This document shows positions 1 through 64,000 of a stretch of DNA of 64,000 bases, piece after piece. Source of the DNA: Elusimicrobiota bacterium (GTDB taxonomy: Bacteria; Elusimicrobiota; Elusimicrobia; Elusimicrobiales; UBA9959); NCBI GenBank assembly GCA_037137395.1, contig JBAXKK010000002.1:31881-95880 (forward strand). The letters are read 5' to 3'. The position numbers and the translations under genes are program-made. The notes under the pieces are model-generated. The model had not been told where the DNA came from and searched no databases. It saw only the letters and a list, made by a program, of their open reading frames with translations. Positions within the stretch are counted from its first letter, which is position 1; the number at the start of each line of letters is the position of its first letter.

Positions 1-139
1 GTCAGTTTCAGACGCCCTGCGGATTTTTTCAATCAGGACCCTGGTGGCGGCCAAGGATTCGGACGCCAATAAAAAGCTCATACGGAACATCATACGAAAC
101 CGCAGATCTAAGTTTTTATCTACTGATTTTATCCTGTAA

Positions 140-799
140 ATGGATTTACTTATGGAAAACGGGGAAATTTCCGGAATAACCGCAATATTAAAAAAGCACT
201 ACCCCAAAGCGGACTGCTCGCTGAACCATCACAGCCCTTTTGAGTTGCTGATATCAACCATACTTTCAGCACAATGCACCGACCAGCGCGTGAACATGGT
301 AACGCCCATACTGTTCAAAAAATATCCCGGAGCGAAGCAAATGAGTTCGGCACCCATAAGGAATCTTGAAGCGATTATACGCTCCACCGGGTTTTACCAC
401 TCAAAGGCCCTGGCAATAAAAGAAACTTCCAGAGCCCTGACGGATAATTTCGGCGGAAAAGTACCGGTCGACATGGACAAACTTCTGACGCTTCGCGGCG
501 TGGCCAGAAAAACGGCCAATGTGGTTTTGGGCAGCGGCTACGGCATAGCCGCCGGCGTGGTGGTGGACACCCATGTAAAGCGCCTGGCATTCCGCCTGGG
601 CCTGACCGGGGAAACTGATCCCATCCGAATAGAGAAAGATTTGATGGAGAAGATTGAAAAAAAAGATTGGATCTGGTTCGCGCACGCGCTTGTGCACCAT
701 GGCCGGGCCGTCTGCCAGGCCAGAAATCCGGATTGTCCCCACTGCGCCCTTAACAAACTGTGCCCCAGGAACGGAGTGAATGAGCGCCATAAGCCGTAG
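140..799 (+). CDS. nth: endonuclease III (HhH-GPD glycosylase/AP lyase)
   Basis: 219-aa ORF. HhH-GPD core (LISTILSAQCTD, GVARKTANVVL). C-terminal Fe-S motif CX6CX2CX5C (CQARNPDCPHCALNKLC). Confidence 0.9.
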   Translation: MDLLMENGEISGITAILKKHYPKADCSLNHHSPFELLISTILSAQCTDQRVNMVTPILFKKYPGAKQMSSAPIRNLEAIIRSTGFYHSKALAIKETSRALTDNFGGKVPVDMDKLLTLRGVARKTANVVLGSGYGIAAGVVVDTHVKRLAFRLGLTGETDPIRIEKDLMEKIEKKDWIWFAHALVHHGRAVCQARNPDCPHCALNKLCPRNGVNERHKP

Positions 800-820
800 G
801 CCATTTGCCATAGGCTTTTT
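786..820. repeat. heptamer array, GCCNTAN family (gccataa gccgtag gccattt gccatag gcttttt)
   Basis: Five consecutive 7-nt units read directly. The array overlaps the last codons and stop of nth. Confidence 0.8.
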
Positions 821-882
821 AGGAGTTCCAGGCAGTTAAGACAGCTCAGCGGCACAGCGATGCAGAGATCTAGCTAAATTGC

Positions 883-920
883 AAAAAAGGACAGGCTGAT
901 ATGAAGCCTGTCCTTTTTTT
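883..920. terminator. bidirectional rho-independent terminator
   Basis: A-run, 9-bp stem ggacaggct/agcctgtcc (889-897/905-913), then T7 run. Lies between convergent nth and the GAF/PAS gene. Confidence 0.65.
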
Positions 921-934
921 GCGGCAATCCAGTT

Positions 935-1792
935 TTAAATGTTGGTAATGTCCTGGAAGATCACGCCGGCTCCGCTTACTTTTCCGTCAACGCTTTTTAT
1001 ATTTATGGAGCTGTAGCCGATAATTTTGGTTTTGCCGTTGATGGCGTATTTAAACTCCTGCCGGCGCACGGTCTTGCCCTGTGTCAGCACGTCTCCGATG
1101 GCGCTGACAATATCCGGTGAGATTTGAAATATTGAAATGATATTTTTATTGAGATAATCATCGCCCACTTCAAATATTTCTTTGGCTTTAGGGTTGAAGA
1201 AGATAATCTTTCCGTCCAGGTCCACACCTATGAACCCGCCGGAGAGGTTATTGATGGTGCTTTCCCCTTTTAGACTAAACTGCTTAATGGTCGTTTCCAA
1301 GCGCCCCGTGTAGATATCTCGGGCCGCGCAATGCGTAATTATCGATGCCAGATCCAGATCCTGCGCGCTAAAAGCCCCTTGCGAGCAATTAATAAATTCT
1401 ACCACGCCAAGAAGCTTGCCGCCGGCAACAGCGGGAACGGCCAAGATATCTCTGGTCTTAAATCCCGTGCCATAATCTACTTTATTGGTGAAACGCAAAT
1501 CCGCCTCCACATCGCTCACCAGAATAGGTTTACGGGTTTGGGCGCACCAGCCGGCTATACCCTGATAGCCGAAGCTGACACCAGTCAGACTCGCACTCAC
1601 CGGTCCGATGCATTGCTTGAAAGTGAGGGTCTTTTTAGCCTCGTCCGCTTCTAAATAGGTGGCGGCCTGACAGCCTATAACGGAAGACGTTTTTCTTATA
1701 AGGTAATCCCAAAGTTCATCTTCGGTTTTGGCCTTGCCGGAGGAAAAATCCTCAAACATTCCGTACAGCATAGAAAAATAATCGCGATTCAT
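935..1792 (-). CDS. GAF domain plus PAS domain sensor protein with no output domain
   Basis: 285-aa ORF. N-terminal GAF-like region (...LAVPAVAGGKLLGVVEFIN...) and C-terminal PAS-like region. Its start overlaps the stop of the upstream amidase by 4 nt. Confidence 0.6.
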   Translation of the reverse strand: MNRDYFSMLYGMFEDFSSGKAKTEDELWDYLIRKTSSVIGCQAATYLEADEAKKTLTFKQCIGPVSASLTGVSFGYQGIAGWCAQTRKPILVSDVEADLRFTNKVDYGTGFKTRDILAVPAVAGGKLLGVVEFINCSQGAFSAQDLDLASIITHCAARDIYTGRLETTIKQFSLKGESTINNLSGGFIGVDLDGKIIFFNPKAKEIFEVGDDYLNKNIISIFQISPDIVSAIGDVLTQGKTVRRQEFKYAINGKTKIIGYSSINIKSVDGKVSGAGVIFQDITNI

Positions 1793-3690
1793 TTTTTCAC
1801 CTTTTTGGCAGGGAGCCCCCCGCTCTTTTGATTAGACACAGCCGGCGCGGGGGCGATCCCCGATACGGGCTTTGCCTTTGTATCCGGCTTTCGGATCAAG
1901 TGTTCCGCGCCGGAAGGGACGGGGCGGGGGCGCACCTTGAAGAAGTCAAGCACACCCGCAGCTATCGTCTCCGCCAGCCTGGCCTGAAAGACCGGAGTAT
2001 TAAGCATTTCTTCCTGCTCCGGCATGATCATATAAGCGCTCTCAATAAGCACAGCCGGCATAGAGGTCATGCGGGCCACGGCATAGTCGCCGAAGCGCAG
2101 GCCTTCATCCGGCAACGGAATATTTTTAAGATAGGAACGGTGAATAGCTCTGGCCAGTCCGTAACTATGCCGCTGATAATGATACACCGCGAAACCCCTG
2201 GGCTGAGAAAACGGGTCCTCACCGTCGCCGATAGCGTTGTTGTGAAGGCTGATATAGATATCGCCTTTATAATCCTTGGCCATTTTTGGCCTGTCCGCCA
2301 GCTGAACATTCTCGTCTCCGTAGCGAGTCATAAAGACAGTCGCGCCCAGGCTGGCGAGCGCGTCTTTTAATTTATCGGCCGTAACGCGGTTGACCTGATA
2401 CTCAAGAGTTCCCATGGGGCCGATGGCTCCGTCGTAGGGCTGCACCAGCTTGGGAGAATGTCCGGGGTCCAGCACCACCCGCAGGCCGGCCAGCGGCCTA
2501 GGCCAGGTTCCGGACACGGACGGCATCCGCTTAAGATCCACGTTAAGGGCGCGCGTGCCGGGGATTACATCATAGCCTCCCAATTCTGAACCGGGCGCGA
2601 ATTCAAAATCCACGGCAACAGTGTTCTCCGCGATCTGCGAAAAGCGCACCTGTCGCACAAAGGTATCCGAAGAATCATAGACAACATAGTTGCTGTGCAG
2701 CTTGGTGTAATAAAGCGTTAGCCGCAGCGAATTCTCACGCTCCTCGGCGGCATACGCAGCCGGATACGGCATAGTGATGGAGGCTGTTGCGCCGGTCTCG
2801 GTCTTCTTAAGACGGATAGCGCCGGTCTCGTTCTGAGGAACGAAAGCCGTATCGGCGGCGATCTCCACCTTTGAATCGTCAACCCATCCGGTCTCGGATG
2901 ACGATAGCCTGATGCGGCGGCTGTTGCCCAATCTGCCGTCTGAAACCAGCTTTACGTTTTTGGGAAGGAACACCATGTAACCGGAATCTACGCCGTTGCG
3001 GAGTATCACGGTATCAGTGGAAGTCTCGACAATTACAGGATTCCTGAGAATGCTGATATGTCTCTTTGAAATCGCGCGCGCGCCGGATGCGAAAAGTCCG
3101 GTTTTAAACTTCACTCTCAGTTCGGTTTTGTCGGCCTCGTCGGAATCTTTTACGCGGTAGGCTCCAAAATAGCGGCCGGAGCCGGGAGGCAGTTCCTTCA
3201 TTTCAACATCCCGCGCCACGTTCTTTATAGTGAACGCGGCGACGCGGCCGGGAGTGCCGGCGGCTTGCACATCGATATAATCTCCCGGCGAAAGGTCGAG
3301 ATCTGCCAACGGGGATATCAGTTCAAGGCGCAAGCCCCCGGCGGAAATAGCGGGCTGGGGGCTGGTCCTGATCTTTATCTTTCTGGAGTAAGTTACGGTG
3401 GCGCCGTTTAAAAGTTCGCATTTAAAAATAAAATTCCCCTCGCTGACCGGCAGATATGCGATGAATCCGCCGTTCCTATAGACATTTATCTTAGTCCCGT
3501 TTATGTAAAACGGCGCTGTGGGAGGCTTTATATTTCCGAAAATAAAGGTATTCTTCACGGACGGGAGAATATCTCCCTCCGATGGATATGTAACTATTAT
3601 TTCCCCGGCCCGCGCCGCCCCCGTGGAAAGGCAGGCGAGGACGGTTAAAGTCAGAAAAGTGGAGCGAAGTTTCATATCAAGTATTTTCAT
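1789..3690 (-). CDS. secreted N-acetylmuramoyl-L-alanine amidase (Amidase_3 family) with large N-terminal domain
   Basis: 633-aa ORF with signal peptide. C-terminal amidase_3 motifs (VVLDPGHSP, ISLHNNA, ESAYM). Confidence 0.8.
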   Translation of the reverse strand: MKILDMKLRSTFLTLTVLACLSTGAARAGEIIVTYPSEGDILPSVKNTFIFGNIKPPTAPFYINGTKINVYRNGGFIAYLPVSEGNFIFKCELLNGATVTYSRKIKIRTSPQPAISAGGLRLELISPLADLDLSPGDYIDVQAAGTPGRVAAFTIKNVARDVEMKELPPGSGRYFGAYRVKDSDEADKTELRVKFKTGLFASGARAISKRHISILRNPVIVETSTDTVILRNGVDSGYMVFLPKNVKLVSDGRLGNSRRIRLSSSETGWVDDSKVEIAADTAFVPQNETGAIRLKKTETGATASITMPYPAAYAAEERENSLRLTLYYTKLHSNYVVYDSSDTFVRQVRFSQIAENTVAVDFEFAPGSELGGYDVIPGTRALNVDLKRMPSVSGTWPRPLAGLRVVLDPGHSPKLVQPYDGAIGPMGTLEYQVNRVTADKLKDALASLGATVFMTRYGDENVQLADRPKMAKDYKGDIYISLHNNAIGDGEDPFSQPRGFAVYHYQRHSYGLARAIHRSYLKNIPLPDEGLRFGDYAVARMTSMPAVLIESAYMIMPEQEEMLNTPVFQARLAETIAAGVLDFFKVRPRPVPSGAEHLIRKPDTKAKPVSGIAPAPAVSNQKSGGLPAKKVKK

Positions 3691-3735
3691 TATAATATAT
3701 TTTAGCCCCTCTAATTTTTTAAGGTGATTGCAAAA

Positions 3736-4950
3736 TCAACCCTTAGGCAGAGGCGAGCGAACGGGGGAAGGTTCCTCACTTACGGCCATAGCCGCAGCGA
3801 AACCGGCGATGGCTAGAAGTGATGCGGCCATAAAAACTGATTTGTAGCCATAAGCGGCCCAAAGTATACCGCCCAACGCCGGCATCAGCATCGAGACCGC
3901 GTGATCCATGGTAACACCCATCGACAATGTCGGGGCTATATCAGATTTATGCACTGCCAGCTTATTAAGGTATGTGGTACGCGCTATGCGCGTGGCGAAC
4001 ATCAGGCTGTCCAGTATAAACAGCGCGTATAAAAACGGCCTGAAAGTTGAGAAGGCGAAACCGCCGCATATTATCAGCAGAATAAGCGCGTCCGCTATAA
4101 ACATTTTACGCTCGCCAATTTTGTCTACGAGCACGCCGAAGGCCTGCCGAAATACCACTCCCAGGAAATAGGCGGTCATAGACAGCGCCGCCATAATGGC
4201 CGGGTTCGCGCCATAAACCGTCACCAGCACCCACGGCGCGAAGGTTAGAAATATCTGTTTTCGCGCCCCAAATAGTATATTCAGCAGATAAAACCATCTG
4301 TATTTCCATCTAAAAACAAAACGTTTACCGCCGGCAACAGCGTCCTCTCCGTCTTCTTTCATTCGCGAAAAAAGAAAAGCCGAAACCACCGAGGCCAGCG
4401 CCGCCGCCAGGAAAGCCCACTGATAAAGCTTCGGGGCCGCCGTCTTCGCGAGCAGCCATACCAGCCCGGCGCCGGCTATGGCCGCGAAATTGGTTATGCC
4501 GCTTATCTGGCCCAGCCTGCGCCCGTGCCCTCCCTCCCTGGCGAAGCGCAGGCCCATCACGCTCTCCACAGTCATAAAAAGGTGACCGCCGGTGCTCCAC
4601 AGAAGCATCCACACCAGCATCAAATGGTACGACGGCGACAGGAAACCCAGCCCCGCCACGCCCACCGCGGTAAGCAAACTTGTTATAACCGCCCATTGCC
4701 GCACCGGCAAAGCCGCAAGCCCGCCGGTGACAAAAATAAGCATAAAGCCGGGGAACTCGCGCGGGAACTCCAGGAAGCCGCGCTGGCTGGCTGACATCCT
4801 GAAAGAGTCGTTTAGGTAGTTGTTGAAAGCTGAAGAGATGATGCCGGAATTTATTCCCAGAAAGAACACACCGGCAAGGAAAGCCTTTAGAGCGGGGTCG
4901 GCATTGTTCCACCGGCCATATATTTTAGAGGCGTACAATGTTAGAGGCAT
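3736..4950 (-). CDS. MFS transporter
   Basis: 404-aa ORF with about 12 hydrophobic segments and MFS-like loops. The annotated ATG and first 10 codons lie inside a 16-nt repeat array, so the start is uncertain. Confidence 0.65.
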   Translation of the reverse strand: MPLTLYASKIYGRWNNADPALKAFLAGVFFLGINSGIISSAFNNYLNDSFRMSASQRGFLEFPREFPGFMLIFVTGGLAALPVRQWAVITSLLTAVGVAGLGFLSPSYHLMLVWMLLWSTGGHLFMTVESVMGLRFAREGGHGRRLGQISGITNFAAIAGAGLVWLLAKTAAPKLYQWAFLAAALASVVSAFLFSRMKEDGEDAVAGGKRFVFRWKYRWFYLLNILFGARKQIFLTFAPWVLVTVYGANPAIMAALSMTAYFLGVVFRQAFGVLVDKIGERKMFIADALILLIICGGFAFSTFRPFLYALFILDSLMFATRIARTTYLNKLAVHKSDIAPTLSMGVTMDHAVSMLMPALGGILWAAYGYKSVFMAASLLAIAGFAAAMAVSEEPSPVRSPLPKG

Positions 4951-5050
4951 AGCAGTCTGGAGGTAAAGCAGTTTAGATGTAAAGCAATTTAGCCAAATTG
5001 CCGGCGGGCTGTGCCTCTAAGTTGCTAGACGGCTTTGCGTCTAAATTGCC
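4925..5050. repeat. 8/16-nt periodic word array (TTAGAGGC / GCCTCTAA family), two inverted arms
   Basis: ttagNNNN words at 4925, 4941, 4957, 4973 and 4989 (exact 16-nt phase). Inverted words gcctctaa at 5013 and gcgtctaa at 5037. Confidence 0.8.
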
Positions 5051-5261
5051 AGTTTTATTTCCAGGATACGGTCAACTCTAAAAATCCATTCTCCATGTCG
5101 GTCGAGCCAGAAACAATCCAGACCAACGCCCCCCCCCTCACGGAAACCCGGCGATAAAACCTTTCCGCAATTATACCATTTAGGCGCACCAGCCAAAGTG
5201 ACGGAGCGGCCCTGTAATATTTTTGCCCTGCGACGCAGTTGTTATCTATAATCAGAAGCAT

Positions 5262-6473
5262 ATGAATATCTCCAGATTTAAAATTATCGCGATACTGCTC
5301 GCGGTCTTCGTGGCGGGCGCGGGGGTATTCGCCTATATAAAATATAAGAAGTTTTCCGGCTATCTCATAGAACAGATAAATTCACAGACTGGCAAGAAAC
5401 TTGGGCGACAGGTTAAATTTAAAAAAATATCTTTTTCACCATTGGAAGGCGTTGTAATAGACGAGCCCTGCGTCTCCCGGGCGCCTAACTTCACAAAGGG
5501 CAATTTCTTTTGCGCGGCGCGGGCCGTGATACGGCCGGAGCTCGACCAGTTGATGAAGAACCGCCTGTATTTCGCGAACATTGAGCTTGAAAAACCGGTG
5601 GTAAAGATCCGGGAAACCGGAGGCAAATGGGATTTTGAAGATCTACTGGCCCTGCTGCCAAAAACTTCCAAGGGGCTCTACATAACCTGGAACGCCCGCA
5701 AACTGACGCTTAAGGAAGCGACACTGGAAATGGATTTAGGCTCTTCCGGCAACTCGATAGCTTTTGAGAACGCCGATCTCACATTGCTTCACTACTCCGA
5801 CCTGGCCGGGAATTTCTCGTTAAGTTTGAGCGGCGACCTGAAGACCATCCTTCAGGGGCAGCTGGTAACTGCTAAAACCTCTTTTAGGACCGACCTCAAT
5901 TTTGAATACACAGGGCTGACCTCCGCTTACGGCGGGGTGGAATTCAGCGACGCGGCCATGGGCGCCGCCACGCTTAGAAAAGCCTCCCTTAACTGGGAAC
6001 TATTTAACATACACAAGCCGGCGCCGGAAAAGAACTATACCGCCGGAGCTAAGGCGGAAGGGCTTTTCATCCCGGCCCAGAGTTGCGGCGCCTCACGGTC
6101 GGTTAACAGCGCCCTGGCGCTGCTCTCCGAAATTATGGGTAAAGCGAGCCCAAGATGCGAAGACATAGAGATGACCAGTCTGGCGCTGGATTTTGCCCTG
6201 AACGACGGCGCGCTGCGCGTAAAGCAACTGAACCTGGACACAAATTTTCTGAATCTAAAAACCACATATGAGCTTAACGGCCCGGCCGGCACCGTGGATA
6301 TGGCGCTAGCCGCCTCCTCCGGCGAAAACAAACTGCGCCTTACGGCCAAAGGCGCTATGGATAAACCCGAAATACTGCCGGTTATGTCCGTCACCCTTAA
6401 CCGCAAATTGATCGGTGTCGTGCGTGATATCAACGCCGCATTCTTGAAAGCATTCCCGATTGCTGGCAAGTGA
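5262..6473 (+). CDS. membrane-anchored AsmA-like protein
   Basis: ORF 5223..6473. Start chosen at MNISRFKIIAILLAVFVAGAG (N-terminal TM helix). The AsmA-family call rests on architecture and weak sequence similarity. Confidence 0.45.
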   Translation: MNISRFKIIAILLAVFVAGAGVFAYIKYKKFSGYLIEQINSQTGKKLGRQVKFKKISFSPLEGVVIDEPCVSRAPNFTKGNFFCAARAVIRPELDQLMKNRLYFANIELEKPVVKIRETGGKWDFEDLLALLPKTSKGLYITWNARKLTLKEATLEMDLGSSGNSIAFENADLTLLHYSDLAGNFSLSLSGDLKTILQGQLVTAKTSFRTDLNFEYTGLTSAYGGVEFSDAAMGAATLRKASLNWELFNIHKPAPEKNYTAGAKAEGLFIPAQSCGASRSVNSALALLSEIMGKASPRCEDIEMTSLALDFALNDGALRVKQLNLDTNFLNLKTTYELNGPAGTVDMALAASSGENKLRLTAKGAMDKPEILPVMSVTLNRKLIGVVRDINAAFLKAFPIAGK

Positions 6474-6488
6474 CAGGAGAAAAAAGAA

Positions 6489-7853
6489 ATGTCTAAAAAA
6501 GTCCTTATCATCGGCTCAGGACCCGCCGGCTATCCGGCAGCTTTACGACTGAAGGAACTGGGGGCCGAACCTACAATCGTGGAATCCTGGGATTTTGGCG
6601 GCACCTGCCTAAATCGCGGCTGCATCCCTTCAAAATCACTGCTTGACGTCGGATACCGGGTCCAGTCCATGGATGTGCTGAAAGGATTGATGCCCAACGG
6701 CAAAACCCTTGATTTCAACCCTAATATGCTCTCCTGGGATAAAATAAAGGCCCGCCGCTCAGCCGCCGTGGAAAAACTCCGCACCTCGCTTGAAAAACTG
6801 TTTCAGATGAAAAAAATTGAGGTAATGCGCGGCAAAGCGGCGTTCACCGGACCGAATGAAGCGACCATCGCCACGACCGCGGGCCCTGTAGTCAAAAGTT
6901 TCGATTTCGCCATCATAGCTTCCGGCACAAGGCCGGGGTTTCCCCCGCCTTTTGACGCTTTCAGGGCGCAGCTGACCGATTCCGACCGCGTATTCGATCT
7001 GGCGAAGTTCCCCAAATCCATCACAATCGTCGGCGGCGGCGTCATCGGGCTTGAATTCGCCTGTTTCTTCAATTCGCTGGGCGCGGAGGTGTCGATCGTG
7101 GAGCTTATGCCCAACATCCTGGCCGGAGAGGATGACACTGTTGTGCGAACGCTTAAAACTTCTTTTGAGAAACGCGGCATAAAATTTTATCTCGGCAAAA
7201 AAACCGCCGGAGTGGAAATCGGCGCCGGAATGAAAACCCTTATATTGGACGACGGCTCAAAGATCGTATCGGAAGAAGTGCTGGTAGGCGCGGGACGATA
7301 CGCGGATCTTTCCCAATTTGGCCTTGAGAACCTAGGCCTGAAGTGGGACCGTAAAGGCGTAAAGGTCAACGCTGGCATGCGCACCGAGCTGGAAAATATC
7401 TATGCAGCCGGGGACATCAACGGCATTTCGCTGCTGGCTCATTCCGCCACCCGGCAGGGCGAAATAGCGGCTGAAAATATTATGGGCGCGAGCCGCGTAT
7501 TTGACGAGGGGATCGTTCCCAAATGCATTTACACCTGGCCCGAGGTGGCTACTGTAGGCATAAACAAAGCCCAGGCCGAAATAGGTGGGCTTGCCGTCAA
7601 AACTTCCCGGGCGTATTTTCTCGGCATAGGCAAGGCCGTGACGCACGATGAAACGGAAGGCTTCGCCCAGATAGTTTACGACGCGGCCGATGAGACTATC
7701 CTGGGCGCCCAGATAGTGGGCGGGACAGCCACCGAGCTGATACATCTGCTGGCAGTGGCCGTCAAGTTCAAGCTGAAGCGTCAGGACATGCGTGAGATCA
7801 TCTACGCTCACCCCACAATGGCTGAAGTTATACACGAGGCGCTCAATAAGTAG
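6489..7853 (+). CDS. lpdA: dihydrolipoyl dehydrogenase
   Basis: 454 aa. GSGPAGY FAD motif, redox-active GGTCLNRGCIPSK, second GGGVIGLE motif and a C-terminal dimerisation domain. Confidence 0.9.
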   Translation: MSKKVLIIGSGPAGYPAALRLKELGAEPTIVESWDFGGTCLNRGCIPSKSLLDVGYRVQSMDVLKGLMPNGKTLDFNPNMLSWDKIKARRSAAVEKLRTSLEKLFQMKKIEVMRGKAAFTGPNEATIATTAGPVVKSFDFAIIASGTRPGFPPPFDAFRAQLTDSDRVFDLAKFPKSITIVGGGVIGLEFACFFNSLGAEVSIVELMPNILAGEDDTVVRTLKTSFEKRGIKFYLGKKTAGVEIGAGMKTLILDDGSKIVSEEVLVGAGRYADLSQFGLENLGLKWDRKGVKVNAGMRTELENIYAAGDINGISLLAHSATRQGEIAAENIMGASRVFDEGIVPKCIYTWPEVATVGINKAQAEIGGLAVKTSRAYFLGIGKAVTHDETEGFAQIVYDAADETILGAQIVGGTATELIHLLAVAVKFKLKRQDMREIIYAHPTMAEVIHEALNK

Positions 7854-8044
7854 AGGCACAGCCATTTAGCAACTTAGATGCAAAGCAGGCTGGCAATTTA
7901 GACGCAAAGCAATTCAGTAATTTAGCTAGAGCGCTTTGCTTCTAGATGGCTTTACATCCAAACAGCTTTGCCTCTAAGTTGCTTTACATCCAAACTGCTT
8001 TGCCTCTAAATTGCTTTGCCGCTAGACCGCTTCGCATATCCATT
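7850..8044. repeat. 8/16-nt periodic word array, large imperfect palindrome
   Basis: Right arm is seven units in exact 16-nt phase starting 7933, 7949, 7965, 7981, 7997, 8013 and 8029 (gctttRc NtcNaaN NN). Left arm carries inverse ttagNNgc words on an 8-nt grid from 7850. Fills the whole lpd-xth gap. Confidence 0.85.
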
Positions 8045-8046
8045 TT

Positions 8047-8817
8047 ATGTCTATAAAAATTTTATCTTGGAACGTTAATGGCTACCGGTCAATCCTTAAT
8101 AAAGGGTTCAGGGAATTCCTTGCAACCTCAGGGACAGATATCATTGGTCTACAGGAGATAAAAGCCAGTCCGGAGCAGCTGAAGCCGGAAGACATGGCTT
8201 TCGCGGGCTATGAGTCGCGATGGAACCCCGCCGAACGGAAAGGTTACAGCGGCGTAGCGGCTTTTTTCAAAACCCAACCGCTCTCAGTTTCCTGCGGGAT
8301 GGGTATCGGGGAATACGACATCGAAGGCCGGGTCATATCGCTGGAGTATCCGGCCTTTCATCTCTTAAATGTTTATTTTCCTAACGGCGGACAGGGCCCA
8401 GAACGACTGGCCTATAAGCTTAATTTTTATGAGGCTTTCCTGAAACATATCGAGACCCTGCGCAAAACCGGCAAGGCTGTTATTTTCTGCGGAGATATCA
8501 ACACAGCTCACCGGGAAATAGATTTGGCCAGGCCTAAAGAAAACGCAAACAATTCCGGCTTCATGTCCATTGAACGGGCCTGGCTGGATAAAATTACCGC
8601 CATGGGCTGGGTGGACACCTTTCGCCTTTTTCATCCGGAACCTGACAATTACACCTGGTGGGACTATAAAACGCGCGCCCGCGAACGCAATGTAGGCTGG
8701 CGAATAGATTACTTTTTTATAAATAAAGAGAAGCAAGATCTCGTAAAAGAGGCATTCATACTCCCGCAGATCCAGGGCTCCGACCACTGCCCCGCAGGAT
8801 TAACTCTGGACCTGTGA
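8047..8817 (+). CDS. xth: exodeoxyribonuclease III
   Basis: 256 aa. ILSWNVNG, LQEIK, CGDINTAH and SDHCP motifs of the EEP/ExoIII family. Confidence 0.9.
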   Translation: MSIKILSWNVNGYRSILNKGFREFLATSGTDIIGLQEIKASPEQLKPEDMAFAGYESRWNPAERKGYSGVAAFFKTQPLSVSCGMGIGEYDIEGRVISLEYPAFHLLNVYFPNGGQGPERLAYKLNFYEAFLKHIETLRKTGKAVIFCGDINTAHREIDLARPKENANNSGFMSIERAWLDKITAMGWVDTFRLFHPEPDNYTWWDYKTRARERNVGWRIDYFFINKEKQDLVKEAFILPQIQGSDHCPAGLTLDL

Positions 8818-8831
8818 CCTGACAGAGATTT

Positions 8832-8878
8832 ATTGCGAGTGAATGGACCATCATATTTTCCAATTTGCCACTCGCAAT
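8832..8878. repeat. inverted repeat attgcgagtg / cactcgcaat (CGAGTG word family)
   Basis: Perfect 10-bp arms at 8832-8841 and 8869-8878. Followed by a second hairpin atgcttaa/ttaagcat. Confidence 0.7.
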
Positions 8879-8922
8879 TAAAAGTTGTATGCTTAAAACT
8901 TAAGCATGTTTGAGGGGGAAAA

Positions 8923-9333
8923 ATGAATAACTTAAAGTTGCCTATCGTACTACTGGCGTCGCTGCTGTTGGCAGCCTGCTCTGCGAATCTGCGTAAAAAG
9001 GTGCCGCCACTGGAGGATGTTCTTCACGCCGGGCCTTTAGCCAAAATAGTGGTTTATTCCGGAAATGTGGCCCTGGGGCAGAGCGGTCCGTCCGCAGACG
9101 GAATAACTCTCTCTATAGGCGGCACAGCCGCGCTCAGCGCGCAAGGCCGCGACGTCAATAACCGGCCCATAAAAATATCCCCTGCATGGACCGCCAGTAA
9201 GCCTGAGCTGATAGAAATAACTCCCCGCACCGGAGATATAGTTCTGGTGAAAGGGCTCAGGGAAGGCACCGCCGAGATCGTGGCTGAATACGACGGCGTA
9301 AAAAAAACCATTGAGTACGTTTTTATAAAATGA
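8923..9333 (+). CDS. lipoprotein with bacterial Ig-like (Big_2) domain
   Basis: 136 aa. Lipobox LLAAC at the signal peptide end. C-terminal Big_2-like region (LREGTAEIVAEYDGVKKTIEYVF). Confidence 0.55.
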   Translation: MNNLKLPIVLLASLLLAACSANLRKKVPPLEDVLHAGPLAKIVVYSGNVALGQSGPSADGITLSIGGTAALSAQGRDVNNRPIKISPAWTASKPELIEITPRTGDIVLVKGLREGTAEIVAEYDGVKKTIEYVFIK

Positions 9334-10613
9334 AATTCATCTGTGAATACGCGTTATCGCGCGGTTCAGGCCCTGTCGAAAGCGGACCCTGCTCCGTAGC
9401 GCTTTCCGAAGAGGTCCTGACGCTTTTACCAAGCGGCGCCCAGCCGCTTATCATTCCCTGGGAAGAAATCACGATGTTCTCGCTTGCGGATTTCAAGGCG
9501 GATCTTGCCCTGAGGCAGACCTCTTTGACAATAAGTTCTCTCGGATACAAATTCGAGGACTTCGCGCGTCACGCCGCCAGACTGCGCAACGAACGACTGC
9601 TGAAACTTAGCTTGGCGGAGGAACCATTAAGAACATCCATGATCGAAGCGGATTTGACATACAAATCTCCCGCCATGGAATTCACCTGCCGCTGCGAATT
9701 GCGCATATATGAAACCTCTCTCGTGGCTCTGCCCGAAACTGCCGACTTCCTTCGCCTCCCTTTCCGTTGTATCACAGAATTGAAAGAAGACGATTTCAGC
9801 GGTGAGCTAACCGGAGAAAGCGGGGAACACTGGTTTTTAAGCGGACTTGGCCGTAATTGTGATCATTTCAGGGATTCCTTACACGCGCAGATGGCGGACC
9901 TGGACCTATTCGCGCAGAAAGCACTGGGAGCAGCACTGCCTGGGGTTTCGCCTCTTGATTTGCGCGCCCTGTCCGCGCTCTCGCGCGAGGGACGCCTGAT
10001 CCCTCTCACGGAGCTGGATAAAATCAGACCCGGGGCCTGGGCCGCCATCGAAAAACGCATATGCTCAAACAAGGCCGACGCCGCTGAATATAATTTCCTT
10101 AAAAAGATTTCTGACACGGAGAAAACGGCCTTTGGCGTAAAAAAAGGCGTTATGGGGAAACTTAGCGGGGACCATTACATATTCCTGTTCTGCGCGAAAA
10201 ATCTGTCACCGGTTGTCATGGTCGAATCTTTTCTGCTGGAACCGAAGAGCGAACACGCCACCGATAAAACGGCCACCTACATCTACCGCCTCCCCAACGG
10301 CGGAAAAGACCCTTGGGCGGACTTCCTTTCATTCTTCAACCGCGCCATGACAGCGGTGAATTTCAGACGCATGCCGGTACTGTTATCCGATGCCCGCCTG
10401 GCCGACCCAAAGAACGCGATTTACGCCGGTGCGTTGGCGCGAGTGCCTGAACTGAAAACCCTGAGGCAGCTATATGTGGGGCGGGCTATACATACCGAAA
10501 CGGAACAGTGGGAAACGACCGTGTACGATCTTCTGCAATTCGCTGTCAAGAATCCGGCCCCGTGCGCCAGATGGAGAGCGAGTGAAGAAGAAGTTAAAGA
10601 GGAGGAACAATGA
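9330..10613 (+). CDS. hypothetical protein with internally duplicated N-terminal domain
   Basis: 427 aa. ATGA overlap with the upstream and downstream genes. Two similar ~75-aa segments (see findings). No family recognised. Confidence 0.5.
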   Translation: MKFICEYALSRGSGPVESGPCSVALSEEVLTLLPSGAQPLIIPWEEITMFSLADFKADLALRQTSLTISSLGYKFEDFARHAARLRNERLLKLSLAEEPLRTSMIEADLTYKSPAMEFTCRCELRIYETSLVALPETADFLRLPFRCITELKEDDFSGELTGESGEHWFLSGLGRNCDHFRDSLHAQMADLDLFAQKALGAALPGVSPLDLRALSALSREGRLIPLTELDKIRPGAWAAIEKRICSNKADAAEYNFLKKISDTEKTAFGVKKGVMGKLSGDHYIFLFCAKNLSPVVMVESFLLEPKSEHATDKTATYIYRLPNGGKDPWADFLSFFNRAMTAVNFRRMPVLLSDARLADPKNAIYAGALARVPELKTLRQLYVGRAIHTETEQWETTVYDLLQFAVKNPAPCARWRASEEEVKEEEQ

Positions 10614-10942
10614 CGGGCTATAAACATCCGTGCCGCTATTGCGGCGAACTTGTCCCGCCGGACGCCAGTATATGTCCGGCCTGCGCCAAAATTAATCCGT
10701 ACGGAGATCTCCGCTGCCACAAATGCCGGGCGCCTGTAAAAGAAACATGGAAGGTTTGCGCCTCCTGCGGACTCAAGCTTGAATTAGAATGTCCAAAATG
10801 CGCGGGGGTTGTTTTTTTCGGGGACTATTGTTCAAAATGCGGAACGCGCCTGACCGTAACCTGCCCGCACGGTTGCGGAGAAGAGCAGCCGCCAGTTTCG
10901 AAAAACTGCCGTAAATGCGGAAAAAAATTAGGAGGAAAATAA
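10610..10942 (+). CDS. multi-zinc-ribbon protein
   Basis: 110 aa with eight CxxC-type cysteine pairs, giving about four zinc ribbons. Confidence 0.6.
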   Translation: MTGYKHPCRYCGELVPPDASICPACAKINPYGDLRCHKCRAPVKETWKVCASCGLKLELECPKCAGVVFFGDYCSKCGTRLTVTCPHGCGEEQPPVSKNCRKCGKKLGGK

Positions 10943-10943
10943 T

Positions 10944-11609
10944 ATGTCTAACACAATAGGCTTCACAAGCAACTTCGCCGACAACAGCACCGAGGCCGGC
11001 TTCCAGTTCACCTTTTACTGCGACACATGCAAGGAAGGTTATAAGACCCGCTTCACCGAGTCCAAAACCTACAAAAAAAAGAAATTTTTTAAAGGGTTGG
11101 GTGATGTCATAAGCGCAGTGGCACAGATGGCGGGGAAATCCAGCATAGGTTACGGAATAGAGCGCGGCACCGACGCCATCAGCGAAAAATTCACCGGCAT
11201 GTCTCCGGAGTGGCACAAGGAACACGAGACCGCTTTCGAACTGGCGCAGAACGAGGGCAAGGGATATTTTAAACGCTGCCCAAAGTGTCATAAATGGGTA
11301 TGCGAAACATGTTGGAACGAGCAGGAAGGTCTTTGCGTGACCGATGCCCCGAGGGCTAATGTAGAAATTGCAGCGGCCAAATCCAAAAAAATGGTAAAAG
11401 ACATAGCGGCGGCCGCGGAAGCAACGCCGGTATTCACAGGAAAGATCGAAAGCAAACAAACCATCTGCCCTAAATGCGACAAACCCGCCGGTGAAGGTAA
11501 ATTCTGCGGCAGTTGCGGGGCCACGCTAGCCATGCCAAAATGCCCTAAATGCGGCGCGCAGAGCCAGCGGGGAGTCAAATTCTGCGGTGAATGCGGCGGT
11601 AAGATATAA
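10944..11609 (+). CDS. zinc-ribbon domain protein
   Basis: 221 aa. CxxC pairs at the N-terminus, in the middle (CPKCHKWVCETC) and three pairs at the C-terminus. Starts 2 nt after the upstream stop. Confidence 0.55.
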   Translation: MSNTIGFTSNFADNSTEAGFQFTFYCDTCKEGYKTRFTESKTYKKKKFFKGLGDVISAVAQMAGKSSIGYGIERGTDAISEKFTGMSPEWHKEHETAFELAQNEGKGYFKRCPKCHKWVCETCWNEQEGLCVTDAPRANVEIAAAKSKKMVKDIAAAAEATPVFTGKIESKQTICPKCDKPAGEGKFCGSCGATLAMPKCPKCGAQSQRGVKFCGECGGKI

Positions 11610-11612
11610 AGA

Positions 11613-11843
11613 TTAACCTGAATCCTGCAGTTGAAGATAGATTTTCCGCCACACAGCTTCGTCGGACCCGCCGGATTGTATTGGCGGGTATTGGGAAATC
11701 CGGGAACAGAATTATTCTGCAGGATTCCCCGCACAGCGGGCTGAAGGCCCAGCGCTATGCGCGCCCGGCCCGAAGAGGTGTATACCTCCCGAATGGGCGC
11801 CCGCTACGCGGGCGGAAAGTTGCAACTGCAACTTTCAGGTTAA
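11613..11843 (+). mobile_element. MITE-like non-coding element, copy A (231 bp)
   Basis: 10-bp terminal inverted repeats ttaacctgaa (11613-11622) and ttcaggttaa (11834-11843). Aligns end to end with the reverse complement of 36732..36917. Confidence 0.75.
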
Positions 11844-11851
11844 TACCGATT

Positions 11852-11888
11852 AAAAAGCCCCGGTTTACCGCCGGGGTCTTTTATTTTT
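11852..11888 (+). terminator. rho-independent terminator
   Basis: Stem gccccgg/ccggggt (11857-11863/11871-11877) followed by cttttattttt. Confidence 0.6.
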
Positions 11889-11913
11889 ATAAAATCCTCA
11901 TACGGTTCAGCAT

Positions 11914-12789
11914 ATGTTTATAAGAAAAAACTTCACGCGCCTAAATATCATTAAAACTCTGGCTGCGCTTACCGCGTCGATCGTCCTGGCGTCCGCCGCG
12001 TATATTTTCTGGCTGCCGGATGTCGCCCCCCTCAAAAAAAAGAACCCCGCCGTCACCGCTTATATGCTGATAAAAGAGCGCCAGGCCGCGGCCGCCGGTA
12101 AAAAATTGGGCCGCAACCTTGTCTGGACGGGCTGGGATGACATCTCGGAAAATTTGAAGCACGCCGTCCTGGTGGCGGAGGACGACACTTTTTACCGGCA
12201 TAAAGGCGTTGAGTGGGAAAGCATGCGCCGCGCGTTAAAGACCGACTGGAAAACAAGGACTCTCGCTAAGGGCGGCAGCACCATAACCCAGCAAGTGGCC
12301 AAGAATCTCTATTTGTCTCCGTCAAAGAATCCGCTGCGCAAAATTAAGGAGATCTTGATCGCCAAGAGGCTTGAACGCGCGCTTGGAAAAAGGCGCATTT
12401 TCGAGATTTACCTTAATATAGCGGAATGGGGAAAGGGAATATACGGGGCGCAGGCCGCTTCACAGGCCTATTTTGGCAAAAACGCTTCGGAGCTCAGCCC
12501 CGAAGAGGCCGCAGCGCTGGCAGCCGTCCTGCCCAGCCCACGCCGCTACAGCCCGACGAAAGGCACGAAATTTATGGAAAGAAGAAAAAACCAGATAGTC
12601 GGCAGGATGCGCGCTTCCGGCTACCTGCCTGATGAAGCTGAAGAAGCGGACCTTGATGAAACCCTGGAAACGATAACCGCGAGCACTGATACCATTACGA
12701 TGCCTCAGGATCCGGCAAACACTGTCCTGAGAAACGATCCATCAGTCATTGACCGCTCAACCGCCGCGACCGAAACATCCCCCCTTTAA
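11914..12789 (+). CDS. mtgA: monofunctional biosynthetic peptidoglycan transglycosylase
   Basis: 291 aa. N-terminal TM helix, GT51 motifs EDDTFYRHKGV, GGSTITQQVAKNL and RKIKE. Low-complexity acidic C-terminal tail. Confidence 0.85.
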   Translation: MFIRKNFTRLNIIKTLAALTASIVLASAAYIFWLPDVAPLKKKNPAVTAYMLIKERQAAAAGKKLGRNLVWTGWDDISENLKHAVLVAEDDTFYRHKGVEWESMRRALKTDWKTRTLAKGGSTITQQVAKNLYLSPSKNPLRKIKEILIAKRLERALGKRRIFEIYLNIAEWGKGIYGAQAASQAYFGKNASELSPEEAAALAAVLPSPRRYSPTKGTKFMERRKNQIVGRMRASGYLPDEAEEADLDETLETITASTDTITMPQDPANTVLRNDPSVIDRSTAATETSPL

Positions 12790-12965
12790 AACACCGCGTA
12801 GAAGAACGGGATTAACACCGGCAGTTCTCCGACAAAAAGCAAGAAAAGTATGACAATTATGGCCATGAATACGGGTATCATGAAGTAGAGCCGCCTGTCC
12901 CTTATCATCCGATAAAATTCCCCGGCCACGCCCATCCTCTTTTCAAAACCCGGAAACAATTTCAT
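12786..12965 (-). CDS. small membrane protein, DUF5989/SxtK-like (59 aa, not in the ORF track)
   Basis: Hand translation: MKLFPGFEKRMGVAGEFYRMIRDRRLYFMIPVFMAIIVILFLLFVGELPVLIPFFYAVF. Its ATG overlaps the carbamoyltransferase TGA (ATGA). Size, basic N-terminus, single TM helix and PFxYxxF end resemble DUF5989. Confidence 0.55.
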   Translation of the reverse strand: MKLFPGFEKRMGVAGEFYRMIRDRRLYFMIPVFMAIIVILFLLFVGELPVLIPFFYAVF

Positions 12966-14656
12966 TGCGCTCTCCTTTTACCTACCAGGAACCGGTTTAT
13001 AACCAGATAGTCCATATCGGTCCGCTGGAATGAGGAGATGGCGTTCTGCGGAGTGCAGACAATCGGTTCTCCTTTTACATTAAAAGACGTGTTGAGCACG
13101 ACCGGCACGCCGGTTATCCGGCCGAATTCTTTTATGAGCGAGTGGAAAGCGGGATTATCCCGTTCAGCCACGGTCTGAAGCCGCGCGCTGCCGTCGACAT
13201 GAGTGACGGCGGGGATTTCCCGTATTTTTTCCGGCTTTACCGCAAATGAAAGCGTCATGAACGGGCTGTCATGACGCAGGTCGAAATACTCGGCCGCGTT
13301 TTCGGCGCAGACTGCCGGCGCGAAAGGTCTGAAAGGCTCGCGGTGTTTTACGCGCGTATTGAGTATATCCTTCATTCCGGGTATGCGAGGGTCCGCCAGG
13401 ATGCTGCGGTTTCCCAGCGCGCGCGGGCCGAACTCCATCCTACCCTGAAACCAGCCCAGTATCTTACCTTCGCTTAAAAGTTTGGCGGCGCGCGAAGAGA
13501 TCTCGCCATCCGCAAGCTTTTCATAATCCACCCGGCTCTGCTTTAAAACCGCTTCCACCTGCTCGTCCGTAAAAGAAGGTCCAAGGAATGCGTTTTCCAT
13601 GCGCCAACGGTTTTTACCGCCGAACAGCTGCGTGTACGCGTAAAGCGCTGCCCCCATCGAACAGCCGTCGTCGCCGGCTGCCGGCTGAATGAATATTTTT
13701 TTGATCGGGGTTTTTTCAAGGATAAGCCCATTCGTGACGCAGTTAAGCCCGCAACCGCCAGCGACGCAAAGCGTGTCCGAACTATACCTGGCGCACAACC
13801 GGCGAACGAGCTTGATCACAATATCCTCAACCGCGGCCTGCAGAGCGGCGGCCAAGTCTTCATGCTCAGGGCGAATCTCAGAGCCGGCTTCCCTGGGAGG
13901 GAAGAAGAGGGCGGAGAATTTGGGGCTGGTCATCACCAAGTCGTAGTGGAAAGCGAAATAATCCATGTTAAGGCGGAAACTACCGTCTTCCCTGACATCG
14001 ATCAGTCTGGCAAATAGCTCTTTAAAGGCCGATGGCCTGCCGTAGGCGGCAAGACCCATCACCTTACCCTCGCCACCATTCACCTTAAAACCCAGATGGG
14101 CTGTAACCGCGCTGTAGAGCAGACCGAGCGAATGCGGAAAGCGCAGATCCTTTTCCAGCTTTATAACTGTCCCTTCCCCGATACCGAAAGCCAGCGTGGA
14201 CCATTCGCCGGTACCATCCATGGTCAATATTATCGCGCGCTCGAAAGGCGAGGGAAGAAAAGCGCTGGCTGCATGGGCGTAATGATGGTCGGTAAAATAC
14301 ACCGGACCTTTGTAGCCGGTTGTTTCGCGAATAGTCTGCGGCACGCAAAGCTTGTAATTGAGCCACATCGGCAAAAAAGCCCTGAAACTTTTATATGAGT
14401 GCGGAAACATCTCGATATGGGTTTTTATGATGCGCTCGAATTTCAGAAACGGCTTTTCATAGAACACCATAGCGTCAAGATCATTAACAGTTGTCCCCCC
14501 CTCCAAAAGACAATAATTGATGGCCCGTACCGGGAAATCTATGGAATGTTTTATGCGGATGAAGCGTTCCTCTTCCGCCGCGGCCAAGACCACGCCGTCG
14601 CGCACAAGGCACGCCGACGAATCGTGGTACATATAGGAAAGCCCCAATAAATTCAT
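12962..14656 (-). CDS. carbamoyltransferase (NodU/CmcH family)
   Basis: 564 aa. N-terminal MNLLGLSYMYHDSSACLV, HHYAHAASAF, and the C-terminal carbamoyltransferase domain (LNTSFN). Confidence 0.9.
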   Translation of the reverse strand: MNLLGLSYMYHDSSACLVRDGVVLAAAEEERFIRIKHSIDFPVRAINYCLLEGGTTVNDLDAMVFYEKPFLKFERIIKTHIEMFPHSYKSFRAFLPMWLNYKLCVPQTIRETTGYKGPVYFTDHHYAHAASAFLPSPFERAIILTMDGTGEWSTLAFGIGEGTVIKLEKDLRFPHSLGLLYSAVTAHLGFKVNGGEGKVMGLAAYGRPSAFKELFARLIDVREDGSFRLNMDYFAFHYDLVMTSPKFSALFFPPREAGSEIRPEHEDLAAALQAAVEDIVIKLVRRLCARYSSDTLCVAGGCGLNCVTNGLILEKTPIKKIFIQPAAGDDGCSMGAALYAYTQLFGGKNRWRMENAFLGPSFTDEQVEAVLKQSRVDYEKLADGEISSRAAKLLSEGKILGWFQGRMEFGPRALGNRSILADPRIPGMKDILNTRVKHREPFRPFAPAVCAENAAEYFDLRHDSPFMTLSFAVKPEKIREIPAVTHVDGSARLQTVAERDNPAFHSLIKEFGRITGVPVVLNTSFNVKGEPIVCTPQNAISSFQRTDMDYLVINRFLVGKRRAQ

Positions 14657-15019
14657 TTAGTATTGTCTCCCGAATCTTTCCCGTGTAGAGTCTTCCGGTT
14701 CCTTCTCGGTAAAAAAAGAGCCTTCGTCCGCCGCGGCCGCGCCGGCTCCCCCCGAAATCCGTACGAACAGGGCAATGGGGCCCACCGCCAGATAGTAGGT
14801 CAGGAAAATAAGGGCTCCCGTAAATCGCCTGCCCAGAAAAGAGATTACGATGCGCGCCGTGGCCAGTATGTGATTATGCACGAAATTCACAAAAAACACG
14901 AAATAGACGCGCGCGCGGGGCGGAAGAAGGATCGCGGCGGCACAGACGATAATTGACGGAACCAAGCCCAGCCTTTTCTTGGGTTTTCCACCTTCGATGG
15001 TTATAAGCGGCTGTTGCAC
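14657..15019 (-). CDS. SxtJ-like small membrane protein
   Basis: 120 aa with 2-3 TM helices and a C-terminal ...RERFGRQY tail. Sits directly upstream of and abutting the carbamoyltransferase. Confidence 0.5.
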   Translation of the reverse strand: MQQPLITIEGGKPKKRLGLVPSIIVCAAAILLPPRARVYFVFFVNFVHNHILATARIVISFLGRRFTGALIFLTYYLAVGPIALFVRISGGAGAAAADEGSFFTEKEPEDSTRERFGRQY

Positions 15020-15021
15020 GG

Positions 15022-15855
15022 TTATTCCTTTAGAAGTTTAGCGACTCTGGTTTTCGCGGTAGGATTTTCAAGCCAGAGACGGGTTTCGCGCTTTATCACT
15101 TCCAATTTTTCGGAAAGATACGCCCGCGCCAGCCGCTCGTATTCGGCAAAAGAGCGCTTTTCAAGCAGGAGACGCATCATCATCGCGAACATTATCTGCT
15201 GACTGCATACCACCTGCATATCTTTGGCTGTCATTTTTATTTTGGGCTGGGGACTGATTCCCAACTCATAAAGCGTCAGTTCGGTGGAAAGCCCTTCTTC
15301 ATATACCGGGTGAAGGAGCGTTATCCCGAAGGCGGCGTAAAGGGCGGAGAGTTCCGGCATGAGTATGCGTGGATTCTGCTCAGCGAATTCCTCAGCGCCC
15401 ACAACCGCGCCGTCCGCGGCGTATTTTATGCCGTTCTGCAGGCAAAAGATAAGGTTGCGCCAGTGAAGCGCCGTTTTACAGTGACCGCAGGAATTCAAGA
15501 TAAGAAGACCATGCTTTTTAAACGCCTGCCAACGACCTCTCCCCTCCACTTCGGCGTAAAATTTTCCCGCAGGGATAAGGCGGTGGAAGAACTCGGACTC
15601 AGGAAACCGTTCCCTCATACGCAAAAAATGCGCGTCTGAAAACCGGCAAGCCATAAAACCGGGGCGCGAAAAAGTGTTCAGGTGGACTTTTTTAAATGTT
15701 CCGGCAAGCGTACAGGCCGCCAGCGAAGAGTCCGCCCCGCCCGAATAAAGCAGCGCGACTTCCTCGCCTGACCCGACAGGGAATCCGGCCAACACCGACG
15801 AGAAATGGACATCGGAGCCCCGTACAGGTTCTGATCCGACAACTTTGGGAGACAT
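15022..15855 (-). CDS. PP-loop (SGGxDS) ATP pyrophosphatase superfamily protein
   Basis: 277 aa. LLYSGGADSSLAA PP-loop and a CGHCK motif. Exact family not recognised. Confidence 0.5.
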   Translation of the reverse strand: MSPKVVGSEPVRGSDVHFSSVLAGFPVGSGEEVALLYSGGADSSLAACTLAGTFKKVHLNTFSRPGFMACRFSDAHFLRMRERFPESEFFHRLIPAGKFYAEVEGRGRWQAFKKHGLLILNSCGHCKTALHWRNLIFCLQNGIKYAADGAVVGAEEFAEQNPRILMPELSALYAAFGITLLHPVYEEGLSTELTLYELGISPQPKIKMTAKDMQVVCSQQIMFAMMMRLLLEKRSFAEYERLARAYLSEKLEVIKRETRLWLENPTAKTRVAKLLKE

Positions 15856-15960
15856 TATCCATATGTTACAATATTAGTTGGGAACGGAAAATTACTTTAA
15901 TCTTACCTTAATCTTCCGCCGCGCGGACAGCCTCGCAAAAAACAGCATACCGGAACGATC

Positions 15961-18255
15961 ATGAAACCGATAAATCACGCCGCAATAAAAACTATATTTT
16001 TTATTTTTACCTGCCTGACTACGGCTTTTCCAGGTTTTACCGGGTTCTGCCTGGGAGGACAATCCTCTTTAAATACGCAACTATGCGAAGATGTGAAGAT
16101 GCCTTTTTTCAGGCCGGGGAAAAAAGAGAATGGTAGTATTATATATGAACCCGCAAGACCAGGCGCGATAGAGAACAATAATTCTTTTATTGTGCCGAAA
16201 CTTCCGGGCATGAAGTATATTTTCCTGATAGGAGAATCCAACGCGGCCAGCCTGGCGCGCGGGGCGGATGGTGACACTGTTTCAAGACTGGCTAAAGCTT
16301 TGGGCCATCCGGCAAAGGCCATAAACTGCGGCATGGCCGCGTATGATTCCGAAAGGACATATGCCGTAATGAAAGAAGTGCTGCGGTATTCTCCGGATGC
16401 GATAGTGGTCATGGTAGGCAACAGCGAGAACTTCACAGCTTGTCCCGGTATCGGACGAAGACTGAAAGAGCGGTTCTATATGGCGATGAACTATCTCGTC
16501 TGGCATCTTTCTAGCGCGGAGGTCAGAAAAAAGTTCCTTCTGGACACTCAGGCCCATTTCTTCAGGAAAATGGCGCGTCTGGCCGCCAAAAATAAAATTC
16601 CGCTTGTTTTCTGCGCCCTTCCGGCGAATCTGGCGGATTTTCCACCCAGAGGTATCCTGCCCCTAAAGAGCCCCGTTTTCGCCAGGGGTTGGGAATCCTC
16701 CGCAGAAGGCGACTACACTGCGGCAAAGCATTCCTTCGCGAAATATGTTTCACAATGGCCGAAAGACGCCATGGGTCTGTATCATCTCGGCCAGACCCTC
16801 CTGAAACTGGGAGAAACGCCGGCCGCTCTTTTCGCCCTTAAAGCGGCGGCCGATAACGATATTCAGGACAGCCGCTGCCCCGGAGCGCGTAACGAAATGA
16901 TCCGCAGGACCGCGCGCGAAACAAAAACTTTACTAGCTGATATCGAGAACCGTTTTTACAGCGCCTCGCCGACCGGTATCCCCGGAGGTGACATGTTTGA
17001 TGACAGGACGCACTGGTCTCATGACTACGATATGCTTGCGGCTTGCACCATAATGGCTCCCCTGGCGGCAGCGGAGGGCCCGTTTTCTTTTCCGGGCGGC
17101 TCCATCTGGGAAACGCCGCTATGCAAATTTGCCGCAAGCCCAAGAGCGTCGCCGCTCTCTTCAGAAGAAAAGAAACACAAAAAAACCATTCTCGCTAAGT
17201 ATCTGGCATTCAACATGAACGTCCTAAGCAATTTTAATAAATCCGAATGGCTGATAACGGAAGAAATTGTCGTTTTCATGCGGAGGATATACACCCTTGA
17301 CCGGGGATATCTGCTGAAGATATCCGGCTCTCCTGAGGCGCTGGCAGCCGCGACCTACACTGCCGGTGTCAAATGGCAGAATATACCGCTAAAAAACATA
17401 AAGCGCTTCTGGCCACATTATCTCGCCCATCTGGGGGAAGCACTGCGCCGCGAAGGAGAACCCGAGCTTTCCATACTATATTTTAACAGGGCCCTCGGAT
17501 CGGAACCGCAGTGCCGCGACGCTTATTTCTATCGTGGCCTGGCCTATTTAAAAGCAGGCGATATACAAAAATCCGTCTCCGATTTCGACCGTTCGCCCAT
17601 GCCACATTCCCGCGTTTCAAACATCGCGGATATTCATGGTTTCTCGGAAAAACTAAAAACCACAGCAACCATTTACCCTCCTGGTTTTGTCCAAAAAGAA
17701 CTCCGGGGCCCGAAACGAGACGGCCTAGGGAAGATGTATTATGTTTACGGCGGCACCAGAGCCCTGTCAGGAACCGACGGTTTATACCCTAAAGATCACG
17801 GGTACATCCTTTTAGGATCCACTAGCACCGAATCCACGATGTTATTCTCGGGAGCCTACTCTTATTATGTTATCGCAGTCTACGATAACGCTATGGTCAA
17901 AGTGGATGCCCTGCAACTCTCTGACGGTACGTATTATATCGGGGGGTTCAGCACCTCAAACGTGACCAACTGGGACAACGCGAACGGCGCGCCGGACGGC
18001 AGATTCGCCATTGTAGGAAGAAGCGGAAGGTTTCTAAACCGCGGCAGCCTGGGATACCTGCTCGCGAGCCCCGGACCTGGATCGACCAGCATCAAAATTT
18101 ATGTGACTGGCAGAAAACAGGTTAACCGATTTTTAAAATTTTTACATATTACTTCAGCAGTTCTGCCAGGGCAAGTCCGTATTTTTTGGCCGGGACCGGC
18201 CCGCTGGCGGTCACAAGTTTCCCATCCACTTCCAGATCTGTGCCGGTATACCTAG
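15961..18255 (+). CDS. secreted SGNH-like / TPR-repeat protein with unknown C-terminal domain
   Basis: 764 aa. Signal peptide, GESNA...VGNSE SGNH-like blocks, TPR-like segments (AMGLYHLGQTLLKLGE, YFYRGLAYLKAGD). The last ~36 codons are antisense to the DJ-1 gene, so the 3' end is doubtful. Confidence 0.5.
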   Translation: MKPINHAAIKTIFFIFTCLTTAFPGFTGFCLGGQSSLNTQLCEDVKMPFFRPGKKENGSIIYEPARPGAIENNNSFIVPKLPGMKYIFLIGESNAASLARGADGDTVSRLAKALGHPAKAINCGMAAYDSERTYAVMKEVLRYSPDAIVVMVGNSENFTACPGIGRRLKERFYMAMNYLVWHLSSAEVRKKFLLDTQAHFFRKMARLAAKNKIPLVFCALPANLADFPPRGILPLKSPVFARGWESSAEGDYTAAKHSFAKYVSQWPKDAMGLYHLGQTLLKLGETPAALFALKAAADNDIQDSRCPGARNEMIRRTARETKTLLADIENRFYSASPTGIPGGDMFDDRTHWSHDYDMLAACTIMAPLAAAEGPFSFPGGSIWETPLCKFAASPRASPLSSEEKKHKKTILAKYLAFNMNVLSNFNKSEWLITEEIVVFMRRIYTLDRGYLLKISGSPEALAAATYTAGVKWQNIPLKNIKRFWPHYLAHLGEALRREGEPELSILYFNRALGSEPQCRDAYFYRGLAYLKAGDIQKSVSDFDRSPMPHSRVSNIADIHGFSEKLKTTATIYPPGFVQKELRGPKRDGLGKMYYVYGGTRALSGTDGLYPKDHGYILLGSTSTESTMLFSGAYSYYVIAVYDNAMVKVDALQLSDGTYYIGGFSTSNVTNWDNANGAPDGRFAIVGRSGRFLNRGSLGYLLASPGPGSTSIKIYVTGRKQVNRFLKFLHITSAVLPGQVRIFWPGPARWRSQVSHPLPDLCRYT

Positions 18256-18667
18256 CTCCCGCCTTTTTTACCTCTTCAGCCCCGTCCGGGAAACATGTTA
18301 CTGTTTTCCCCGTCAAAAGTCCGGCGTGCGCCAGCACTACAGGTGAAATACAGATAGCTCCTATAAGCTTCCCTTGTGTCACCGCCCGTTGAAAAATCTT
18401 ATGGACCTTTTCGTTGTCCAGGTACTCCAGAGCTCCGGGCCCGCCCACCAGGGTCAAAGCGTCGTAATCGGCTGGGTTTATTTCATCAATGATATAGTCC
18501 ACCTGGGCCGTGACACGAAATTTCCCCCGCGCCAAACCTATGGCGGTGGAAACCGTGTCCACTTTGATGCCGGCAGCCTCAAGGGCCTTTTTGGGCTCGG
18601 TATATTCCTCATCCCGAAACCCCTGAAAAGCAATAAACATCGCTGCTTTTTTCATATTATCTCCCAT
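18149..18667 (-). CDS. DJ-1/PfpI family protein
   Basis: 172 aa. Nucleophile elbow AICISPVVLA, and typical length and layout. Confidence 0.85.
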   Translation of the reverse strand: MGDNMKKAAMFIAFQGFRDEEYTEPKKALEAAGIKVDTVSTAIGLARGKFRVTAQVDYIIDEINPADYDALTLVGGPGALEYLDNEKVHKIFQRAVTQGKLIGAICISPVVLAHAGLLTGKTVTCFPDGAEEVKKAGARYTGTDLEVDGKLVTASGPVPAKKYGLALAELLK

Positions 18668-18846
18668 TTGCGGATACCGGCAAATAGATATCTCCTACCC
18701 TTTTCCACATCCCTATAACCGGCTTTAATAGGAGTATAATATTTATTTATGGGGGTATTCTTGCCGAAGCGTTATTATTTTGTTAAATTCTATAAAAGGA
18801 CTTCCGCATTCAAGTTACTCCATAAACGAAAGCCCTCGGAGAAAAC

Positions 18847-19965
18847 ATGACTACCGCTGCTGCCGTAAGAAAAACAGTCTTAAACGAGACCATGAGCAAG
18901 GCCGGGGGCAAAATGGTGGATTTCCACGGCTGGGAACTACCTATACAGTTTGAAGGCATCCTGAAGGAGCACGCCGCCGTCCGGAACTCCGCCGGCATCT
19001 TCGATGTTTCCCACATGGGTCAGGTATTCGTCACAGGCCCTGACAGCTTTAAACTACTGCAGAAGACCAACGCCAACGATCTGCGCAAGGCCACGGTTGG
19101 AAAGGGCGTCTATTCCCACCTGCTGAACGAGAATGGCGGCCTGGTGGACGACATTATAGCTTTCTGCCTGGCGCTCAACCGCTATCTGGTTATAGTCAAC
19201 GCCACCACCAGCACTAAAGATTTTAACTGGCTCTCCGCAAAAGCCGCCAAAATGAATGTCACGGTAGAAAACAAGAGCGATGATTATTCCATGGTAGCAG
19301 TGCAGGGCCCCAATGTACCTAAAATGATGGAAATATTTGCTCCGGAAGCCGTAAAATTGCCGCGCTTCGGCATTGTTGAAAAGAAACTTTTCGGCGCAGA
19401 CTGCTTCATCAGCCGCACCGGCTACACCGGCGAGGATGGCTTTGAGATTACCGCCCCCCACTCCGTGATAATCAATATCTGGAACAAGATGATGGAGCTG
19501 GGTAAACCCTACAATATTGTTCCCTGCGGCCTGGGCGCGCGCGACACGCTGCGCCTCGAATCCGGCTATCTCCTTTACGGACAGGATGTGGACGATGACC
19601 ACACAACCTACGAGTCTAATTACGGCTGGGTGGTAGCCATGGATAAAGGCGACTTTACGGCTAAAGACATTCTACTAAAGCAAAAAGCTGAAGGCCTGAA
19701 TAGGAAACTGACAGGTCTAACGCTCACAGCTGGCGGCGTACCCAGGCCCGGCTGCAAAGTTTTCAAGGACGGAAAAGAACTGGGCCAGCTTGCCAGCGCC
19801 ACTTATTCCCCCACGCTCAAAAAAGGTATAGGCGTGGGATACCTGTCCGCCCCTGACCTCAAACCCGGGGAACCTCTGGAGGTGGAGATCCACGGCAAGC
19901 GCGTCCCGGCGATTGTGGCAAAAGTTCCCTTCCACAAGGGCACGGCTTTTACTTTCAAACTGTAG
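18847..19965 (+). CDS. gcvT: glycine cleavage system aminomethyltransferase (T protein)
   Basis: 372 aa. GIFDVSHMG and ISRTGYTGEDGFEI motifs. GGAGA RBS. Confidence 0.92.
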   Translation: MTTAAAVRKTVLNETMSKAGGKMVDFHGWELPIQFEGILKEHAAVRNSAGIFDVSHMGQVFVTGPDSFKLLQKTNANDLRKATVGKGVYSHLLNENGGLVDDIIAFCLALNRYLVIVNATTSTKDFNWLSAKAAKMNVTVENKSDDYSMVAVQGPNVPKMMEIFAPEAVKLPRFGIVEKKLFGADCFISRTGYTGEDGFEITAPHSVIINIWNKMMELGKPYNIVPCGLGARDTLRLESGYLLYGQDVDDDHTTYESNYGWVVAMDKGDFTAKDILLKQKAEGLNRKLTGLTLTAGGVPRPGCKVFKDGKELGQLASATYSPTLKKGIGVGYLSAPDLKPGEPLEVEIHGKRVPAIVAKVPFHKGTAFTFKL

Positions 19966-20016
19966 CGCGACATACAAAACTTAGTTTCATTCAACTAGCC
20001 AGGAGATAATAAAAAT

Positions 20017-20406
20017 ATGCCTAAACAGGAAGAAGCGAAGTATACAAAAACGCATGAATGGATTTTAGTACAGGGGCAGGAAGCCACCGTGGGGCTGTCC
20101 GACCACGCCCAGCACGAGATGGGCGATATAGTGTTTGTGGAACTGCCAAAATCCGCACAGAAGGTTGAAAAGGAAAAGCCCTGCGCCGTGGTAGAATCGG
20201 TCAAGTCAGCCTTTGATATATACGCCCCCGTTTCCGGCCAGATTTCGGCCTTAAACGACGAAGTCACCAAGGATCCCGCCCTGATAAACCAATCTCCCAT
20301 GGATAAAGCGTGGCTTTTCAAAATACAACTTTCTGACACCGATCAGGTCAAAGATCTGATGGACTGGCCCGCCTACCAGGAATTCATAAAGCAGGCAGCG
20401 CATTAG
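20017..20406 (+). CDS. gcvH: glycine cleavage system H protein
   Basis: 129 aa. Lipoyl-lysine motif VESVKSAFDIYAPVSG. Confidence 0.92.
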   Translation: MPKQEEAKYTKTHEWILVQGQEATVGLSDHAQHEMGDIVFVELPKSAQKVEKEKPCAVVESVKSAFDIYAPVSGQISALNDEVTKDPALINQSPMDKAWLFKIQLSDTDQVKDLMDWPAYQEFIKQAAH

Positions 20407-20428
20407 GACAGCGCTAAAGCGCTGTCCT

Positions 20429-20586
20429 GCCATATGCCATAAGCTATAGGCCATACGCGGAAAGTACAATTATACGCCTTAAGCTTTATCGTATTATGAA
20501 GCGCATCATTGAAAGTCCTTTTACTACTTAAATTTTAAGTTTCTGCGTATGGCCTATAGCGTATAGCTTATGGCAATAGCAATAAC
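20429..20586. repeat. heptamer array GCCNTAN with inverted arm (long imperfect palindrome)
   Basis: gccatat gccataa gctatag gccatac gcggaaa at 20429-20463. Reverse-complement arm ctgcgtatggcctatagcgtatagcttatggcaatagc at 20543-20580. Confidence 0.85.
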
Positions 20587-20609
20587 CACACTAACTACAG
20601 GACCAAATT

Positions 20610-21947
20610 ATGTTCATCGCCAACACTCAAAAAGACCGCGAGGAGATGCTCCGAACCATCGGCGTTTCCTCCATTAAAGACCTCTTAAAACAGGTCCCAG
20701 AAAAATTCCTATACCCCGCCTTTAGCCTTCCGGAGACCTCTCTCGACGAGCAGCAGACCGCGCGCCGCATGAAAACTCTCGCCGCGGCTAACACGGCGCA
20801 CCTAAGCTTCCTGGGCGCCGGCGCCTACGAACGCTACATCCCCGCGGCGGTAAAGTCCCTCATCTCAAGGGGCGAATATCTTACCGCTTACACCCCATAT
20901 CAGGCCGAAGCCAGCCAGGGCATACTGCAGACCATATATGAATACCAGAGTTCAGTCTGCGCTCTTTACGCCATGGACTGCGCCAACGCTTCAATGTACG
21001 ACGGAGCCAGCGCTTTCGGCGAGGCCGTGCGCGCAGCGGTTCGCATCACCGGCAAAAAAAAAGTGCTCTGCCAGGAAACCCTCAACCCTCAGTACCTGAC
21101 TACGCTTAAAACCTATTTTTCCAATTCCAGCGATTACCAGTTCATCACCATACCTGCCAGGGATGGTATTATGGACGCCGATAAGTTGGCTGTCCTCCTG
21201 GGCCCGGACACGGCCTGCGTGGCCTTCCAGACACCAAACTTCTTCGGCCTTATGGAAGACGCGCCGAAGATCTCGGAGATGGCGCATAAAACCGGCGCGC
21301 TTGTGGTGGCTGCGGCAGATCCGGCCAGCCTGGGCCTGTTTATCCCTCCGGGCGACTACGGGGCGGACTTCGCGGTTGGTGAAGGCCAGAGCCTCGGACT
21401 TCCTTTAAGCTACGGCGGCCCTTATCTCGGAATTTTCGCGTGCAAAAAAGAATATGTGCGCCAGATGCCAGGCAGAATAGCCGGCATGACAAAAGATAAG
21501 GACGGCAAGCGCGGCTTCGTGCTTACCCTCCAGGCCAGGGAACAGCACATACGACGTGACAAGGCGGCTTCCAATATCTGTTCCAATGAAGCCCTCTGCG
21601 CTTTAAGCGCCACCATCTACCTGGCGCTCCTCGGTCCGGAAGGTCTGAAGGAACTGGCGCGCGCCAACGCCGCAGCCGCGGCTTTCACGGCGGAGAAGCT
21701 CTCCGGAGTAAAAGGCGCAAAGCTCAAGTTTAACGGGACATTCTTCAATGAGTTCGTGCTGGAAATTAAAGGCGACGCCGCGGAACTCAGGGAGAAAGTG
21801 CTGATAAAGGAACATATAGACATCGGGCTGCCGCTCAAAGACCTTTACCCCGCCCTCGGCCCCGGCGCGCTGCTAGTATGCGCCACCGAGACCAAGACCG
21901 AAGCGGATATACTCAGGCTTGTGAAAGCGCTGGGAGAGAACATATGA
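20610..21947 (+). CDS. gcvPA: glycine dehydrogenase (decarboxylating) subunit 1
   Basis: 445 aa with typical GcvPA sequence (YTPYQAEASQG). Confidence 0.92.
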   Translation: MFIANTQKDREEMLRTIGVSSIKDLLKQVPEKFLYPAFSLPETSLDEQQTARRMKTLAAANTAHLSFLGAGAYERYIPAAVKSLISRGEYLTAYTPYQAEASQGILQTIYEYQSSVCALYAMDCANASMYDGASAFGEAVRAAVRITGKKKVLCQETLNPQYLTTLKTYFSNSSDYQFITIPARDGIMDADKLAVLLGPDTACVAFQTPNFFGLMEDAPKISEMAHKTGALVVAAADPASLGLFIPPGDYGADFAVGEGQSLGLPLSYGGPYLGIFACKKEYVRQMPGRIAGMTKDKDGKRGFVLTLQAREQHIRRDKAASNICSNEALCALSATIYLALLGPEGLKELARANAAAAAFTAEKLSGVKGAKLKFNGTFFNEFVLEIKGDAAELREKVLIKEHIDIGLPLKDLYPALGPGALLVCATETKTEADILRLVKALGENI

Positions 21948-23395
21948 ACGATATAACAAAACTCGATAACCGCTTAAGCATTGAAAGATCCGATCCGGGC
22001 CGGCGGGCCGTCAGATTTAATAATCTGCTGAAAGCAAAAGAGGCCCTCCCCGCCGGGCTGGCCAGAAAAGCCCCCCCGAAACTTCCGGAGCTTTCGGAAT
22101 TAGACGTGGTGCGCCATTACACCGGACTTTCAAAAATTAACTTTTCGGTAGACACCCACTTTTATCCGCTGGGTTCCTGCACCATGAAGTACAATCCGAA
22201 GATCAACGAAGAGGCGGCGGCCCTGGAAGGTTTCGCAAATCTTCATCCGCTGGCTCACGACAAAACCTCGCAAGGCACGCTTGAGATGCTCTATGATCTG
22301 GAAAAACGCCTTTGCGCCCTGTGCGCGATGGACGCCTTCACCCTCCAGCCGGCCGCCGGCGCGCACAGCGAATTTACCGGCCTGCTGATAGCCAAAGCCT
22401 ACTTTGCTAAGAGAGGCGAAGATCAGCGCGTGGATATAATTTGTCCCGACTCCGCTCACGGCACCAACCCGGCCACAGCATCCATGCTGGGTTTCAACAC
22501 GATAAACATCAAATCCGGTCCCGACGGCCGGGTAGACCCGGCAGACCTTAAAGCGCACCTGGGCGACAAGACAGCCGTGCTCATGCTGACCGTGCCCAAC
22601 ACGCTGGGGATCTTTGAGTCCCGCATAGAAGAAATAGCCGAAATGGCTCACAAAGCCGGCGCGCTCGTCTATATGGACGGGGCAAATTTCAACGCTCTGA
22701 TCGGTATTGTGAAGCCGGGAGATCTAGGCGTAGATATTATGCACATCAACGCTCATAAAACCTTTTCCACACCGCACGGCGGAGGCGGACCAGGAGCGGG
22801 CGGCATCGGCGTCAAGCGGAGACTGGAGGAATTTTTGCCGGTGCCCCGCGTGAGACTGGAAGACGGAATCTACCGGACCGATTTCTGCTGTCCGGATTCC
22901 ATTGGCAAAGTAAAGGCTTTCTTCGGCAATGTGGGAGTGCTGACACGCGCCTACGCCTACTTGTTAATGCACTCGAAAAAGGAACTGGCCCAAATATCGG
23001 AAAACGCCATACTTAACGCCAATTATATGAAGAGCCGTCTTCAGAATATTTATCCGGCACACTCAGGCGACTACTGCATGCATGAGTGCGTCCTTACCCC
23101 TCCTGCGGCGCTGGCGGCCAAAGGACTGAAGACCCTTGATATCGCCAAACGGCTGCTGGATTACGGATTTCACGCGCCGACAATCTACTTCCCGCTGATC
23201 GTACACGAAGCGATAATGATTGAACCCACCGAGACCGAATCCAGAGAAACCATGGACTCCTTCATAGAAACCATGCTCATAATAAACAACGAGGGCGCCG
23301 CGAACCCGCAGTTGCTGAAAGACGCGCCCCACACAATGCCGGTAAAACGACTGGACGAGGTTCAGGCCGCCAGGCAGCCAAATTTGCGGTGGTAA
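21944..23395 (+). CDS. gcvPB: glycine dehydrogenase (decarboxylating) subunit 2
   Basis: ORF 21878..23395. Start set at MNDITKL (ATGA overlap with the gcvPA stop). PLP-lysine region NAHKTFSTPHGGGGPG. Confidence 0.92.
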   Translation: MNDITKLDNRLSIERSDPGRRAVRFNNLLKAKEALPAGLARKAPPKLPELSELDVVRHYTGLSKINFSVDTHFYPLGSCTMKYNPKINEEAAALEGFANLHPLAHDKTSQGTLEMLYDLEKRLCALCAMDAFTLQPAAGAHSEFTGLLIAKAYFAKRGEDQRVDIICPDSAHGTNPATASMLGFNTINIKSGPDGRVDPADLKAHLGDKTAVLMLTVPNTLGIFESRIEEIAEMAHKAGALVYMDGANFNALIGIVKPGDLGVDIMHINAHKTFSTPHGGGGPGAGGIGVKRRLEEFLPVPRVRLEDGIYRTDFCCPDSIGKVKAFFGNVGVLTRAYAYLLMHSKKELAQISENAILNANYMKSRLQNIYPAHSGDYCMHECVLTPPAALAAKGLKTLDIAKRLLDYGFHAPTIYFPLIVHEAIMIEPTETESRETMDSFIETMLIINNEGAANPQLLKDAPHTMPVKRLDEVQAARQPNLRW

Positions 23396-23412
23396 GTAAG
23401 GGCGCCGCGCCC

Positions 23413-23515
23413 GCCATTAGCCATATGCTCTAGGCCATACGCAGAAACACTGTTAGTTGCCATAAGCATTCACTTCTAAACTTTTCTGCAAATGGCAAAT
23501 GGCCAACGGCTTACA
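23413..23515. repeat. heptamer array GCCNTAN with inverted arm
   Basis: gccatta gccatat gctctag gccatac gcagaaa at 23413-23447. Inverted arm tgcaaatggcaaatggccaacggcttac at 23488-23515. Confidence 0.8.
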
Positions 23516-23528
23516 GCAACAACGTAAT

Positions 23529-24227
23529 ATGACTGAAGGCCTTATAATCGAAACTCATCCGCTCGACGCTTATCAACAAATGGCGGCGGATGAAGTCCTT
23601 TGCGACGCGCTGCTTTCCCCTTACACCCTGCGCTTTTACAACTGGAGCGGGCCGGCCGTAACCTTCGGATATTCACAGCGTATCTTATCGGTGCGCTCTG
23701 CGGTCGGCCCTGAGAAGGTCACCTGGCCCATGACGCGCCGGCCTACCGGCGGCGGGATCGTCTTACATGAAAGCGATCTCACCTTCTCCTTCATCTTCCA
23801 CCAGCCCGGAGCTTATTTCGAGCCGGCAAAAACATATGACCGCCTGCACCGCGCCATAACCGGTGGCTACGCGGGAGCGGGAATCAGTTTTGATTTGCTT
23901 AAAGAAAACACCATTGACTACAAAACCAACAACCCCGTAATGGACTGCTTCGCTAAGCCGGTAAATCTGGATATTATGTATAATAAGAAAAAAGTGCTTG
24001 GAGGAGCCCTGCGAAAATTCGGAGACTATATGCTTTATCAGGCTTCTTTTCAGGCTCCGGACGCAAGAAGCAAAGCGGCTTTTCACAGGGATATAATTGT
24101 TAACGCCTTTGGCCTGGAATTTGGCCTTTCGTGGCGCGGCGCCGAATTTTCAGATCGGGAAACGGATAAAGTAAAAGCCCTCGCGCTCACGAAGTACGCG
24201 TCCAGGGAATGGAACGAGCGGATATAA
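23529..24227 (+). CDS. lipoate-protein ligase / octanoyltransferase family protein (BPL_LplA_LipB domain)
   Basis: ORF 23499..24227. I prefer the second Met (MTEGLI) because the first 10 codons are repeat-array sequence. Contains RRPTGGGIVLHE and KKVLGGALR motifs. Confidence 0.7.
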   Translation: MTEGLIIETHPLDAYQQMAADEVLCDALLSPYTLRFYNWSGPAVTFGYSQRILSVRSAVGPEKVTWPMTRRPTGGGIVLHESDLTFSFIFHQPGAYFEPAKTYDRLHRAITGGYAGAGISFDLLKENTIDYKTNNPVMDCFAKPVNLDIMYNKKKVLGGALRKFGDYMLYQASFQAPDARSKAAFHRDIIVNAFGLEFGLSWRGAEFSDRETDKVKALALTKYASREWNERI

Positions 24228-24234
24228 CAGCAAT

Positions 24235-24311
24235 GGCGAGTGATTAGTAACTAGTGGCGAGAAAGAAACCCCTTTACCAACAGCCACACGCTACTCACTG
24301 ACCACTAGACG
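24235..24311. repeat. heptamer array NNNTAGT family with inverted arm
   Basis: ggcgagt gattagt aactagt ggcgaga at 24235-24262. Inverted arm ctactca ctgacca ctagacg at 24291-24311. Confidence 0.8.
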
Positions 24312-24338
24312 ATAGCGAAGTCCCAAGGAGAAAAACTT

Positions 24339-24569
24339 ATGATCGCATTCGTATTATGCAAACTGGTAGCCGGTCTTGAGCAGAAGGCCGTGCAACAAAT
24401 AAAGAGCGTGCGCGGCGTAAAAGACGTATACCTGACCTTCGGCGGCTGGGACGCCGTCCTTGTGACGGAATCCGACACCATAGACAAACTCAGCGGCCTG
24501 ATAGTGCGCGAGGTCCGCGGGATACATGGCGTGCAGACGACCGAAACCCTGGTCACAACCAACTTATAA
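24339..24569 (+). CDS. small Lrp/AsnC ligand-binding (RAM) domain protein
   Basis: 76 aa with a stand-alone RAM-like fold pattern (VKDVYLTFGGWDAVL). AGGAGA RBS. Confidence 0.6.
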   Translation: MIAFVLCKLVAGLEQKAVQQIKSVRGVKDVYLTFGGWDAVLVTESDTIDKLSGLIVREVRGIHGVQTTETLVTTNL

Positions 24570-24611
24570 CCGCTAAAAATATTATTAAATTATCCCCAGA
24601 GGTAACATAAA

Positions 24612-25026
24612 ATGGAAAATTCCGGTTTCTCTAATCCTGCCGACAAACTCATACTGATAGCGGACGATGACGAGTCTGTCAGAGAACTCATTGAGTGCGT
24701 GGTGAAGAAAGAAGGCTTCAAGGTGGAGAAAGCCGGGGATGGTGAGGAAGCCCTTCAGAAAGCCCGGCAGGTTCATCCAGACCTCATCTTGTTGGATCTC
24801 ATGATGCCAAAAATTCGGAGGGTTTGAGACGCTCCGCGAACTCCAGAGCGATGAAACCACCAGCATCCCAATAATTATCATTACCGGCCGTTACACAGAT
24901 AGATCAACCTCGGAAATGATAAAACAGGAACCCAATGTCGTGGAATTTATTGAGAAACCTGTAAAGCCCCACGCTCTGACCGCGGCATTGCATAAAGTTC
25001 TAAAGACCCGGCCGATTCAAAAATAA
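24612..25026 (+). pseudogene. response-regulator receiver domain split by a frameshift in an A5 run
   Basis: Frame 1 (24612-24827) gives ...ILIADDDESVRE...LILLDLMMPKIRRV*. Frame +1 from 24814 gives FGGFETLRELQSDETTSIPIIIITGRY...IEKPVKP...*, ending 25026. Removing one A at 24809-24813 restores a canonical REC domain. Confidence 0.75.
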
Positions 25027-25051
25027 TATACCATCTGACAGGATTGTCATC

Positions 25052-25744
25052 TTGAGTAAGGTAATGCTAGCCCTGCTGATTTCCCCACTGACCGCGGCTA
25101 CGGCTTTCGCCACGGCCGCTCTGGCGTGTTCCGCCCTGGCGCGCCTTCAGGCAGCCCTCCCTCTTCTGCTGGGGGCGGCCCTTTACTGTCCTCTGCACTT
25201 CTATCTACCCCGAAACCGATTTTTTTATGTCCTCTCCCACGAATTAAGCCACGCTCTCGCGGCTTTGGCCAGCGGTGTTAAAGTGAGGAGGATAAACATC
25301 GGCAGGACCGGCGGCTTTGTGACATTGAACGCCACTAACGCGTTCATCTCGCTGGCGCCATATTTCATCCCTTTCTACGCGCTCGCGGCAGGGTTGACAT
25401 ACTGGCTGGCGGCCTATTTTTGCGATATGTCGCCCTACAGATCCGTTTTTATCGGCGCCACCGGTTTTTTTCTGACTTTCCATCTACTGAACACCGGCGA
25501 CATTCTGACCGGGCCCGTACAGAGCGACCTAAAAAAGGCCGGGGGAGTTTTTTTTTCCGTCTCCATGGTGCTGCTGCTCAACAGCCTGTGCCTGGCCCTG
25601 GCGCTAAAAATGATATTTCCGGACCTCGTCTCGCTTAAGAGTTACGCCGCAGGAGTTTATAATGTGACCGGAGTTATAACCGGCTGGTTGTTCGCGGCCG
25701 CGTCTTACCTCTTTAATACTGCTAAAATATATCTGCGTTCATGA
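25052..25744 (+). CDS. integral membrane protein with HExxH motif (M50B-like putative metalloprotease)
   Basis: 230 aa (TTG start in the track; an ATG lies 12 nt downstream). About 6 TM helices. HELSHAL motif. Confidence 0.45.
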   Translation: MSKVMLALLISPLTAATAFATAALACSALARLQAALPLLLGAALYCPLHFYLPRNRFFYVLSHELSHALAALASGVKVRRINIGRTGGFVTLNATNAFISLAPYFIPFYALAAGLTYWLAAYFCDMSPYRSVFIGATGFFLTFHLLNTGDILTGPVQSDLKKAGGVFFSVSMVLLLNSLCLALALKMIFPDLVSLKSYAAGVYNVTGVITGWLFAAASYLFNTAKIYLRS

Positions 25745-27945
25745 AACAGCCAAAAACCACCAGTCTGATTAAGCAGATAGCGCTGAGGATAATATTCCTC
25801 CCACTTATCTTCGCTTTTCTTTTTCTGGTGACAGGCACCATAATCGTTAAGACCATGTTCACGCCCCGTGACCTTGAGGCGGTCGTCACGGACCAGCTCC
25901 AGGGGCTATTTAAAAGACCGGTCCAGATAGACTCCGCCAGAATCTCGCTTACAGGTGAGATAAAGATCAAGGGGCTGAGGGTGATCGAGCCCGGACCGGA
26001 AGCTTTAAATTTTGTGACCGCCGACTATATTTTTGCCACCTATCGCCTGACCCCGCTTTTAAACCGCAGGATAGTAATAAACAGCATAATTCTGGTCTCA
26101 CCTAAAATCGAGCTCATAAAAAAATCTTCCGGCAGCTGGAATTTTTCTGATATCCTGGAGGCTTATAGCCATCCTTCCGTTAAAAAAAACCGCCTGAATA
26201 AGATAGCCTCGGCCGAGATCCGGGAAGGAGTTATAAACCTTCGCTACCCAGGGGAAAAAACCGCTTACTCGTTCGAGAACGTGAGCCTGACCCTTAAAGA
26301 TTTTAAACCCGCCGCGGATACGCCCTTCTACCTGTCTGTTTTTTTTAAGCGGAAGGCGCTGGGCAGAGACCTGGCAGGGCGCATCTATGCCGAGGGGGTA
26401 GTAAACTTCAGCGATTTCAATATGGCGATGGCCGAAGCGAAGGATTTGGCGATAACTTTCTCGGTGTTGAACAAATCTTTCAAAGCCGAGGGTTCAATAA
26501 AGAATTTCAGAAGGCCCGCCATAGAACTGGTAACCCGCGCCGAGAAACTCAACAGCTCTGACCTGTCTCCTTTTTTTAAAGGCCTGTACGATTTCGCTTT
26601 GCCACCAACTAAGTGGCAGTTGAAGGCGCAGATGGCTGAAGACAAGACACTTAACATGTCCGTAAAAGTGGACCCGCTGGATCTCCGGGCCGACGGCTTT
26701 ATTAAATTTACCAGCAGCCGCACGGCCTACGCCTTCACGATTTTCACCCCGCCTTTCAATCTGGCGGAACTAAAAAGGACAGCCCCCGATCTTCCGCTTA
26801 GCGAAGCCTCCGGAATCGCCCAGGTCAGACTGAGCGTCAACAACAAGTCCGGAAAGTTCGCCATATCAAAAGTGGTCCTGACCTCCAATAAGGCCAATTT
26901 CCTTTACAAAAATCTGCACTTTGACAGCCTGAACCTCTCAGCCCTTTTTTCCGAGGGCTTTAAAAACAATTACCTCAACATTCAGGATGGAAAAATGGTG
27001 ATGGACGGCTTCAGTCTCAAGGGGCTGAAAGTGACCACCCAACTGTCCCGCGAAAAATTTACCGGCGATTATTCGGCCCTCTGGGGCGACGACCCGATGA
27101 AAGGCCGTATCGTTATAGTTAACCCGCTGACCGACAAGAAAACCGCGGAGTTCACCGGTTATTCCCGACGCCTGGACCTTAAGGAAGGGCGCAACTTTCT
27201 ACTGGAGCTGAAAAAAGTGAGGACCCCGGATAAGACCCGACGGAGCTACAAGGCAAACCTGGCCTGGGTCAGGACCGTTAAGAATTCAATCCCCACCGGG
27301 TTCGCGGATTTTCGCCTGCTTTATAAGGCCGACTTTTTAAAGCACGAGTATATAGACGCACGCAATTTCTATCTGGCCGCCAATCTTAGAAATATAGCCG
27401 GACAGATAGAAAAGCTCAAGGGTGACGTTTCCATCCGGTCCGGCGGCGGGACATTCTACGACGTGCAAAAAATGTCCGAGCAGGACCGCATATACTATAT
27501 TTTTTCCCTGCCAATACTTACAATGTACCGCCTCAACAGGATGGGGGCTCTCAAGTTCGGCTACAAACTCAACGATGTTAATTTTAATTCTATAGGCGGT
27601 GACTACACGCTGGACTCCGGGAAGATTAATATCCGCAATTTCTACATGGCCGGAAAAGAGTTTTCCATCTATACCACCGGCACTCTGGACCTCGCGAACG
27701 AGAATATTAAGTTAAAAGTTTATACAATATCAGATAAGTACTATTCCATGGGAAGCCTGCCGGAGACCCTTACAGACGCCAGCGGGAAACCGGCTCTCGC
27801 CTTCACAATAGAAGGCATGATGAATAAGCCTACCATAACGATGATGAACCCTAGAGAAGCGGGCAGCATCATAGAGGAAGCGATAAAGAAAGGCGTCGAG
27901 ATGGATCTGGCGAAGATAAATAATTTTGCGGCGGGAGGCAAGTAA
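25741..27945 (+). CDS. large membrane-anchored AsmA-like protein
   Basis: 734 aa. N-terminal TM helix and long beta-rich periplasmic region. ATGA overlap with the upstream gene. Confidence 0.5.
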   Translation: MKQPKTTSLIKQIALRIIFLPLIFAFLFLVTGTIIVKTMFTPRDLEAVVTDQLQGLFKRPVQIDSARISLTGEIKIKGLRVIEPGPEALNFVTADYIFATYRLTPLLNRRIVINSIILVSPKIELIKKSSGSWNFSDILEAYSHPSVKKNRLNKIASAEIREGVINLRYPGEKTAYSFENVSLTLKDFKPAADTPFYLSVFFKRKALGRDLAGRIYAEGVVNFSDFNMAMAEAKDLAITFSVLNKSFKAEGSIKNFRRPAIELVTRAEKLNSSDLSPFFKGLYDFALPPTKWQLKAQMAEDKTLNMSVKVDPLDLRADGFIKFTSSRTAYAFTIFTPPFNLAELKRTAPDLPLSEASGIAQVRLSVNNKSGKFAISKVVLTSNKANFLYKNLHFDSLNLSALFSEGFKNNYLNIQDGKMVMDGFSLKGLKVTTQLSREKFTGDYSALWGDDPMKGRIVIVNPLTDKKTAEFTGYSRRLDLKEGRNFLLELKKVRTPDKTRRSYKANLAWVRTVKNSIPTGFADFRLLYKADFLKHEYIDARNFYLAANLRNIAGQIEKLKGDVSIRSGGGTFYDVQKMSEQDRIYYIFSLPILTMYRLNRMGALKFGYKLNDVNFNSIGGDYTLDSGKINIRNFYMAGKEFSIYTTGTLDLANENIKLKVYTISDKYYSMGSLPETLTDASGKPALAFTIEGMMNKPTITMMNPREAGSIIEEAIKKGVEMDLAKINNFAAGGK

Positions 27946-27946
27946 T

Positions 27947-28543
27947 ATGTCTAAACTTGGAAAATTCGACGTGGTCGGGCTCCTTCAGGAGCACGGCGCC
28001 ATTTTAAACGGACATTTCCAGCTTCCCTCCGGGTTCCATACCCAGACATACATACAGACTTCGCTGGTTATGCAGTACCCCAACCTCGCTCATAAGGTAG
28101 CCAAGGAGATGGCTTCTAAATTTGCCCAGGAGATAAATGTAGTGATCTCCCCCTCCGTGGGGTCCATGGTTATAGGTCAGGAAGTGGCCCGCGTAAAAAA
28201 AGCCCGCTCAATTTTCACCGAGCGCATAAACGGAGTGATGGTCCTAAAAAGGGATTTTAAAATAGCGGAAGGCGAGCGCGTCCTAGTGGTGGACGATGTA
28301 CTCAACACGGGACGCCTGTGCTCCGAAGCCATAAATCTGGCCAGGGGTTACGGAGCCAAGGTAGTAGGCGTAGTTGCTATTGTTGACCGCTCCACCGCCG
28401 ACCTAACCCTTAATGTGCCCGTCAGGGGTCTTATCTCATATCCGCTTCAGCTTTTCACTCCCGACAACTGTCCGCTATGCAGGCAGAAAATGCCGCTGAC
28501 CGTGCCGGGATCCACGATTCATCACGCTCACAATCAGGAGTAG
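27947..28543 (+). CDS. orotate phosphoribosyltransferase-like (type I PRTase)
   Basis: Start at MSKLGK. PRPP-binding loop VLVVDDVLNTGRL. Confidence 0.75.
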   Translation: MSKLGKFDVVGLLQEHGAILNGHFQLPSGFHTQTYIQTSLVMQYPNLAHKVAKEMASKFAQEINVVISPSVGSMVIGQEVARVKKARSIFTERINGVMVLKRDFKIAEGERVLVVDDVLNTGRLCSEAINLARGYGAKVVGVVAIVDRSTADLTLNVPVRGLISYPLQLFTPDNCPLCRQKMPLTVPGSTIHHAHNQE

Positions 28544-28624
28544 GAAAAGCACAGAATTAGGACCAGAAGGCGGGAGAATTAACCATTTAGGGAAACTCCT
28601 TCCGGTTTCCTAATCCTCCGACTT

Positions 28625-29406
28625 ATGAAAACCAGATTTATCGCGTTGCTTTCGGATTTCGGCACCAACGGCCCTTATGTCGGGGCGATGAAAGGAGTTA
28701 TTCTCTCAAAAGCTCCGTCGTTGAAGATCATAGATATCACGCATCAGATACCACCGCAGGACATACACACGGCCGCTTTTTATCTTATGGCGTCAATGCC
28801 TTATATGCCTAAAGGCACGCTTTTTATAACGGTAGTGGACCCGACGGTCGGCACCGGGCGGGGCATACTATGGGCCAAGACGAAGAATTATCAGTTCATA
28901 GCCCCCGACAACGGCATTTTAAGCTGGGTGGAGGAGCATGAAAAAATAGAGGAAACCCGCTTTATAAATAACTCGAACCTCTTCATGCCGCATATCAGTT
29001 CAACCTTCCACGGACGGGACATCATGGCCCCCGTGGCGGCAGCCATAGCCAGAGGTCTTCCGGAAAAAAAGATAGGGCCTATATTGGAAGATTACAGAAA
29101 ATTTCCTTTTCAGCGCCCTGAAAAGACCGGGAACCGCGTCATGGGCCACATAATAGCATTGGACCATTTTGGCAACGCAATAACCAATATAACGCAGCAG
29201 TATGTAAACGCCGGTCTATTTTCACGGTATCGGACAGGATTATCACAGGGCTCAAACTCACTTACGCGTCCGTGACAGAAGGCGAACCACTGGCTTTGAT
29301 CGGCTCGTTCGGCTTCCTGGAATTTTCCATCAGGAACGGGAATTTCGCCCAGACTTTCGGCGTAAAACCAGGCAGCGAAGTAGAAGTTATAACCTCACTG
29401 GAATAA
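28625..29406 (+). pseudogene. SAM hydrolase / SAM-dependent halogenase family (DUF62), frameshifted in a T4 run
   Basis: N-terminal 199 aa are typical (LLSDFG..GPYVGAMKGV, VVDPTVGT, STFHGRD). The conserved C-terminus (TYASVTEGEPLALIGSFGFLEFSIRNGNFAQTFGVKPGSEVEV) is read in another frame from 29221 to 29406. Confidence 0.75.
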
Positions 29407-29427
29407 CTAAAAAAGGACACATAATAT

Positions 29428-30618
29428 ATGCAAAAATCCACTCTCAAGACTCTTAAACTCAAGTTCTCCGGCGAACGGCGTCTCAAGCAGGGACACCCCT
29501 GGATATTTTCCAACGAACTTGAGAAGATAGACAATACTATTACGCCCGGCGAGATCTGCAGCGTAATGCTTAATTCGGGCGCGCCCGCCGGCATCGGTTT
29601 TTTCAATCCCCACAGCCTGATCGCGGTCCGGCTTCTTAAAACCGGGTCACTGGAACTGGAGCAGGATTTTGTCCTAAGCCGGCTCAAAAAAGCGATGGAG
29701 TACCGCAAATCTATCGGGGTTATAGAGAACGGGCGGATGTTTTTCGGGGAATCGGACGGCCTGCCGGGCCTAGTGGTCGATAAATACGCGGATATCCTGG
29801 TGGTGGAGATAATCTCCGCCGGCACCGAACTGCTGAAGGACGAAATAACAAAACACCTGCGCTCGCTTTACAAACCCCGCGGCATCTTTTACCGCAACAC
29901 GCACGAGTTCCGAAATCTCGAGGGACTTAAGCTTTACACGGAAACAGCTTACGGAGATGTCCCGGCGTCCGTCCAGATAACGGAAGACGGACTTAAATAC
30001 GATGTCCCCCTCACCTCGGGTCAGAAGACGGGCTGGTATTTCGATCAGGCGGAGAACCGGACTTTCCTGAAGCCGTATTTCAAGGGGCGAAAGGTCCTGG
30101 ACCTCTACACGTATCTGGGAGCTTTCGCGCTGACGGCCGCGGCCGCCGGAGCCGAAATGGTCTGGGGCGTGGACTCATCTTCCGCCGCGGCGCAAGCCGC
30201 CGAACGCAACGCGAATCTTAACAACCTGCAAAAAAAAGTCATATTTAAAAAAGAAGATGCAGAGCGGGTATTAAGCGGACTTGCGACCGGAGAGATGCCG
30301 GAGCAGCCTGACTTTATACTTTTGGATCCGCCGAATTTCGTCAGAAGCAAGAAGAATCTGGTCCAAGCGGCGAAGCTGCTGGTGCGCCTGAACACCAGCG
30401 CCATGGCCGGCTTACCCGCCGGAGGACTGCTGGCATTCTCTTCCTGCTCCCACCACATTTCCCGGAGCATCTTTCTGGAGATCCTCAGTGAGGCCGCCGC
30501 GAAAGCCGGACGCATGGCCGTCCTGATGGAGCTGCGGGCCCAGGCCAAAGATCATCCGATACTGCTGAATATGCCGGAAACGGAATATCTGCACTTCGCT
30601 CTGGTAAAAGTCCTGTAA
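29428..30618 (+). CDS. rlmI: class I SAM-dependent rRNA (cytosine-C5) methyltransferase, RlmI-like (PUA plus MTase)
   Basis: 396 aa. N-terminal PUA-like region (GHPWIFSNEL), GQKTGWYFDQ, and LDPP motif IV. Confidence 0.75.
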   Translation: MQKSTLKTLKLKFSGERRLKQGHPWIFSNELEKIDNTITPGEICSVMLNSGAPAGIGFFNPHSLIAVRLLKTGSLELEQDFVLSRLKKAMEYRKSIGVIENGRMFFGESDGLPGLVVDKYADILVVEIISAGTELLKDEITKHLRSLYKPRGIFYRNTHEFRNLEGLKLYTETAYGDVPASVQITEDGLKYDVPLTSGQKTGWYFDQAENRTFLKPYFKGRKVLDLYTYLGAFALTAAAAGAEMVWGVDSSSAAAQAAERNANLNNLQKKVIFKKEDAERVLSGLATGEMPEQPDFILLDPPNFVRSKKNLVQAAKLLVRLNTSAMAGLPAGGLLAFSSCSHHISRSIFLEILSEAAAKAGRMAVLMELRAQAKDHPILLNMPETEYLHFALVKVL

Positions 30619-30633
30619 ATAAAAATCGGCAAT

Positions 30634-30668
30634 AAAAAAACGGCGGGGAATATTCCCGCCGTTTTTTA
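30634..30668. terminator. bidirectional rho-independent terminator
   Basis: aaaaaaa cggcggg gaatatt cccgccg tttttt, between convergent rlmI and the response regulator. Confidence 0.75.
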
Positions 30669-30689
30669 TTTGACCCCTTCAAGATCCGA

Positions 30690-31061
30690 TCAATATAAGA
30701 TATTTTTCACAACTTTAAGGATTTCTTCCTTACTGGAGGGCTTGGTGATATAAGTGCTGGCACCGTATCCTATCGCCTGCCGGATTTCGGCGATGCTCCC
30801 TTCCACCGTTAGCATGACCACAGGAATAGGTTTTGTGACCGGGTTGGACTTTATAGCCTTACAGGCCTTCAGCCCGTCCATCTTAGGCATGTGTATATCC
30901 AGCATTATAAGAGACGGCAACTCTTTGGCCGCCATTTCAACAGCCTCTTCCCCGTCCTCCGCCCTTATGACCTTATAGCCGGAGTCTTCCAACAAAGACG
31001 CGAGACTTTCGCGCATCTCACTATCATCATCCGCTATAAGGATCTTGTTCACGATGGGCAT
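30690..31061 (-). CDS. single-domain response regulator (CheY-like receiver)
   Basis: 123 aa. ILIADDDSEMRE, LIMLDIHMPKMDG, VVMLT and TKP motifs. Confidence 0.88.
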   Translation of the reverse strand: MPIVNKILIADDDSEMRESLASLLEDSGYKVIRAEDGEEAVEMAAKELPSLIMLDIHMPKMDGLKACKAIKSNPVTKPIPVVMLTVEGSIAEIRQAIGYGASTYITKPSSKEEILKVVKNILY

Positions 31062-31131
31062 TTATCTCCGAATCCGGCTCCCGCGCTTTTCATCAGGTGG
31101 TATTCTGGTGAGGCTTTCAGGCGTATAAAAA

Positions 31132-31203
31132 TGCCGCGAGTTGGGATCGAACCAACGACACCTGGTTTTTCAGACCAGTGCTCTACCACTGAGCTACCGC
31201 GGC
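31132..31203 (-). tRNA. tRNA-Phe (anticodon GAA), CCA not encoded
   Basis: Reverse complement GCCGCGG TA GCTC AGTGGTA GAGC A CTGGT CTGAAAA ACCAG GTGTC GTTGG TTCGATC CCAAC TCGCGGC A folds as a canonical cloverleaf. Confidence 0.92.
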
Positions 31204-31279
31204 ACCTGTGGTAATTCTACATTGATAATATTAGCATTTTTAGCAAAAGAGATTAAGGGTTCCGGACAAAAATCTTGTT

Positions 31280-31891
31280 TCAGTCTTTGCGCATGGAGTA
31301 AAACTTCTCTTGAGAATGGGCTACAGGCATCTCGCTGACAACCCTAAAACCCCAATGCTCATATTTCTGGACATTTTCCGCGCTCTGGGTGATCAGGGTG
31401 CAGGGAAGCCCTTCTTTTTCAGCTCTAGCCAGCATGGGCCTGATAAGCAGCGAGGAGAACTTCTTGTCCCTGAACTGAGGGCGCACGGCCACCAAGTGCA
31501 GATACCACTGAGGTTTTTGGCCGAGACGCGCCGTCAACGCGGAAATTACATCGTTAACTGCCTGCATCTTTTCCATAGTCCCTGGATCCGCGAAATCTTG
31601 CGCTCTGAAGGGGTCAGAATCAGTATCCTCCGAGTGGCCCATGCCGGGAGGGAACCAAATGCTCACCGCTTCCAGACTCGGGGATACCCCCTGTCTTACA
31701 GCCTTGGGAGAACAGGAGGTCACGAGTGAACGAAAAAATCGCTTCTTCAGGATGAGATGATCGGGTTCGTCCTGGAACATAAAATTCCCGATAGGGTCAT
31801 TGGCGCCGATAAACGCGTCGACGGTTGCGTCGGCCGCCTCATTAATCCTGCTCAATGGTACTTCGTATAGATTTGTATTAAACATAAGCAA
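31280..31891 (-). CDS. GNAT family N-acetyltransferase
   Basis: 203 aa. Acetyl-CoA binding-like segment (VAVRPQFRDKKFSSLLIRPMLARAEKEG). Confidence 0.6.
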   Translation of the reverse strand: MLMFNTNLYEVPLSRINEAADATVDAFIGANDPIGNFMFQDEPDHLILKKRFFRSLVTSCSPKAVRQGVSPSLEAVSIWFPPGMGHSEDTDSDPFRAQDFADPGTMEKMQAVNDVISALTARLGQKPQWYLHLVAVRPQFRDKKFSSLLIRPMLARAEKEGLPCTLITQSAENVQKYEHWGFRVVSEMPVAHSQEKFYSMRKD

Positions 31892-32268
31892 TTATTGTGA
31901 GAAATTAGCGCAAGCAACGATTACACACCCCTCTCACATGAACCTCCTGACGCTAAAAAGTAGAAAGCAATTTCTTATTCCTATTGTACAAAAGTCGCAA
32001 CATTTTATGGAATTTTACGGGATTCCCGCTGGCCGGGCAGATGAGGCTGAGGGAAATTGACCGTTTCAGCCTTAAACCGGGAATGCTGCTGCGGTGCGGG
32101 AAGGCGTCTTTGTTTTGTGGTAGAATGTTTTCATGACTTTACTCCTGAAACATGCCGGGGCAGCCGCCGCCTCCAGAACACTTCCGCCGAAAGCGGTTTA
32201 CATTCCGGAAGTACAATTCATGATTACGCACTGTTTACCATTTATTACCTACTTTACCCCATACACAT

Positions 32269-33024
32269 ATGATAATCGATAAGAAACTTCTGGAAGCCAC
32301 ATACGACAGGTTCAACCATAAGGAATTCATACATCCTGACCCTCTTGAATTTGTTTACCGCTATAAGGCGCTCGGAGACCGGGAGGTGGCCGGCTTCATA
32401 GCCGCCGCGCTAGCCTATGGCAATGTGACGCAGATATTGAAAAGCGTGGAGAAGGTTTTGGCGCCCATGAAATCTTCGCCCAGCCGCTGGCTGATGAAAA
32501 CCTCACCGCGTGAAATAACCCGAATATTCGCTCCGTTCAAACATCGTTTCACCACTGGTCGGGAACTGACGGCTTTCCTTATTAATATAAAAACCGCTCT
32601 GGAGAAGCACCGCTCGCTTGAAATCTGCTTTTTAAAACATTACAGGCCGGCCGAAGAAACCCTTGCCGGGGCAATTTACGCCTTCGTGAACGATTTTAAT
32701 TCTAAAGCCTGCGCTCCAACTTTAACGCCCTGCCCGGAGAAAAAAAGCTCATTTAAACGCCTTAATCTTTTCCTGCGCTGGATGGTCAGGAGCGACGAGG
32801 TGGATCCTGGAGTCTGGAAACAAGTGTCCCCAGCAAAGCTGATAATCCCGCTGGATACGCATATGTTCCAAGTAGCGAAAACGATGGAGCTGACCGCAAG
32901 GAAGGACGCCTCCATGAAAACGGCTCTTGAGATTACCGCCGCTTTCAGAAAAGTCAGCCCTTTGGACCCGGTCCGCTATGACTTTTCCCTTACCCGCGCG
33001 GGGATAAGGCGTAACAATATTTAA
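32269..33024 (+). CDS. TIGR02757/DUF2400-like protein
   Basis: 251 aa. Pattern DPLEFVYRY...DREVAGFIAAALAYGNV and C-terminal PLDTHM resembles this family. Recalled from memory, not searched. Confidence 0.45.
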   Translation: MIIDKKLLEATYDRFNHKEFIHPDPLEFVYRYKALGDREVAGFIAAALAYGNVTQILKSVEKVLAPMKSSPSRWLMKTSPREITRIFAPFKHRFTTGRELTAFLINIKTALEKHRSLEICFLKHYRPAEETLAGAIYAFVNDFNSKACAPTLTPCPEKKSSFKRLNLFLRWMVRSDEVDPGVWKQVSPAKLIIPLDTHMFQVAKTMELTARKDASMKTALEITAAFRKVSPLDPVRYDFSLTRAGIRRNNI

Positions 33025-33069
33025 GCTCTGTATATTTGTTAGAATACTCACAGTGATTGGGAGGAAATA

Positions 33070-33642
33070 ATGAAACTAAAAGGCACGCAGACTGAAAAAA
33101 ACCTGCTCACGGCTTTCGCCGGAGAGTCGCAGGCTAGAAACCGTTATACCTACTTCGCGGGCATCGCGAAAAAGGAAGGTTACATACAGATATTTAAAAT
33201 ATTTGAAGAAACAGCTGAGCAGGAAAAAGAGCACGCCAAAAGATTCTTCAAGTTCCTGGAAGGCGGAGAGGTCATGGTGGAAGCCGCTTTCCCCGCCGGC
33301 GTCCTAGGCACGACCAAAGACAATCTTAAAGCCTCAGCCGACGGCGAGGCTTTTGAGTGGGGCAACCTTTACCCGAACTTCGCCAAAAAAGCGAGGGAGG
33401 AGGGTTTTGAGGCCGTCGCCAAAGTATTTGAAGATATCTCGGTAGCGGAAAAGCAGCACGAAAAAAGGTACCGCGGCCTGCACAAGAATCTTTTGGACGG
33501 TAAAGTCTTCAAGAAGGACCATAAAACAGTCTGGCGCTGCATCAACTGCGGTTACACACATGAGGGAGAGCACGCCCCGGAAAACTGTCCGGCCTGCGCA
33601 CACCCCAAAGCTTATTTTGAAGTACTCGCGGAGAACTGGTAG
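33070..33642 (+). CDS. rbr: rubrerythrin
   Basis: 190 aa. Ferritin-like diiron ExxH motifs plus C-terminal rubredoxin-like CINCG...CPAC. Confidence 0.92.
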   Translation: MKLKGTQTEKNLLTAFAGESQARNRYTYFAGIAKKEGYIQIFKIFEETAEQEKEHAKRFFKFLEGGEVMVEAAFPAGVLGTTKDNLKASADGEAFEWGNLYPNFAKKAREEGFEAVAKVFEDISVAEKQHEKRYRGLHKNLLDGKVFKKDHKTVWRCINCGYTHEGEHAPENCPACAHPKAYFEVLAENW

Positions 33643-33650
33643 GAAAAACC

Positions 33651-33732
33651 GCCATAGGCCTTAAGCCATACGCCATAAGCAGAGCGGCTGCCAAGGTATA
33701 ATATGGCCTAAAGCATACGGCATATGGCAATA
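33651..33732. repeat. heptamer array GCCNTAN with inverted arm
   Basis: gccatag gccttaa gccatac gccataa gcagagc at 33651-33685. Inverted arm (rc: gccatat gccgtat gctttag gccatat) at 33695-33732. Confidence 0.85.
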
Positions 33733-33762
33733 ATTCACCTCTGTAATATTTAGGAGACATTT

Positions 33763-34320
33763 ATGGACGAAAACATCAACGAATTAAACGCGGAAGAAAA
33801 AAGTGAAACTGTAAAGCGCACCGTGACCATGCAGGGCAGGCCCATGACACTTGCGGGAGATGAAATTAAAGTCGGAATGCCGGCCCCGGATTTCAAGGCA
33901 ACCAACAACGATATGCTGCCGATGAAATTTTCCAGAACCTACAGCGGTAAGATATCAATCATCTCCGCGGTCCCCTCGCTGGACACCCCAGTCTGTGACC
34001 TGGAAACCCGCCGTTTCAACAAAGAGGCCGAACTCCTGGGCCCGGAAGTGAACGTGCTGACCATAAGCATGGACCTGCCATTCGCCCAGAAGCGCTGGTG
34101 CGGAGCCGCCGCCGTAAAAGCCGTACATACTTATTCAGACTACCAGAAAGCGGATTTCGGCAAGTCCTACGGAGTGCTTATAAAAGACCTGCGACTCCTG
34201 GCACGCGCGATCTTCATAGTGGACAAGGACGGTATAGTGAAATACGTGCAGATAGTGCCGGAAGTTTCCAAAGAGCCTGATTATGAGTCTGTTCTAACCG
34301 CGCTGAAAGCTTTAGTATAG
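33763..34320 (+). CDS. tpx: thiol peroxidase (Tpx-type peroxiredoxin)
   Basis: 185 aa. AVPSLDTPVCDLETRRFN peroxidatic Cys motif. AGGAGA RBS. About 20-aa N-terminal extension. Confidence 0.85.
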   Translation: MDENINELNAEEKSETVKRTVTMQGRPMTLAGDEIKVGMPAPDFKATNNDMLPMKFSRTYSGKISIISAVPSLDTPVCDLETRRFNKEAELLGPEVNVLTISMDLPFAQKRWCGAAAVKAVHTYSDYQKADFGKSYGVLIKDLRLLARAIFIVDKDGIVKYVQIVPEVSKEPDYESVLTALKALV

Positions 34321-34339
34321 AGCCTCGCCTATAACAAGT

Positions 34340-34445
34340 GTTAATGGCGAGTGAAAGCCGCAGTAATTAATGGATAATGGCTGGGCACGGAAGTATCCGG
34401 AACTGCCGCGCTGTCTTACTGCCGTACTGTCACACTGACGACTAA
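34340..34445. repeat. degenerate word repeats (aatggcgagtg; actgNNN words), includes a 16-mer related to the mocA insert
   Basis: tcttactgccgtactg at 34414-34429 is 14/16 identical to the tandem unit at 48893-48924. Less regular than the other arrays. Confidence 0.55.
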
Positions 34446-34468
34446 GCTGTATCAAGGAGAATATAAAT

Positions 34469-34849
34469 ATGGCTGAGATGAAAGAGATCTACAAATGCGA
34501 CGCCTGCGGCAACATAGTCGAAGTCCTGCATGGGGGTCCGGGCGGCCTGGTCTGCTGCGGAGCGGACATGAGGCTGTTTTTTGAAAACACGACCGACGCT
34601 TCAAAAGAAAAACATGTGCCCGTCATAGAAAAAACAGCGACAAGCTACAAAGTTAAAGTGGGCAGCGTCCCCCATCCAATGGATGATAAGCATTACATAG
34701 AGTGGATAGAGCTGGTGGCCGACGGTAAATCGTTCAGGGAGTTCCTGAAACCCGGCGCCGAGCCCCAAGCCGTGTTCTGCCTGTGCTTTGAGCCTAAAGA
34801 GCTATATGCACGGGAATACTGCAACCTGCACGGGCTATGGAAAGCATAA
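34469..34849 (+). CDS. dfx: desulfoferrodoxin (2Fe superoxide reductase)
   Basis: 126 aa. N-terminal desulforedoxin CDACGN...CCG, then the SOR domain (KHVPVIE, HPM...HYIEW, C...H). Confidence 0.9.
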
Positions 34850-34886
34850 ACGCGGTGGATACGCGAGAGAGTTTAAGGAGATTATT

Positions 34887-35048
34887 ATGAAAAAATATGT
34901 ATGCAAACTTTGCGGCTACATCTACGACCCGCAACTTGGAGATCCGGACAATAATGTCCCCCCCGGCACTCCTTTTGAAAAAGTACCGGCCACCTGGGTC
35001 TGCCCCCTCTGCGGGGCCGGCAAGGATGAGTTTGAACCGGAAAACTGA
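34887..35048 (+). CDS. rub: rubredoxin
   Basis: Start at [15 protein letters not shown]. Second pair [11 protein letters not shown]. 53 aa. Confidence 0.9.
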
Positions 35049-35120
35049 TGGCTGAGGCCGGAGCGCCCGGATCAAAAAGATTGCCGCCAGCCGGGATGAG
35101 AAATACAGGGTGATCCCTGG

Positions 35121-35156
35121 AAACCCCCTTTTTTAAGAAAAGGGGGTTTTTATTTT
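35121..35156 (+). terminator. rho-independent terminator
   Basis: aaaccccctttt ttaag aaaagggggttt followed by a T-rich tract. Confidence 0.7.
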
Positions 35157-35283
35157 GACCTAATTTTTAATAAACATTTGGAATAATAGTAAATATATCA
35201 GTTTTTATATTATACATTTTGTTTTTTAAATTAGTTTTTGCTATATTTATACTAATATCAATTTGCATCAAAGGAGCAAATCC

Positions 35284-36735
35284 ATGCCCATAACGAAATC
35301 TACCGGAGCGGTAATCCTAAAAAATTTCCTTGAAATACCCTATGACGAATTAGAGGCGATAAATCTTGAAGCGGCGGAAGCGGCTGAAACACTCCCCCCC
35401 GCGGAACTTGAAAAAAAATACCGCTCGTATCTGCACAAAGAAAAACGCATCAAAGCGGTAACGCTTTGTTTCTCAGATATAGAAGGGCGCTTCCATATGC
35501 TCGACTATGATAAGCAGTATTTTTTAAAAGCGGATGACAACCTGACCTTTGACGGCTCATCCATCCGCGGTTTTTCCGCGCAAAAGGAGTCCGATCTCAG
35601 ACTCGGGATCGACTGGAGCAGCATCTTCTGGCTCCCCTCCGATGTGTTCGGTCCGGGCAAGGTAATTCTTTTCGCCACGGTCCTAAACCGGGACAAGACC
35701 CCCTACGAATCCGATTTCCGTGCGCATCTGGCCGAACTCGCAAGGGAAATGAAAAAAACGCGAGGCATCACCGCGAATGTCGCCGCCGAAGTGGAAGGCT
35801 TCCTAGTAAACGGGCTCAATGCCGAACAAATCTACGATAAAGTGAAGGGGTTTGACCTCATTTCTACCGGCGGCTATTTTCACTCCCTGCCTCTGGACCG
35901 CCTAAAAATATTCATAGACACCGCCGCCGAGTCACAAAGGGCTATGGGATTCAAGAACGAAAAGGACCATCCGGAAGTGGCGCCCTCACAGTTCGAACTC
36001 AACTTTTCTTACGCTAATGCTGTACGAGCCTGTGACATGATCCAGCTGTATAAACTCGTCTGCCGCCAGGTGGCCGCGAACATGGGAATGACCGCGACAT
36101 TTCTTCCAAAGCCGGTTTCCGGAGTGAATGGCAGCGGCATGCATCTTAATCTCTCTTTTTTTAAGGGCGGACAGAATATTTTCTACGATAAGAAAGGGGA
36201 GGACGGCCTGTCAGCGATAGCCTGGAACGCTATTTCACGGATACTTAATAACGCTCAGGAACTTTCGCTTATCTTAAATTCAAGCGTGAACGCCTACCGG
36301 CGCCTGGATCCGCGCTTTGAAGCTCCGAACCAGATCAAGGTCTCCTCCGTTGACCGCGGAGCCATGATACGCATCCCTGCCGGGAACGAAACATCCGCCC
36401 GCATAGAGATCCGCTCAGTCGGTCCGGACGCAAATCCGTACCTCGCTTTATACGCGCTCCTTCGCACAGTCCTGGAAGGATCGCCTCTCACGAAAGATAA
36501 AAGCAAGCGCGACCGCGTACGGTGCCTTCCGGGGAATATCTATGACGCCATACGAATATTCCGCGCAAGCGAATTTATAAAGGCGGTTATGGGCGCGGCG
36601 TCGCACGAAAAGTACGCGTCGCACAAGCAGGCTGCCGCGGATCGCAGTCCGAAAGAGTTGGGAATGATAGTAAAGTCGGCGGAAGTCCTATTCCACCACG
36701 AAGTGACAAATCAAATGCTCTGGCACAAGTTTTAA
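35284..36735 (+). CDS. glnA: glutamine synthetase family protein
   Basis: ORF 35263..36735. Start set at ATG MPITKS. GS beta-grasp N-domain (FSDIEGRFHMLDY) and catalytic domain (KPVSGVNGSGMHLNLS, NAYRRL, IRIP...RIEIRS). Confidence 0.85.
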   Translation: MPITKSTGAVILKNFLEIPYDELEAINLEAAEAAETLPPAELEKKYRSYLHKEKRIKAVTLCFSDIEGRFHMLDYDKQYFLKADDNLTFDGSSIRGFSAQKESDLRLGIDWSSIFWLPSDVFGPGKVILFATVLNRDKTPYESDFRAHLAELAREMKKTRGITANVAAEVEGFLVNGLNAEQIYDKVKGFDLISTGGYFHSLPLDRLKIFIDTAAESQRAMGFKNEKDHPEVAPSQFELNFSYANAVRACDMIQLYKLVCRQVAANMGMTATFLPKPVSGVNGSGMHLNLSFFKGGQNIFYDKKGEDGLSAIAWNAISRILNNAQELSLILNSSVNAYRRLDPRFEAPNQIKVSSVDRGAMIRIPAGNETSARIEIRSVGPDANPYLALYALLRTVLEGSPLTKDKSKRDRVRCLPGNIYDAIRIFRASEFIKAVMGAASHEKYASHKQAAADRSPKELGMIVKSAEVLFHHEVTNQMLWHKF

Positions 36736-36917
36736 CCTGAAAACTTTAGTTGAAGTTTTCCGCCCGCATAGCGGGCGCCCTTCGGGAGGAATACACCCGT
36801 CGGGCCTGTCGCGCATAGCGCTTGGCCCTCCGCCCGCTTCGCGGTGAATCCTGCAGAATAATCCTGTTCCCCTGATTTCTCTATGGGAATCATTCTGAAC
36901 TGCAGGATTCGGGTTAA
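36732..36917 (-). mobile_element. MITE-like non-coding element, copy B (186 bp, inverted relative to copy A)
   Basis: Ends ttaacctgaa (36732-36741) and ttcgggttaa (36908-36917). The glnA stop TAA (36733-36735) lies inside the terminal TTAA. Confidence 0.75.
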
Positions 36918-36936
36918 AAAACGCAAACAGTGAAAC

Positions 36937-37008
36937 GTAAAGAGTAAAGAGTTATAAGACATGAACTTTTTGCTCTTTACGATTTACGATTCCCGCTTTA
37001 CGCTCTTT
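36937..37008. repeat. heptamer array GTAAAGA / TCTTTAC with inverted arm
   Basis: gtaaaga gtaaaga gttataa at 36937-36957. tctttac gatttac gattccc gctttac gctcttt at 36974-37008. The right arm encodes the C-terminal tail (KSVKRES) of the Mo subunit. Confidence 0.8.
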
Positions 37009-39305
37009 ATCGCCGCAAGAACTTTCTCGGGAGTGAACGGCGAAGAAAACAGCCGCGCGCCCACGGCGTCACGCACTGCGTTGGCCACCGCGGGCAGCGG
37101 GCCGTTGATGCCTATCTCAGAAACAGACTTGGCTCCAAAAGGCCCGTTGGGCTCAAACGTAGGAATAAGGATGGTTTTAATAGGCGGCATATCGGCGGTG
37201 TTAAATATTTTATAGCGCCGGAAGCTGGCGTTAAGCGGCGTGCCATTCGAGGAGAACTCCATCTCTTCCGAGAGGGTGTGGCCTATCCCGTTCAGCACGG
37301 CCCCGTCGTTCTGGCCTTCAGCCAGTTCCGGATTTATGGCGGTGCCGCAGTCTACGCAGGAAATATAATTAAGTATCGTTATCTTGCCTGTCCCCGTATC
37401 AACTTCCACTTCCACGAAATTGGCCGCGAAAGGCGGCGGAGAAGTGTGGGCGTAATGGGAGGCTGAAGCCACGATCTGGTGCTGGTCATAATAATAAAGC
37501 GAGGTATTGGCCACCTCGGAAAGGCCGCAGGCCGCTCCGTCTTTCGCTAAAACCTTTCCACCCTCAAGGCGCAGGTCATCAGGCTTCCTGTCAAGGATCT
37601 TCGCCGCCACCGCTATAATCATTTCGCGGACCTTTTCCGCCGTCTTCTTTACGGCGTTGCCGGAAATGAACGTAGTTGATGAGGCGTAAGCCCCCACATC
37701 GAAGGGCGTGAGATCAGTGTCGGATGAATAAACTATGACATCTTCGGCTTTTACTCCGAGGACCTCGGCCGCTATCTGGGCGAGGATGGTGTCGGACCCG
37801 GTGCCAAGATCCGCGGCGCCTACCATCAGGTTGAAGGAACCGTCCTCGTTCATCTTAAGCGTGGCGCTGGCCATGTCTACCTCGGGGATGCCGGAGCCCT
37901 GCATCATACAGGCCATACCGAGCCCGCGCCTCAATTGACCGCTCTGGTTTTTATATTTTTTCTTTTTCTCGTGCCACTTTATAGCCTTAAGCCCCGCCTC
38001 TATGCCGTCATAAAGACCGATAGACGTGATGACCTGCTCAACGCCCTCACGGCCCTCCCCCATGGCTTTAAACACCGGCGAGCCCTCGCCCAGGCGTATG
38101 TAGTTTTTTTTGCGGAACTCCACGGGGTCCATGCCGATCTTTTCCGCCATTATATCCATCTGCGACTCCCAAGCGAAGAAACCCTGTGTAGCGCCGTAGC
38201 CGCGGTAAGCGCCGGAAACCGGCAGATTGGTATAAACGCTCTTGCCTATGAATTTTATATTGTTCGCCACCCTGTACATCGGCAGGGTGTGGGATCCCGA
38301 GCACATCATAACTGTCAGCGCGTGCGAGCCATAGGCGCCGGTATTGAGCGTTATGTCCATCTCGGCGTCTGTTATCGTACCGTCTTTACGAACCCCTGTC
38401 TTTAGCCGCACGATGGCGGGATGTCGCGTGCGCGATGAAATAAAAGTTTCCCTGCGCGTGTATTCAATTTTAACAGGCTTCCCGGTTTTAAGCGTAAGGG
38501 CGGCCGTAATATCTTCAAGCAGAACTTCCTGCTTGGAGCCGAAGCCGCCGCCGATGCGCGGCTTTATAACCCGGATCTTCTTGACGGGCATCCTGAGCGC
38601 CTGGGCCACGATGCGCCGGACGTGAAACGGGACCTGCGTTGAAGTCCTGATGACCAGGCGGCCAAAATGGTCGAAACTTGTTATAACCGTATGCGGCTCG
38701 ATGGCGCAATGCTGGAGATAGGGCATTTTATAGGTATGCTCTATCACAAAATCGGCGTCCTTAAACCAATCTCCGTTCCTGACTTCAAAATCAAATTTGG
38801 CGGCGATATTATGCTTCGCGTCCGGAATATTTTTCGCGTCTTCCTCGTCATGAATTACGGGCGCGCCGTCCTTAACGGCCTCAAAAACATCAAAGACGGC
38901 CGGCAGGATCTCGTAGTCAACCTTTATCAGCTTCAGCGCCGCGTCCGCGGCCTCGGGAGTCTCGGCGGCCACGGCGGCCACCCGGTCGCCAACGAAGCGC
39001 ACCTTGCTGTCAAGCACATATGAATCGTAAGGTGAAGGCTCAGGATACCCCTGACCGGCCGTAGTGTGCGGCACCCGGGGAACGTTCTTATAGGTAAGAA
39101 CGGCTTTCACCCCAGGGACCTTTTCGGCCTCCCTGGTGTCTATTTTTTTGATCCGGGCATGGGCGTAATGGCTCCACAGGATACGGCCGTAAAGCATCCC
39201 GTTGATGTCCACATCGTCGGTGAAGACCGGTTCGCCGCAGGCCAGGCCCAAAGCGTCCATCTTCAGCACGCGCTTGTTAACTACTTTCAAATTTTCAGTT
39301 TCCAT
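36984..39305 (-). CDS. xanthine dehydrogenase family molybdopterin-binding large subunit (set 2)
   Basis: 773 aa. Ald_Xan_dh a/b hammerhead plus Mo-binding domains (GGGFGSK, GEPP-like FGAKSVSE). Confidence 0.88.
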   Translation of the reverse strand: METENLKVVNKRVLKMDALGLACGEPVFTDDVDINGMLYGRILWSHYAHARIKKIDTREAEKVPGVKAVLTYKNVPRVPHTTAGQGYPEPSPYDSYVLDSKVRFVGDRVAAVAAETPEAADAALKLIKVDYEILPAVFDVFEAVKDGAPVIHDEEDAKNIPDAKHNIAAKFDFEVRNGDWFKDADFVIEHTYKMPYLQHCAIEPHTVITSFDHFGRLVIRTSTQVPFHVRRIVAQALRMPVKKIRVIKPRIGGGFGSKQEVLLEDITAALTLKTGKPVKIEYTRRETFISSRTRHPAIVRLKTGVRKDGTITDAEMDITLNTGAYGSHALTVMMCSGSHTLPMYRVANNIKFIGKSVYTNLPVSGAYRGYGATQGFFAWESQMDIMAEKIGMDPVEFRKKNYIRLGEGSPVFKAMGEGREGVEQVITSIGLYDGIEAGLKAIKWHEKKKKYKNQSGQLRRGLGMACMMQGSGIPEVDMASATLKMNEDGSFNLMVGAADLGTGSDTILAQIAAEVLGVKAEDVIVYSSDTDLTPFDVGAYASSTTFISGNAVKKTAEKVREMIIAVAAKILDRKPDDLRLEGGKVLAKDGAACGLSEVANTSLYYYDQHQIVASASHYAHTSPPPFAANFVEVEVDTGTGKITILNYISCVDCGTAINPELAEGQNDGAVLNGIGHTLSEEMEFSSNGTPLNASFRRYKIFNTADMPPIKTILIPTFEPNGPFGAKSVSEIGINGPLPAVANAVRDAVGARLFSSPFTPEKVLAAIKSVKRES

Positions 39306-39323
39306 AAAATTATCTCCGATTTT

Positions 39324-39392
39324 CAGGTTACAGGGGTCAGGTTTCAGGCTACAGATAAAAAATTCCGCCTGCTACCTGCCACCTGTTACCTG
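39324..39392. repeat. heptamer array CAGGNNN / NNNCCTG inverted arms
   Basis: caggtta caggggt caggttt caggcta cagataa at 39324-39358. Inverted heptamers end in cctg at 39371, 39378, 39385 and 39392. Confidence 0.85.
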
Positions 39393-39895
39393 GCGCCTTT
39401 TAACTTTTTCGCGGCGGCTTTTACCGCCGCGATCTGTTTTACATAGCCGGTGCAGCGGCATAGATTTCCATCAAGATATTTCCGGATTTCCTCTTCGGAC
39501 GGTTCGGGATTGGCGTCCAGCAGATGTTTAGAGGACAGGATCATGCCCGGAATACAAAAGCCGCACTGCACAGCCCCGGCTTCAACAAAAGCTTCCTGGA
39601 GCGGATGGGGGTTCTGGACCGTGCCCAAGCCCTCTATCGTTGTGATCTCACTTCCATGAGCGGCGAACGCCGGTATAAGACAGGCAAGCGCCGGCTTACC
39701 GTTAAAAATAACGGTACATGAGCCGCAGTCGCCGGTATCGCAGCCTTTCTTTACGCTCTTGTAGCCGTGGCGCCGCAGGGCGTCCAGCAGAAATTCGGTA
39801 TTCTTCACGCTGAAACTTTTTTTTACGCCGTTAATTCCCAGGCATATCTCAAAGATCCCATTAACGGCTTCGAGTCTGGCGTTCTCTTTTTTCAT
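39386..39895 (-). CDS. (2Fe-2S)-binding small subunit of molybdenum hydroxylase (set 2)
   Basis: 169 aa. CDTGDCGSCTV and CGFCIPG...CRCTGY motifs. Confidence 0.9.
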   Translation of the reverse strand: MKKENARLEAVNGIFEICLGINGVKKSFSVKNTEFLLDALRRHGYKSVKKGCDTGDCGSCTVIFNGKPALACLIPAFAAHGSEITTIEGLGTVQNPHPLQEAFVEAGAVQCGFCIPGMILSSKHLLDANPEPSEEEIRKYLDGNLCRCTGYVKQIAAVKAAAKKLKGAR

Positions 39896-39904
39896 TTTGT
39901 CCTC

Positions 39905-40732
39905 TCAGATACCGTTTAAAAATCTTTTGAAGAGGCTGGAGGCCGCTTCTTTCTTAAATTCGCTCGCGCGGGCGCCGTCCAGGTCGCGCGCAAATTCCAG
40001 CGCGGCCGAATCTATGGTTCCGGAGGTGAGCTTAACTCCGGACAAGGCCTTCTCAGCGGCCAGGGCACGGAACGGCTTTGGCGAGAGCGCCCCCACGGAG
40101 ATACGGATTTCTTTTACCACCCCCCCCTTCACCGAAGCCGCCATAAAAAGCGTCAGATAGGCTTCCCAGCTGGCCTCAGTTTTGGCGAGTTTCTCGAACC
40201 GGCAGATCCAGTTCCGGGTTTTACCCGGGATAATTATGTCAAGGATCAGACAGTCGCGCCCCGGCTTGAACTTAAAATCCCCGCCATAGATATCGGAGAA
40301 CAGATATGTCTTCACACCGATTTTGGAGAGTACCCTAACCTTGGCGTCCAGTCCGATCAGCACTGCCGGAAAAATATTAAAGGAATGCGGCCTGGCGATA
40401 TTGCCGCCTATGGTGGCCATATTGCGGATGAGTTGGCTTGAGCACCGGGCCGCCGCGCCTGAGATAGTCCCGCCGGCCCACCCCCTGACCAGTTTTGAAT
40501 TATCTATGTCGTCAAAGGTCGCCATCGCGCCGATTACAAGGTCAGCCCCATGCTTTTTAATATAGCCCAGAGGCAGGTTTTTAAGGTTGACGAAATTTTC
40601 CACTGTTTCAGGCAGGGTTTTAGCCACCAGAGTCCCTCCGGCCACGGCCAGAGCTTCAGCTTTACGGCTTAAAAGCCAGGCTAGCGCGGCCTGGGGCGTT
40701 TCGGGAAAACTGCAATACTTAATGTTGTTCAT
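39905..40732 (-). CDS. FAD-binding medium subunit (CoxM/XdhB/YgfM-like), paralog B
   Basis: 275 aa. FAD_binding_5 pattern (AGGT..., NMATIGGNIA) and CO-dehydrogenase flavoprotein C-domain. Confidence 0.8.
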   Translation of the reverse strand: MNNIKYCSFPETPQAALAWLLSRKAEALAVAGGTLVAKTLPETVENFVNLKNLPLGYIKKHGADLVIGAMATFDDIDNSKLVRGWAGGTISGAAARCSSQLIRNMATIGGNIARPHSFNIFPAVLIGLDAKVRVLSKIGVKTYLFSDIYGGDFKFKPGRDCLILDIIIPGKTRNWICRFEKLAKTEASWEAYLTLFMAASVKGGVVKEIRISVGALSPKPFRALAAEKALSGVKLTSGTIDSAALEFARDLDGARASEFKKEAASSLFKRFLNGI

Positions 40733-40742
40733 GATATATCCT

Positions 40743-41615
40743 CTATTCGGTCACTTGCGACATGCCACCGGTCAGAATCATGGAGTTCAGAGCCCTCTCA
40801 AGCAGTACGCCGGACATCTCTCTGCGGTAAGCGGCTTCGGACCGGGCGTCAGTGATGGGCGAGACCTCGGTTTTAACCAGCGCCGCGGCCGTGCGTGCGT
40901 TCTCTTTATTAAGTACGCGCCCCGTCAGATAGTTTGCGGTTTTTACAGCCATGAGCGGCACTGGCGCCACTGAAGCGAGAGCTATGGAGGCGGACCGCAC
41001 TTTCTCCCCGTCAAGCTCCAGGGCGACAGCCACCGACGCCTTGGCAATGCCGAAATACGCCCTGGGACCGAGTTTCAAATAAGCGCCGGAGTGCTTCCAC
41101 TTGGGAACTTCAAAAGCCGTTATCAATTCATCCCTGCGCAGCACGGTCTGTTTGGGCCCGCTAAAAAAATTCCGCAGCGGTATTTTGCGCTTTTTGCCTC
41201 TGAGCTCAAGCCAGACATCGGCTCTTTCCGCGCAAAGGGCGCAGGCGCCGTCCGCGCAGGGGCTGGCGGTGGCGGCGTTACCGCCGATGGTAGCCATGTT
41301 CCTTAAAGAGGGGCTGGCAAAATGCGGTATGGCGGATCGGAGGGCGGGAAGCCACCGGCTTATAAGTTCGGAACCGCCTAATTCCGATATCTTGACTCCG
41401 GAACCGATAATCAGGGAGGTTTTTGTTTCTCTTATCCCTTTCAATTCTTTGATATCGCTTATATCCACCCAAACTCGCGAAGCGTCCAGGCCAGCGTTAG
41501 CTCCGGACACAAGGTCGGTACCGCCAGCCAGGTATTTTCTGGAACCGCCGTGAGAGGGCGGCAGCAGCCAGAGCTCTTTCAATGTCGCGGGTTTTACAAT
41601 GTAGGCGTTGGGCAT
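40743..41615 (-). CDS. FAD-binding medium subunit (CoxM/XdhB/YgfM-like), paralog A
   Basis: 290 aa. LAGGTDL and NMATIGGNAA motifs. Confidence 0.8.
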   Translation of the reverse strand: MPNAYIVKPATLKELWLLPPSHGGSRKYLAGGTDLVSGANAGLDASRVWVDISDIKELKGIRETKTSLIIGSGVKISELGGSELISRWLPALRSAIPHFASPSLRNMATIGGNAATASPCADGACALCAERADVWLELRGKKRKIPLRNFFSGPKQTVLRRDELITAFEVPKWKHSGAYLKLGPRAYFGIAKASVAVALELDGEKVRSASIALASVAPVPLMAVKTANYLTGRVLNKENARTAAALVKTEVSPITDARSEAAYRREMSGVLLERALNSMILTGGMSQVTE

Positions 41616-41628
41616 AGTGATTAAGTCA

Positions 41629-41733
41629 ATTCAAGATTCAAGATTCAAGAGATGCCAGCAATTTTTAATCCGCACTTTTAAACTTCAAATCCTTAGTCCC
41701 AAATCTTCAATCTGGAATCTTGAATCTTCAATC
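41629..41733. repeat. heptamer array ATTCAAG x3 with inverted ATCTTNA x5 arm
   Basis: attcaag at 41629, 41636 and 41643. atcttca atctgga atcttga atcttca atcctat at 41703-41737. Confidence 0.85.
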
Positions 41734-42258
41734 CTATATATCTGTTTTGGCTTTTTCCACGGCGCTTATTACCTTTTCGTAGCCGGTACAGCGGCACAGA
41801 TTGCCGGTCAGTCCGCGCTTGATATCTTCCACTGTAGCGTGAGGATTTTCTTTTAAAAGCGCTTCCGACGCAATAATCAGGCCGGGCGTGCAGAAGCCGC
41901 ACTGCACGGCGCCTTCTTCCATAAAAGTTTTCTGCAGGGGATGCAAGCCGCCGTCACGGCCTTTAAGTCCTTCTATAGTGATTAAACGCTTGCCCTGCAG
42001 CTGAACAGCCATCATCAGGCAGGAGTTGACGGCTTTGCCGTCAACGAGCACCAGACAGGCGCCGCACTCACCTTCACCGCAGCCCTCCTTAGTCCCTTTA
42101 AGACCGAGGTCCAGGCGAATAAATTCGATAAGGGACCTGGAGGAATCCAGGTCCCGTTCCACCTTTTCTCCATTCACAAAACATTTGAGGGAGAACTTAG
42201 CGCGGTGCGTTATTTTTTTATTCTTTTCGGTCACGCGTATGCCTGTCCTAAAAATCAA
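41734..42258 (-). CDS. (2Fe-2S)-binding small subunit of molybdenum hydroxylase (set 1)
   Basis: 174 aa. CGEGECGACLV and CGFCTPG...CRCTGY motifs. The annotated start overlaps the upstream gene by 11 nt. Confidence 0.88.
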   Translation of the reverse strand: MIFRTGIRVTEKNKKITHRAKFSLKCFVNGEKVERDLDSSRSLIEFIRLDLGLKGTKEGCGEGECGACLVLVDGKAVNSCLMMAVQLQGKRLITIEGLKGRDGGLHPLQKTFMEEGAVQCGFCTPGLIIASEALLKENPHATVEDIKRGLTGNLCRCTGYEKVISAVEKAKTDI

Positions 42259-43573
42259 AGCCCATTCCGACCAGGAACTTCACGCCGCTCAGCGTCAATG
42301 TGTCGGCTTCGCCGGCTATGCCGCCGCGCGTAAAGTTCATAGTATTCATTTCGTAGCGCAGTTCGGCCACGAGTTGTGTCTTGTCCGCTATCCGTATCCT
42401 CAAGCCTACGGGTACGCGGACCATTAAGCCCAGCGCTAATTCCTCCGTGGGCTTAACAAAGGAGCCATTGGTATAGCCCTTTACATAAGGCAGCGTGAGC
42501 GAGTTGAGCGACATCCCAATTCCAAGTCCGAAATAGGGGTCGACCTTCTCGCCGGGATGTCTGATAAGCAGATCGCCGCTGATACCGAAGGTTTTGACTG
42601 TGGCGTAATCGTTGGTATAAAACTCCATACTCCCGGGAGCGGCGCCGTTGAGGCTCCAGGTGGTCTTCTGAGCCGCTATATTGCGTTTCTCATAAGAGAA
42701 TTCCAGATCTCCGCCCAGGGCGCCGTTTCCGAAGCCGCCGACGCGGAAAGCGATCGGGCCGAAGCCTTCGGTAACGAGTTTTTCGAATTTAACGCTTCTG
42801 TAATTGCTGGAAGCATAAGGCGACAGGGGATTACCGAGAGAAATACCAAGGGCGTTACTATAGGTGTTATCAAGCTGTATATTCCCTTTGGAATTAGAAA
42901 ATTCCAGGTCCATTTTAGGAGAACCGAAACCCATAAACACGTCAAAGAAGCCATACTGATGTTTTCCGCGCGGCTTCCTGACGGCGGCTGTCTGCTTCAT
43001 GGCTGGCTGCTCATAAGCAGGCTGCTCATACGGCTGCGCGTACGCGGACTGCTGTGACTGGCCCGGCTGCGTGGCCGCGTCGCCCACCCAGTCCTTTTCC
43101 AGATCCACCTGAGAAGCGCCTATGGCTTGCGCGGTTTCGGTTTTTATAAGACGGGCGTTAACCTCTATCTTGCCGGCCTGCATTTCCACCAGGGTGCCGG
43201 TAACAATGGCCTGCACGCCCAGGAGTTTCCCAAGTTGCTGAGTCGAAGTGGCGTCCATCATGCCGGTGGACTGGAGCTTGAGCTCACCCATAACCTTATC
43301 CAGCATGCTGCGCTCCACAACTTCAAATTTCCGCTGTTTTATCAGGCGCATAGTTATGCGTTCCGACACTATAGCCCCGTCCTTAGTCGCAACCCGGCCG
43401 TCCGCGTAGGAGAAGGGCAGAATTGCGATCTTCTTATTGGTCAGGGTGGTTCCCGCCTCGCTTATCTCCCGGGCTATCTGATCGTACTTGTCCTCAGCGA
43501 AAACTACGCCGTTAAAATTTAAAAACAAAGCGCCTAATATAAGAACTCCGGCAATTTTAAATCTGCTCATCAT
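42248..43573 (-). CDS. outer-membrane protein: N-terminal LpoB/CsgG/FlgO-like domain, Q/P-rich linker, C-terminal beta-barrel
   Basis: 441 aa. Signal peptide, KKIAILPFSY...FEVVERSMLDKV...AIVTGTL module, QPYEQPAYEQP linker, alternating-hydrophobic strands ending ...VGMGFDF (terminal Phe). Confidence 0.6.
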   Translation of the reverse strand: MMSRFKIAGVLILGALFLNFNGVVFAEDKYDQIAREISEAGTTLTNKKIAILPFSYADGRVATKDGAIVSERITMRLIKQRKFEVVERSMLDKVMGELKLQSTGMMDATSTQQLGKLLGVQAIVTGTLVEMQAGKIEVNARLIKTETAQAIGASQVDLEKDWVGDAATQPGQSQQSAYAQPYEQPAYEQPAMKQTAAVRKPRGKHQYGFFDVFMGFGSPKMDLEFSNSKGNIQLDNTYSNALGISLGNPLSPYASSNYRSVKFEKLVTEGFGPIAFRVGGFGNGALGGDLEFSYEKRNIAAQKTTWSLNGAAPGSMEFYTNDYATVKTFGISGDLLIRHPGEKVDPYFGLGIGMSLNSLTLPYVKGYTNGSFVKPTEELALGLMVRVPVGLRIRIADKTQLVAELRYEMNTMNFTRGGIAGEADTLTLSGVKFLVGMGFDF

Positions 43574-43619
43574 TCCACCCTCCTAAAGTTCAACCTGCGT
43601 TTTTAAAAAGATTTTTGAT

Positions 43620-45908
43620 TTATTTTTTCTTAAGCCCGCCCCAAACCTTTTCAGGCAGGATGGGAACGCTTTTCACCCTGACACCGGAAGCGTTCCTGAC
43701 CGCGTTTGCGATAGCCGGGGCCACGCCAATTAAGGGGACTTCGCCCATGCCTTTAGCCTTATACGGGCCTTCGGCATAGGGCTTCTCTATAAAAGTTATA
43801 TCATATTCCGGTTTGTCGGCGGTAGTGGCCATCACGTAGTCGGTGAAATTAGGATTGAGCATGATGCCGTTCTTGTACAGCAGGTTCTCATAAACGGCCC
43901 AGCTCATGCCCTGCAGTATGCCGCCCTGCGCCTGGCCCTCCGCGAGTCTCGGGTTTATGATCTTGCCTACGTCATATGCCGCGCAGATCTTAAGCACCCT
44001 GGTCACGCCTGTCTTCAGGTCCACCTCAACCTCCGCCACATCTGCGGAGTAGGAATAAGTCACGTAGGCGTCGCCCTGACCGTCGCCCATGTTGTAAGAG
44101 GTGTGCGGCGACACATACCAGCCCTGCTCGCCCATTTTCATGCGGAGGTTCCAGCATTCTTTAACAACTTCGGCAAAAGTAACCGACACTTCGCCTATAT
44201 AGAAGACGCCCTGGAAGGCGCTCATGGGTTTAGAGCCTTCAGCGCCCTTGGCCAAAAGAAGATTAAAAGCGGTCTTAAAGATGTTCGCCCTCATCGGCGC
44301 GGCGGCTTCTATGATGGCGTTGCCGCTCATCAGAGTGGTACGGCTTGCCACGGTGGGGCCGGAGTCCGACACCTTGGAAGTATCCACTTCCTCCAGTTTT
44401 ATATTCTCATAAGGGGCGTTAAGGGTCTCGGCACAGATCTGGCTGAGCACGGTCAAGGCGCCCTGACCCATCTCTGCGTTGCCGACATTTACTCCGACGG
44501 TAGCGTCTTTATAAATATTGACATACGCGCCGGCTCGGTCAAGGTAACGCCCTTTGGCGCCAAGGCCCACGCCGTAATACGCCACGGAAACGCCCATGCC
44601 CCTCACAACATCACCTTTAGACTTCAGCATTAAGCCTTCAGCCTTTCGACTGTCCCAGCCGGATTTATTCTTCACGGTTTCAAGAAGCTCTTCAAGCCCG
44701 CAGGAAGCCCCGATTATCTGACCGGTGGCGGTTTTATCTCCAGTGCGCAGAATGTTTTTCATGCGCAGCGCTACCGGATCAATTTTCAGCTTGTGCGCCA
44801 ATTCATCCACCAGCGATTCCTGCGCGAAACAGATCTGCGGCTGCCCGAAACCGCGGAAAGCGCCGCAAGGCACCTTATTGGTGGCCGCGGCATAGGCTTC
44901 TATGCGGATATTATCTATCTTGTAAGGCCCGGCGGCGTGCACTGCGCCCCGCCAGAGAACTATTGGTGACAGGGTGGCGTAAGCGCCCCCGTCCAGAACA
45001 TATTTCACCACGCAGCCGGTGATCTTCCCGCTCTTGTCGGCAGCATACGTAACCTTGGACCACGACGGATGCCTCTTGGACATGGAGTTAAAATCTTCTT
45101 TGCGGTCGTAAATGAGTTTGACCGGACGGCCGGTCTTAAGGGCGCACAGGGCCGCGTGCGCCGCCACAAGCGCCGGGACATCTTCTTTGCCTCCAAAACC
45201 GCCGCCGGTCACGGTTTGTATGACCTTCACTTTGTGATAGCCAAGGCTGGCGGCGGCCGCGACTCCGTCGAGAACATAGAACGGACACTGGGTGGAACTG
45301 TATATGGTCAGGCCGCCGTCGGATTCCGGAACGGCGACAACGCCCTGGGTTTCAAGATAAGCGTGAACCTGGTAATTAGTGGTAAATTCATCTTCCACCA
45401 CGGCATAAGCTTCTTTAATGGCTTTATCCGGGTCGCCTTTCTTAATGATAAATTTGGCAAAAATATTGTCGTCGCCGTGAAGTTTTATTGACTTTTTTTC
45501 CAGAGACTTCAGCGGGTCCTCGATGAACGGGAGTTCTTTATACTTCAGCTCCATAAGCCGGGCCGCTTTCTTAGCGGCATTTTGAGTCTCCGCCACCGCA
45601 AGCGCCACGGTTTCGCCCTGAAACCGCGCTTCCTTCTCAGGCAGAAAAGGATAATCGTTCACTACCAGCGGCCATTTATTTACGCCTCGCACGTCCTTGT
45701 ATGTAACTAAAGTCACATAGCCGGGAACTTGCCGGGCTTTGGCGTCGGAAATGGACAGGATTTTTATGCGGGGTTTTGGGCAACGCACAGCTGCCGCGTA
45801 CAGCATACCGGAGAATTCCTGATCGGCGGCGTATTTAGCCCGTCCAGTCGCCTTTATAAGCGCGTCTTTCCTGGGCAATGATTTTCCTACATAAGAAAGG
45901 TTATCCAT
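43620..45908 (-). CDS. xanthine dehydrogenase family molybdopterin-binding large subunit (set 1)
   Basis: 762 aa. GGGFGGKE, FRGFG and GMGEVP motifs. Confidence 0.88.
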   Translation of the reverse strand: MDNLSYVGKSLPRKDALIKATGRAKYAADQEFSGMLYAAAVRCPKPRIKILSISDAKARQVPGYVTLVTYKDVRGVNKWPLVVNDYPFLPEKEARFQGETVALAVAETQNAAKKAARLMELKYKELPFIEDPLKSLEKKSIKLHGDDNIFAKFIIKKGDPDKAIKEAYAVVEDEFTTNYQVHAYLETQGVVAVPESDGGLTIYSSTQCPFYVLDGVAAAASLGYHKVKVIQTVTGGGFGGKEDVPALVAAHAALCALKTGRPVKLIYDRKEDFNSMSKRHPSWSKVTYAADKSGKITGCVVKYVLDGGAYATLSPIVLWRGAVHAAGPYKIDNIRIEAYAAATNKVPCGAFRGFGQPQICFAQESLVDELAHKLKIDPVALRMKNILRTGDKTATGQIIGASCGLEELLETVKNKSGWDSRKAEGLMLKSKGDVVRGMGVSVAYYGVGLGAKGRYLDRAGAYVNIYKDATVGVNVGNAEMGQGALTVLSQICAETLNAPYENIKLEEVDTSKVSDSGPTVASRTTLMSGNAIIEAAAPMRANIFKTAFNLLLAKGAEGSKPMSAFQGVFYIGEVSVTFAEVVKECWNLRMKMGEQGWYVSPHTSYNMGDGQGDAYVTYSYSADVAEVEVDLKTGVTRVLKICAAYDVGKIINPRLAEGQAQGGILQGMSWAVYENLLYKNGIMLNPNFTDYVMATTADKPEYDITFIEKPYAEGPYKAKGMGEVPLIGVAPAIANAVRNASGVRVKSVPILPEKVWGGLKKK

Positions 45909-45926
45909 AAATTTACCCGCTATATC

Positions 45927-45990
45927 TAAAACGGAAAGAAAGTTGCTTTACCCTTTCCGCTTCCCGTTTTCCGCTTTACGACTTTCCGCC
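45927..45990. repeat. heptamer array CTTTNCG (ctttacc ctttccg cttcccg ttttccg ctttacg actttcc)
   Basis: Six units in exact 7-nt phase at 45946-45987, with a short inverse word aaaacggaaagaaag at 45927-45941. Most of the array lies inside the XdhC 3' end and encodes ...ESRKAENGKRKG. Confidence 0.8.
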
Positions 45991-46784
45991 ACCCTCATAT
46001 GCTTGCCGTCTTTTTTGTAATGCAGCATTATTATCTGGGCCATCACCGAAACTGCTATCTCGCCAGGCGTCTTGCCGCCCAGATTGAGACCGATGGGCGA
46101 ATAAACCCGCTTGTCCTTGAGCGGATAAAGCTTTTTCTTACCTGCCAGACGGAATATTTCCCGCACTTTATCGGCGCTGCCTATCATTCCGATATAAGCC
46201 GCCTTTGTCCGCATAACCGCTTCAAGGCATTCCCTGTCCAGGGCGTGGCCCCGCGTGACAATGACCGCATAGGTATTCTCGTCCACTCCGGCGCGTGCTA
46301 CGGCTTCATGCGGCCTTTCAAGAATGATATCGGAGGCGTGTGGGAATCTTTCTTTGTTGGCGAATTCCGGCCTATCGTCGGCGACAAGGTACGGGTAGCC
46401 GGCCATATCCGCGGCAGCGGCTATCTTCATTCCCACATGGCCCGCGCCCAGTATCAATATTTTAAGCGGGCTCTTGTATACATCTATAAATATTTCCACG
46501 CGGCCCATGCATATCATGCCGGTATTGCCTTTGGGTTTGAGGTCGAAAACAAATTTGCCCCCGACGCCTTTCTTAATGCAGGCCACGGCCTGTTTTATCG
46601 CCAGAGCCTCCAGGGTCCCCCCGCCGACCGTACCCTCTATAGAACCGTTCTCGAACACCAGCATTTTGGCGCCGGCCTCGCGCGGTGTGGAACCATCCAC
46701 GTCAATGACGATCACGAAAGCGGCGTTCTTCCCTCCGTCCACCGCTTCGCCCAGCATTTTGATAAGATTCCTGGATTCCTTCAT
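45948..46784 (-). CDS. XdhC/CoxI family molybdenum-cofactor insertion accessory protein
   Basis: Start set at MKESRN (TAATG overlap with the upstream ORF). XdhC_CoxI N-domain (DVDGSTPREAGAKM) and Rossmann C-domain (ILGAGHVG). Confidence 0.8.
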   Translation of the reverse strand: MKESRNLIKMLGEAVDGGKNAAFVIVIDVDGSTPREAGAKMLVFENGSIEGTVGGGTLEALAIKQAVACIKKGVGGKFVFDLKPKGNTGMICMGRVEIFIDVYKSPLKILILGAGHVGMKIAAAADMAGYPYLVADDRPEFANKERFPHASDIILERPHEAVARAGVDENTYAVIVTRGHALDRECLEAVMRTKAAYIGMIGSADKVREIFRLAGKKKLYPLKDKRVYSPIGLNLGGKTPGEIAVSVMAQIIMLHYKKDGKHMRVAESRKAENGKRKG

Positions 46785-47311
46785 TATTTCACCACCCACT
46801 CGTCAATTTTTTTATCCGTGCCGTACTCAACGATCTCAACCGCGGCTGAATCCTTTCCCAGGGCTTTAGCCCAATCGTTGGCCACTATCTTCACCAATTG
46901 TTCCTGCTGGGATCTTTCAAGGCTATTGAAACGCTGATCCACATAAACACGCAGCGCGTCATCCTTATAACCGATATCATCCACGCCCAGATTACTCAGC
47001 TCGCCAGCCCCTTTTTCCTTTATCGCCCGTATCAGTCCGTCTTTTACATCATTAGTGATTGCGCCTGTTTTAACCGGCGCGTCCGGCACTTTGGCGGAAA
47101 ACGAACTATCCACAAGCTTGCCGGTTATGGCAAGAGAAAGAATCACAAAGAGTATTTTTAATCGCGGCGAGCTTTTTTTTTCAACTTTCAGAGACTTCGG
47201 TCCAGCGTTGAGCTTCACACCGTATGACGGGCACATATTCGCGTTCCCGCGCGCTTGCAATAAAGCCCTGTAATACCTGTTAATACCGCCCATACTCGTC
47301 ACCTCACTCAT
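46784..47311 (-). CDS. hypothetical membrane-anchored protein
   Basis: 175 aa with one TM segment (LKILFVILSLAITG). Translationally coupled to xdhC. No family recognised. Confidence 0.4.
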   Translation of the reverse strand: MSEVTSMGGINRYYRALLQARGNANMCPSYGVKLNAGPKSLKVEKKSSPRLKILFVILSLAITGKLVDSSFSAKVPDAPVKTGAITNDVKDGLIRAIKEKGAGELSNLGVDDIGYKDDALRVYVDQRFNSLERSQQEQLVKIVANDWAKALGKDSAAVEIVEYGTDKKIDEWVVK

Positions 47312-47352
47312 GTTGTAATCGTAGAATCCAGAATATTATATAACTTATGTGA

Positions 47353-48600
47353 CTACAGAAAAATCCAGTATATTATCCCATTTATCAGGGTCAGCGGCAC
47401 TCCGGCCTTCGCGAATTCTGTAAAGGTCAGGGTCTCCCCGGCTTTTTTCTCTGCGTTCTGGATAATGATGACATTGCTGGCCGCGCCCAGGATGAACATA
47501 TTACCCGCGATAGTTGAGCCGGCGGCCAAAGCCATAAGCTGCGGGGTCCCGGCTCCGGCGTGCGCAATCGCCGGCATATAAAGAGCGACCAGCGGCACAT
47601 TGGAAATCAGCTGGCTCACGACCACGCTCACGGAGAGTATCATAGGCGTGGAGGCGATTTCAAGGCCGGAGCTCGCTATTGCTTCCTGAAAGAATCCGAT
47701 GTCCCAAACGCTTTTCATCAGGATGAACATAGCCGCGAAAAAAACAAGCGTGCTCCAGTCCGTCTTTTTCAGCAGTTCCGTCCTTCGCGAACTAAAAACG
47801 AGCGGCGGCAGCATGGCCGCCAACGCGATATAGGTGAGTTTTAAATTCGCAGCGGGAACTAAATAAACAGCCAGAATCTTAACGGCAACCATGACACCCA
47901 TAACGATAAGCGAGACCTTGGAAAGAAAACTGAGGTAATGATCCTTTATAGGCTCCTGGGAATGCACGAGCGCACCTTTAGAAAAATGCCCGCGGTACAT
48001 AATTCTCAGCAGTAAAAAAGCGAAAACCAGATTCAGAACCGTGGGAAGGAAAAGATATCTTAAGAAGGTAATAAAAGGCGCCGCCACGCCGCCGTTCACG
48101 GCCACCAGAAGATTCTGCGGATTGCCGATAGGGCTCATTACGCTGCCCGTGGTAATGCCGAACGCCAGAGTCAGCAACAGAAGCTTCGGGGACATTTTGT
48201 GCTTTTTGGCCAACAGCAGGACCACTGGCGTACCGATAATAGCCAATGTATCGTTCATCAGAGCGGCGGAAGCGAAGGCTGAGCCAAAAAGAACAAAGAA
48301 CACCAGCTGACCAAGCGACTTGGCCCGCTTGAAGAAGGAATACTCCAAATGTGCCAGATAACCACTCATTTCAAGCGCGGCCCCGACCACGAACATGCCG
48401 AACAGGAAAAAGATAACATCAAAATCTATCGCTCGCAGAGCCGCCGCCGGACCGATATCTCCCGATAGCAGCACCGCGGCCGCGCCCGCGAACATCACCT
48501 GCCAGATCTCAACCCGGAAACGCCCCACCCGACGGACGGCAATCAGCACAAAAACAATAATGAGGACGATTATGGGAAACATAATGTAGCGCGATAGCAC
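47353..48600 (-). CDS. ArsB/NhaD/SLC13-superfamily anion permease
   Basis: 415 aa, polytopic. CitMHS/ArsB-like repeats (GNPQNLLV, SNVPL). Confidence 0.65.
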   Translation of the reverse strand: MLSRYIMFPIIVLIIVFVLIAVRRVGRFRVEIWQVMFAGAAAVLLSGDIGPAAALRAIDFDVIFFLFGMFVVGAALEMSGYLAHLEYSFFKRAKSLGQLVFFVLFGSAFASAALMNDTLAIIGTPVVLLLAKKHKMSPKLLLLTLAFGITTGSVMSPIGNPQNLLVAVNGGVAAPFITFLRYLFLPTVLNLVFAFLLLRIMYRGHFSKGALVHSQEPIKDHYLSFLSKVSLIVMGVMVAVKILAVYLVPAANLKLTYIALAAMLPPLVFSSRRTELLKKTDWSTLVFFAAMFILMKSVWDIGFFQEAIASSGLEIASTPMILSVSVVVSQLISNVPLVALYMPAIAHAGAGTPQLMALAAGSTIAGNMFILGAASNVIIIQNAEKKAGETLTFTEFAKAGVPLTLINGIIYWIFL

Positions 48601-48657
48601 GACAGCAAGATGGCACGTCAGATAGCAACGAGATTTTAAGTCAGGCGGATTTACTAC

Positions 48658-49347
48658 CTACCAGTTGCGACCAAGTAGTTGTTGGTACTCCTCTGGCGTG
48701 TCAAAATCGCGGATAACACCTGCATCTGCCACCACGAGATCCAGAACTTTCACCGACTGGTGATGCGTGACCCAATGCAGGCCCTTGTCATTGGGGCCTT
48801 CAAAACAAAGCTGAAAATATTTTCGCGGAATAATTATTGGATGCCCGCGTTTGAAGGAAAGAGGATTAACGCCAGCTGGAGGCACCACGCTATCTTGCTG
48901 TCGTACTGTCTTGCTGTCGTACTGTCCTGCTGTCGCGCTTTCCGGGGCCTCGTCACGCCGGCACTTGGGAATAACAAGGAAATCTCTGCTGGATCGCCAA
49001 AAATCGGCTATCAGTTTATAGGTTTCCGGCTTTATTAGGGGCTGGTCAACCAGACAGATCATCACGGCTTCGGACCGGTAACTGACAAGTTTAAGGGCCG
49101 CCCTGACCGAAGCTATCTGCCCCAATTCCGGAGTCTCATTGAAAGCAACTCTTATCTCACCGGGGTTCCAGGCGGCAAGAACTTCCGCGCGGCTGGCGCC
49201 GAGAACAACAATAGTCTCCGTTACGCCCGCGGCATTGACTCCCGCGCAGACCGATTCCAGAAAATTACGCCCGTCATACTCAAGCAGCGCTTTTGTCCGC
49301 CCCATTCTGGAGGAATCCCCACCGGCCAGCACTAAAGCGCTTATCAT
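48658..49347 (-). CDS. mocA: MobA-like NTP transferase (molybdenum cofactor cytidylyltransferase MocA-like) with ~35-aa repeat-derived insertion
   Basis: 229 aa. LVLAGGDSSRMG..K signature, DQP motif and KRGHPIII. The insert lies between IPKCR and KRGHP. Confidence 0.75.
   Translation of the reverse strand: MISALVLAGGDSSRMGRTKALLEYDGRNFLESVCAGVNAAGVTETIVVLGASRAEVLAAWNPGEIRVAFNETPELGQIASVRAALKLVSYRSEAVMICLVDQPLIKPETYKLIADFWRSSRDFLVIPKCRRDEAPESATAGQYDSKTVRQQDSVVPPAGVNPLSFKRGHPIIIPRKYFQLCFEGPNDKGLHWVTHHQSVKVLDLVVADAGVIRDFDTPEEYQQLLGRNW
48893..48940. repeat. 16-nt tandem repeat inside the mocA-like CDS (tcttgctgtcgtactg x2 plus a degenerate third unit)
   Basis: Units at 48893-48908 and 48909-48924 are identical. 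The third unit at 48925-48940 matches 12/16. 3 x 16 = 48 nt keeps the reading frame. Confidence 0.85.
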
Positions 49348-50720
49348 CTAGCAGCCTTTTCAACCAGCTTCCTGGAAAGCTTATTGGCTCGTTCCGCAAG
49401 CATGAACTCATCGACATTGACGAGTCGGCCGTTCTTGACCACGATCTTGCCGTTCACGATCGTATACTTGGTCCTGTGCCCGGCCCCGCAGAAGAGCAGC
49501 GAAGCCAGCGGATCCGAACCTGAACCGGCGAAATCCAGTCCGCTCACGTCGAAAACAGCCAGATCGGCGGCCTTACCGGGCTCTATGGAACCGATGTCGT
49601 TGCGGCCCAGCACTTTTGCGCCGCCCAAAGTTGCTATTTTAAAAACATCTCTCGCCGGCATGGACTCCGCGCCGGACTTCACGCGGTTAACCAACATGCA
49701 CTGGCGCAGCTCGCCCAGCATATCCGAAGAGTCGTTGGAGGCAGAGCCGTCCACTGCCAGTCCTACCGGCACTTTGTTATCCAGGAACATTCGCACAGGC
49801 GCTATGCCGGAGCCTAAACGCAGATTGGAGGACGGGCAATGAGCCACCCCCGTTCCGGTAGCCCCCATCCTTTTGGCCTCACACTCGTTTATATAAACGC
49901 AATGGGCGAACCAGGCGTTCCCCTCGGAAACCCAGCCCACTGATTCCATATAATCAAGCGGGCGCATCTTGAAAAGTTTAAGGCAGAAAGCTTCTTCATC
50001 TATAGTTTCGGCCAGATGAGTATGCATCCTGACGCCCCATTTTTTGGCCATTTCAGCGGTAAGCTTCAGGAGTTCGGTGGTCACGGAAAAAGGCGAGCAG
50101 GGCGCCATAACCATCTGCGTCATGGGGAATTTATTTTTATCGTGGAATTTATGGACCAGGCGCTCGCAGTCCTTCATGATAAAATCCTCGCTCTGCACAA
50201 CAGAGTCGGGCGGCAACCCTCCCTTTGAACGGCCGCGTGACATTGAGCCGCGGGTCGGGTGGAAGCGCATACCTATTTCCCGCGCGGCTTCCACCTGCGT
50301 ATCAATAAAAAATCCGCTGTTCTTTCTGGGGAAAAGATAAAGGTGGTCGGTACTGGTCGTACAACCGGTTAAAAGCAGTTCGCCCAGGCCGACCTGAGTG
50401 CTGGCGTAAACAGACTCAGGTGAGATATGCCGCCATATTTCATAGAGGTAAAGGAGCCAGTCAAAAAGCTTGGCGTCCTGCACTGCGGGTAGGTTGCGCG
50501 TCAGTGTTTGATAAAGGTGATGATGTGTATTCACGAAGCCGGGCAGGACCACGCAGTTTTTAGCGTCTATAACAGTATCGGCCTTCACTCTGAGACCTTT
50601 GCCGATCTTCTTTATCTCGGGGCCCTCTATATAAATATCGCCGCCCTTAATTTCCCGGCCTTCGCCGTCCATGGTCGCCAGGACCAAAGCGTTCTTTACG
50701 AGTATAGACTTATAAGCCAT
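49344..50720 (-). CDS. amidohydrolase-superfamily deaminase (8-oxoguanine/guanine deaminase or chlorohydrolase-like)
   Basis: 458 aa. VNTHHHLYQT metal site, HLAE, and typical length. Confidence 0.8.
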   Translation of the reverse strand: MAYKSILVKNALVLATMDGEGREIKGGDIYIEGPEIKKIGKGLRVKADTVIDAKNCVVLPGFVNTHHHLYQTLTRNLPAVQDAKLFDWLLYLYEIWRHISPESVYASTQVGLGELLLTGCTTSTDHLYLFPRKNSGFFIDTQVEAAREIGMRFHPTRGSMSRGRSKGGLPPDSVVQSEDFIMKDCERLVHKFHDKNKFPMTQMVMAPCSPFSVTTELLKLTAEMAKKWGVRMHTHLAETIDEEAFCLKLFKMRPLDYMESVGWVSEGNAWFAHCVYINECEAKRMGATGTGVAHCPSSNLRLGSGIAPVRMFLDNKVPVGLAVDGSASNDSSDMLGELRQCMLVNRVKSGAESMPARDVFKIATLGGAKVLGRNDIGSIEPGKAADLAVFDVSGLDFAGSGSDPLASLLFCGAGHRTKYTIVNGKIVVKNGRLVNVDEFMLAERANKLSRKLVEKAAR

Positions 50721-50827
50721 GATCGCTCCTTATAAAAACCCACCACCCTTATATTATCCAAAATTTGTTCATCGGATAACCATATGTTTGTATCGCGTCC
50801 GTTTTTGTGGAATAATATCAGAAGGTT

Positions 50828-51769
50828 ATGTCTTTTCTCAAATTAAGAAAGCCTCTTAACGGTCTTAAGGAACTCCGGGACTTTGATCCCGGCCTCTCCG
50901 ATCTTGCCGCCCTGCTGATAGGCGCCAAGCCGGTGCTTTACACGGATTTCTCCGCCGCCGGTTGGCCCTATATAAAAGAACTGTGCGAAGCGCTGAAACT
51001 AAAGTACCTTATGCCTGAACCCGTTTACGGAACGGCGGGCTTCAAAGCTGTACCGGATTCCGGAAAACGGATGCTGCTTATAGGTAAAAATCAGAAAACC
51101 CTGAAAGACGCCGCCAAAAGTTGGCATCGCTCCCCCACCGATCCGGCCTGGGGCCTCCTGCTCGGCTATCCGGAATGCTGCGTTAAGGCTTATATAGAAT
51201 GGCGTTCGGTGGCGGACAAAACCGACCTTGTTAATTTCACCCTGAGCAGGACCCGGAAAAAAGAACGATATCACTTCGGCCTAAACAACATCTTTAATTA
51301 TTTCTCGCGGCTGACAGGAAAGCCGGCCGACATGGAAGGTTTCGCGCGCATAAGAGCAGCCAATAAAGACCTGGATATTTCAACTTTGCAGATAATCAGC
51401 TGGCACCCCTGCGCCTATGACTGCGGCCCCAGCGGGAAACTTGCCAAAGAGATCTTCTCATTCCTTCAACATTATCTGCCCGGGCGCGCGGCGGAACTAA
51501 AAAGCCGACTTGCAAAACCTGTTCTCTTCCGGGATAAATACGAGTACCTGCTTTTGGATGGTCTGGCAAAGGGCGCTGAAGTCCGCTACCGAGGCATAAC
51601 CAAACCCGAAGGCCTGCTGCCTAAAGAACTAACGCGCAAGATAGCGGCCGGAAATTCACTTCGCGCGGAAAAAGGCCGCGTCACGGTATTTAAAGGTTCC
51701 AAACCTCTTTACGAAATAGTCTCAGACAGGCCTTTTTCGCTGTTAAACTTTACGGTTTCACAACGATAA
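50828..51769 (+). CDS. hypothetical Cys-motif protein (GYPECC ... WHPCAYDC)
   Basis: 313 aa. Divergent from the deaminase operon. Motifs vaguely resemble DUF483-type proteins. Not verified. Confidence 0.4.
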   Translation: MSFLKLRKPLNGLKELRDFDPGLSDLAALLIGAKPVLYTDFSAAGWPYIKELCEALKLKYLMPEPVYGTAGFKAVPDSGKRMLLIGKNQKTLKDAAKSWHRSPTDPAWGLLLGYPECCVKAYIEWRSVADKTDLVNFTLSRTRKKERYHFGLNNIFNYFSRLTGKPADMEGFARIRAANKDLDISTLQIISWHPCAYDCGPSGKLAKEIFSFLQHYLPGRAAELKSRLAKPVLFRDKYEYLLLDGLAKGAEVRYRGITKPEGLLPKELTRKIAAGNSLRAEKGRVTVFKGSKPLYEIVSDRPFSLLNFTVSQR

Positions 51770-51800
51770 TGCTAAAAATTATAGAATCTATTGTAATCCG

Positions 51801-51892
51801 GGCTGTTTGATGAGCATAGCTCTTGATACGGCACCGGCATAGCCTGGGCCGTTTGATGAGCATAGCTCTTGATACGGCACCGGCATAGCCTG
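51801..51892 (+). promoter_or_regulatory. perfect-phase 46-bp tandem duplication abutting the RBS of the DPD/YgfK-like gene
   Basis: Copy 1 at 51801-51846 and copy 2 at 51847-51892 differ at 2 positions. Each contains an imperfect palindrome gccgtttgatgagc ata gctcttgatacggc. Confidence 0.6.
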
Positions 51893-51901
51893 GAGAAAAA
51901 T

Positions 51902-54349
51902 ATGTCAGAAAAAATAAATTTCCTGTCAGACGCTCAGCTTAAATCGGAGGCAGAGCGCTGTCTCTATTGCGAAGAAAAACCATGCAAGGCAGCCTGTCCC
52001 GCGGATTGCTCCCCGGCCGACTTCATAATGGCGGTACGTCAAATGGAAAAATCAGACTTCAAGAGGGCTGCCAAGCTGATAATGGGTCACAATACTTTCG
52101 GCGGGGTCTGCGGAGCCGTCTGCCCCGACTGGTTCTGCGTGAAAGCCTGCTCTAGAAAACTTTTCGACAATCCGATCAATATTCCCGCCGTCCAAGCCGC
52201 AATTGTGCAGAAGGCTAAAAAAATGGGAGTGATGCCAAAGTTTAAGAAGGCCGGTTCCACCGGTAAAAAGGTCGCCGTAATAGGCGCGGGACCGGCGGGC
52301 TTCGCCGCGGCCGCGACCCTCGCCCAGCTGGGCTATAAAGTGGATGTTTTCGAGAAGGATAAAAAGGCGGGCGGCGCCTGCAATCTGATACCGGACGCTC
52401 GCTTCCCCAAGGAAGTCCTACGCACTGAAATAGAATTTGTAAAAACTCTGGGCGATATCCGTGTTAAAACAGGTGCGGCCGTCAAAAACCCCGCTTCCCT
52501 GCTTAAGAAGTATGACGCGATTATAGTCACCGCAGGGGTGGAAAAGCAGATAAAACTGAACATCGAGAACGAAAACCTCGGTGTGGAAGGCCTGGAATAC
52601 CTTCGCAACACCTCCAAATACAAAGTAAAGGGCAAAAATGTGGGCGTAATAGGCGGCGGCGCCGTAGCAGCCGACTGCGCCATGAAGGCGCTGGAACTGG
52701 GCGCGGCCAAGGCGGAGATTTTCACCCGCAAGAATATAGGCGATATACAGCTGCCGGAACGGGAATTGCGCGACATACTCAAGGCAGGGATCAACATAAA
52801 CGCCAAGAGCCGCCTCACGGGGATACTAAAAGCCGGGAAAGGAATAAGAGTTGTGCGCCTCGACAACAAGGCTAAAGATATCCCGGGCACTGAACAGGCA
52901 CGCGCGGATATAAACTTTGTTGTGCTAGCCATAAAAAACACACCTGTCTTTGACGACCAAAAGCAGAAGGGAGTGTTTCTCGCCGGCGACTGCCGCAATG
53001 GGGCCGCGACCGTGGTGGAGGGCGTCGCTTCCGGCAAGAACGCCGCCATGGAAGCCCATACTTTTATGCAAGGCAAGAAACCCCCATCTATTCCCAACAA
53101 CCTTAAAAGCGTTACTATTCTTAAGGGCAGAGATATGCTGCCGGTTGATCTGACCACGGACTTTTTCGGCCGCAAGATCCGTTCCCCCTTCATCATCTCA
53201 GCCTCTCCCCATTCCGACGGCTACGACCAGGTGAAGCTGGCCTACGAGGCAGGTTGGCCCGGCGTGGTGATGAAAACCGCCTTCGACGGCCTGGATATAC
53301 ATATTCCTGCGGAGTACATGGTCACGTTCAGCGATTCAACTTACGGTAATTCCGACAATGTTTCAGGCCACGCGCTTGACCGCGTGTGCCGGGAAGTGGC
53401 GAAACTCGTAAAAGAATATCCGGATCGCCTGACTGCGGCTTCCACAGGCGGACCTGTTACCGGCAACGACGAAGCTGACCGCAAGGTCTGGCAGTCCAAC
53501 ACGTTAAAGCTTGAGCGCGCCGGCGCTATGGCTGTTGAATATTCTTTATCCTGCCCGCAGGGCGGAGACGGAACAAAAGGCGACATCGTCTCCCAGGACC
53601 CGGAATTGGCTGCCAAGATTATCGGCTGGGTTATGGAAGTCTCAGACCCGGAAGTTCCAAAATTATTTAAACTGACCGGAGCCGTAACCGCCATCTACCA
53701 GATAGTGGACGCCATACGCAAAGTCTACGATAAATATCCGCACAAGAAGGCCGGCATCACGCTGGCCAACTCCTTCCCGGCGCTCGCTTTCCGAAAAGGC
53801 GTCGGCACATGGGACGAAGGAATGATAGTGGGGATGAGCGGCGATGGCGTAACGCCCATCAGCAATCTGACTATTTCCAAGGCTTCAAAGCTCAATGTTC
53901 CGATTTCCGGTAACGGCGGGCCCATGGATTACAAAGCCGCGGCCCACTTTCTGGCCCTGGGCGCCAGGTCAGTGCAGTTCTGCACTATCGTGATGAAGTA
54001 CGGCTTTGGGATAATTGATGAACTGAACTGGGGCCTCAGCCACCTGCTTGAGGAAAAGGGCCTTAAATCTGTGGACGAGCTTATCGGCATAGCGCTGCCA
54101 AAACCCGTCACGGACTTTATGGATCTGTCTCCGGTAAAGGGCATTCCGGAGTCCGACGGAGAGCTCTGCATGCACTGCGGAAATTGTCTCCGCTGCGGCT
54201 ACCTGGCAATAAGCCTCGACGGCAAGAAGGTCCCCAAGGCTGACGCCTCAAAATGCGTAGGGTGTTCCCTTTGCGTTAAAAAGTGCTTCGCCGGCGCGCT
54301 GAAGATGCGAAAGCGCACCCCGGCCGAACAGGCGCGGACGCCTGAATAA
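51902..54349 (+). CDS. fused GltD/PreT-like NAD(P)H flavoprotein plus PreA/dihydropyrimidine-dehydrogenase-like TIM barrel plus 2x[4Fe-4S] (YgfK/DPD-like)
   Basis: Start at MSEKINF. N-terminal Cys clusters, VAVIGAGPAGFAAA and VGVIGGGAVAADCA dinucleotide folds, DHODH-like barrel, and C-terminal CMHCGNC...CVGCSLC. Confidence 0.8.
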   Translation: MSEKINFLSDAQLKSEAERCLYCEEKPCKAACPADCSPADFIMAVRQMEKSDFKRAAKLIMGHNTFGGVCGAVCPDWFCVKACSRKLFDNPINIPAVQAAIVQKAKKMGVMPKFKKAGSTGKKVAVIGAGPAGFAAAATLAQLGYKVDVFEKDKKAGGACNLIPDARFPKEVLRTEIEFVKTLGDIRVKTGAAVKNPASLLKKYDAIIVTAGVEKQIKLNIENENLGVEGLEYLRNTSKYKVKGKNVGVIGGGAVAADCAMKALELGAAKAEIFTRKNIGDIQLPERELRDILKAGININAKSRLTGILKAGKGIRVVRLDNKAKDIPGTEQARADINFVVLAIKNTPVFDDQKQKGVFLAGDCRNGAATVVEGVASGKNAAMEAHTFMQGKKPPSIPNNLKSVTILKGRDMLPVDLTTDFFGRKIRSPFIISASPHSDGYDQVKLAYEAGWPGVVMKTAFDGLDIHIPAEYMVTFSDSTYGNSDNVSGHALDRVCREVAKLVKEYPDRLTAASTGGPVTGNDEADRKVWQSNTLKLERAGAMAVEYSLSCPQGGDGTKGDIVSQDPELAAKIIGWVMEVSDPEVPKLFKLTGAVTAIYQIVDAIRKVYDKYPHKKAGITLANSFPALAFRKGVGTWDEGMIVGMSGDGVTPISNLTISKASKLNVPISGNGGPMDYKAAAHFLALGARSVQFCTIVMKYGFGIIDELNWGLSHLLEEKGLKSVDELIGIALPKPVTDFMDLSPVKGIPESDGELCMHCGNCLRCGYLAISLDGKKVPKADASKCVGCSLCVKKCFAGALKMRKRTPAEQARTPE

Positions 54350-54386
54350 TGAAAAGGACCAATCCTCTTATCTGTAAGGATTTATT

Positions 54387-55712
54387 ATGAAAAAAAATAT
54401 CCTGATTAAAAATGCGACAATAGCCACGCTGGGCGCGACCAACAGGCTGCTTAAAAACCACGCCATCCTGGTGGAAGACGGCCTGATAAAAAAAATAGCC
54501 CCGCAGAAGTCTTTTAAAGGAAAATACTCGAAAGTTATAGACGGCGCCGGCAAGCTGGCCATGCCGGGTTTTATCAACGCCCACATGCACTTCTATAGCA
54601 CCTTCGCCAGAGGGCTCGGCAAGGCCGCTCCTTCCAGGAACTTCACCGAGATACTTGAGAATCTCTGGTGGCGCCTGGACAAGAAACTTACCAATGCCGA
54701 TTCATATTATAGCGCGGTCATCCCGCTCATGGACGCCGTGAGGAAAGGCACTACCACGCTGATAGATCATCACGCCAGCCCTTTCGCGGTAAAAGGCTCG
54801 CTTAAAGCCATAGAAAAAGCCGTAAGGGAAACCGGCCTGAGAGCCTCGCTCTGCTACGAGCTTTCCGACCGGGACGGCAAGGATATCGCGCAGGCGGGGC
54901 TTGAAGAGAACACTGAATTCATAAAATACGCCGCCTCTCTAGACGACAACACCATTAAGGCGATGTTCGGCCTGCATGCTTCCTTTACCGTGACCGACGC
55001 CACGCTTGAAGAAGCCGCCTATCGCGGCCACACTTTAAAAGCCGGCTTCCATATCCACACGGCCGAGTCTCAGGCCGACCAGCTCTACGCAGAAGCGCAT
55101 TACAAGATGCGGGTGGTTGAACGTCTGGAGGGTTTCGGCATCCTGGGCCCCAAGTCAATCGCCGCACATTGCGTACACATAAACGAAAAAGAAATGGAGA
55201 TCCTGGCCCGCACGCATACCGCGGTGGTCCACAATCCCCAGTCCAACGCCAACAACGCGGTAGGCATCGCGGATATAGTCGCCATGGCGGGGAAGGGCGT
55301 GCTGGTAGGGCTGGGAACAGACGCGATGACGGTCAACATGCTGGAAGAGGTCCGCGCGGCGGTGTGGCTGCAGCACCTGAAACGCGACCCCTCGCAGGGG
55401 TTTGCGGAATCCGTGTCAGCACTGCTCATGAACAACACAGAAATAGCAAACCGGCAGTTCAAGGATGTGGGAATACTTAAAGAAGGATACTGCGCGGACA
55501 TCATACTGCTGGACTACTACCCGCCAACCCCGCTTGAAGCTGATAATTTCTACGGCCATTTGGTGTTCGGCCTTTCCCAAAGCGCCGTGGACACCACCAT
55601 AGCCGCGGGTCGCGTTCTGATGGAGAATAAAAAGCTCAAGCTGGACATAGACGAAGAAGAAGTTTCAAGAAAATCGGCGGAGCTGGCCAAAAAACTCTGG
55701 AGCAGGTTTTAG
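54387..55712 (+). CDS. ssnA: SsnA-like amidohydrolase
   Basis: 441 aa. INAHMHFYST and HTAES motifs. Position immediately after the YgfK-like gene mirrors E. coli ygfK-ssnA. Confidence 0.7.
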   Translation: MKKNILIKNATIATLGATNRLLKNHAILVEDGLIKKIAPQKSFKGKYSKVIDGAGKLAMPGFINAHMHFYSTFARGLGKAAPSRNFTEILENLWWRLDKKLTNADSYYSAVIPLMDAVRKGTTTLIDHHASPFAVKGSLKAIEKAVRETGLRASLCYELSDRDGKDIAQAGLEENTEFIKYAASLDDNTIKAMFGLHASFTVTDATLEEAAYRGHTLKAGFHIHTAESQADQLYAEAHYKMRVVERLEGFGILGPKSIAAHCVHINEKEMEILARTHTAVVHNPQSNANNAVGIADIVAMAGKGVLVGLGTDAMTVNMLEEVRAAVWLQHLKRDPSQGFAESVSALLMNNTEIANRQFKDVGILKEGYCADIILLDYYPPTPLEADNFYGHLVFGLSQSAVDTTIAAGRVLMENKKLKLDIDEEEVSRKSAELAKKLWSRF

Positions 55713-55750
55713 CTCTAATTACCACGCCCCCCGGCCCGAAACCTTTTCGC

Positions 55751-56755
55751 CTAAAATGTCTGGGTAACTTTGTTCAGACCTTTGGGATTGTCGGGGTTCA
55801 GGCCTTTTGCGATGGCCAGGTGCAGGGCTATGAGTTTTATTTCTATGTCGGCCAACAGGCAGTTAAAAGGAAAATTTCCCTTCGACGGCGCTATAACATG
55901 GTAAGGTGTATTTCTGTCGTTTAACGCCATCCTCACCTTCTCAACATCGTCCGGCAGCTCTCTGGAGGGGCTGAGGAGAAACACAAAATCTTTTGAAGTA
56001 TAGGCGCCGACCGGCCCATGCAGGAACTCAGCTGCAGAATAGCCTAAGGCGTGCGCCTTGGCCATTTCCCTGAACTTCAGAGCTGAATCGTCAGCCACGG
56101 CGTTATACGGCCCGCGCCCGACGAAGCCTATCACTCCGGCTTTTCTGAGCTTTGGCCAGAAGTTCTCTGCCGACGGATCAAAACCAGAGGCTAGGAACTC
56201 CCGGATGAGCGAGATTGTGCCGCTGAAATCTCTGGCTTTGAAACAGCCGGTCCAAAGTTGCGCCGTCCACAAAACAACCCAGAGCTGCAGAATAAAACTC
56301 TTTGTAGCCGCCACGGGAACCTCTTTCGAGCTTGAAAGAAGAATATGGGTATCGGCCAGCCGGGCAAGCGGGTTAGCCTTCAGGTCAGCCTCGTTGGTAA
56401 CAGCCACACCTTTCGCCCCCCAGGTTATCAGTTTTTTAAGGACCGCGATTATATCCGAACTTTTGCCGGACTGCGAAAAAGCCCACACTGCCTGATTGCT
56501 GAAATGCAGGGGAACTTTCGCCTCAAAGATGGAATGCGGGTGGATGAAATTAGTGATTACGCCTGAATATCCCTCCCAGATATACTTGGCGAAAAGGGTG
56601 GCGTTGCCGGAAGACCCGCGGCCCGCCAAATATACAACCTTGTCTTTAGACCTTAAGACGGCAGCCTGAAGTCCGGGCGCACGCCTGGAAAAATCCTCCA
56701 GCAGGGCCGGAATTTCCATTATATCTTTATAGGTCAGCGTATCCTGATATTTCAT
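55751..56755 (-). CDS. double-SIS-domain sugar-phosphate isomerase/deglycase-like protein (GlmS C-terminal, AgaS or FrlB type)
   Basis: 334 aa. GRGSSGNA and SQSGKSSD SIS motifs. Confidence 0.7.
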   Translation of the reverse strand: MKYQDTLTYKDIMEIPALLEDFSRRAPGLQAAVLRSKDKVVYLAGRGSSGNATLFAKYIWEGYSGVITNFIHPHSIFEAKVPLHFSNQAVWAFSQSGKSSDIIAVLKKLITWGAKGVAVTNEADLKANPLARLADTHILLSSSKEVPVAATKSFILQLWVVLWTAQLWTGCFKARDFSGTISLIREFLASGFDPSAENFWPKLRKAGVIGFVGRGPYNAVADDSALKFREMAKAHALGYSAAEFLHGPVGAYTSKDFVFLLSPSRELPDDVEKVRMALNDRNTPYHVIAPSKGNFPFNCLLADIEIKLIALHLAIAKGLNPDNPKGLNKVTQTF

Positions 56756-57597
56756 TCGCCTGTCACCTTGCGCTTCATTTCCCTCAGCGCTCGCATATTA
56801 TCTTCGATGTCCTTTAGATCCATTCCCGTGCGGCCGTAATGGGCGTGCTCTATAGGGGAATCCGGGCAGATGTAGGTGCCGCGCCGCACCCCCTTGGAAT
56901 CCTTCTCAAGCCCCAGCCAGATAAGCCAGGGGTAAAGATCCTTAAAATCTTTCACTATCAATTCGGCGCCGCTGCGCGCCAGAAGATTCTGATCTCCGAA
57001 ACCGTCCATAACGGCGGCGGAATGGTAGCCCGCGTCTTTGGCAGCAAAAACATCCAGATGCGTGTCGCCTATCACATAAACATCGGCCGGCCTTATCTTG
57101 GCACGCAGCAGCTTTTCCGCCCGCTCTACGGCTTTCACAAGGACCCGACTCCTGATATGAGAATCGCAGCCGTACCCGCCGAAGGCGAAGTACTTCTTTA
57201 AACCGGAGGGTTCAAGCTTTATAAACGCTCCCTCGCGCAGGTTGCCGGTCCCAAGGCCCACCATAACGTCCTTACGCTTAGAAAGCAGCACCAACAGCTT
57301 TTCCACACCGTTTAGCTTGGAATAATTTTTAGATTTTATAGACTGCTTCACTTCCGCAGGCAGGAAACCGAGATATTTAAGTTCCAGGTCCCGAAATTGT
57401 TTGGCGGTAGGCTTTTTACCGCAAGCATGTTTAAAGGCCGTGGTGAAATTTTCCTTATCAGTAGCGCCCTGCAGCGAAAACTTGTCGCAGATATTATCCG
57501 CGCCGCACATTTCCTTTACCGCTTTATTGAGACCTCTGGCCCCGGCTCCGCCGGCCTTTATAAGCGTGCCGTCAATGTCAAAAAGAACTATTTTCAT
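56752..57597 (-). CDS. HAD-superfamily hydrolase with C-terminal extension
   Basis: MKIVLFDIDGTL motif I and GDTHLDVFAAKDAG motif IV. The track ORF starts 6 nt upstream at 57603. Confidence 0.7.
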   Translation of the reverse strand: MKIVLFDIDGTLIKAGGAGARGLNKAVKEMCGADNICDKFSLQGATDKENFTTAFKHACGKKPTAKQFRDLELKYLGFLPAEVKQSIKSKNYSKLNGVEKLLVLLSKRKDVMVGLGTGNLREGAFIKLEPSGLKKYFAFGGYGCDSHIRSRVLVKAVERAEKLLRAKIRPADVYVIGDTHLDVFAAKDAGYHSAAVMDGFGDQNLLARSGAELIVKDFKDLYPWLIWLGLEKDSKGVRRGTYICPDSPIEHAHYGRTGMDLKDIEDNMRALREMKRKVTGE

Positions 57598-58831
57598 AAG
57601 CAATGCTTCCTTTTTTTATAGTCATCTTATTCAAATTCGCTCCAAAATAATAGCATAACTCACGGTAATCCGAAGCGTCAAAGACTGCGATGTCGGCCTG
57701 TTTGCCGGATTCTATTGACCCCAGACGGTTCCCGGCCTTCAGGGCGCAGGCCCCATTGATCGTAGCGGCGCAAAGCGCCTGCTCCGGAGTCATTTGCATA
57801 TGGGTGCAGGCCGCGGAAAGCACCATCTGCATGTTCCAGCAGGGAGAGGTGCCGGGATTAAAATCAGTGGCCAGAGCCACCGGCACGCCTTCAGATATAA
57901 AAGTTCTCGCGTCCGGATATTTTGAAAGCCCCAGAAAAAAATTGGAAGCAGGCAGCAGCGTGGCGACAGCTCCGGCGCGGCGCATAGCCCGCATATCCTT
58001 CTTTCGCGCATAGTCAACGTGATCCGCACTTACGACCCCCGCCTTTGCTCCTGCGATGGCGCCGCCGGAATTAGAGAGCTGTTCGGCGTGGATCTTGGGG
58101 ATAAGACCGGCGGCCTTGCAGGCGTTAAGATACTTCAGGCTTTCTTCAGGTGTGAAATATCCTTTTTCGCAAAACATGTCGGCAAAAATCGCCAGCTTAT
58201 TTAAAACAACCTCCGGAACTATTTCAGCGAGCACATACCGCAAATATTTTCCCGAATCTCCGAATTCCGGCGGCACCGCGTGCGCGGACATTAGAGTCGG
58301 CAGCATCTCCAAGGGTGTGCGGGCGCAAGCGGCTTTTACAGCCTTAAGGGTTTTGAGCTCCGAAGCTTTATTCAGGCCGTAACCTGTCTTCACTTCTATC
58401 GTGCCTGTGCCGCATTCGAGAAACCGCGATGCGCGCTCCACCAGTTGCGAAACCATCTTTGCAGGAGACTGATTACGCACGGCCCGAACGCTTGAGAGTA
58501 TCCCCCCGCCCCGCGCCTTTATCTCGGAGTAGGTAGAGCCCTGAGTGCGCAGCGAAAAATCCCGCAGCCGCGGTTCGGCGAAAACGGCGTGAGTGTGGCT
58601 GTCCACGAAGGCTGGCAGGGCCACGCCTCCAACTTTTCTGGCGCGGGCCTTGTTTGCAAGCGGATGGCGCATAACCTCTTTTTCCGTACCGGCGGACCTG
58701 ATAAGCCCGTTCTCGATGAGAATAGCGCCGTTCCGGACGAGACCGATAGCGCACTGTTCTCTGCCTGAACGCGGCGCGGCGGCACCCTTGAAGGTTAGAA
58801 GCTGTTTGAAACCGGTGAGGAGTAATGCCAT
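57578..58831 (-). CDS. hutI: imidazolonepropionase
   Basis: 417 aa. FVDSHTH, HAEQL and TDFNPG motifs. Confidence 0.88.
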   Translation of the reverse strand: MALLLTGFKQLLTFKGAAAPRSGREQCAIGLVRNGAILIENGLIRSAGTEKEVMRHPLANKARARKVGGVALPAFVDSHTHAVFAEPRLRDFSLRTQGSTYSEIKARGGGILSSVRAVRNQSPAKMVSQLVERASRFLECGTGTIEVKTGYGLNKASELKTLKAVKAACARTPLEMLPTLMSAHAVPPEFGDSGKYLRYVLAEIVPEVVLNKLAIFADMFCEKGYFTPEESLKYLNACKAAGLIPKIHAEQLSNSGGAIAGAKAGVVSADHVDYARKKDMRAMRRAGAVATLLPASNFFLGLSKYPDARTFISEGVPVALATDFNPGTSPCWNMQMVLSAACTHMQMTPEQALCAATINGACALKAGNRLGSIESGKQADIAVFDASDYRELCYYFGANLNKMTIKKGSIAYENSSF

Positions 58832-58833
58832 AT

Positions 58834-58935
58834 AAAAAGTGGTTAGTGACTAGTGGCGAGTGTCAGTATTTGCAATCCAAATGTGAAGATAGCTGTCATG
58901 AAGAATACCCGAACCGACCGCTGTCCACTATAACG
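58834..58935. repeat. heptamer array NNNTAGT family (aaaaagt ggttagt gactagt ggcgagt gtcagta) with weak inverted arm
   Basis: Five units in exact phase at 58834-58868. Partial inverse words at 58916-58935. Confidence 0.75.
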
Positions 58936-58937
58936 CT

Positions 58938-59435
58938 TTATCTGAAGTTATCGAACTGCAGGGCTATGCCGAAGTCCTGTCCGCGCAGAATGGCCATCAC
59001 ATTCTGCAGCTCATCCTTGGACTTGGATGTTACGCGCAGCGTGTCGCCCTGTATTGAGATGTTAGCTTTTAATTTCTGTTCCTTCATGGCCTTAACTATT
59101 TCTTTCGCCTTGTCCTGCGGTATGCCCTGCTGTATCTTAACCGCCTGCTTGGCCGTCCCGCCAAGAGCGCTCTCTACTTTCTGCGGCTCGAAGTTTTTTA
59201 GCGGCAGGCCACGCTTTGAAAGCTTGGTGAGCAGCACATCATAAAGCGCTTTTACTTTATAATCGTCGCACGACTGCAGCATTATGCTGTTGTTTTTTTT
59301 ATCGAAGTTGATCTCCGACTTGGAATCTTTGAAGTCGTATCTGTTTATCACTTCCTTCATCGCGATCGCGATAGCCTCATCCACCACGGTGTACTCCACC
59401 TTTGAAACCACATCAAAACTGAATTCAGAAGCCAT
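58938..59435 (-). CDS. yajQ: YajQ family nucleotide/cyclic-di-GMP-binding protein (UPF0234)
   Basis: 165 aa. Full-length match to the YajQ pattern (FDVVSKV..., ...RYDFK..., ...LQFDNFR). Confidence 0.88.
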   Translation of the reverse strand: MASEFSFDVVSKVEYTVVDEAIAIAMKEVINRYDFKDSKSEINFDKKNNSIMLQSCDDYKVKALYDVLLTKLSKRGLPLKNFEPQKVESALGGTAKQAVKIQQGIPQDKAKEIVKAMKEQKLKANISIQGDTLRVTSKSKDELQNVMAILRGQDFGIALQFDNFR

Positions 59436-59449
59436 TATTTTTCTCCTTT

Positions 59450-60055
59450 TTATTTCTCAAGTTTTCTCTTTATCGATCGGGCCATGTCTGACAGCGCCTT
59501 GCTGACAGATTCCGCACTGTAATCTTTTTCGGAAGAGCAGCTAAGCAACACCCGCCCTGTGTTCACATCCACGAATTTAACAGTAAGCCCGCTGAAAATA
59601 GTGTTGGACTCCACTCTTATTTCGCCCGGAACCTGCCTGCCGCCCGTTTGAGGGCGGCGGCTCGCCTTGAAAGACCCGCGTGGCAATTTTACGCGCGGCG
59701 TTACCGTACGGATATTTTCCTGGCGCACGCGGTACGACCCCGTAACTACAGCGCTTACCCCGGCCAGCTTTCCCACCTGCGCGATAGCCTCCGGAGCCAT
59801 GGCCCCGGAAAGAGAAACTTTTTGTTCTTTAAGCACATTCTCCAGCTGCGCCCGCTCTGTTACTTCAAAACCGGCGTCCATCAGATAGGTGGTAAAAACT
59901 TCCGCCAGCGAGAGCCCGGTTTCTTCGTCCTTACCGCTGAACGGCATTACAGCCACGCGCCCTGACGCATCAAAATCCCCACGGATAACGGTCTTGACGC
60001 CGGCACCGCAGCCGGAAAAAAAGACTGCGGTTAAAACCAGCATAAAAACCTTCAT
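59450..60055 (-). CDS. lipoprotein with LpoB/CsgG/FlgO-like domain
   Basis: 201 aa. Lipobox [14 protein letters not shown]...[12 protein letters not shown]...AVVTGSY module paralogous to the N-domain of 42248..43573. ATGA overlap with the hutU stop. Confidence 0.55.
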
Positions 60056-61719
60056 CGTCTTTCCCCCCGCATTGGTATTTTTACGCCGCTCTTTTCAGCG
60101 AAATCCGAGGCAAGTTTATAGCCCGCGTCGGCATGGCGCAGCACGCCCATGGCCGGATCGTTGGTGAGCACGCGCTCTAGGCGCAGGTCCATTTCTTTCG
60201 TGCCGTCCGCAACTATCACCTGGCCCGCGTGCAGGGAGTAGCCCATCCCCACTCCGCCGCCATGGTGAAAAGAAACCCAGCTGGCGCCCGAAGCCGTGTT
60301 CACAAGAGCGTTGAGTATAGGCCAGTCGGCTATGGCGTCGGAGCCGTCTTTCATGGCCTCGGTCTCGCGGTAGGGGCTGGCCACTGAGCCGGAGTCCAGG
60401 TGGTCGCGTCCTATAACGATCGGGGCCGAAATTTTACCGGAGCGCACCAGCTTATTAAGCTCCATGCCGAAGAGATGCCTCTCGCCGTAGCCAAGCCAGC
60501 AGATGCGGGAAGGGTAACCCTGAAATCTTACTTTTTTTGAAGCCATGTCTATCCAGCGCTTAAGGCCCTGGTTTTTTGGGAACATGTCCAGCGCCAGTTT
60601 ATCGGTTACGGCGATATCCTTAGGGTCGCCAGAAAGCGCCACCCAGCGGAACGGACCTTTTCCCTCGCAGAAAAGGTCACGGATATAGGCCGGCACAAAA
60701 CCGGGGAAATCATAGGCGTTCTTAACGCCCTGCTTAAAAGCCATGGTGCGGATATTGTTGCCGTAGTCAAAAGTTACGGCGCCCGCTTTCTGCAGCGCGA
60801 GCATCGCTTCCACATGTATGGCAATTGACTCCATAGCCAGGGCCGTATATCCTTTGGGGTCCTTGCGTCGCATTTCCACGGCGTCCTTCATGCTGAAACC
60901 CTTGGGCACATAGCCGTTAAGCGGATCATGCGCCGAGGTCTGATCCGTCAGAACGTCCACCTGAACCTTTCGCCTGACCATCTCCGGCAGAATTTCGGCG
61001 CAATTGCCCAGCAGCGCGATGGATAGGGGTTTTTTTTCTTTTATCGCTTTGCCGGCCATGGCCAAAGCCTCATCCAGCGAGGTCGCCATTACATCCACAT
61101 ATTTAGTATCCAGCCGCCGCCTGATCCGGGTCTCGTCAACCTCTATGATTATGGCCACGCCGTTATTCATGGTGATAGACAGCGGCTGGGCCCCGCTCAT
61201 GCCGCCAAGGCCGCCTGACACCACCAACTTTCCGGTCAGGTCGCTTTTAAAATGCTTTCTGGCGCAGGCCGCGAAAGTTTCATAAGTCCCCTGAAGTATT
61301 CCCTGCGTGCCGATATAGATCCACGAGCCGGCCGTCATCTGGCCGTACATCATCAGACCTTTCTTCTCCAGCTCGTCGAAAACTTCCCAGCTTGCCCAGT
61401 TGCCCACGAGATTGGAATTAGCCAGCAGCACTCGCGGCGCGTGCTCATGCGTCCTTACCACGCCAACCGGCTTGCCGGACTGCACCAGAAGGGTCTCGTC
61501 GTTCTCCAGAGCAGTCAGCGAACTGACTATGGCCCTGTAGCAGTCCCAGTTGCGCGCCGCTTTGCCGCGACCGCCATAGACCACCAGATCCTCCGGGCGT
61601 TCGGCCACATCCGGATCCAGATTATTCATAAGCATGCGCAAAGCCGCTTCCTGCTGCCAGCCCTTACATGTGATTTTGTTGCCTCTGGGGCCCCTGATGT
61701 TTTTAACCGGTGAACTCAT
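60052..61719 (-). CDS. hutU: urocanate hydratase
   Basis: 555 aa with near-canonical HutU sequence throughout ([16 protein letters not shown]). Confidence 0.95.
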
Positions 61720-61797
61720 ATTTCTCCCTGAAACTGCACAATATTTATGCCTGCACTTTACACTTTTAACAACATCCCCTATCCCTTAAGGAACTAT

Positions 61798-63336
61798 CTA
61801 CCAGGAACTTTTAAGTTCGCCGATTTCGTTCAGAACCGCGTCAAGGACCTCACACCGCGCAACTGCCTCGGTCATGGCGTTGTGATCCGTAAAAAGCGGG
61901 CGGTCCACTTCAAGATGCTCTACCACTTTGCGTATGGCGCCGTGCGCGGCGCGCGTGCCTTTACCTACGGCAAAGTCCCTGAAATCAACGGCCTGCGCGG
62001 CGGCTATCATTTCAATAGCCAGAACGCTTTGGGCGTTGTCCAGTATCTGCCTGGTTTTAAGCGCAGCGTTCATCCCCATGCTGACAAAATCCTCCTGGTC
62101 GGCGGCGGCGGGGATGGACTGTATGCAGGAAGGCGCGCTGAGTATGCGCTGCTCGACTATCAGCATGTCCGCGGTATACTGGCTGAGCATTAATCCTGAA
62201 AACATCCCGGCGCCTTTGGTTAAAAATGCCGGCAGCCCCACGCTTAAGGCCGGATTCAACAGACGGTTCAGCCGTCTTTCGGACAGCACGCAGACCATGG
62301 TAACGCCAGCGCCCACCATGTCAAGCGGCATACTGACAGGCGTTCCCTGGAAATTGGCGCCGGTAAGCACCGTGTCGCTTTCCGCCAGAAAGATGGGATT
62401 GTCGGCCACGCCGTTAATTTCAATTTCAAACTGTTTGCGGGCGTAAGCGAGATGGTCCCTGAAAGCGCCTATGACCTGGGGCGTTGACCGCATGGAATAC
62501 GCGTCCTGCACTTTAACCCTCAGCTTCCCGGTTACAAGATCGGAACCGGCCACCACGGAACGGATGTTGGCCGCGGAGGTTACGGCGCCTTTAAACCCTC
62601 TAAGCTCGTGAAGACGGCTGTCATACGGCTTCATATTGGCCATAAGCGCTTCAAGCGTCATCGCCGCCGTTATTTCCGCCTGTTTAACCCAGCGCTCGGC
62701 GTCGTAAATCTCAAGACAGCCCATGCCCGTTAGCAGATTGGAGCCGTTTATGGCGGCAAGGCCGTCGCGCGCCTGTAAGCCCGGAACGGGGATGCCCGCT
62801 TTTTCCAGCGCCGCTTTGGTGGGCATGCGTTCACCTTTATAAAAGCTTTCACCTTCCCCCATAAGAGAAAGAGCTATTTGGCTCATGGGGGCCAGATCGC
62901 CGCAGGCGCCGACGCTGCCCTTTTCGCAAACCACCGGAGTAACTCCCTTATTAAGCATCTCGACATAGGTCAGCGTTATTTCCGGTCGGCAGCCCGAACA
63001 GCCCCTCGCATGAACATTTATACGGCCCAGCATCGCCGCGCGCACATGCTCTATAGGGCATGGCTTTCCTATCCCGGCAGCGTGGTTATATATCAGATAT
63101 CGCTGAAATTGCTTGACCTGTTCGTCATTAAGCACCATTTCCGAAAATTCGCCTATTCCCGTGTTGACGCCGTACATTATTTCATGAGCCGCGATCTTTT
63201 TCTCGATCATGCCGCGGCATTTCCTGATACGCTCAACAGCCGAAGAGCATAATTCAACTTTCTCTCCCAGCCGCGCCACTTTAACCACATCCTCAATTGT
63301 TAGGGAGCCCTCGCCCACTTTGATAGCCATAAACAC
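61798..63336 (-). CDS. hutH: histidine ammonia-lyase (MIO enzyme) with Ala-Cys-Gly in place of the Ala-Ser-Gly triad
   Basis: 512 aa. YGVNTGIG, GSVGACGDLAPMS and NQEDFVSMG-like (ADQEDFVSMG) motifs. Confidence 0.9.
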   Translation of the reverse strand: MFMAIKVGEGSLTIEDVVKVARLGEKVELCSSAVERIRKCRGMIEKKIAAHEIMYGVNTGIGEFSEMVLNDEQVKQFQRYLIYNHAAGIGKPCPIEHVRAAMLGRINVHARGCSGCRPEITLTYVEMLNKGVTPVVCEKGSVGACGDLAPMSQIALSLMGEGESFYKGERMPTKAALEKAGIPVPGLQARDGLAAINGSNLLTGMGCLEIYDAERWVKQAEITAAMTLEALMANMKPYDSRLHELRGFKGAVTSAANIRSVVAGSDLVTGKLRVKVQDAYSMRSTPQVIGAFRDHLAYARKQFEIEINGVADNPIFLAESDTVLTGANFQGTPVSMPLDMVGAGVTMVCVLSERRLNRLLNPALSVGLPAFLTKGAGMFSGLMLSQYTADMLIVEQRILSAPSCIQSIPAAADQEDFVSMGMNAALKTRQILDNAQSVLAIEMIAAAQAVDFRDFAVGKGTRAAHGAIRKVVEHLEVDRPLFTDHNAMTEAVARCEVLDAVLNEIGELKSSW

Positions 63337-63406
63337 CTCCTCCTTGAATCCCGTAGTTCTCTTTTTTCACACTGCTTTGCTGTAACACTTATCTGATCTC
63401 ACACTA

Positions 63407-63985
63407 TCACGCTCTTTTAAGCAGGTCCGCCACCGTGACCGCGCCTTCTTTTCTGAACACCAGCATGAAATGCTCAAATATCTTGCGCGTCATCTCCACA
63501 TCGCTGAGCGCGCGGTGCCAATTCTCGGCCGAGATATCCAGCTCTTTTGCTATGGTGCCCAGGCGGTTGTTTGTAAATATGCCAAGACTCCGGGCGATGC
63601 GCAGCGTGTCTATGACCGGCAGTTCCGGCAGCTTAAGGCCGGCGCGGACAAACTCCATTTCAATAAAAGACAGGTCGAATTCCGCGTTATGCGCCACTAT
63701 GACCGAACCCTCCAACAGCGTGATCAGCCTGGGGATAAGCGCCGAAAAAGCGGGGCTGCTGCGGACCATATCGTCGGTTATACCGTGGATCTTGGAGCTT
63801 TCCGGCGGTATCGGCAGCCCCGGATTCACCAGGGAGCTGAAATGACTGACCCTGCAGTTGCCCTGAAAAGCTACCAGCGCCACTTCGCATACCCGCGAAG
63901 TCCGCGGCGAAAGCCCCGTGGTCTCCACATCAATAAAAGTGAACACGGCGTCGTCAATGGAGCGGTGCAACACGCGCGGATTCAT
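63407..63985 (-). CDS. DEDDh 3'-5' exonuclease (DnaQ/epsilon-like)
   Basis: 192 aa. ExoI FIDVETTGL, ExoII VAHNAEFDLSF and ExoIII HRALSDVEMT motifs. Confidence 0.82.
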   Translation of the reverse strand: MNPRVLHRSIDDAVFTFIDVETTGLSPRTSRVCEVALVAFQGNCRVSHFSSLVNPGLPIPPESSKIHGITDDMVRSSPAFSALIPRLITLLEGSVIVAHNAEFDLSFIEMEFVRAGLKLPELPVIDTLRIARSLGIFTNNRLGTIAKELDISAENWHRALSDVEMTRKIFEHFMLVFRKEGAVTVADLLKRA

Positions 63986-64000
63986 AACATTAGATCCTTA

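Follow-up and report, generated by a model that had tools for sequence, protein, structure and literature searches.

A periodic foldback repeat between lpd and xth of an uncultured Elusimicrobia bacterium as a probable member of a non-autonomous, MITE/REP-like family

The nearest described architecture to the element analysed here is that of the inverted heptamer arrays of Xanthomonas, in which GGGAATC arrays form 70-75 convergent pairs on opposite strands and are capable of folding into stem-loops (Rehm et al. 2015, PMC4692102). TAACTGA repeats of Beggiatoaceae end 1 nt before start codons (PMC4679880), and the excess of heptamers in bacteria is attributed to slippage (PMC4679880, citing Mrazek 2007; PMC4692102). 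Among the elements described as MITEs, which are known within operons and also as RNase III substrates, Chunjie sits inside an operon without breaking it, and hairpins of Correia elements are substrates of RNase III and can carry promoters (PMC10969869). Where genes are translationally coupled, the efficiency of coupling depends on the distance between stop and start codons and on the unfolding of RNA structure by the ribosome (PMC12548453).

The element was found in a window of 64,000 nt (the whole stretch of DNA that was analysed) from an uncultured Elusimicrobia bacterium. It occupies the gap of 193 nt (7854-8046) between two housekeeping genes of one operon, lpd for dihydrolipoyl dehydrogenase upstream (6489-7853, + strand; Pfam Pyr_redox_2/Pyr_redox_dim; TIGR01350, 425 bits with a cutoff of 408.8) and xth for exodeoxyribonuclease III downstream (8047-8817, + strand; TIGR00633). 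A first-pass annotation had described 7850-8044 as a palindrome of 8/16-nt words, and this interval does lie on one 8-nt grid, which is strict over 200 nt. The 16-nt unit consists of two 8-nt words, GCTTTGCn and TCTAAnTT, each having a core of 5-6 conserved positions and 1-2 free positions. As had also been stated, the stop codon TAG of lpd (7851-7853, + strand) lies within the first word, GTAGAGGC, as its bases 2-4, and the last unit finishes at 8044, 2 nt ahead of the xth ATG; no Shine-Dalgarno sequence was read from the element to this ATG.

The right (3', pyrimidine-rich) arm (7933-8044, + strand) comprises seven 16-nt units, GCTTTGCnTCTAAnTT, of which the seventh is degenerate. The units start in 16-nt phase at 7933, 7949, 7965, 7981, 7997, 8013 and 8029, exactly as first annotated, and deviate from the consensus GCTTTGC-N-TCTAA-NTT by 3, 5, 1, 4, 0, 4 and 5 mismatches in this order. 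An A-type unit, GCTTTGCCTCTAAgTT, alternates with a B-type unit, GCTTTACATCCAAACn, resulting in a 32-nt super-repeat, and one 32-nt block within the arm looks recently duplicated. Tandem Repeats Finder (TRF) reported period 16 with 5.8 copies and period 32 with 2.7 copies (88% matches). The identity was 0.79 at a lag of 32 and 0.66 at a lag of 16, the latter value being reached by 0 of 20,000 shuffles. The left (5', purine-rich) arm (7850-7929, + strand) is composed of ten 8-nt words, which read from 7850 as GTAGAGGC ACAGCCAT TTAGCAAC TTAGATGC AAAGCAGG CTGGCAAT TTAGACGC AAAGCAAT TCAGTAAT TTAGCTAG, with inverse units TTAGAnGCAAAGCAnn at 7847, 7871 and 7895. The inverse words assigned to this arm were recovered on their grid, but a simple 8-nt period does not describe it, as a super-period of 24 nt dominates, which corresponds to a 16-nt unit with an additional 8-nt word (lag-24 identity 0.64; 0 of 20,000 shuffles). 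Folds, sequences and pairwise alignments placed a non-periodic core, ..TTCAGTAATTTAGCTAGAGCGCTTTGC.., at the centre or apex of the foldback (7911-7940), and this core is nearly exact in copies elsewhere (L118:2935-2990 and, in reverse orientation, L124:20022-20060). Most copies carry the inverted termini (G/C/T)TAGAnGCAAAGC ... GCTTTGCnTCTA, that is, terminal inverted repeats as in MITEs.

The two arms are 76-91% complementary in several registers, and the element was predicted to fold into an imperfect hairpin with an AT-rich, mismatched stem of roughly 60 pairs. Predicted energies were -67.8 kcal/mol for RNA of the + strand (z -4.2), -75.6 for RNA of the - strand (z -3.8) and -37.6 for DNA (z -3.6), and none of the shuffles folded as stably. 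The description of the entire gap as one palindrome has to be narrowed: about 7851-7925 pairs with about 7933-8024, whereas the last 22-38 nt lie outside the main hairpin, being unpaired or paired with the 3' end of lpd. The last codons of lpd (GAGGCG, 7836-7841) are able to pair with the last repeat unit in the outer helix of the predicted fold. At all lpd-xth junctions filled with such a palindrome, the outermost predicted pair has its 5' side 3-15 nt before the stop codon and its 3' side from 14 nt upstream to 8 nt past the first base of the ATG.

An assembly artefact arising from chimeric or collapsed reads in the repeat is extremely unlikely. The sole other contig with an identical Xth protein, the independent Logan contig L117, matches the window over 7981-9343 (100%) but starts inside the array, so that independent support for the unit count extends from 7981 onward and not over 7851-7980. 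However, besides this agreement, an orthologous element is identical in two independent assemblies from ENA and JGI (L121 = L122/L123), the L118 version of the junction is identical in three assemblies, and copies of the family are present in several independent metagenomes.

The order lpd-xth is kept in more than 20 related contigs. The gap measures -3, 1, 1, 1, 1, 6, 12, 12, 12, 23 and 26 nt in 11 related Elusimicrobia contigs and 81-198 nt at palindrome-bearing junctions. Because the genes lie so close together in these 11 relatives, the palindrome is read as an insertion into a tight operon junction, and xth as an operon gene that never had a promoter region of its own. The earlier remark that no conventional promoter or spacer is left between the genes stands insofar as the element abuts both codons, but it loses its force beside gaps of -3 to 26 nt, since with an original gap of this size such abutting was unavoidable. 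A sigma-70-like hexamer pair (TTTACA-18-TAAATT, 7983-8012, + strand), a product of the 32-nt super-repeat, was considered as an xth promoter inside the element and rejected, because such pairs are at chance level (1 found, 0.7 +/- 0.9 expected) and this pair is not conserved in L121 or L124. A hidden small ORF was likewise discarded, only spurious ORFs of 20-36 aa being found in the element. Filled junctions fall in at least two separate clades of the Lpd+Xth tree, and at L118, L126, L137, L139 and L206 the lpd-xth junction itself holds other word families; other lineages filled it independently, using palindromes of different 7- or 8-nt words.

Orthologous lpd-xth elements are 83-87% identical at aligned bases, with indels of 16, 17, 21 and 23 nt, and the 4-fold degenerate sites of lpd and xth are 80-81% identical. 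The element thus gains substitutions about as fast as 4-fold degenerate sites do, and its evolution is near-neutral. Such a rate and the large indels argue against a selected cis-acting RNA element of the operon, namely an intercistronic hairpin that would act as mRNA stabiliser, RNase III/E processing site or attenuator setting the lpd:xth ratio. This explanation, to which the long stable hairpin beginning at the stop codon, the like palindromes just past stop codons in other operon junctions and the known effects of this kind in REP, Correia and ERIC (PMC10969869) lend some weight, is unlikely also because the element is missing in most relatives, whose genes are 1-26 nt apart, and is replaced by unrelated words in L118. 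The sense strand has no folding advantage, as it is the better-folding one in only 3 of 13 elements, so any role of the RNA is argued from geometry only. Neither a terminator signature nor an Rfam family was detected: 7600-8300 contained no intrinsic terminator, that is, no short GC-rich stem followed by a U tract, and no Rfam 15 family reached the gathering threshold in a whole-window scan and a local E-value scan, the sub-threshold matches being miRNA-precursor models (E 0.05-5) of generic hairpin shape. The element is probably selfish or near-neutral and not a dedicated control region.

The element is not confined to the lpd-xth gap; it proved to be one copy of a dispersed, apparently mobile family. 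The 16-mer occurs 10 times in the window when up to 3 mismatches are allowed (1.3 expected). A second copy (4925-5050) in the gap between divergent MFS and DUF748 genes has four inverse units to the left and two direct ones to the right, and its outer two words hold the only in-frame ATG and the first approximately 10 codons of the MFS ORF (3736-4950, - strand). Orthologues of this copy with different unit numbers are present in L121, L118 and L124. In sister strains, further foldback copies with the lpd-xth words occupy three or more other loci (L118:2847-2998, L124:2737-2890, L124:19977-20147 and L121:3513-3670), and two other Elusimicrobia MAGs also carry copies (L009:4837-4975 and L084:7398-7528). 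Downstream of the HhH-GPD gene lies a composite remnant (779-882), in which 7-nt GCCATnn words give way to degenerate 8/16-type words (..TCTAGCTAAATTGC); at the orthologous site, both L118 and L124, which are sister strains, have a complete element of the 8/16 family. A scan of the genome collection with the 18-mer GCTTTGCNTCTAANTTGC gave at least 116 loci; among the matches listed, nearly all were chance singletons in coding DNA, and L009 and L084 were the only true family copies. No element was found among viral contigs scanned with a 21-mer, which gave 3 chance matches in coding regions.

The lpd-xth copy is most similar to the non-orthologous L124:19977-20147 (86% over 140 nt, in reverse orientation), whereas its own orthologues are 77% identical to it with gaps counted; similarly, L121_2 and L124_2 are 88% identical over 134 nt. 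Non-orthologous copies in both orientations are thus closer to each other than orthologues, and the 130-140 nt that they share at 86-88% include the non-periodic centre and the order of variant units. This is hardly what would be expected from a purely local simple-sequence expansion, by which slippage would act in place on a short seed and local template switching would create the palindromy, with no movement between loci. Orthologue unit numbers differing by 16-23-nt indels, the apparently recent duplication of a 32-nt block, the dominance of 7- and 8-nt arrays in many unrelated contigs and the attribution of heptamer excess to slippage (PMC4679880, PMC4692102) would all suit such a process; with the same words present in distant Elusimicrobia MAGs and whole elements swapping at a gap, we nevertheless consider it improbable.

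Replacement of this kind was observed at 23396-23525 of the window compared with L124 and at 779-882 compared with L118/L124, where the same gap holds an 8/16-nt or a 7-nt family depending on the strain. The 8/16-nt class had been set apart from the 7-nt class, and its words do represent a different family, but the two are not separate phenomena, as they have a common foldback architecture, occur in the same kinds of gaps and replace each other at orthologous sites. At least 10 unrelated word families coexist, and purine-first chirality is strong (10 of 11 families). Palindromes were counted with a hairpin-plus-periodicity detector, a TRF-based pairing census being too insensitive. The expectation that periodic palindromes would be specific to the Elusimicrobia loci was not borne out. 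More distant Xth-bearing contigs contain them at equal density (6.6 per 100 kb), predominantly with periods of 7 and 8, so that the architecture is not restricted to one lineage. Similar palindromes were also seen right after stop codons at other operon junctions, namely between rubrerythrin and peroxiredoxin genes, between genes for xanthine-dehydrogenase-like subunits and in gcvT-gcvH-gcvP.

Ribbon-helix-helix proteins recognise words of 7-8 bp, both direct and inverted, as in the 8-bp met boxes of MetJ, the 7-bp heptads of the omega repressor and the sites of ParG. By analogy, the element might be an array of sites for an oligomerising DNA-binding protein of this type, serving as a nucleoid, partition or regulatory site, and the strict grid, the conserved core with few free positions in each word and the occurrence of words in both orientations would be in keeping with this. 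It is a quite improbable explanation, since a separate protein would be required for each of at least 10 unrelated word families, the arrays sit inside operons and over stop and start codons, they turn over fast and are absent in relatives, and no candidate gene is nearby.

We consider, with a probability of about 0.6, that 7851-8044 is one copy of a non-autonomous foldback repeat family with MITE/REP-like behaviour, for which a mobilising enzyme is only postulated. A Pfam scan of 35 window ORFs revealed no transposase or RAYT, and the annotated loci L118-L122 and L206-L207 likewise contained no transposase. Comparison of the lpd-xth, HhH-GPD and lplA-upstream junctions with empty or differently filled orthologues revealed no direct repeat as target-site duplication, although the strains are not very close and an old duplication could have decayed, and no clean pair of empty and filled junctions was found; transposition is therefore only proposed, and the similarity between loci could also come from gene conversion between pre-existing copies.

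The sequence comparisons show the outline of this history. The lpd-xth junction was tight before a copy entered it in an ancestor of this lineage. Copies are exchanged or copied between loci in either orientation, the arrays change by indels of 16-23 nt with point substitutions at about the neutral rate, and at orthologous gaps the element is replaced by other word families. According to the MITE/REP-like model, spread may occur by copy-and-paste of hairpin-forming DNA through a single-strand transposase that recognises structure (IS200/RAYT type) or through some other enzyme, or alternatively by gene conversion between copies. Slipped-strand mispairing in the 8-nt register would let the arrays grow and shrink, and the similarity of the arms may be maintained through hairpin-templated repair. 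In the mRNA, the hairpin of about 60 pairs would loop the insert out and bring the lpd stop and the xth ATG within about 15-40 nt at its base, which reaches into the last lpd codons and would be melted by ribosomes finishing lpd, so that translation of xth could stay coupled. Insertions of such a shape may be tolerated at operon junctions because the looped-out hairpin would preserve this coupling, and altered mRNA stability or a changed lpd:xth expression ratio, should either occur, would be a by-product, not the reason for the existence of the element.

A single sequence-specific transposase does not easily fit several unrelated 7/8-nt word families in one genome, and the purine-first chirality is left unexplained by the MITE/REP-like model. 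As a more speculative proposal, which we regard as possible though rather doubtful, the element may belong to a widespread, unrecognised bacterial class of 'periodic foldback elements', having arms that are arrays of 7- or 8-nt words, strand-independent purine-first chirality, many families per genome and a tendency to settle immediately behind stop codons, tight operon junctions included. Their propagation or generation would rest on a mechanism that is driven by structure or template, is independent of the words and has yet to be described in bacteria; candidates are a hairpin-specific single-strand transposase able to use any periodic foldback and templated snap-back/slip synthesis at breaks.

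If the MITE/REP-like reading is right, fast-turnover foldback repeats fill roughly a fifth of the intergenic gaps of this Elusimicrobia lineage and supply stop codons, and in one case a start codon, to neighbouring genes. Because of these codons, and because contigs break inside the arrays, the repeats would be relevant to gene calling and to the assembly and binning of MAGs. The lpd-xth junction would provide a natural series (empty, 8/16-nt, other 8-nt and 7-nt palindrome) with which the amount of intercistronic structure tolerated by translational coupling could be tested. The unexplained bacterial excess of 7-nt-type tandem repeats and inverted pairs would be tied to elements copied between loci, and such copying would point to a mechanism beyond simple slippage.

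Compared with known systems, the element resembles the Xanthomonas arrays in that a short word with a length not divisible by three is repeated in tandem, that two convergent opposite-strand arrays of one word stand in one intergenic region, that almost all arrays are intergenic and nearer the upstream ORF, and that length and sequence vary strongly among close relatives. It differs from them in the unit (8/16 nt with super-periods of 24 and 32 nt, not 7 nt), in having no run of at least 3 G and hence no quadruplex potential such as G-rich heptamers have, in the whole elements and non-periodic centre common to several loci, in the many word families per genome and in the host phylum, Elusimicrobia. 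The STRR heptamers of cyanobacteria and the TAACTGA repeats of Beggiatoaceae show a looser likeness (PMC4679880).

REP/BIME/REPIN elements with RAYT (PMC3733652, PMC3116915) are likewise high-copy intergenic palindromes, often in operons just past stop codons, strain-variable, without target duplications and forming mRNA hairpins. A REP is, however, a single palindrome of 20-40 nt, whereas here the 16-mer is non-palindromic and palindromy exists only between arms of 50-110 nt, and no RAYT is among the 35 window ORFs scanned. REPs bear the tag GTAG (or CGTC) at one end; here GTAG is one form of the TTAG/CTAG word that recurs inside the arms, and in most of the copies that begin with it, it overlaps or directly abuts a stop codon. 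Six of 10 copies (window-1, L121_1, L118_2, L124_2, L009 and L084) start with GTAGA and the others with TTAG, CTAG or ATAG, and CTAC at the right end occurs only once among the copies.

Correia (Neisseria) and Chunjie (Geobacter) MITEs (PMC10969869) are also non-coding, dispersed and length-variable, with 100-250 nt and inverted termini. Unlike these, the present family has arms that are internally periodic over their full length, no known parent IS and no visible direct-repeat target duplication, the strains compared being not very close. The eukaryotic Foldback/Galileo transposons (PMC3573991, PMC4079207) share long inverted arms of tandem sub-repeats with hierarchical periods, very variable arm length and little or no unique middle. 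These are of kilobase scale with P-like transposases, and the likeness is architectural only. MIRUs of Mycobacterium tuberculosis (Supply et al. 1997) reportedly fill intercistronic gaps of operons and overlap the flanking stop and start codons, just as the repeats described here do, but they are direct repeats of 40-100 bp with small in-frame ORFs and not palindromic.

The window had a GC content of 52% and housekeeping gene content. The lpd gene for dihydrolipoyl dehydrogenase (6489-7853; TIGR01350, 425 bits, above the cutoff) and the xth gene for exodeoxyribonuclease III (8047-8817) were both identified under the names proposed in the first-pass annotation, and the closest named homologues of Xth were all labelled Elusimicrobia. 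The 193-nt gap between the two genes was spanned by a single unbroken 8-nt grid (7850-8049). The right (3', pyrimidine-rich) arm of the foldback element consisted of seven 16-nt units, GCTTTGC-n-TCTAA-nTT, starting exactly at the expected positions of 7933, 7949, 7965, 7981, 7997, 8013 and 8029; Tandem Repeats Finder (TRF) reported this arm as period 16 (5.8 copies) and period 32 (2.7 copies at 88%), and its identity was 0.66 at lag 16, a value reached by 0 of 20,000 shuffles, and 0.79 at lag 32. The inverse words described for the left (5', purine-rich) arm were present, but their super-period was 24 nt, made up of one 16-nt unit and an additional word (identity at lag 24, 0.64; 0 of 20,000 shuffles). 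The arms were 76-91% complementary in several registers, and the region folded far better than shuffled sequences as RNA of either strand (z = -4.2 and -3.8) and as DNA (z = -3.6). The lpd stop codon TAG lay within the first word, and the last right-arm unit, which was degenerate, stopped 2 nt short of the xth ATG. The structure first noticed at this locus is thus confirmed as a real and correctly described feature.

The gene order DUF748-lpd-xth was kept in every related contig recovered. In 11 of these contigs the lpd stop and the xth start were separated by -3, 1, 1, 1, 1, 6, 12, 12, 12, 23 and 26 nt, and lpd-xth is therefore regarded as a putative translationally coupled operon junction. 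Long gaps were found only where a palindrome was present, namely in the window, the sister strains L121 (198 nt, as in L123), L124 (158 nt) and L118 (94 nt), and contigs L126 (83 nt), L137 (about 110 nt), L139 (180 nt) and L206 (81 nt). Judged from these comparative data, the gap was originally almost nil, and the element was inserted into what had been a tight junction. In a neighbor-joining tree of Lpd plus Xth, the window, L121, L124 and L118 formed one filled clade and L126, also filled, branched among empty tips, and therefore the junction was filled independently at least twice. The annotation had correctly described the palindrome as filling the whole gap with neither promoter nor spacer left, but the significance attached to this was lost, since such occupancy is the direct outcome of insertion into a junction of few bases. 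The most regular example, L139:129-311 (12 + 8 words of the TAGAAGGT/TGGAGGAT type; predicted folding energy, -90 kcal/mol), began at the lpd stop TAG, ended 8 nt short of the xth ATG and was followed by a T6 run.

A function of the lpd-xth element as a special regulatory spacer was rejected, the element being a copy of a dispersed family inserted into a tight junction. Its single promoter-like hexamer pair was at chance level and not conserved, and it contained no credible hidden ORF and no terminator signature. It matched no Rfam family, and the only match in the window above the gathering threshold was a tRNA gene (31132-31203, minus strand; 71.6 bits). Sense RNA folded better than antisense RNA in only 3 of 13 elements, so there was no sign of selection on transcript structure as opposed to DNA palindromy.

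Copies with the same words and foldback arrangement were located at window 4925-5050, L121:3513-3670, L118:2847-2998, L124:2737-2890 and L124:19977-20147, and in at least two further MAGs of Elusimicrobia, namely GWA2_51_34 (L009:4837-4975) and UBA9634 (L084:7398-7528); viral contigs contained none. The position matrix from 76 units read GCTTTGC-N-TCTAA-ann, with the mid-unit position 8 nearly free and the last four positions low in information, and the termini were inverted, (G/C/T)TAGAnGCAAAGC ... GCTTTGCnTCTA. By these sequence matches, the element is multi-copy with copies in both orientations. The lpd-xth copy was most similar to L124:19977-20147, at a non-orthologous locus and in opposite orientation (86% over 140 nt, including the non-periodic center), as against 77%, gaps counted, for its own orthologues; the second copies of L121 and L124 behaved likewise (88% over 134 nt). 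Because non-orthologous copies are closer than orthologues, the sequence moves between loci, through transposition or gene conversion.

Three orthologous lpd-xth copies were 83-87% identical at aligned bases and also differed by indels of 16, 17, 21 and 23 nt, and the 4-fold degenerate sites of lpd and xth in the same three orthologues were 80-81% identical; substitutions in the element thus occur at about the neutral rate. In the gap between the MFS and DUF748 genes the four strains were not alike: L121 had two extra units, L118 had a central deletion and L124 kept the left arm only. At two other orthologous gaps, an 8/16-family element in one strain corresponded to a 7-nt (GCCATAn) element in another, and the swapped segment had exact limits, with the next ATG on one side and the stop codon, or a position a few codons ahead of it, on the other. 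This alignment indicates that other word families replace the 8/16 element at orthologous gaps.

Coding signals were also supplied by the elements. The HhH-GPD stop codon in L118 and L124 was provided by the GTAG of the element, and the protein end differed in the window (..GVL* against ..GVNERHKP*); a convergent gene in L009 took its stop codon from the right terminus. The MFS ORF (3736-4950, minus strand) had a single in-frame ATG, which lay within the two outer words of the copy at 4925-5050 (4925-4950); these words also held the first ~10 codons of the ORF (MPLTLYASKI), and this start was conserved in L118 and L121.

Foldback arrays whose words were 7 or 8 nt long were present in at least 10 intergenic gaps of the window (positions at or close to 779, 4925, 7851, 20428, 23396, 33650, 36915, 39324, 41629 and 58837). 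The arrays of 7-nt words (20428-20575, 23396-23498, 33650-33729, 36915-37009, 39324-39392, 41629-41733 and 58837-58934) used GCCATAn, GTAAAGn, TTTCAGG, ATTCAAG and GTGGnnA. Several arrays lay within evident operons (rubrerythrin|peroxiredoxin and two xanthine-dehydrogenase-like subunit sets), and 7-nt arrays fully filled the rubrerythrin|peroxiredoxin junction and the Fer2_2|large subunit and Fer2_2|FAD_binding_5 junctions of the xanthine-dehydrogenase-like enzymes. L137 had its own 7-nt family at two loci, and L206 had 7-nt palindromes in gcvT|gcvH and gcvH|gcvP that began at the stop codon and left the Shine-Dalgarno sequence of the next gene intact. Inverted 8/16-nt word arrays (TCTTGCTGTCGTACTG x 2.7) at 48588-48621 and 48889-48942 flanked the 3' part of a MobA-like NTP-transferase ORF (48658-49347, minus strand), and the right array was in frame within the coding region (..ATAGQYDSKTVRQQDS..). 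The same architecture with individual 7- or 8-nt words was observed in metagenome contigs whose Xth was 54-60% identical (L168/L169/L172:9886-10062, L186:8918-8994, L193:7331-7392, L196:1780-3052 and L200:34-157); in the heptamer palindrome loop of L168, a 27-nt GC-hairpin unit was repeated in tandem about four times.

A census was performed with a purpose-written hairpin-plus-periodicity detector on Elusimicrobia loci and on more distant contigs intended as controls. The density of periodic foldbacks was 6.6 per 100 kb in Elusimicrobia loci and equal in the control contigs, and periods 7 and 8 were dominant in both; hence the architecture is widespread, with word families specific to lineages. 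The order of the arms in a palindrome is independent of the strand read. Of the 11 Elusimicrobia word families, 10 had the purine-rich arm first and GCCATAn alone was neutral or C-first, and 25 of 34 periodic palindromes in the window and loci had a purine/G-rich 5' arm and a pyrimidine/C-rich 3' arm.

Other repeats and strain differences were recorded in the window. A separate ~150-nt GC-rich, strongly structured dispersed repeat without an Rfam match occurred at 11695-11846 and 36729-36879 (mutually inverted, 84% identity) and at L124:13568-13755; window 11617-11836 was missing from L118. The window and L118 shared a 5.4-kb segment (window 12771-18148) that was absent from L124; homology to L118 marked its approximately four ORFs as carbamoyltransferase-like and TPR-like. 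A 46-nt unit x 2 (51800-51893; 97% identity, TRF score 181) spanned the border between the 51770-51868 gap and an 826-aa ORF starting at 51869.

The 8/16 family may spread as hairpin-forming DNA, via a probably structure-recognizing enzyme or via conversion, and its arrays would grow and shrink by slippage on the 8-nt register. Persistence at operon junctions could be accounted for if the fold excises the element topologically. Across all filled junctions, the outermost base pair of the predicted fold lay 3-15 nt ahead of the stop codon on the 5' side and, on the 3' side, anywhere from 14 nt upstream to 8 nt downstream of the first ATG base; in the window, CGCTTC in the last unit was predicted to pair with GAGGCG within lpd. 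On reaching the end of lpd, a ribosome would open the hairpin base beside the xth start, which would fit both current coupling models (PMC12548453), short-range re-initiation as well as RNA unfolding. REP, ERIC and Correia elements have known effects on mRNA stability or processing (PMC10969869), and by analogy such effects of the lpd-xth element are possible by-products.

The 8/16-nt-unit family is new, in Elusimicrobia; its kind, inverted arrays of short tandem words behaving as dispersed repeats, has already been noticed. Points that merit follow-up are the arm chirality, the way in which many word families coexist and replace one another, and the repeated, independent colonization of one and the same operon junction. 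In behavior the element resembles REP/REPIN and MITEs (PMC3733652, PMC3116915, PMC10969869), but it does not conform to the REP unit definition, no target duplication was seen, and the 35 window ORFs include neither transposase nor RAYT. Its anatomy recalls eukaryotic Foldback/Galileo ends (PMC3573991), as an analogy only. Related direct-repeat cases (PMC4679880) are cyanobacterial STRR and, in Beggiatoaceae, TAACTGA repeats that stop 1 nt ahead of start codons. The nearest described architecture is that of the inverted GGGAATC heptamer arrays of Xanthomonas, which include 70-75 convergent pairs per genome and are intergenic, near the upstream ORF and variable between close relatives (PMC4692102).

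Follow-up and report, generated by a model that had tools for sequence, protein, structure and literature searches.

Heptamer-periodic palindromes in the spacers of a gcv operon and neighboring genes of an uncultured Elusimicrobia bacterium

In a 64,000-nucleotide stretch of DNA from an Elusimicrobiota bacterium (hereafter the window), Pfam searches assign an operon made up of gcvT, gcvH, gcvPA, gcvPB, and an lplA-like gene. The gcvH stop codon lies at 20406 and the ATG of gcvPA at 20610, and the gap between them contains a long palindrome. At its upstream edge, a small GC-rich hairpin on the plus strand (GGACAGCGC-TAAA-GCGCTGTCC, 20405-20428), with perfect 11-nt arms, overlaps the gcvH stop codon and directly adjoins the large palindrome, which, like the other repeat features described here, is given without strand. 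The left arm (20429-20463) consists of five phased heptamers, GCCATAT GCCATAA GCTATAG GCCATAC GCGGAAA, and was recovered by TRF, by an inverted-repeat search, and by nhmmer (E = 5e-11). It is followed by a loop or spacer (20464-20540), in which folding predicts small internal stems and which holds a partial third copy of the arm (20472-20488; 17 nt, 82% identical to 20432-20448). The right arm (about 20541-20580; TTCTGC GTATGGC CTATAGC GTATAGC TTATGGC AATAGC; nhmmer E = 1e-11) is the reverse complement of the left one. TRF places period-7 arrays at 20428-20455 and 20545-20571 (about four copies, 80% matches), and the inverted-repeat search returned an imperfect palindrome with 47-nt arms (20428-20474 and 20529-20575) that are 81% complementary and separated by 54 nt.

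The predicted RNA fold of 20404-20612 reached -77 kcal/mol, compared with -44.3 +/- 4.0 kcal/mol for dinucleotide shuffles (z = -8.2), and none of 200 shuffles folded equally well. In the main register, 30/34 positions of the arms are complementary, compared with 22/29 at -7, 18/27 at +7, and 14/20 at +14; the peaks are spaced every 7 nt, and off-register complementarity is 10-25%. The initial annotation of this DNA had described phased heptamers facing an inverted array inside the gcv operon of a non-cyanobacterial host, together forming an imperfect palindrome able to pair in several registers offset by 7 nt. Its coordinates, its reading of the sequence, and the multi-register pairing all held, and the genomes nearest to the host are Elusimicrobia MAGs. 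The palindrome is not an assembly artifact, because the same spacer occurs in four further public assemblies with only a single SNP.

A profile search of the window found exactly seven arms of this GCCATAN family, all at E <= 1e-7 (780-816, 20425-20464, 20538-20579, 23410-23447, 23481-23522, 33648-33684, and 33702-33733). The three additional loci proposed initially are therefore genuine members of the family, the first of them (given as 786) being single-armed: this arm (780-816, E = 4e-9) lies without an inverted partner at the 3′ end of an HhH-GPD glycosylase gene and is followed by a canonical U-tract terminator at about 879-925. The other three of the four loci carry inverted pairs, a REPIN-type architecture. 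Besides the gcvH-gcvPA gap, these are the spacer from gcvPB (stop codon at 23395) to the lplA-like gene, with a hairpin at 23410-23522, and the spacer between the rubrerythrin and peroxiredoxin genes, with a hairpin at 33648-33733. The start of the lplA-like gene had been mis-called within a heptamer arm; the ATG at 23527 is probably the true one.

Within the arms the order of units is fixed (TTTCTGC|GTATGGC|CTAWAGC|NTATGGC|WTATGGC). An in-register alignment of nine arms, drawn from five loci, shows an unvarying GC every 7 nt; within the unit, GC and A keep fixed positions, and only the other positions vary. The profile search also found at least 15 more arms in related contigs (L128, L253, L263, L226, L261, L291, L219, L088, and L086). 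On sequence grounds, the GCCATAN arms are multi-locus copies of a block of about 35 nt made up of five heptamers, and not free-running microsatellites.

The periodicity extends well beyond one word. At period 7, arrays of at least four units number eight in the window against 0.15 in shuffles (20 dinucleotide shuffles), an enrichment of about 50-fold that bears out the suggested period-7 signal, and the other periods from 5 to 16 gave 0-1 arrays each. All eight strict arrays are intergenic, though intergenic DNA makes up only about 8% of the window, and autocorrelation at lags of 7, 14, and 21 is elevated in intergenic DNA only (0.287 vs 0.248). The word family described initially gives an incomplete picture, since the periodic families of the window number at least seven: GCCATAN, CAGGKNN, ATTCAAG (at a single locus only), GTAAAGN/CTTTACN, GGCGAGT, an 8-nt family (ACTGYCGY), and a 16-nt family (TTAGAGGYAAAGCART). 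Periodic arrays occur in about 13 intergenic gaps of the 64 kb, for the most part within operons, where they follow a stop codon and precede the ribosome-binding site of the next gene; some modules also lie in divergent and convergent gaps. Nearly all modules are found in non-coding DNA, and they are also able to sit in frame within genes.

Two hairpins belong to the 16-nt family, one at 4935-5062 (TRF and repeat search) and a second, longer one at 7854-8036, after a dihydrolipoamide-dehydrogenase-like gene. Downstream of the gcv operon, a GGCGAGT/ACTNNNN heptamer hairpin (24228-24325) stands between the lplA-like gene and a small AsnC-type gene, and an 8-nt periodic hairpin of the ACTGYCGY family (34340-34445) between the peroxiredoxin and desulfoferrodoxin genes. 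The convergent gap between a glnA-like gene and a Mo-hydroxylase large-subunit gene holds a GTAAAGA/TCTTTAC hairpin (36930-37010). Subunit genes are separated by a CAGGKNN hairpin (39318-39396; 2Fe-2S and molybdopterin subunits of a xanthine-dehydrogenase-type enzyme, in a minus-strand operon) and by an ATTCAAG/CTTGAAT hairpin (41625-41740; 2Fe-2S and FAD subunits of a second Mo-hydroxylase). A single CTTTACC/CTTTCCG array (45946-45980) occupies a divergent spacer, and the array GTGGTTA GTGACTA GTGGCGA, with a weak inverted partner (58836-58937), lies between an amidohydrolase gene and a DUF520 gene.

A consensus scan of 20000-21000 returned no U-tract terminator or promoter pattern, and the gcvH-gcvPA palindrome, with a loop of 54-77 nt and no T run, lacks the features of an intrinsic terminator. 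That the hairpins are instead non-canonical, U-less terminators, either intrinsic or bidirectional, would fit their strength, their position straight after stop codons, and the presence of one in the convergent gap at 36.9 kb. However, the genome has textbook U-tract bidirectional terminators elsewhere in the window (at 30640-30668 and 35120-35155, in addition to the one behind the lone GCCATAN arm), and most copies separate genes for the subunits of one enzyme, which makes this explanation extremely unlikely. At gathering score, Rfam 15 matched only a tRNA (31132-31203) in the window and none of the repeats, and permissive Rfam searches yielded only hairpin models of plant miRNAs, which stayed below threshold (31 bits against 100). 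Separately, the idea that heptamer arrays place stop codons in all three frames was rejected, since in many arms at least one frame contains no stop.

Signs of a classical mobile element were also sought. Pfam searches of the 60 window ORFs found neither a transposase nor a Y1/RAYT domain, and this lack of a mobilizing enzyme in the window counts against the REP/BIME-like reading favored below. Target-site duplications and clean insertion boundaries were not seen; entire spacers differ instead. Unlike in MITEs, the loops are wholly different among the window copies and duplicated flanks were not seen, and unlike in REP elements, single arms are not self-complementary; these points, too, weigh against that reading. 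A scan of viral contigs gave 23 matches, all of them chance coding matches without arrays, and there is thus no sign of a phage vector.

To follow the modules between genomes, we compared the window with one close relative (L001, about 90% identical) and a handful of more distant contigs. Non-periodic spacers in a syntenic contig about 90% identical are mostly 0.74-0.94 identical to those of the window (median about 0.9) and equal in length, whereas periodic spacers are only 0.35-0.77 identical. In the gcvH-gcvPA gap of L001, the left arm is shorter by 21 nt (three outer units) and the right arm by 7 nt (one unit), and the long stem carries three uncompensated mismatches and no compensatory pairs; the small hairpin at 20405-20428 is kept, with one A:T pair extending it on both sides. 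The hairpin at 24228-24325 has a homologous but rearranged counterpart in L001 (61% identity).

Elsewhere, one family stands in place of another at the same spacer. At 23.4 kb, GCCATAN, which also fills this spacer in L219, is exchanged for an AGGGT-family heptamer hairpin in L001. Contig L086 has the 16-nt family at 33.6 and 39.3 kb and an 8-nt family (ACTGCCGC) at 45.9 kb, and the spacer orthologous to the ATTCAAG locus at 41.6 kb contains a GCCATAN pair in L088 and a lone GCCATAN arm in L086. At 36.9 kb the window has a module that the relative lacks: the whole spacer of about 250 nt is missing in L086, where 20 nt separate the genes. Four further Elusimicrobia contigs show the same families reshuffled among the spacers of the gcv operon. 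Sites may also be empty, the gcvT-gcvH spacer being 13 nt long in L215 as against 173-226 nt in L213, L217, and L219, and some relatives have no gap whatever at equivalent sites. An AGGGT-family element with an asymmetric center was seen in both orientations, and a conserved hairpin center was found in some relatives' copies only.

This pattern of turnover bears directly on whether the arrays could have arisen where they stand, as pure microsatellites produced by local, neutral polymerase slippage of a 7-nt unit, with the similarity between loci being convergent. The whole-unit insertions and deletions, the many unrelated heptamer words, and the ATTCAAG array with its single locus would all be expected from such slippage, and a bias toward heptamers is described as general in bacteria (Mrazek 2007, as summarized in PMC4679880). 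Against this stand the unit order, the variant positions, and the TTTCTGC cap common to nine arms at five loci and to other contigs, as well as families that recur in different genomes yet at different spacers and the asymmetric center conserved in either orientation; moreover, slippage alone leaves the mirrored second arm unexplained. These comparisons already suggest that an arm has its closest relatives at other loci, and an origin purely in situ appears distinctly improbable.

A different possibility is that the hairpin serves the operon itself, as a dedicated RNA element that sets the ratio of gcvH to gcvP through processing, 3′-end protection, or partial termination. The H protein is classically required in excess over the P protein, and the hairpin separates co-transcribed genes, following the stop codon of one and preceding the ribosome-binding site of the next. 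Of the eight Elusimicrobia genomes examined, six have a hairpin in this gap that is either periodic or GC-rich, and the small hairpin after the gcvH stop codon is structurally conserved. At the 8-nt hairpin at 34.3 kb, comparison of two sequences (the window and L086) showed four compensatory and seven one-sided changes, and none of the 30 pairs was broken. These compensatory changes, together with the retention of some gcvH-gcvPA hairpin by most relatives, are some evidence of selection on pairing, and a function of the hairpins is therefore possible.

Several results nevertheless weigh against a dedicated element: (i) in the relative with about 90% identity the long stem has lost three units and its mismatches are not compensated; (ii) the family occupying the gcvH-gcvPA gap differs among genomes, and equivalent sites may lack a gap; (iii) the same modules stand between subunit genes needing equal dosage and in divergent and convergent gaps; and (iv) when sense and antisense folds were compared, as a G:U test aimed at selection on the RNA, neither strand was consistently the better folder, and at five of the eight co-directional loci it was the antisense strand. 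In the relatives the outcome was equally mixed, as obtained with crude gene calls. The role in mRNA processing or differential expression put forward in the initial annotation is thus unsupported, and we regard a dedicated element as rather unlikely.

The same absence of strand preference, along with the invariant GC and A at fixed positions, would be in keeping with a lattice acting at the DNA level, in which GC..A phased every 7 bp is bound by a nucleoid, topology, or regulatory protein; BIMEs, for instance, bind IHF and gyrase. The same word also occurs in distant phyla among the matches listed in our scans. However, with unrelated words and periods of 7, 8, or 16 nt, many proteins would be needed, no candidate protein was found, and an inverted layout is not required for binding, so that we consider a binding lattice very unlikely.

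Family-word scans were made over a genome collection of 596 Gb, where about 1000 or more chance matches are expected and dominate, and from which enrichment among the matches listed is usable but copy numbers are not. A bolder reading is that the hairpins are modular mobile cassettes spread across phyla, with a small conserved apex AAGGARYTCCTT (often with TTTCTGC beside it) and interchangeable inverted arrays of 7-8-nt units, which an enzyme would insert, lengthen, and exchange specifically between stop codon and ribosome-binding site. Their range may include Elusimicrobiota, Nitrospirota, Gemmatimonadota, Acidobacteriota, and others, among the matches listed. We hold this to be quite unlikely as a whole. 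If it were true, the heptamer period would be the footprint of the inserting enzyme and would offer a handle on why long simple sequence repeats (SSRs) of bacteria are heptamers.

With only modest confidence, we favor the explanation that the gcvH-gcvPA palindrome belongs, as one copy among several, to a selfish or near-neutral family of REP/BIME-like intergenic repeats dispersed in an Elusimicrobia genome. The arms, being built of tandem units, could pair in shifted registers, so that slipped hairpins would gain or lose 7-nt units, and templated copying from arm to arm might keep both arms alike. Whole modules would spread among spacers through a copy or recombination mechanism and would thus behave as selfish or near-neutral DNA. 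Because they lie inside operons, carry no U-tract, and leave the ribosome-binding site free, the modules most likely form part of the polycistronic mRNA, in which they would be long double-stranded RNA (dsRNA) stems. Such stems may act as barriers to 3′-to-5′ exonucleases or as substrates of RNase III, and any change in the relative stability of cistrons would, by analogy with REP elements and the Haemophilus influenzae hmw hairpin, be a side effect and not the reason for the modules' existence. Transcription of the modules, their processing by RNase III, and any influence on mRNA stability are inferred throughout.

Periodic hairpins are a known, poorly understood kind of bacterial repeat, and what is new here is the host and the variant. 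To our knowledge, the literature surveyed holds no detailed study of, or settled function for, tandem heptamers. They have been known in cyanobacteria since 1990 and as the commonest long simple repeat of bacteria since 2007, as these early reports are quoted in later papers. The present material offers a compact comparative system, one housekeeping operon across a graded series of uncultured Elusimicrobia in which each spacer is either empty or filled by one of a few periodic-hairpin families, and whole-unit insertions and deletions and family swaps are already visible at 90% genome identity. With it, the origin and spread of the repeats, their need for an enzyme, and the effects of intra-operon dsRNA on mRNA become testable. 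The modules also create false start codons, and errors of assembly and annotation cluster at them in MAGs. Should they be no more than selfish or near-neutral repeats, the result amounts to a new host range and a new variant, both well documented, with no new mechanism.

Among known systems, cyanobacterial STRR elements are those with which the locus was initially compared. The kinship is apt insofar as these are tandem heptanucleotide repeats; however, arms of about 35 nt with a fixed unit order at several loci are REP-like and not STRR-like. The specific words of STRR1-3 differ from the words found here (GCCATAN, CAGGKNN, ATTCAAG, and others), and SDR elements are linked to heptamer arrays in Nostoc. 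The hosts of STRR elements are heterocyst-forming cyanobacteria (Mazel et al. 1990, cited in PMC4692102). Among the long SSRs of bacteria, the heptanucleotide class, for which polymerase slippage has been proposed, is reported as the commonest (Mrazek 2007, as cited in PMC4679880 and PMC4692102). In the wide sense of that class, the arrays qualify, sharing the 7-nt unit in tandem beyond chance, the intergenic location at many loci, several words per genome, and strong over-representation. They depart from STRR in the strict sense by their host and words and in being short, imperfect, nearly always palindromic, and made of dispersed composite units.

REP elements are known for side effects on mRNA stability. 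With REP, BIME, and REPIN elements (PMC3116915, PMC8266576) the modules share a dispersed intergenic consensus of about 35 nt, frequent inverted doublets, location in operons between stop and start codons, and a consensus that is species-specific even though the same spacers are occupied in relatives; REPIN doublets have been described as mobile hairpins (PMC3116915). Classical REPs, however, are each palindromic on their own, carry GTAG at the 5′ end, and are associated with a RAYT (Y1) transposase, whereas here the arms are heptamer-periodic and non-self-complementary, have no 5′ GTAG/CTAC head, and are accompanied by no RAYT in the window.

Xanthomonas has 70-75 inverted pairs of GGGAATC heptamers, with lengths varying between species and a majority reported as transcribed (Rehm et al. 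2015, PMC4692102). As here, these are intergenic tandem heptamers, many of them arranged as convergent array pairs able to form a stem-loop, and their position is often kept across related species while length and sequence vary. They consist of one G-rich word with G-quadruplex potential and up to 14 units, whereas the Elusimicrobia modules use several unrelated words that are not G-rich and arms of four to five units, and are further set apart by a fixed unit order, by additional families with 8- and 16-nt units, and by spacers at which one family has taken the place of another.

The sole heptamer-repeat hairpin dissected experimentally in the literature searched is the (ATCTTTC)n hairpin in the 5′ untranslated region of H. 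influenzae hmw, which is cleaved by RNase III and whose dsRNA stem is the functional feature (PMC12721329). In common with it, the present arrays form the arms of a long predicted stem and differ in unit number (here between the window and L001), their transcription being deduced from position. In hmw, a single repetitive arm of at least 10 units pairs with a G-rich region, and the hairpin precedes the gene for a phase-variable adhesin in a pathogen. In the Elusimicrobia modules, arrays make up both arms, the neighboring genes have housekeeping functions, and the stems are predicted from sequence. Finally, TAACTGA heptamers form intergenic tandem arrays in Beggiatoaceae, cyanobacteria, and Bacteroidetes, for which a post-transcriptional role has been proposed (PMC4679880). 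They resemble the present modules in that one heptamer word is common to distant phyla (here among the matches listed), but they comprise 169 direct sets and one inverted set immediately upstream of start codons, whereas the Elusimicrobia modules are inverted pairs placed after stop codons.

In the window, the GCV_T, GCV_H, GDC-P, GDC-P/GcvP2_C and LplA-like genes (Pfam) lie consecutively on the + strand, and a 203-nt spacer separates the end of gcvH (20406) from the start of gcvPA (20610). The spacer opens with a small perfect hairpin overlapping the gcvH stop codon (20405-20428, repeat search), followed by five heptamers in strict phase, GCCATAT GCCATAA GCTATAG GCCATAC GCGGAAA (20429-20463), a gap of ~77 nt and the reverse-complement array TTCTGC GTATGGC CTATAGC GTATAGC TTATGGC (20541-20575). 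TRF returned a period of 7 for both arrays, and an inverted-repeat search delimited arms of 47 nt with 81% complementarity. The spacer RNA folds at -77 kcal/mol, compared with -44 +/- 4 in dinucleotide shuffles (z = -8.2). When the arms were slid along each other, complementarity was maximal at exact 7-nt steps (30/34, 22/29, 18/27, and 14/20) and 10-25% off register, as expected from the initial annotation, which proposed that the stem could pair in alternative registers. Since the spacer differs by a single SNP from four other public assemblies, an assembly artefact is ruled out. A consensus scan of it detected no terminator and no promoter. Upstream of the operon, Rfam searches detected no element, glycine riboswitch included, even when the threshold was permissive; the spacer preceding gcvT (18719-18846) is 94% conserved in a relative of ~90% nucleotide identity, and this conservation suggests a promoter or operator region.

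Under a fixed criterion (four or more units, with lag-7 identity of 75% or higher), the window contains 8 period-7 arrays against a mean of 0.15 in 20 dinucleotide shuffles, while other periods from 5 to 16 gave 0-1. All eight are intergenic, although intergenic DNA makes up only ~8% of the window, and autocorrelation at lags 7, 14, and 21 is elevated in intergenic sequence only. Among 77 unrelated control loci (1.29 Mb), 19 such arrays were found, 11 of them in just two loci: a Pyrinomonadaceae contig (L018, 5236-9992; 7 per 21 kb), where they are set as inverted pairs using further words (GCAAATC, GGTAAGT, GGCACTC), and an Ardenticatenales contig (L064; 4 per 21 kb). These dense arrays indicate that the phenomenon is wider than Elusimicrobia.

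In-register alignment of nine GCCATAN-family arms, drawn from five loci, gives TTTCTGC / GTATGGC / CTAWAGC / NTATGGC / WTATGGC, with GC invariant at 7-nt steps and A invariant at unit position 3. A search with this arm profile returned exactly seven arms in the window, which confirms the three additional loci reported previously, and recovered further arms in related MAGs, on contigs other than the window's (L128, L253, L263, L226, L261, L291, L219, and L088). The common order of variant units implies copying of entire ~35-nt arms from locus to locus; the arms are a composite unit dispersed over the genome rather than a free microsatellite.

Reading through the spacers, we found GCCATAN to be just one among several periodic-arm hairpin families: CAGGKNN (39.3k; window positions in kb), ATTCAAG (41.6k), GTAAAGA (36.9k), GGCGAGT-type (24.2k and 58.8k), an 8-nt ACTGYCGY family (34.3k), and a 16-nt TTAGAGGYAAAGCART family (4.9k, 4935-5062; 7.9k, 7854-8036). 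The loci at 0.8k and 45.9k have a single array each. Periodic arrays occupy about 13 of the window spacers that measure 40 nt or more. Genes for a DUF748 protein and a dihydrolipoamide-dehydrogenase-like protein lie between the two 16-nt-family hairpins. The ACTGYCGY/GACAGCAAGACAGTAC family also supplies a 16-nt x 2.7 array (48893-48939) that lies in frame within a MobA-like NTP-transferase gene (48658-49347, - strand) and adds ~37 residues in comparison with the Pfam profile; it is kept in the ~90% relative, with ~24 nt of extra heptamer-like sequence alongside, and resembles the in-frame Rickettsia palindromic elements.

The closest genomes are uncultured Elusimicrobia. Hairpins usually sit between co-directional genes, in the order stop codon, hairpin, Shine-Dalgarno sequence, and several split subunit genes of one enzyme (gcvH/gcvPA, 2Fe-2S/molybdopterin subunit, and 2Fe-2S/FAD subunit). 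A U-tract is absent from every periodic hairpin inspected in the window, and textbook bidirectional U-tract terminators occur at other sites (~879-925, 30640-30668, and 35120-35155). No Rfam family matched the window hairpins, and none of the 60 window ORFs encodes a transposase. Three further features of the window deserve separate mention. (i) The mechanical ORF start of the lplA-like gene (23499) is an ATG within a hairpin right arm (heptamer ATGGC); homology with four relatives places the true start at ATGACTGAAGG (23527), ~7 nt past the stem and with no obvious Shine-Dalgarno sequence, and the spacing is equally tight in L001 (from the ~90% relative), L213, and L219. (ii) Two copies of a 46-nt direct repeat (51800-51893; 97% identical, 87% conserved in the relative), unlike the periodic hairpins, reach into the start of a dihydropyrimidine-dehydrogenase-like gene at 51869 and may be a regulatory duplication. 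(iii) Two stretches left uncalled by crude ORF selection (10614-10772, 92% conserved in the relative, and 11460-11680) are coding-like, with recurrent Cys-x2-Cys zinc-ribbon-like codon patterns (TGCCCTAAATGCG...TGCGGCAGTTGCGG), and are probably parts of small zinc-ribbon proteins, not true spacers.

Turnover was assessed against two stretches of one contig of the ~90% relative (L001 and L086), syntenic with the window over 10.4-53 kb. Ordinary spacers are equal in length and mostly 0.74-0.94 identical (median about 0.9), except at 28.5k (0.50) and 47.2k, where the relative is ~550 nt longer; this excess, seen in L086, falls in the convergent spacer at window positions 47162-47352 and probably represents a small gene that only one of the two genomes carries. 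Identity in periodic-hairpin spacers is only 0.35-0.77. The gcvH-gcvPA element is kept, minus 21 nt in the left arm and 7 nt in the right, i.e., whole units. The small hairpin at the gcvH stop codon is retained in L001 with one base pair added on both sides (GGAACAGCGC-GAAA-GCGCTGTTCC) and is better conserved than the adjoining large palindrome. Elsewhere the family itself is exchanged: GCCATAN is replaced in the relative by an AGGGT heptamer hairpin between gcvPB and lplA (23.4k) and by the 16-nt family at 33.6k, CAGGKNN by the 16-nt family at 39.3k, and a CTTTACC-type array by the 8-nt family at 45.9k. At 41.6k, ATTCAAG corresponds to a single GCCATAN arm in L086 and, in L088, which is more distant, to a complete GCCATAN pair; at 36.9k the ~250-nt spacer with its hairpin corresponds to a 20-nt spacer.

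Four further Elusimicrobia contigs, taken in via GcvH homologues (82-89% identity), show the same alternation, each gcv-operon spacer being either minimal or occupied by a periodic hairpin; in L215, the T-H spacer is 13 nt and the PB-lplA genes overlap. The families (GCCATAN, AGGGT, CAGTGGN, GAAGGCT, AGGTATA, AAATCGT, and 8-nt CGGCTAGN) are arranged differently in each genome, and the AGGGT element, with its asymmetric centre GCAGAAAY-AAGGAACTCCTT, lies in opposite orientation in L215 and L219. An apex motif, AAGGANNTCCTT (AAGGA-NN-TCCTT), was counted five times across 344 kb of Elusimicrobia loci, where ~0.3 would be expected (L003 10819, L215 5427, L219 9108, L226 288, and L263 2557), every copy sitting exactly in the middle of a periodic hairpin with arms from one of three families (8-nt, AGGGT, GCCATAN); the window has no copy.

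Exact family-word scans of a genome collection gave matches that, among those listed, were mostly chance, yet 25 of these 117 lay in phased arrays compared with 1 of 23 in a viral control. The phased arrays among the matches listed came mainly from Nitrospirota and Elusimicrobiota, but also from Gemmatimonadales and other groups; viral contigs gave only coding matches without arrays. Nitrospira arrays likewise form inverted pairs, located between a stop codon and the following ribosome-binding site. In nine Nitrospira/Nitrospirota contigs (L221, L230, L235, L241, L258, L266, L271, L279, and L280), the GCGTATGGCCTATAGC word forms phased arrays just 3' of stop codons and GCCATAN arrays form the downstream inverted arm, an arm order opposite to the window's. 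L258 and L280 have longer flanks in common, which suggests a larger repeat.

Evidence for selection on pairing is mixed. Among 30 pairs of the 34.3k hairpin, 4 changes relative to the relative are compensatory, 7 one-sided, and 0 broken, counted from two sequences and a structure picked by the same program. The target gcvH-gcvPA hairpin shows decay, not compensation (three uncompensated stem mismatches, 0 compensatory changes). Window hairpins do not fold better in sense than in antisense, and so carry no G:U signature of RNA-level selection. The idea that the arrays serve to supply a stop codon in all frames failed on testing. The reading that fits the data best is a dispersed and labile element, tolerated in the gap between stop codon and ribosome-binding site, its module having presumably spread by some copying mechanism; a dedicated regulator of gcv expression is less well supported, and nothing marks out the gcv locus as specially regulated. 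Because of their operon positions, the tolerated elements are likely transcribed as long dsRNA stems. By analogy with REP elements and the Haemophilus influenzae hmw heptamer hairpin (PMC12721329), such stems could plausibly alter mRNA decay, either as a barrier to exonucleases or as substrates of RNase III. The observation in the initial annotation is confirmed, and its interpretation is supported in part.

Heptanucleotide repeats are reported to be the commonest long SSR class in bacteria, with polymerase slippage as the proposed cause (Mrazek 2007, via PMC4679880, PMC4692102). Mazel (1990, cited in PMC4692102) described STRR heptamers from Calothrix. The window arrays are heptanucleotide SSRs in the broad sense and not STRRs in the strict sense; they are also not MITEs, intrinsic terminators or members of an Rfam family. 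In full-text literature searches, no account of repeats of this type turned up for either Elusimicrobia or Nitrospira, and the coexistence of several families, the fixed order of units, and the cassette-like replacement of modules at orthologous spacers were absent from the literature searched. The nearest described arrangement is the inverted GGGAATC pairs of Xanthomonas (70-75 pairs), conserved in position between species and variable in length (PMC4692102). With REP/REPIN elements, the window modules share dispersal, inverted doublets, and intra-operon position, but REP/REPIN have another unit structure, the window unit not being palindromic, and a known transposase (PMC3116915). The window feature is a set of heptamer-built, REP-like hairpin modules in a phylum new for them: not a new category, but a robust phenomenon that bears on the unexplained heptamer bias.

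Follow-up and report, generated by a model that had tools for sequence, protein, structure and literature searches.

A heptamer-armed foldback between lplA and an asnC-like gene of a freshwater Elusimicrobiota bacterium, probably one copy of a dispersed intergenic family

The gap between lplA and an asnC-like gene in an uncultured freshwater Elusimicrobiota bacterium contains a foldback whose two arms are built of imperfect heptamers. It was analysed within a 64-kb stretch of DNA, here called the window. With a probability of roughly 0.6, the foldback is one copy of a dispersed, fast-turning-over group of intergenic foldbacks with about 4–5 imperfect heptamers per arm, the word family being YKAGTGR on the 5' side and the complementary word on the 3' side. 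In our judgment, this AGTG foldback is a new word family of the known, unexplained heptamer foldbacks of the STRR or Xanthomonas type. The element is probably selfish or near-neutral, dispersed, and shaped by slippage together with block transfer. The features are listed in Table 1.

Table 1. Features of the lplA-asnC gap, of the second AGTG copy, and of foldbacks sharing one loop. Coordinates without a prefix are those of the window.
Feature	Coordinates	Strand	Evidence or remark
LplA-like lipoate-protein ligase, stop codon (TAA)	24225..24227	+	ORF 23499-24227; Pfam LplA-B_cat
Foldback, 5' (purine-rich) arm	24232..24266	+	five imperfect heptamers, phase NNAGTGN
Foldback, loop region AAACCCCTTTACCAAC	24267..24282	+	folds; alignment of copies and orthologues
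Foldback, 3' (pyrimidine-rich) arm GCCACACGCTACTCACTGACCACTAGACG	24283..24311	+	folds; 7-nt inverted repeat CTAGTGG/CCACTAG
Ribosome-binding site AAGGAG of downstream gene	24325..24330	+	sequence; equal layout in orthologues L001, L004, L006
76-aa AsnC/Lrp ligand-binding-domain gene	24339..24569	+	Pfam PF01037; synteny with lplA across Elusimicrobia
Second AGTG-family copy, arm AAAAAGT GGTTAGT GACTAGT GGCGAGT GTCAG	58834..58866	+	21/23 match to the lplA-gap block
Second copy, degenerate inverted partner CGAACCGACCGCTGTCCACTATAACGC	58909..58935	+	alignment; weak fold, z -0.3 to -1.0
AGGGT/ACCCT foldbacks with loop AAGGAGTTCCTT	L004:1117-1225; L009:9610-9724; L010:7003-7115 and 9905-10000; L040:6938-7040		

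The assignment of the host is based on the LplA homologues, which are named Elusimicrobia or Elusimicrobiales, and the orthologous loci agree. The DNA runs containing the stretch are lake or freshwater metagenomes. The gap is 111 nt long and belongs to a conserved cluster, gcvT-gcvH-gcvPA-gcvPB-lplA-asnC-response regulator. The true start of lplA is near 23529 (homologues are 232 aa long and cover 96% of the query). The foldback fills the space from the lplA stop codon to the ribosome-binding site of the AsnC-like gene. The AAGGAG motif, 14 nt 3' of the foldback, is left unobstructed by the arms. An Rfam scan gave no family in this gap, its sole match being a tRNA at 31132–31203, and a search of the gap for a promoter or terminator found neither.

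The response-regulator gene 3' of the AsnC-like gene is broken in the window (24612–25051). A 71-aa ORF is followed by 224 nt free of ORFs, and the gene of relatives is intact with 137–141 aa. The split indicates a putative frameshift, pseudogene, or assembly error.

At 24235–24311, the initial annotation had read a left arm, GGCGAGT GATTAGT AACTAGT GGCGAGA, and a right arm, in reverse complement, GTCTAGT GGTCAGT GAGTAGC. Both arms are as described. The conserved core is best seen in a shifted phase, in which the 5' arm reads GCAATGG CGAGTGA TTAGTAA CTAGTGG CGAGAAA, and the complement words of the 3' arm are ...CTACTCACTGACCACTAGACG. In the alignment, the loop is not conserved among copies or orthologues. 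Taken alone, the left arm is a weak tandem repeat with 12 of 21 matches at lag 7, and it is not reported by TRF. The AGT loci are undetected by TRF, and custom lag-7 scans were therefore used. The reality of the left arm rests on its inverted partner, its paralogous copy, and the orthologous arrays in relatives. A weak arm missed by TRF could be taken for a chance resemblance or an assembly artefact. Contigs of three runs, however, span the locus without differences, orthologous arrays are present in four independent assemblies, and the paralogue agrees at 21 of 23 bases where none is expected by chance. The orthologous arrays, the run coverage, and the paralogue already refute this explanation, whose probability is close to zero.

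The period of seven is in clear excess. The pattern AGT-N4-AGT-N4-AGT occurs three times in the window (24239, 58838, and 58845) against 0.12 expected. Inverted periodic pairs, among them the locus at 24235–24311, are found at eight loci with period 7, and at one or two loci with periods 4, 5, 8, 10, and 11. The window contains 14 lag-7 segments against none in shuffles, and other periods not divisible by 3 give 0–5. The repeat counts cover 84 of the 98 fetched loci, amounting to 1.26 Mb, or 1.33 Mb when the window is included; the remaining 14 loci were added later. Across the 1.33 Mb, and among periods not divisible by 3, arrays of at least 3.5 copies are most frequent at period 7 (n=57), followed by period 8 (n=17), period 5 (n=4), and period 4 (n=1). 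Adjacent arrays are reverse complements of each other within 0–2 mismatches in 18 of 21 pairs.

Other parts of the initial annotation fared differently. Its arms, its phase, the excess of period 7, and the variety of words stand. The repeat listing of the window bears out that different loci use different words, and the sequence at 58834–58868 is in exact 7-nt phase as claimed. The statement that the family recurs at several loci has to be reduced, as has the kinship of the cgagtg words at 8832–8878 and 34345–34360. These are single units, and GGCGAGTG is seen three times against 1.8 expected, a count equalled in 25 of 100 shuffles. Because the cgagtg words are single and not above chance, the AGT family is present at two loci only within the 64-kb window. 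The closeness to cyanobacterial STRR words was not upheld either. The STRR words compared are CCCCAGT, TTGGTCA, and CAACAGT. In any rotation or strand, the units lie 2–3 mismatches from these words, the most frequent distance for heptamers drawn at random. A distance of 1 is reached by one unit out of nine, with 0.5 expected.

The RNA of the plus strand folds with −20.6 to −22.1 kcal/mol (z −2.6 to −2.9), and that of the minus strand with −28.9 kcal/mol (z −2.5). The minimum-free-energy fold pairs the arms over 24234–24304 in short helices with small internal loops between them. The orthologues differ widely: z is −4.9 in L004, −5.7 in L050, and −0.14 in L006, where the fold is no better than those of shuffles. 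The fold of L050 is a regular ladder, in which 5-bp AGUGG:CCACU helices alternate with 2x2 internal loops. Across 26 foldbacks, the autocorrelation of unpaired stem positions peaks at lag 7. A single strand, either DNA or operon mRNA, is predicted by these folds to form an interrupted hairpin with mismatches each 7 nt. At the lplA-asnC locus, the predicted fold is only moderately better than those of shuffles.

Among 21 co-directional loci, the sense RNA is not preferred in stability over the antisense RNA (8 versus 13, p = 0.37), and at the lplA-asnC locus the antisense strand folds better. Selection acting on the mRNA strand in particular is thus not indicated. A polarity is nevertheless seen in the arms themselves. 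In 16 of 17 word families with heptamer or octamer units, the arm 5' of the loop is the purine-rich one and the arm 3' of it the pyrimidine-rich one (binomial p = 0.0003; 30 foldbacks from the window and L004–L073). The only exception is GCCATA, a neutral family. Owing to the dyad symmetry, the polarity is the same whichever strand is read. Pairing alone does not require it, which suggests a shared descent, mechanism, or constraint. It can be speculated that a C-rich stretch made ahead of its partner would be exposed and load Rho, and that selection against this exposure underlies the purine-first rule.

The junction itself is usually short. In about 35 related genomes, lplA and asnC are separated by 8–30 nt with just a ribosome-binding site, while filled gaps are 89–115 nt long. 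Based on the LplA phylogeny, the window falls within a supported (98/89) clade of six genomes. Four of them (the window, L006, L001, and L007/L004) have an AGTG-type foldback at the junction. The other two, L008 (15 nt) and L002 (42 nt), have lost it; the 42-nt gap of L002 may be a decayed arm. The junctions of sister genomes are filled with AGGGTAG arms (L009) or a period-8 AGTTGATA foldback (L010), and those of other lineages with ACTTACC (L045), AGANGCA (L047), or a 46-nt tandem repeat (L033). The distant Elusimicrobia genome L050 also has an AGTG foldback in the lplA-asnC gap (L050:10703–10785), which seems to have arisen independently. The LplA tree demands at least five or six changes of junction content.

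These comparisons show that the foldback is an insertion, that the junction was short ancestrally, and that the element has been passed down within a small clade. They likewise show that other lineages filled the same gap independently, with word families of their own. Contigs of co-occurring relatives from the same lakes contain CGTAAA-type and GATTCAA-type arrays in the gap, and a variant contig of run X2 has additional AGTG units there. Within the population of the window itself, the Logan contigs of four runs showed no variation in the number of units, although rare variants are dropped in assembly. The diversity of the contents among lineages and among co-occurring relatives indicates repeated colonisation and fast turnover.

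The 46-nt tandem repeat, GGGCCGTTTGATGAGCATAGCTCTTGATACGGCACCGGCATAGCCT, is also found in the window at 51800–51893. It recurs three to four times in the lplA-asnC gap of L033 and in part in L027. It constitutes a separate dispersed repeat family.

The comparison with the nearest relative, L006 (91% LplA identity), shows how the arms change. The global alignment contains one 7-nt indel per arm, so that the arms gain or lose whole 7-nt units, both in step. Another foldback in the window, between gcvH and gcvPA (GCCATAN family, 20407–20609), is orthologous to L006:6949–7124. Here, the left arm differs by about 20 nt (about three units) and the right arm by 7 nt (one unit). A slippage model with a polymerase footprint of roughly 7 nt was proposed by Mrazek et al. 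(2007), as related in PMC4679880. In the outline given there, the 7-nt indels in both arms fit this model and thereby support a period-constrained process. Slipped-strand mispairing, favoured for 7-nt units, would cause such unit changes.

The second copy of the family gives a different kind of evidence. It is flanked by yajQ and an amidohydrolase gene, which are both encoded on the minus strand, and lies 34.6 kb from the first copy. Nucleotides 24239–24261 and 58838–58860 correspond in an ordered block of three units, with 21 of 23 bases in common and no such match expected. In the window the yajQ gap is 106 nt long, against 43–44 nt in L086 and L087, whose YajQ proteins are 98–99% identical. 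The gap of L086 and L087 is without the three-unit block and has about one AGTG-like unit per arm, while the copy in the window has four different units (AA-, TT-, CT-, and CG-AGTG). This contrast shows a recent acquisition of the multi-unit block at the yajQ site. Slippage duplicates neighbours and cannot order four different units at so little divergence; the block was thus acquired from another copy.

Sequences outside the periodic arms are also shared within other families, for example GCCATACGCGGAAA and TATGGCAATA. The GCCATAN copies of the window and L009 have a common non-periodic junction, GCCATACGC(G/A)GAAA, and the common terminus TATGGCAATA. The foldbacks of the AGGGT/ACCCT family share a palindromic loop at different gene junctions in four genomes. 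Slippage and block copying therefore both act. Ectopic gene conversion, template switching, or some transposition activity might spread or homogenise the copies. For the AGTG family, neither a transposase nor a target-site duplication nor a defined end of the element was found. The initial annotation had argued for a period-constrained mechanism rather than copy-paste. The constraint on the period is seen in the period-7 excess, the 7-nt indels, and the lag-7 stem mismatches; the exclusion of copy-paste is at odds with the shared blocks.

A purely local origin would dispense with copying between loci. A seed hairpin would be extended by repeated 7-nt slippage on both arms, and similar words at other loci and in other organisms would have been reached convergently, from a limited set of heptamers prone to slippage or compatible with a hairpin. 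The 7-nt indels in both arms between orthologues, the small vocabulary of units, and the slippage model in its outline (Mrazek et al. 2007) are consistent with it. So is the metagenome contig L096 (GC 48%), where an AGTG array on the reverse strand (~6100–6300) adjoins more than 20 copies of (TATAACC)n, a microsatellite-like expansion of one unit. However, between strains that are 98–99% identical, the copy in the yajQ gap has grown from roughly a single unit in each arm to four different units, with 21 of 23 bases matching the lplA-gap block, and local change would need many substitutions for this. The non-periodic junctions, termini, and loops common within families are likewise unaccounted for, as is the occupation of the equal gap by entirely different families in close relatives. 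A local origin is accordingly quite improbable, and slippage combined with block transfer is preferred.

The family extends beyond the window. A scan of JGI metagenome contigs with AGTGNTTAGTNACTAGTGGCGAG found ten contigs of other organisms, with GC contents of 48–62%, and an 18-mer scan found the AGTG block in one viral contig. In every contig, the block is the loop-proximal end of an AGTG array of 4–9 units. An inverted CACT array follows within about 10–70 nt in six of the ten metagenome contigs and in the viral contig. Several of the arrays are intercistronic, such as that between microcompartment shell genes in L094. In L093, the flanking dehydrogenase is 88% identical to a protein of Candidatus Acidiferrales, and the contig is acidobacterial. 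Verrucomicrobia loci contain heptamer foldbacks of other word families. A plasmid collection contained no match to the AGTG hairpin, and a literature search for the arm sequence returned only chance primer matches. The vocabulary of units is small, with CTAGTGG, CGAGTGR, and TTAGTGR dominating. Therefore, three-unit blocks common in the window and across phyla may converge more often than a naive 4^-21 implies, and identical blocks may partly reflect convergence. That different phyla have the AGTG vocabulary in common still needs explaining.

The closest described case is that of the GGGAATC repeats of Xanthomonas. These are intergenic tandem heptamers, mostly of about four units, and 70–75 cases per genome consist of two nearby convergent arrays on opposite strands, capable of forming a stem-loop (Rehm et al. 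2015, PMC4692102). The AGTG foldback has the same layout of convergent intergenic pairs, and in both the purine- or G-rich arm comes first (PMC4692102). They differ in that the YKAGTGR units are without G3 runs, whereas GGGAATC/GGGANTN is G-quadruplex-prone. Besides, Xanthomonas has one dominant word per genome, in contrast to the many word families here, and the host phylum is different.

The STRRs of heterocystous cyanobacteria are tandem non-coding heptanucleotides with several word families per genome and without an established function (Mazel et al. 1990). The AGTG arrays are similar to them as 7-nt tandem units in non-coding DNA. They differ from STRRs in being found outside the cyanobacteria and in consisting of short, degenerate arrays that nearly always form inverted pairs. 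The TAACTGA repeats of marine Beggiatoaceae, cyanobacteria, and Bacteroidetes occur as 2–6 units in intergenic regions, just upstream of start codons (MacGregor 2015, PMC4679880). Their patchy distribution across phyla suggests horizontal spread, with no known vehicle (PMC4679880). Short intergenic heptamer arrays patchy across phyla are seen here as well, and L097 has TAACTGA-type units beside an AGTG arm. However, TAACTGA is a single exact word with 169 direct sets against one inverted (PMC4679880), while the pairs here are degenerate and inverted and use a different word.

REP/BIME elements and MITEs are dispersed intergenic imperfect palindromes (Nunvar et al. 2010, PMC2817692; Ton-Hoang et al. 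2012, PMC3333891; Delihas 2011, PMC3184786). They are often inside operons and are quickly gained or lost between relatives, similar to the foldbacks here; REPs are not known to have an internal 7-nt periodicity. REP/BIME families are high in copy number, consist of imperfect palindromes of 20–40 nt, and are accompanied by a RAYT (Y1 transposase) gene in the genome. MITEs have terminal inverted repeats, a target-site duplication, and defined ends. Comparison of filled and empty sites with respect to these MITE traits showed that the insertion reaches from the stop codon to the ribosome-binding site, and neither a duplication nor a fixed terminus was recognised for the AGTG family. A further system is the intervening sequence (IVS) in the 23S rRNA of Coxiella burnetii. 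Its stem of terminal inverted repeats contains GACAGAT heptamers in a strain-variable number and is cleaved by RNase III (Warrier et al. 2016, PMC4990558). An inverted-repeat stem with tandem heptamers of varying copy number is common to the IVS and the AGTG foldback. The IVS lies within 23S rRNA and carries an S23p ORF, whereas the AGTG foldback lies between protein-coding genes and carries no ORF.

It is possible that the foldback is a selected cis-acting element, whose periodic stem would serve as a platform for recognition, either in DNA or in the mRNA of the operon. It could uncouple lplA from the regulator genes that follow, as a stabiliser or as a site of RNase III processing, or it could be a row of binding sites for an oligomeric nucleic-acid-binding protein, each subunit reading one heptamer. 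The stem of the Coxiella IVS has heptamer repeats and is cut by RNase III at the first repeat (PMC4990558). The change of one unit in both arms together, the placement always between the stop codon and the ribosome-binding site, the periodic mismatches, and the strict polarity would agree with such a role. The persistence of one family at one gap in four genomes of the clade and in the distant L050 could also mean that it is useful there. On the other hand, about 35 related genomes do well with a junction of 8–30 nt, the foldback was lost from two members of the clade, and the gap accepts unrelated word families. The sense strand is no more stable than the antisense strand, which is the better one at this locus, and the L006 orthologue folds no better than shuffles. 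Since the words vary by locus, a single sequence-specific protein cannot read them all. Selection for a cis-acting role seems unlikely on balance.

A dedicated cellular function is neither shown nor needed for the selfish or near-neutral element preferred here, which probably has none. The element would be tolerated only at sites where no coding region and no ribosome-binding site is interrupted. As a likely side effect, co-transcription would create an intercistronic stem that RNase III might cut or that might alter mRNA stability.

Concerning the origin, the foldback might derive, without the gene, from a small palindromic cassette like the intervening sequences of 23S rRNA, in which heptamer-repeat stems surround an S23p (PF05635) four-helix-bundle gene or a small nuclease gene. 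Full-length members would then supply the mobility, which is compatible with the preferred explanation. The Coxiella IVS has such a stem, with three to four GACAGAT heptamers, a strain-variable copy number, and an S23p ORF in its loop (PMC4990558). In contig L097, an AGTG arm is followed by a 116-aa ORF and then by a CAGT/ACTG heptamer hairpin. This ORF in the loop has no Pfam match. PF05635 is absent from ten small ORFs of the window and from 33 small ORFs of the 11 contigs with the AGTG block, and none is apparent among 212 small ORFs of Elusimicrobia loci in a crude compositional screen. The loop at the lplA-asnC locus is 16–26 nt long, and inverted arrays 200–1500 nt apart in L071 and L073 enclose no cassette gene. 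A descent from such cassettes is unlikely. As an observation in itself, the ORF of L097 (2004–2354) lies next to a hairpin whose CAGT/ACTG units are of the TAACTGA type.

A wider idea is tentative and, as we see it, somewhat unlikely: the YKAGTGR foldback could belong to one mechanistically unified, horizontally spreading class with heptamer arms, present in Elusimicrobia and Acidobacteria, whose machinery reads or writes nucleic acid in 7-nt steps. The rules defining this class may be a purine-rich 5' arm, helices of about 5 bp with mismatches every 7 nt, about 4–5 units per arm, and insertion between the stop codon and the ribosome-binding site. One candidate for this machinery would be the pentameric S23p/Avd-like four-helix-bundle proteins of IVS-type cassettes. 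The S23p of Xanthomonas is a homopentamer (PMC4990558). Such a class, if real, would account for an excess that has long been noted in bacterial genomes, that of heptanucleotide repeats.

The locus can be considered a compact natural experiment. A junction that is normally 8–30 nt long was colonised by different heptamer foldbacks, and one octamer foldback, at least five or six times. It also offers the difference of one unit per arm between orthologues, a recent block transfer, a vocabulary shared with an acidobacterium, and the purine-first polarity. Together these features constrain the models, as neither slippage alone nor copying alone fits. In many bacterial genomes, no other long simple repeats are as over-represented as those with heptanucleotide units. 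These were described as early as 1990, as STRRs, and to our knowledge neither a mechanism nor a function has been accepted for them.

An array of a different period is found elsewhere in the window. A 16-nt unit, TCTTGCTGTCGTACTG, is repeated 2.7 times at 48893–48939, inside a MobA-like ORF (48658–49347, minus strand). The ORF stays open through the array and encodes ...SATAGQYDSKTVRQQDS... there. The inverse words of the array are seen at 48601–48633, in the gap downstream of the MobA-like gene.
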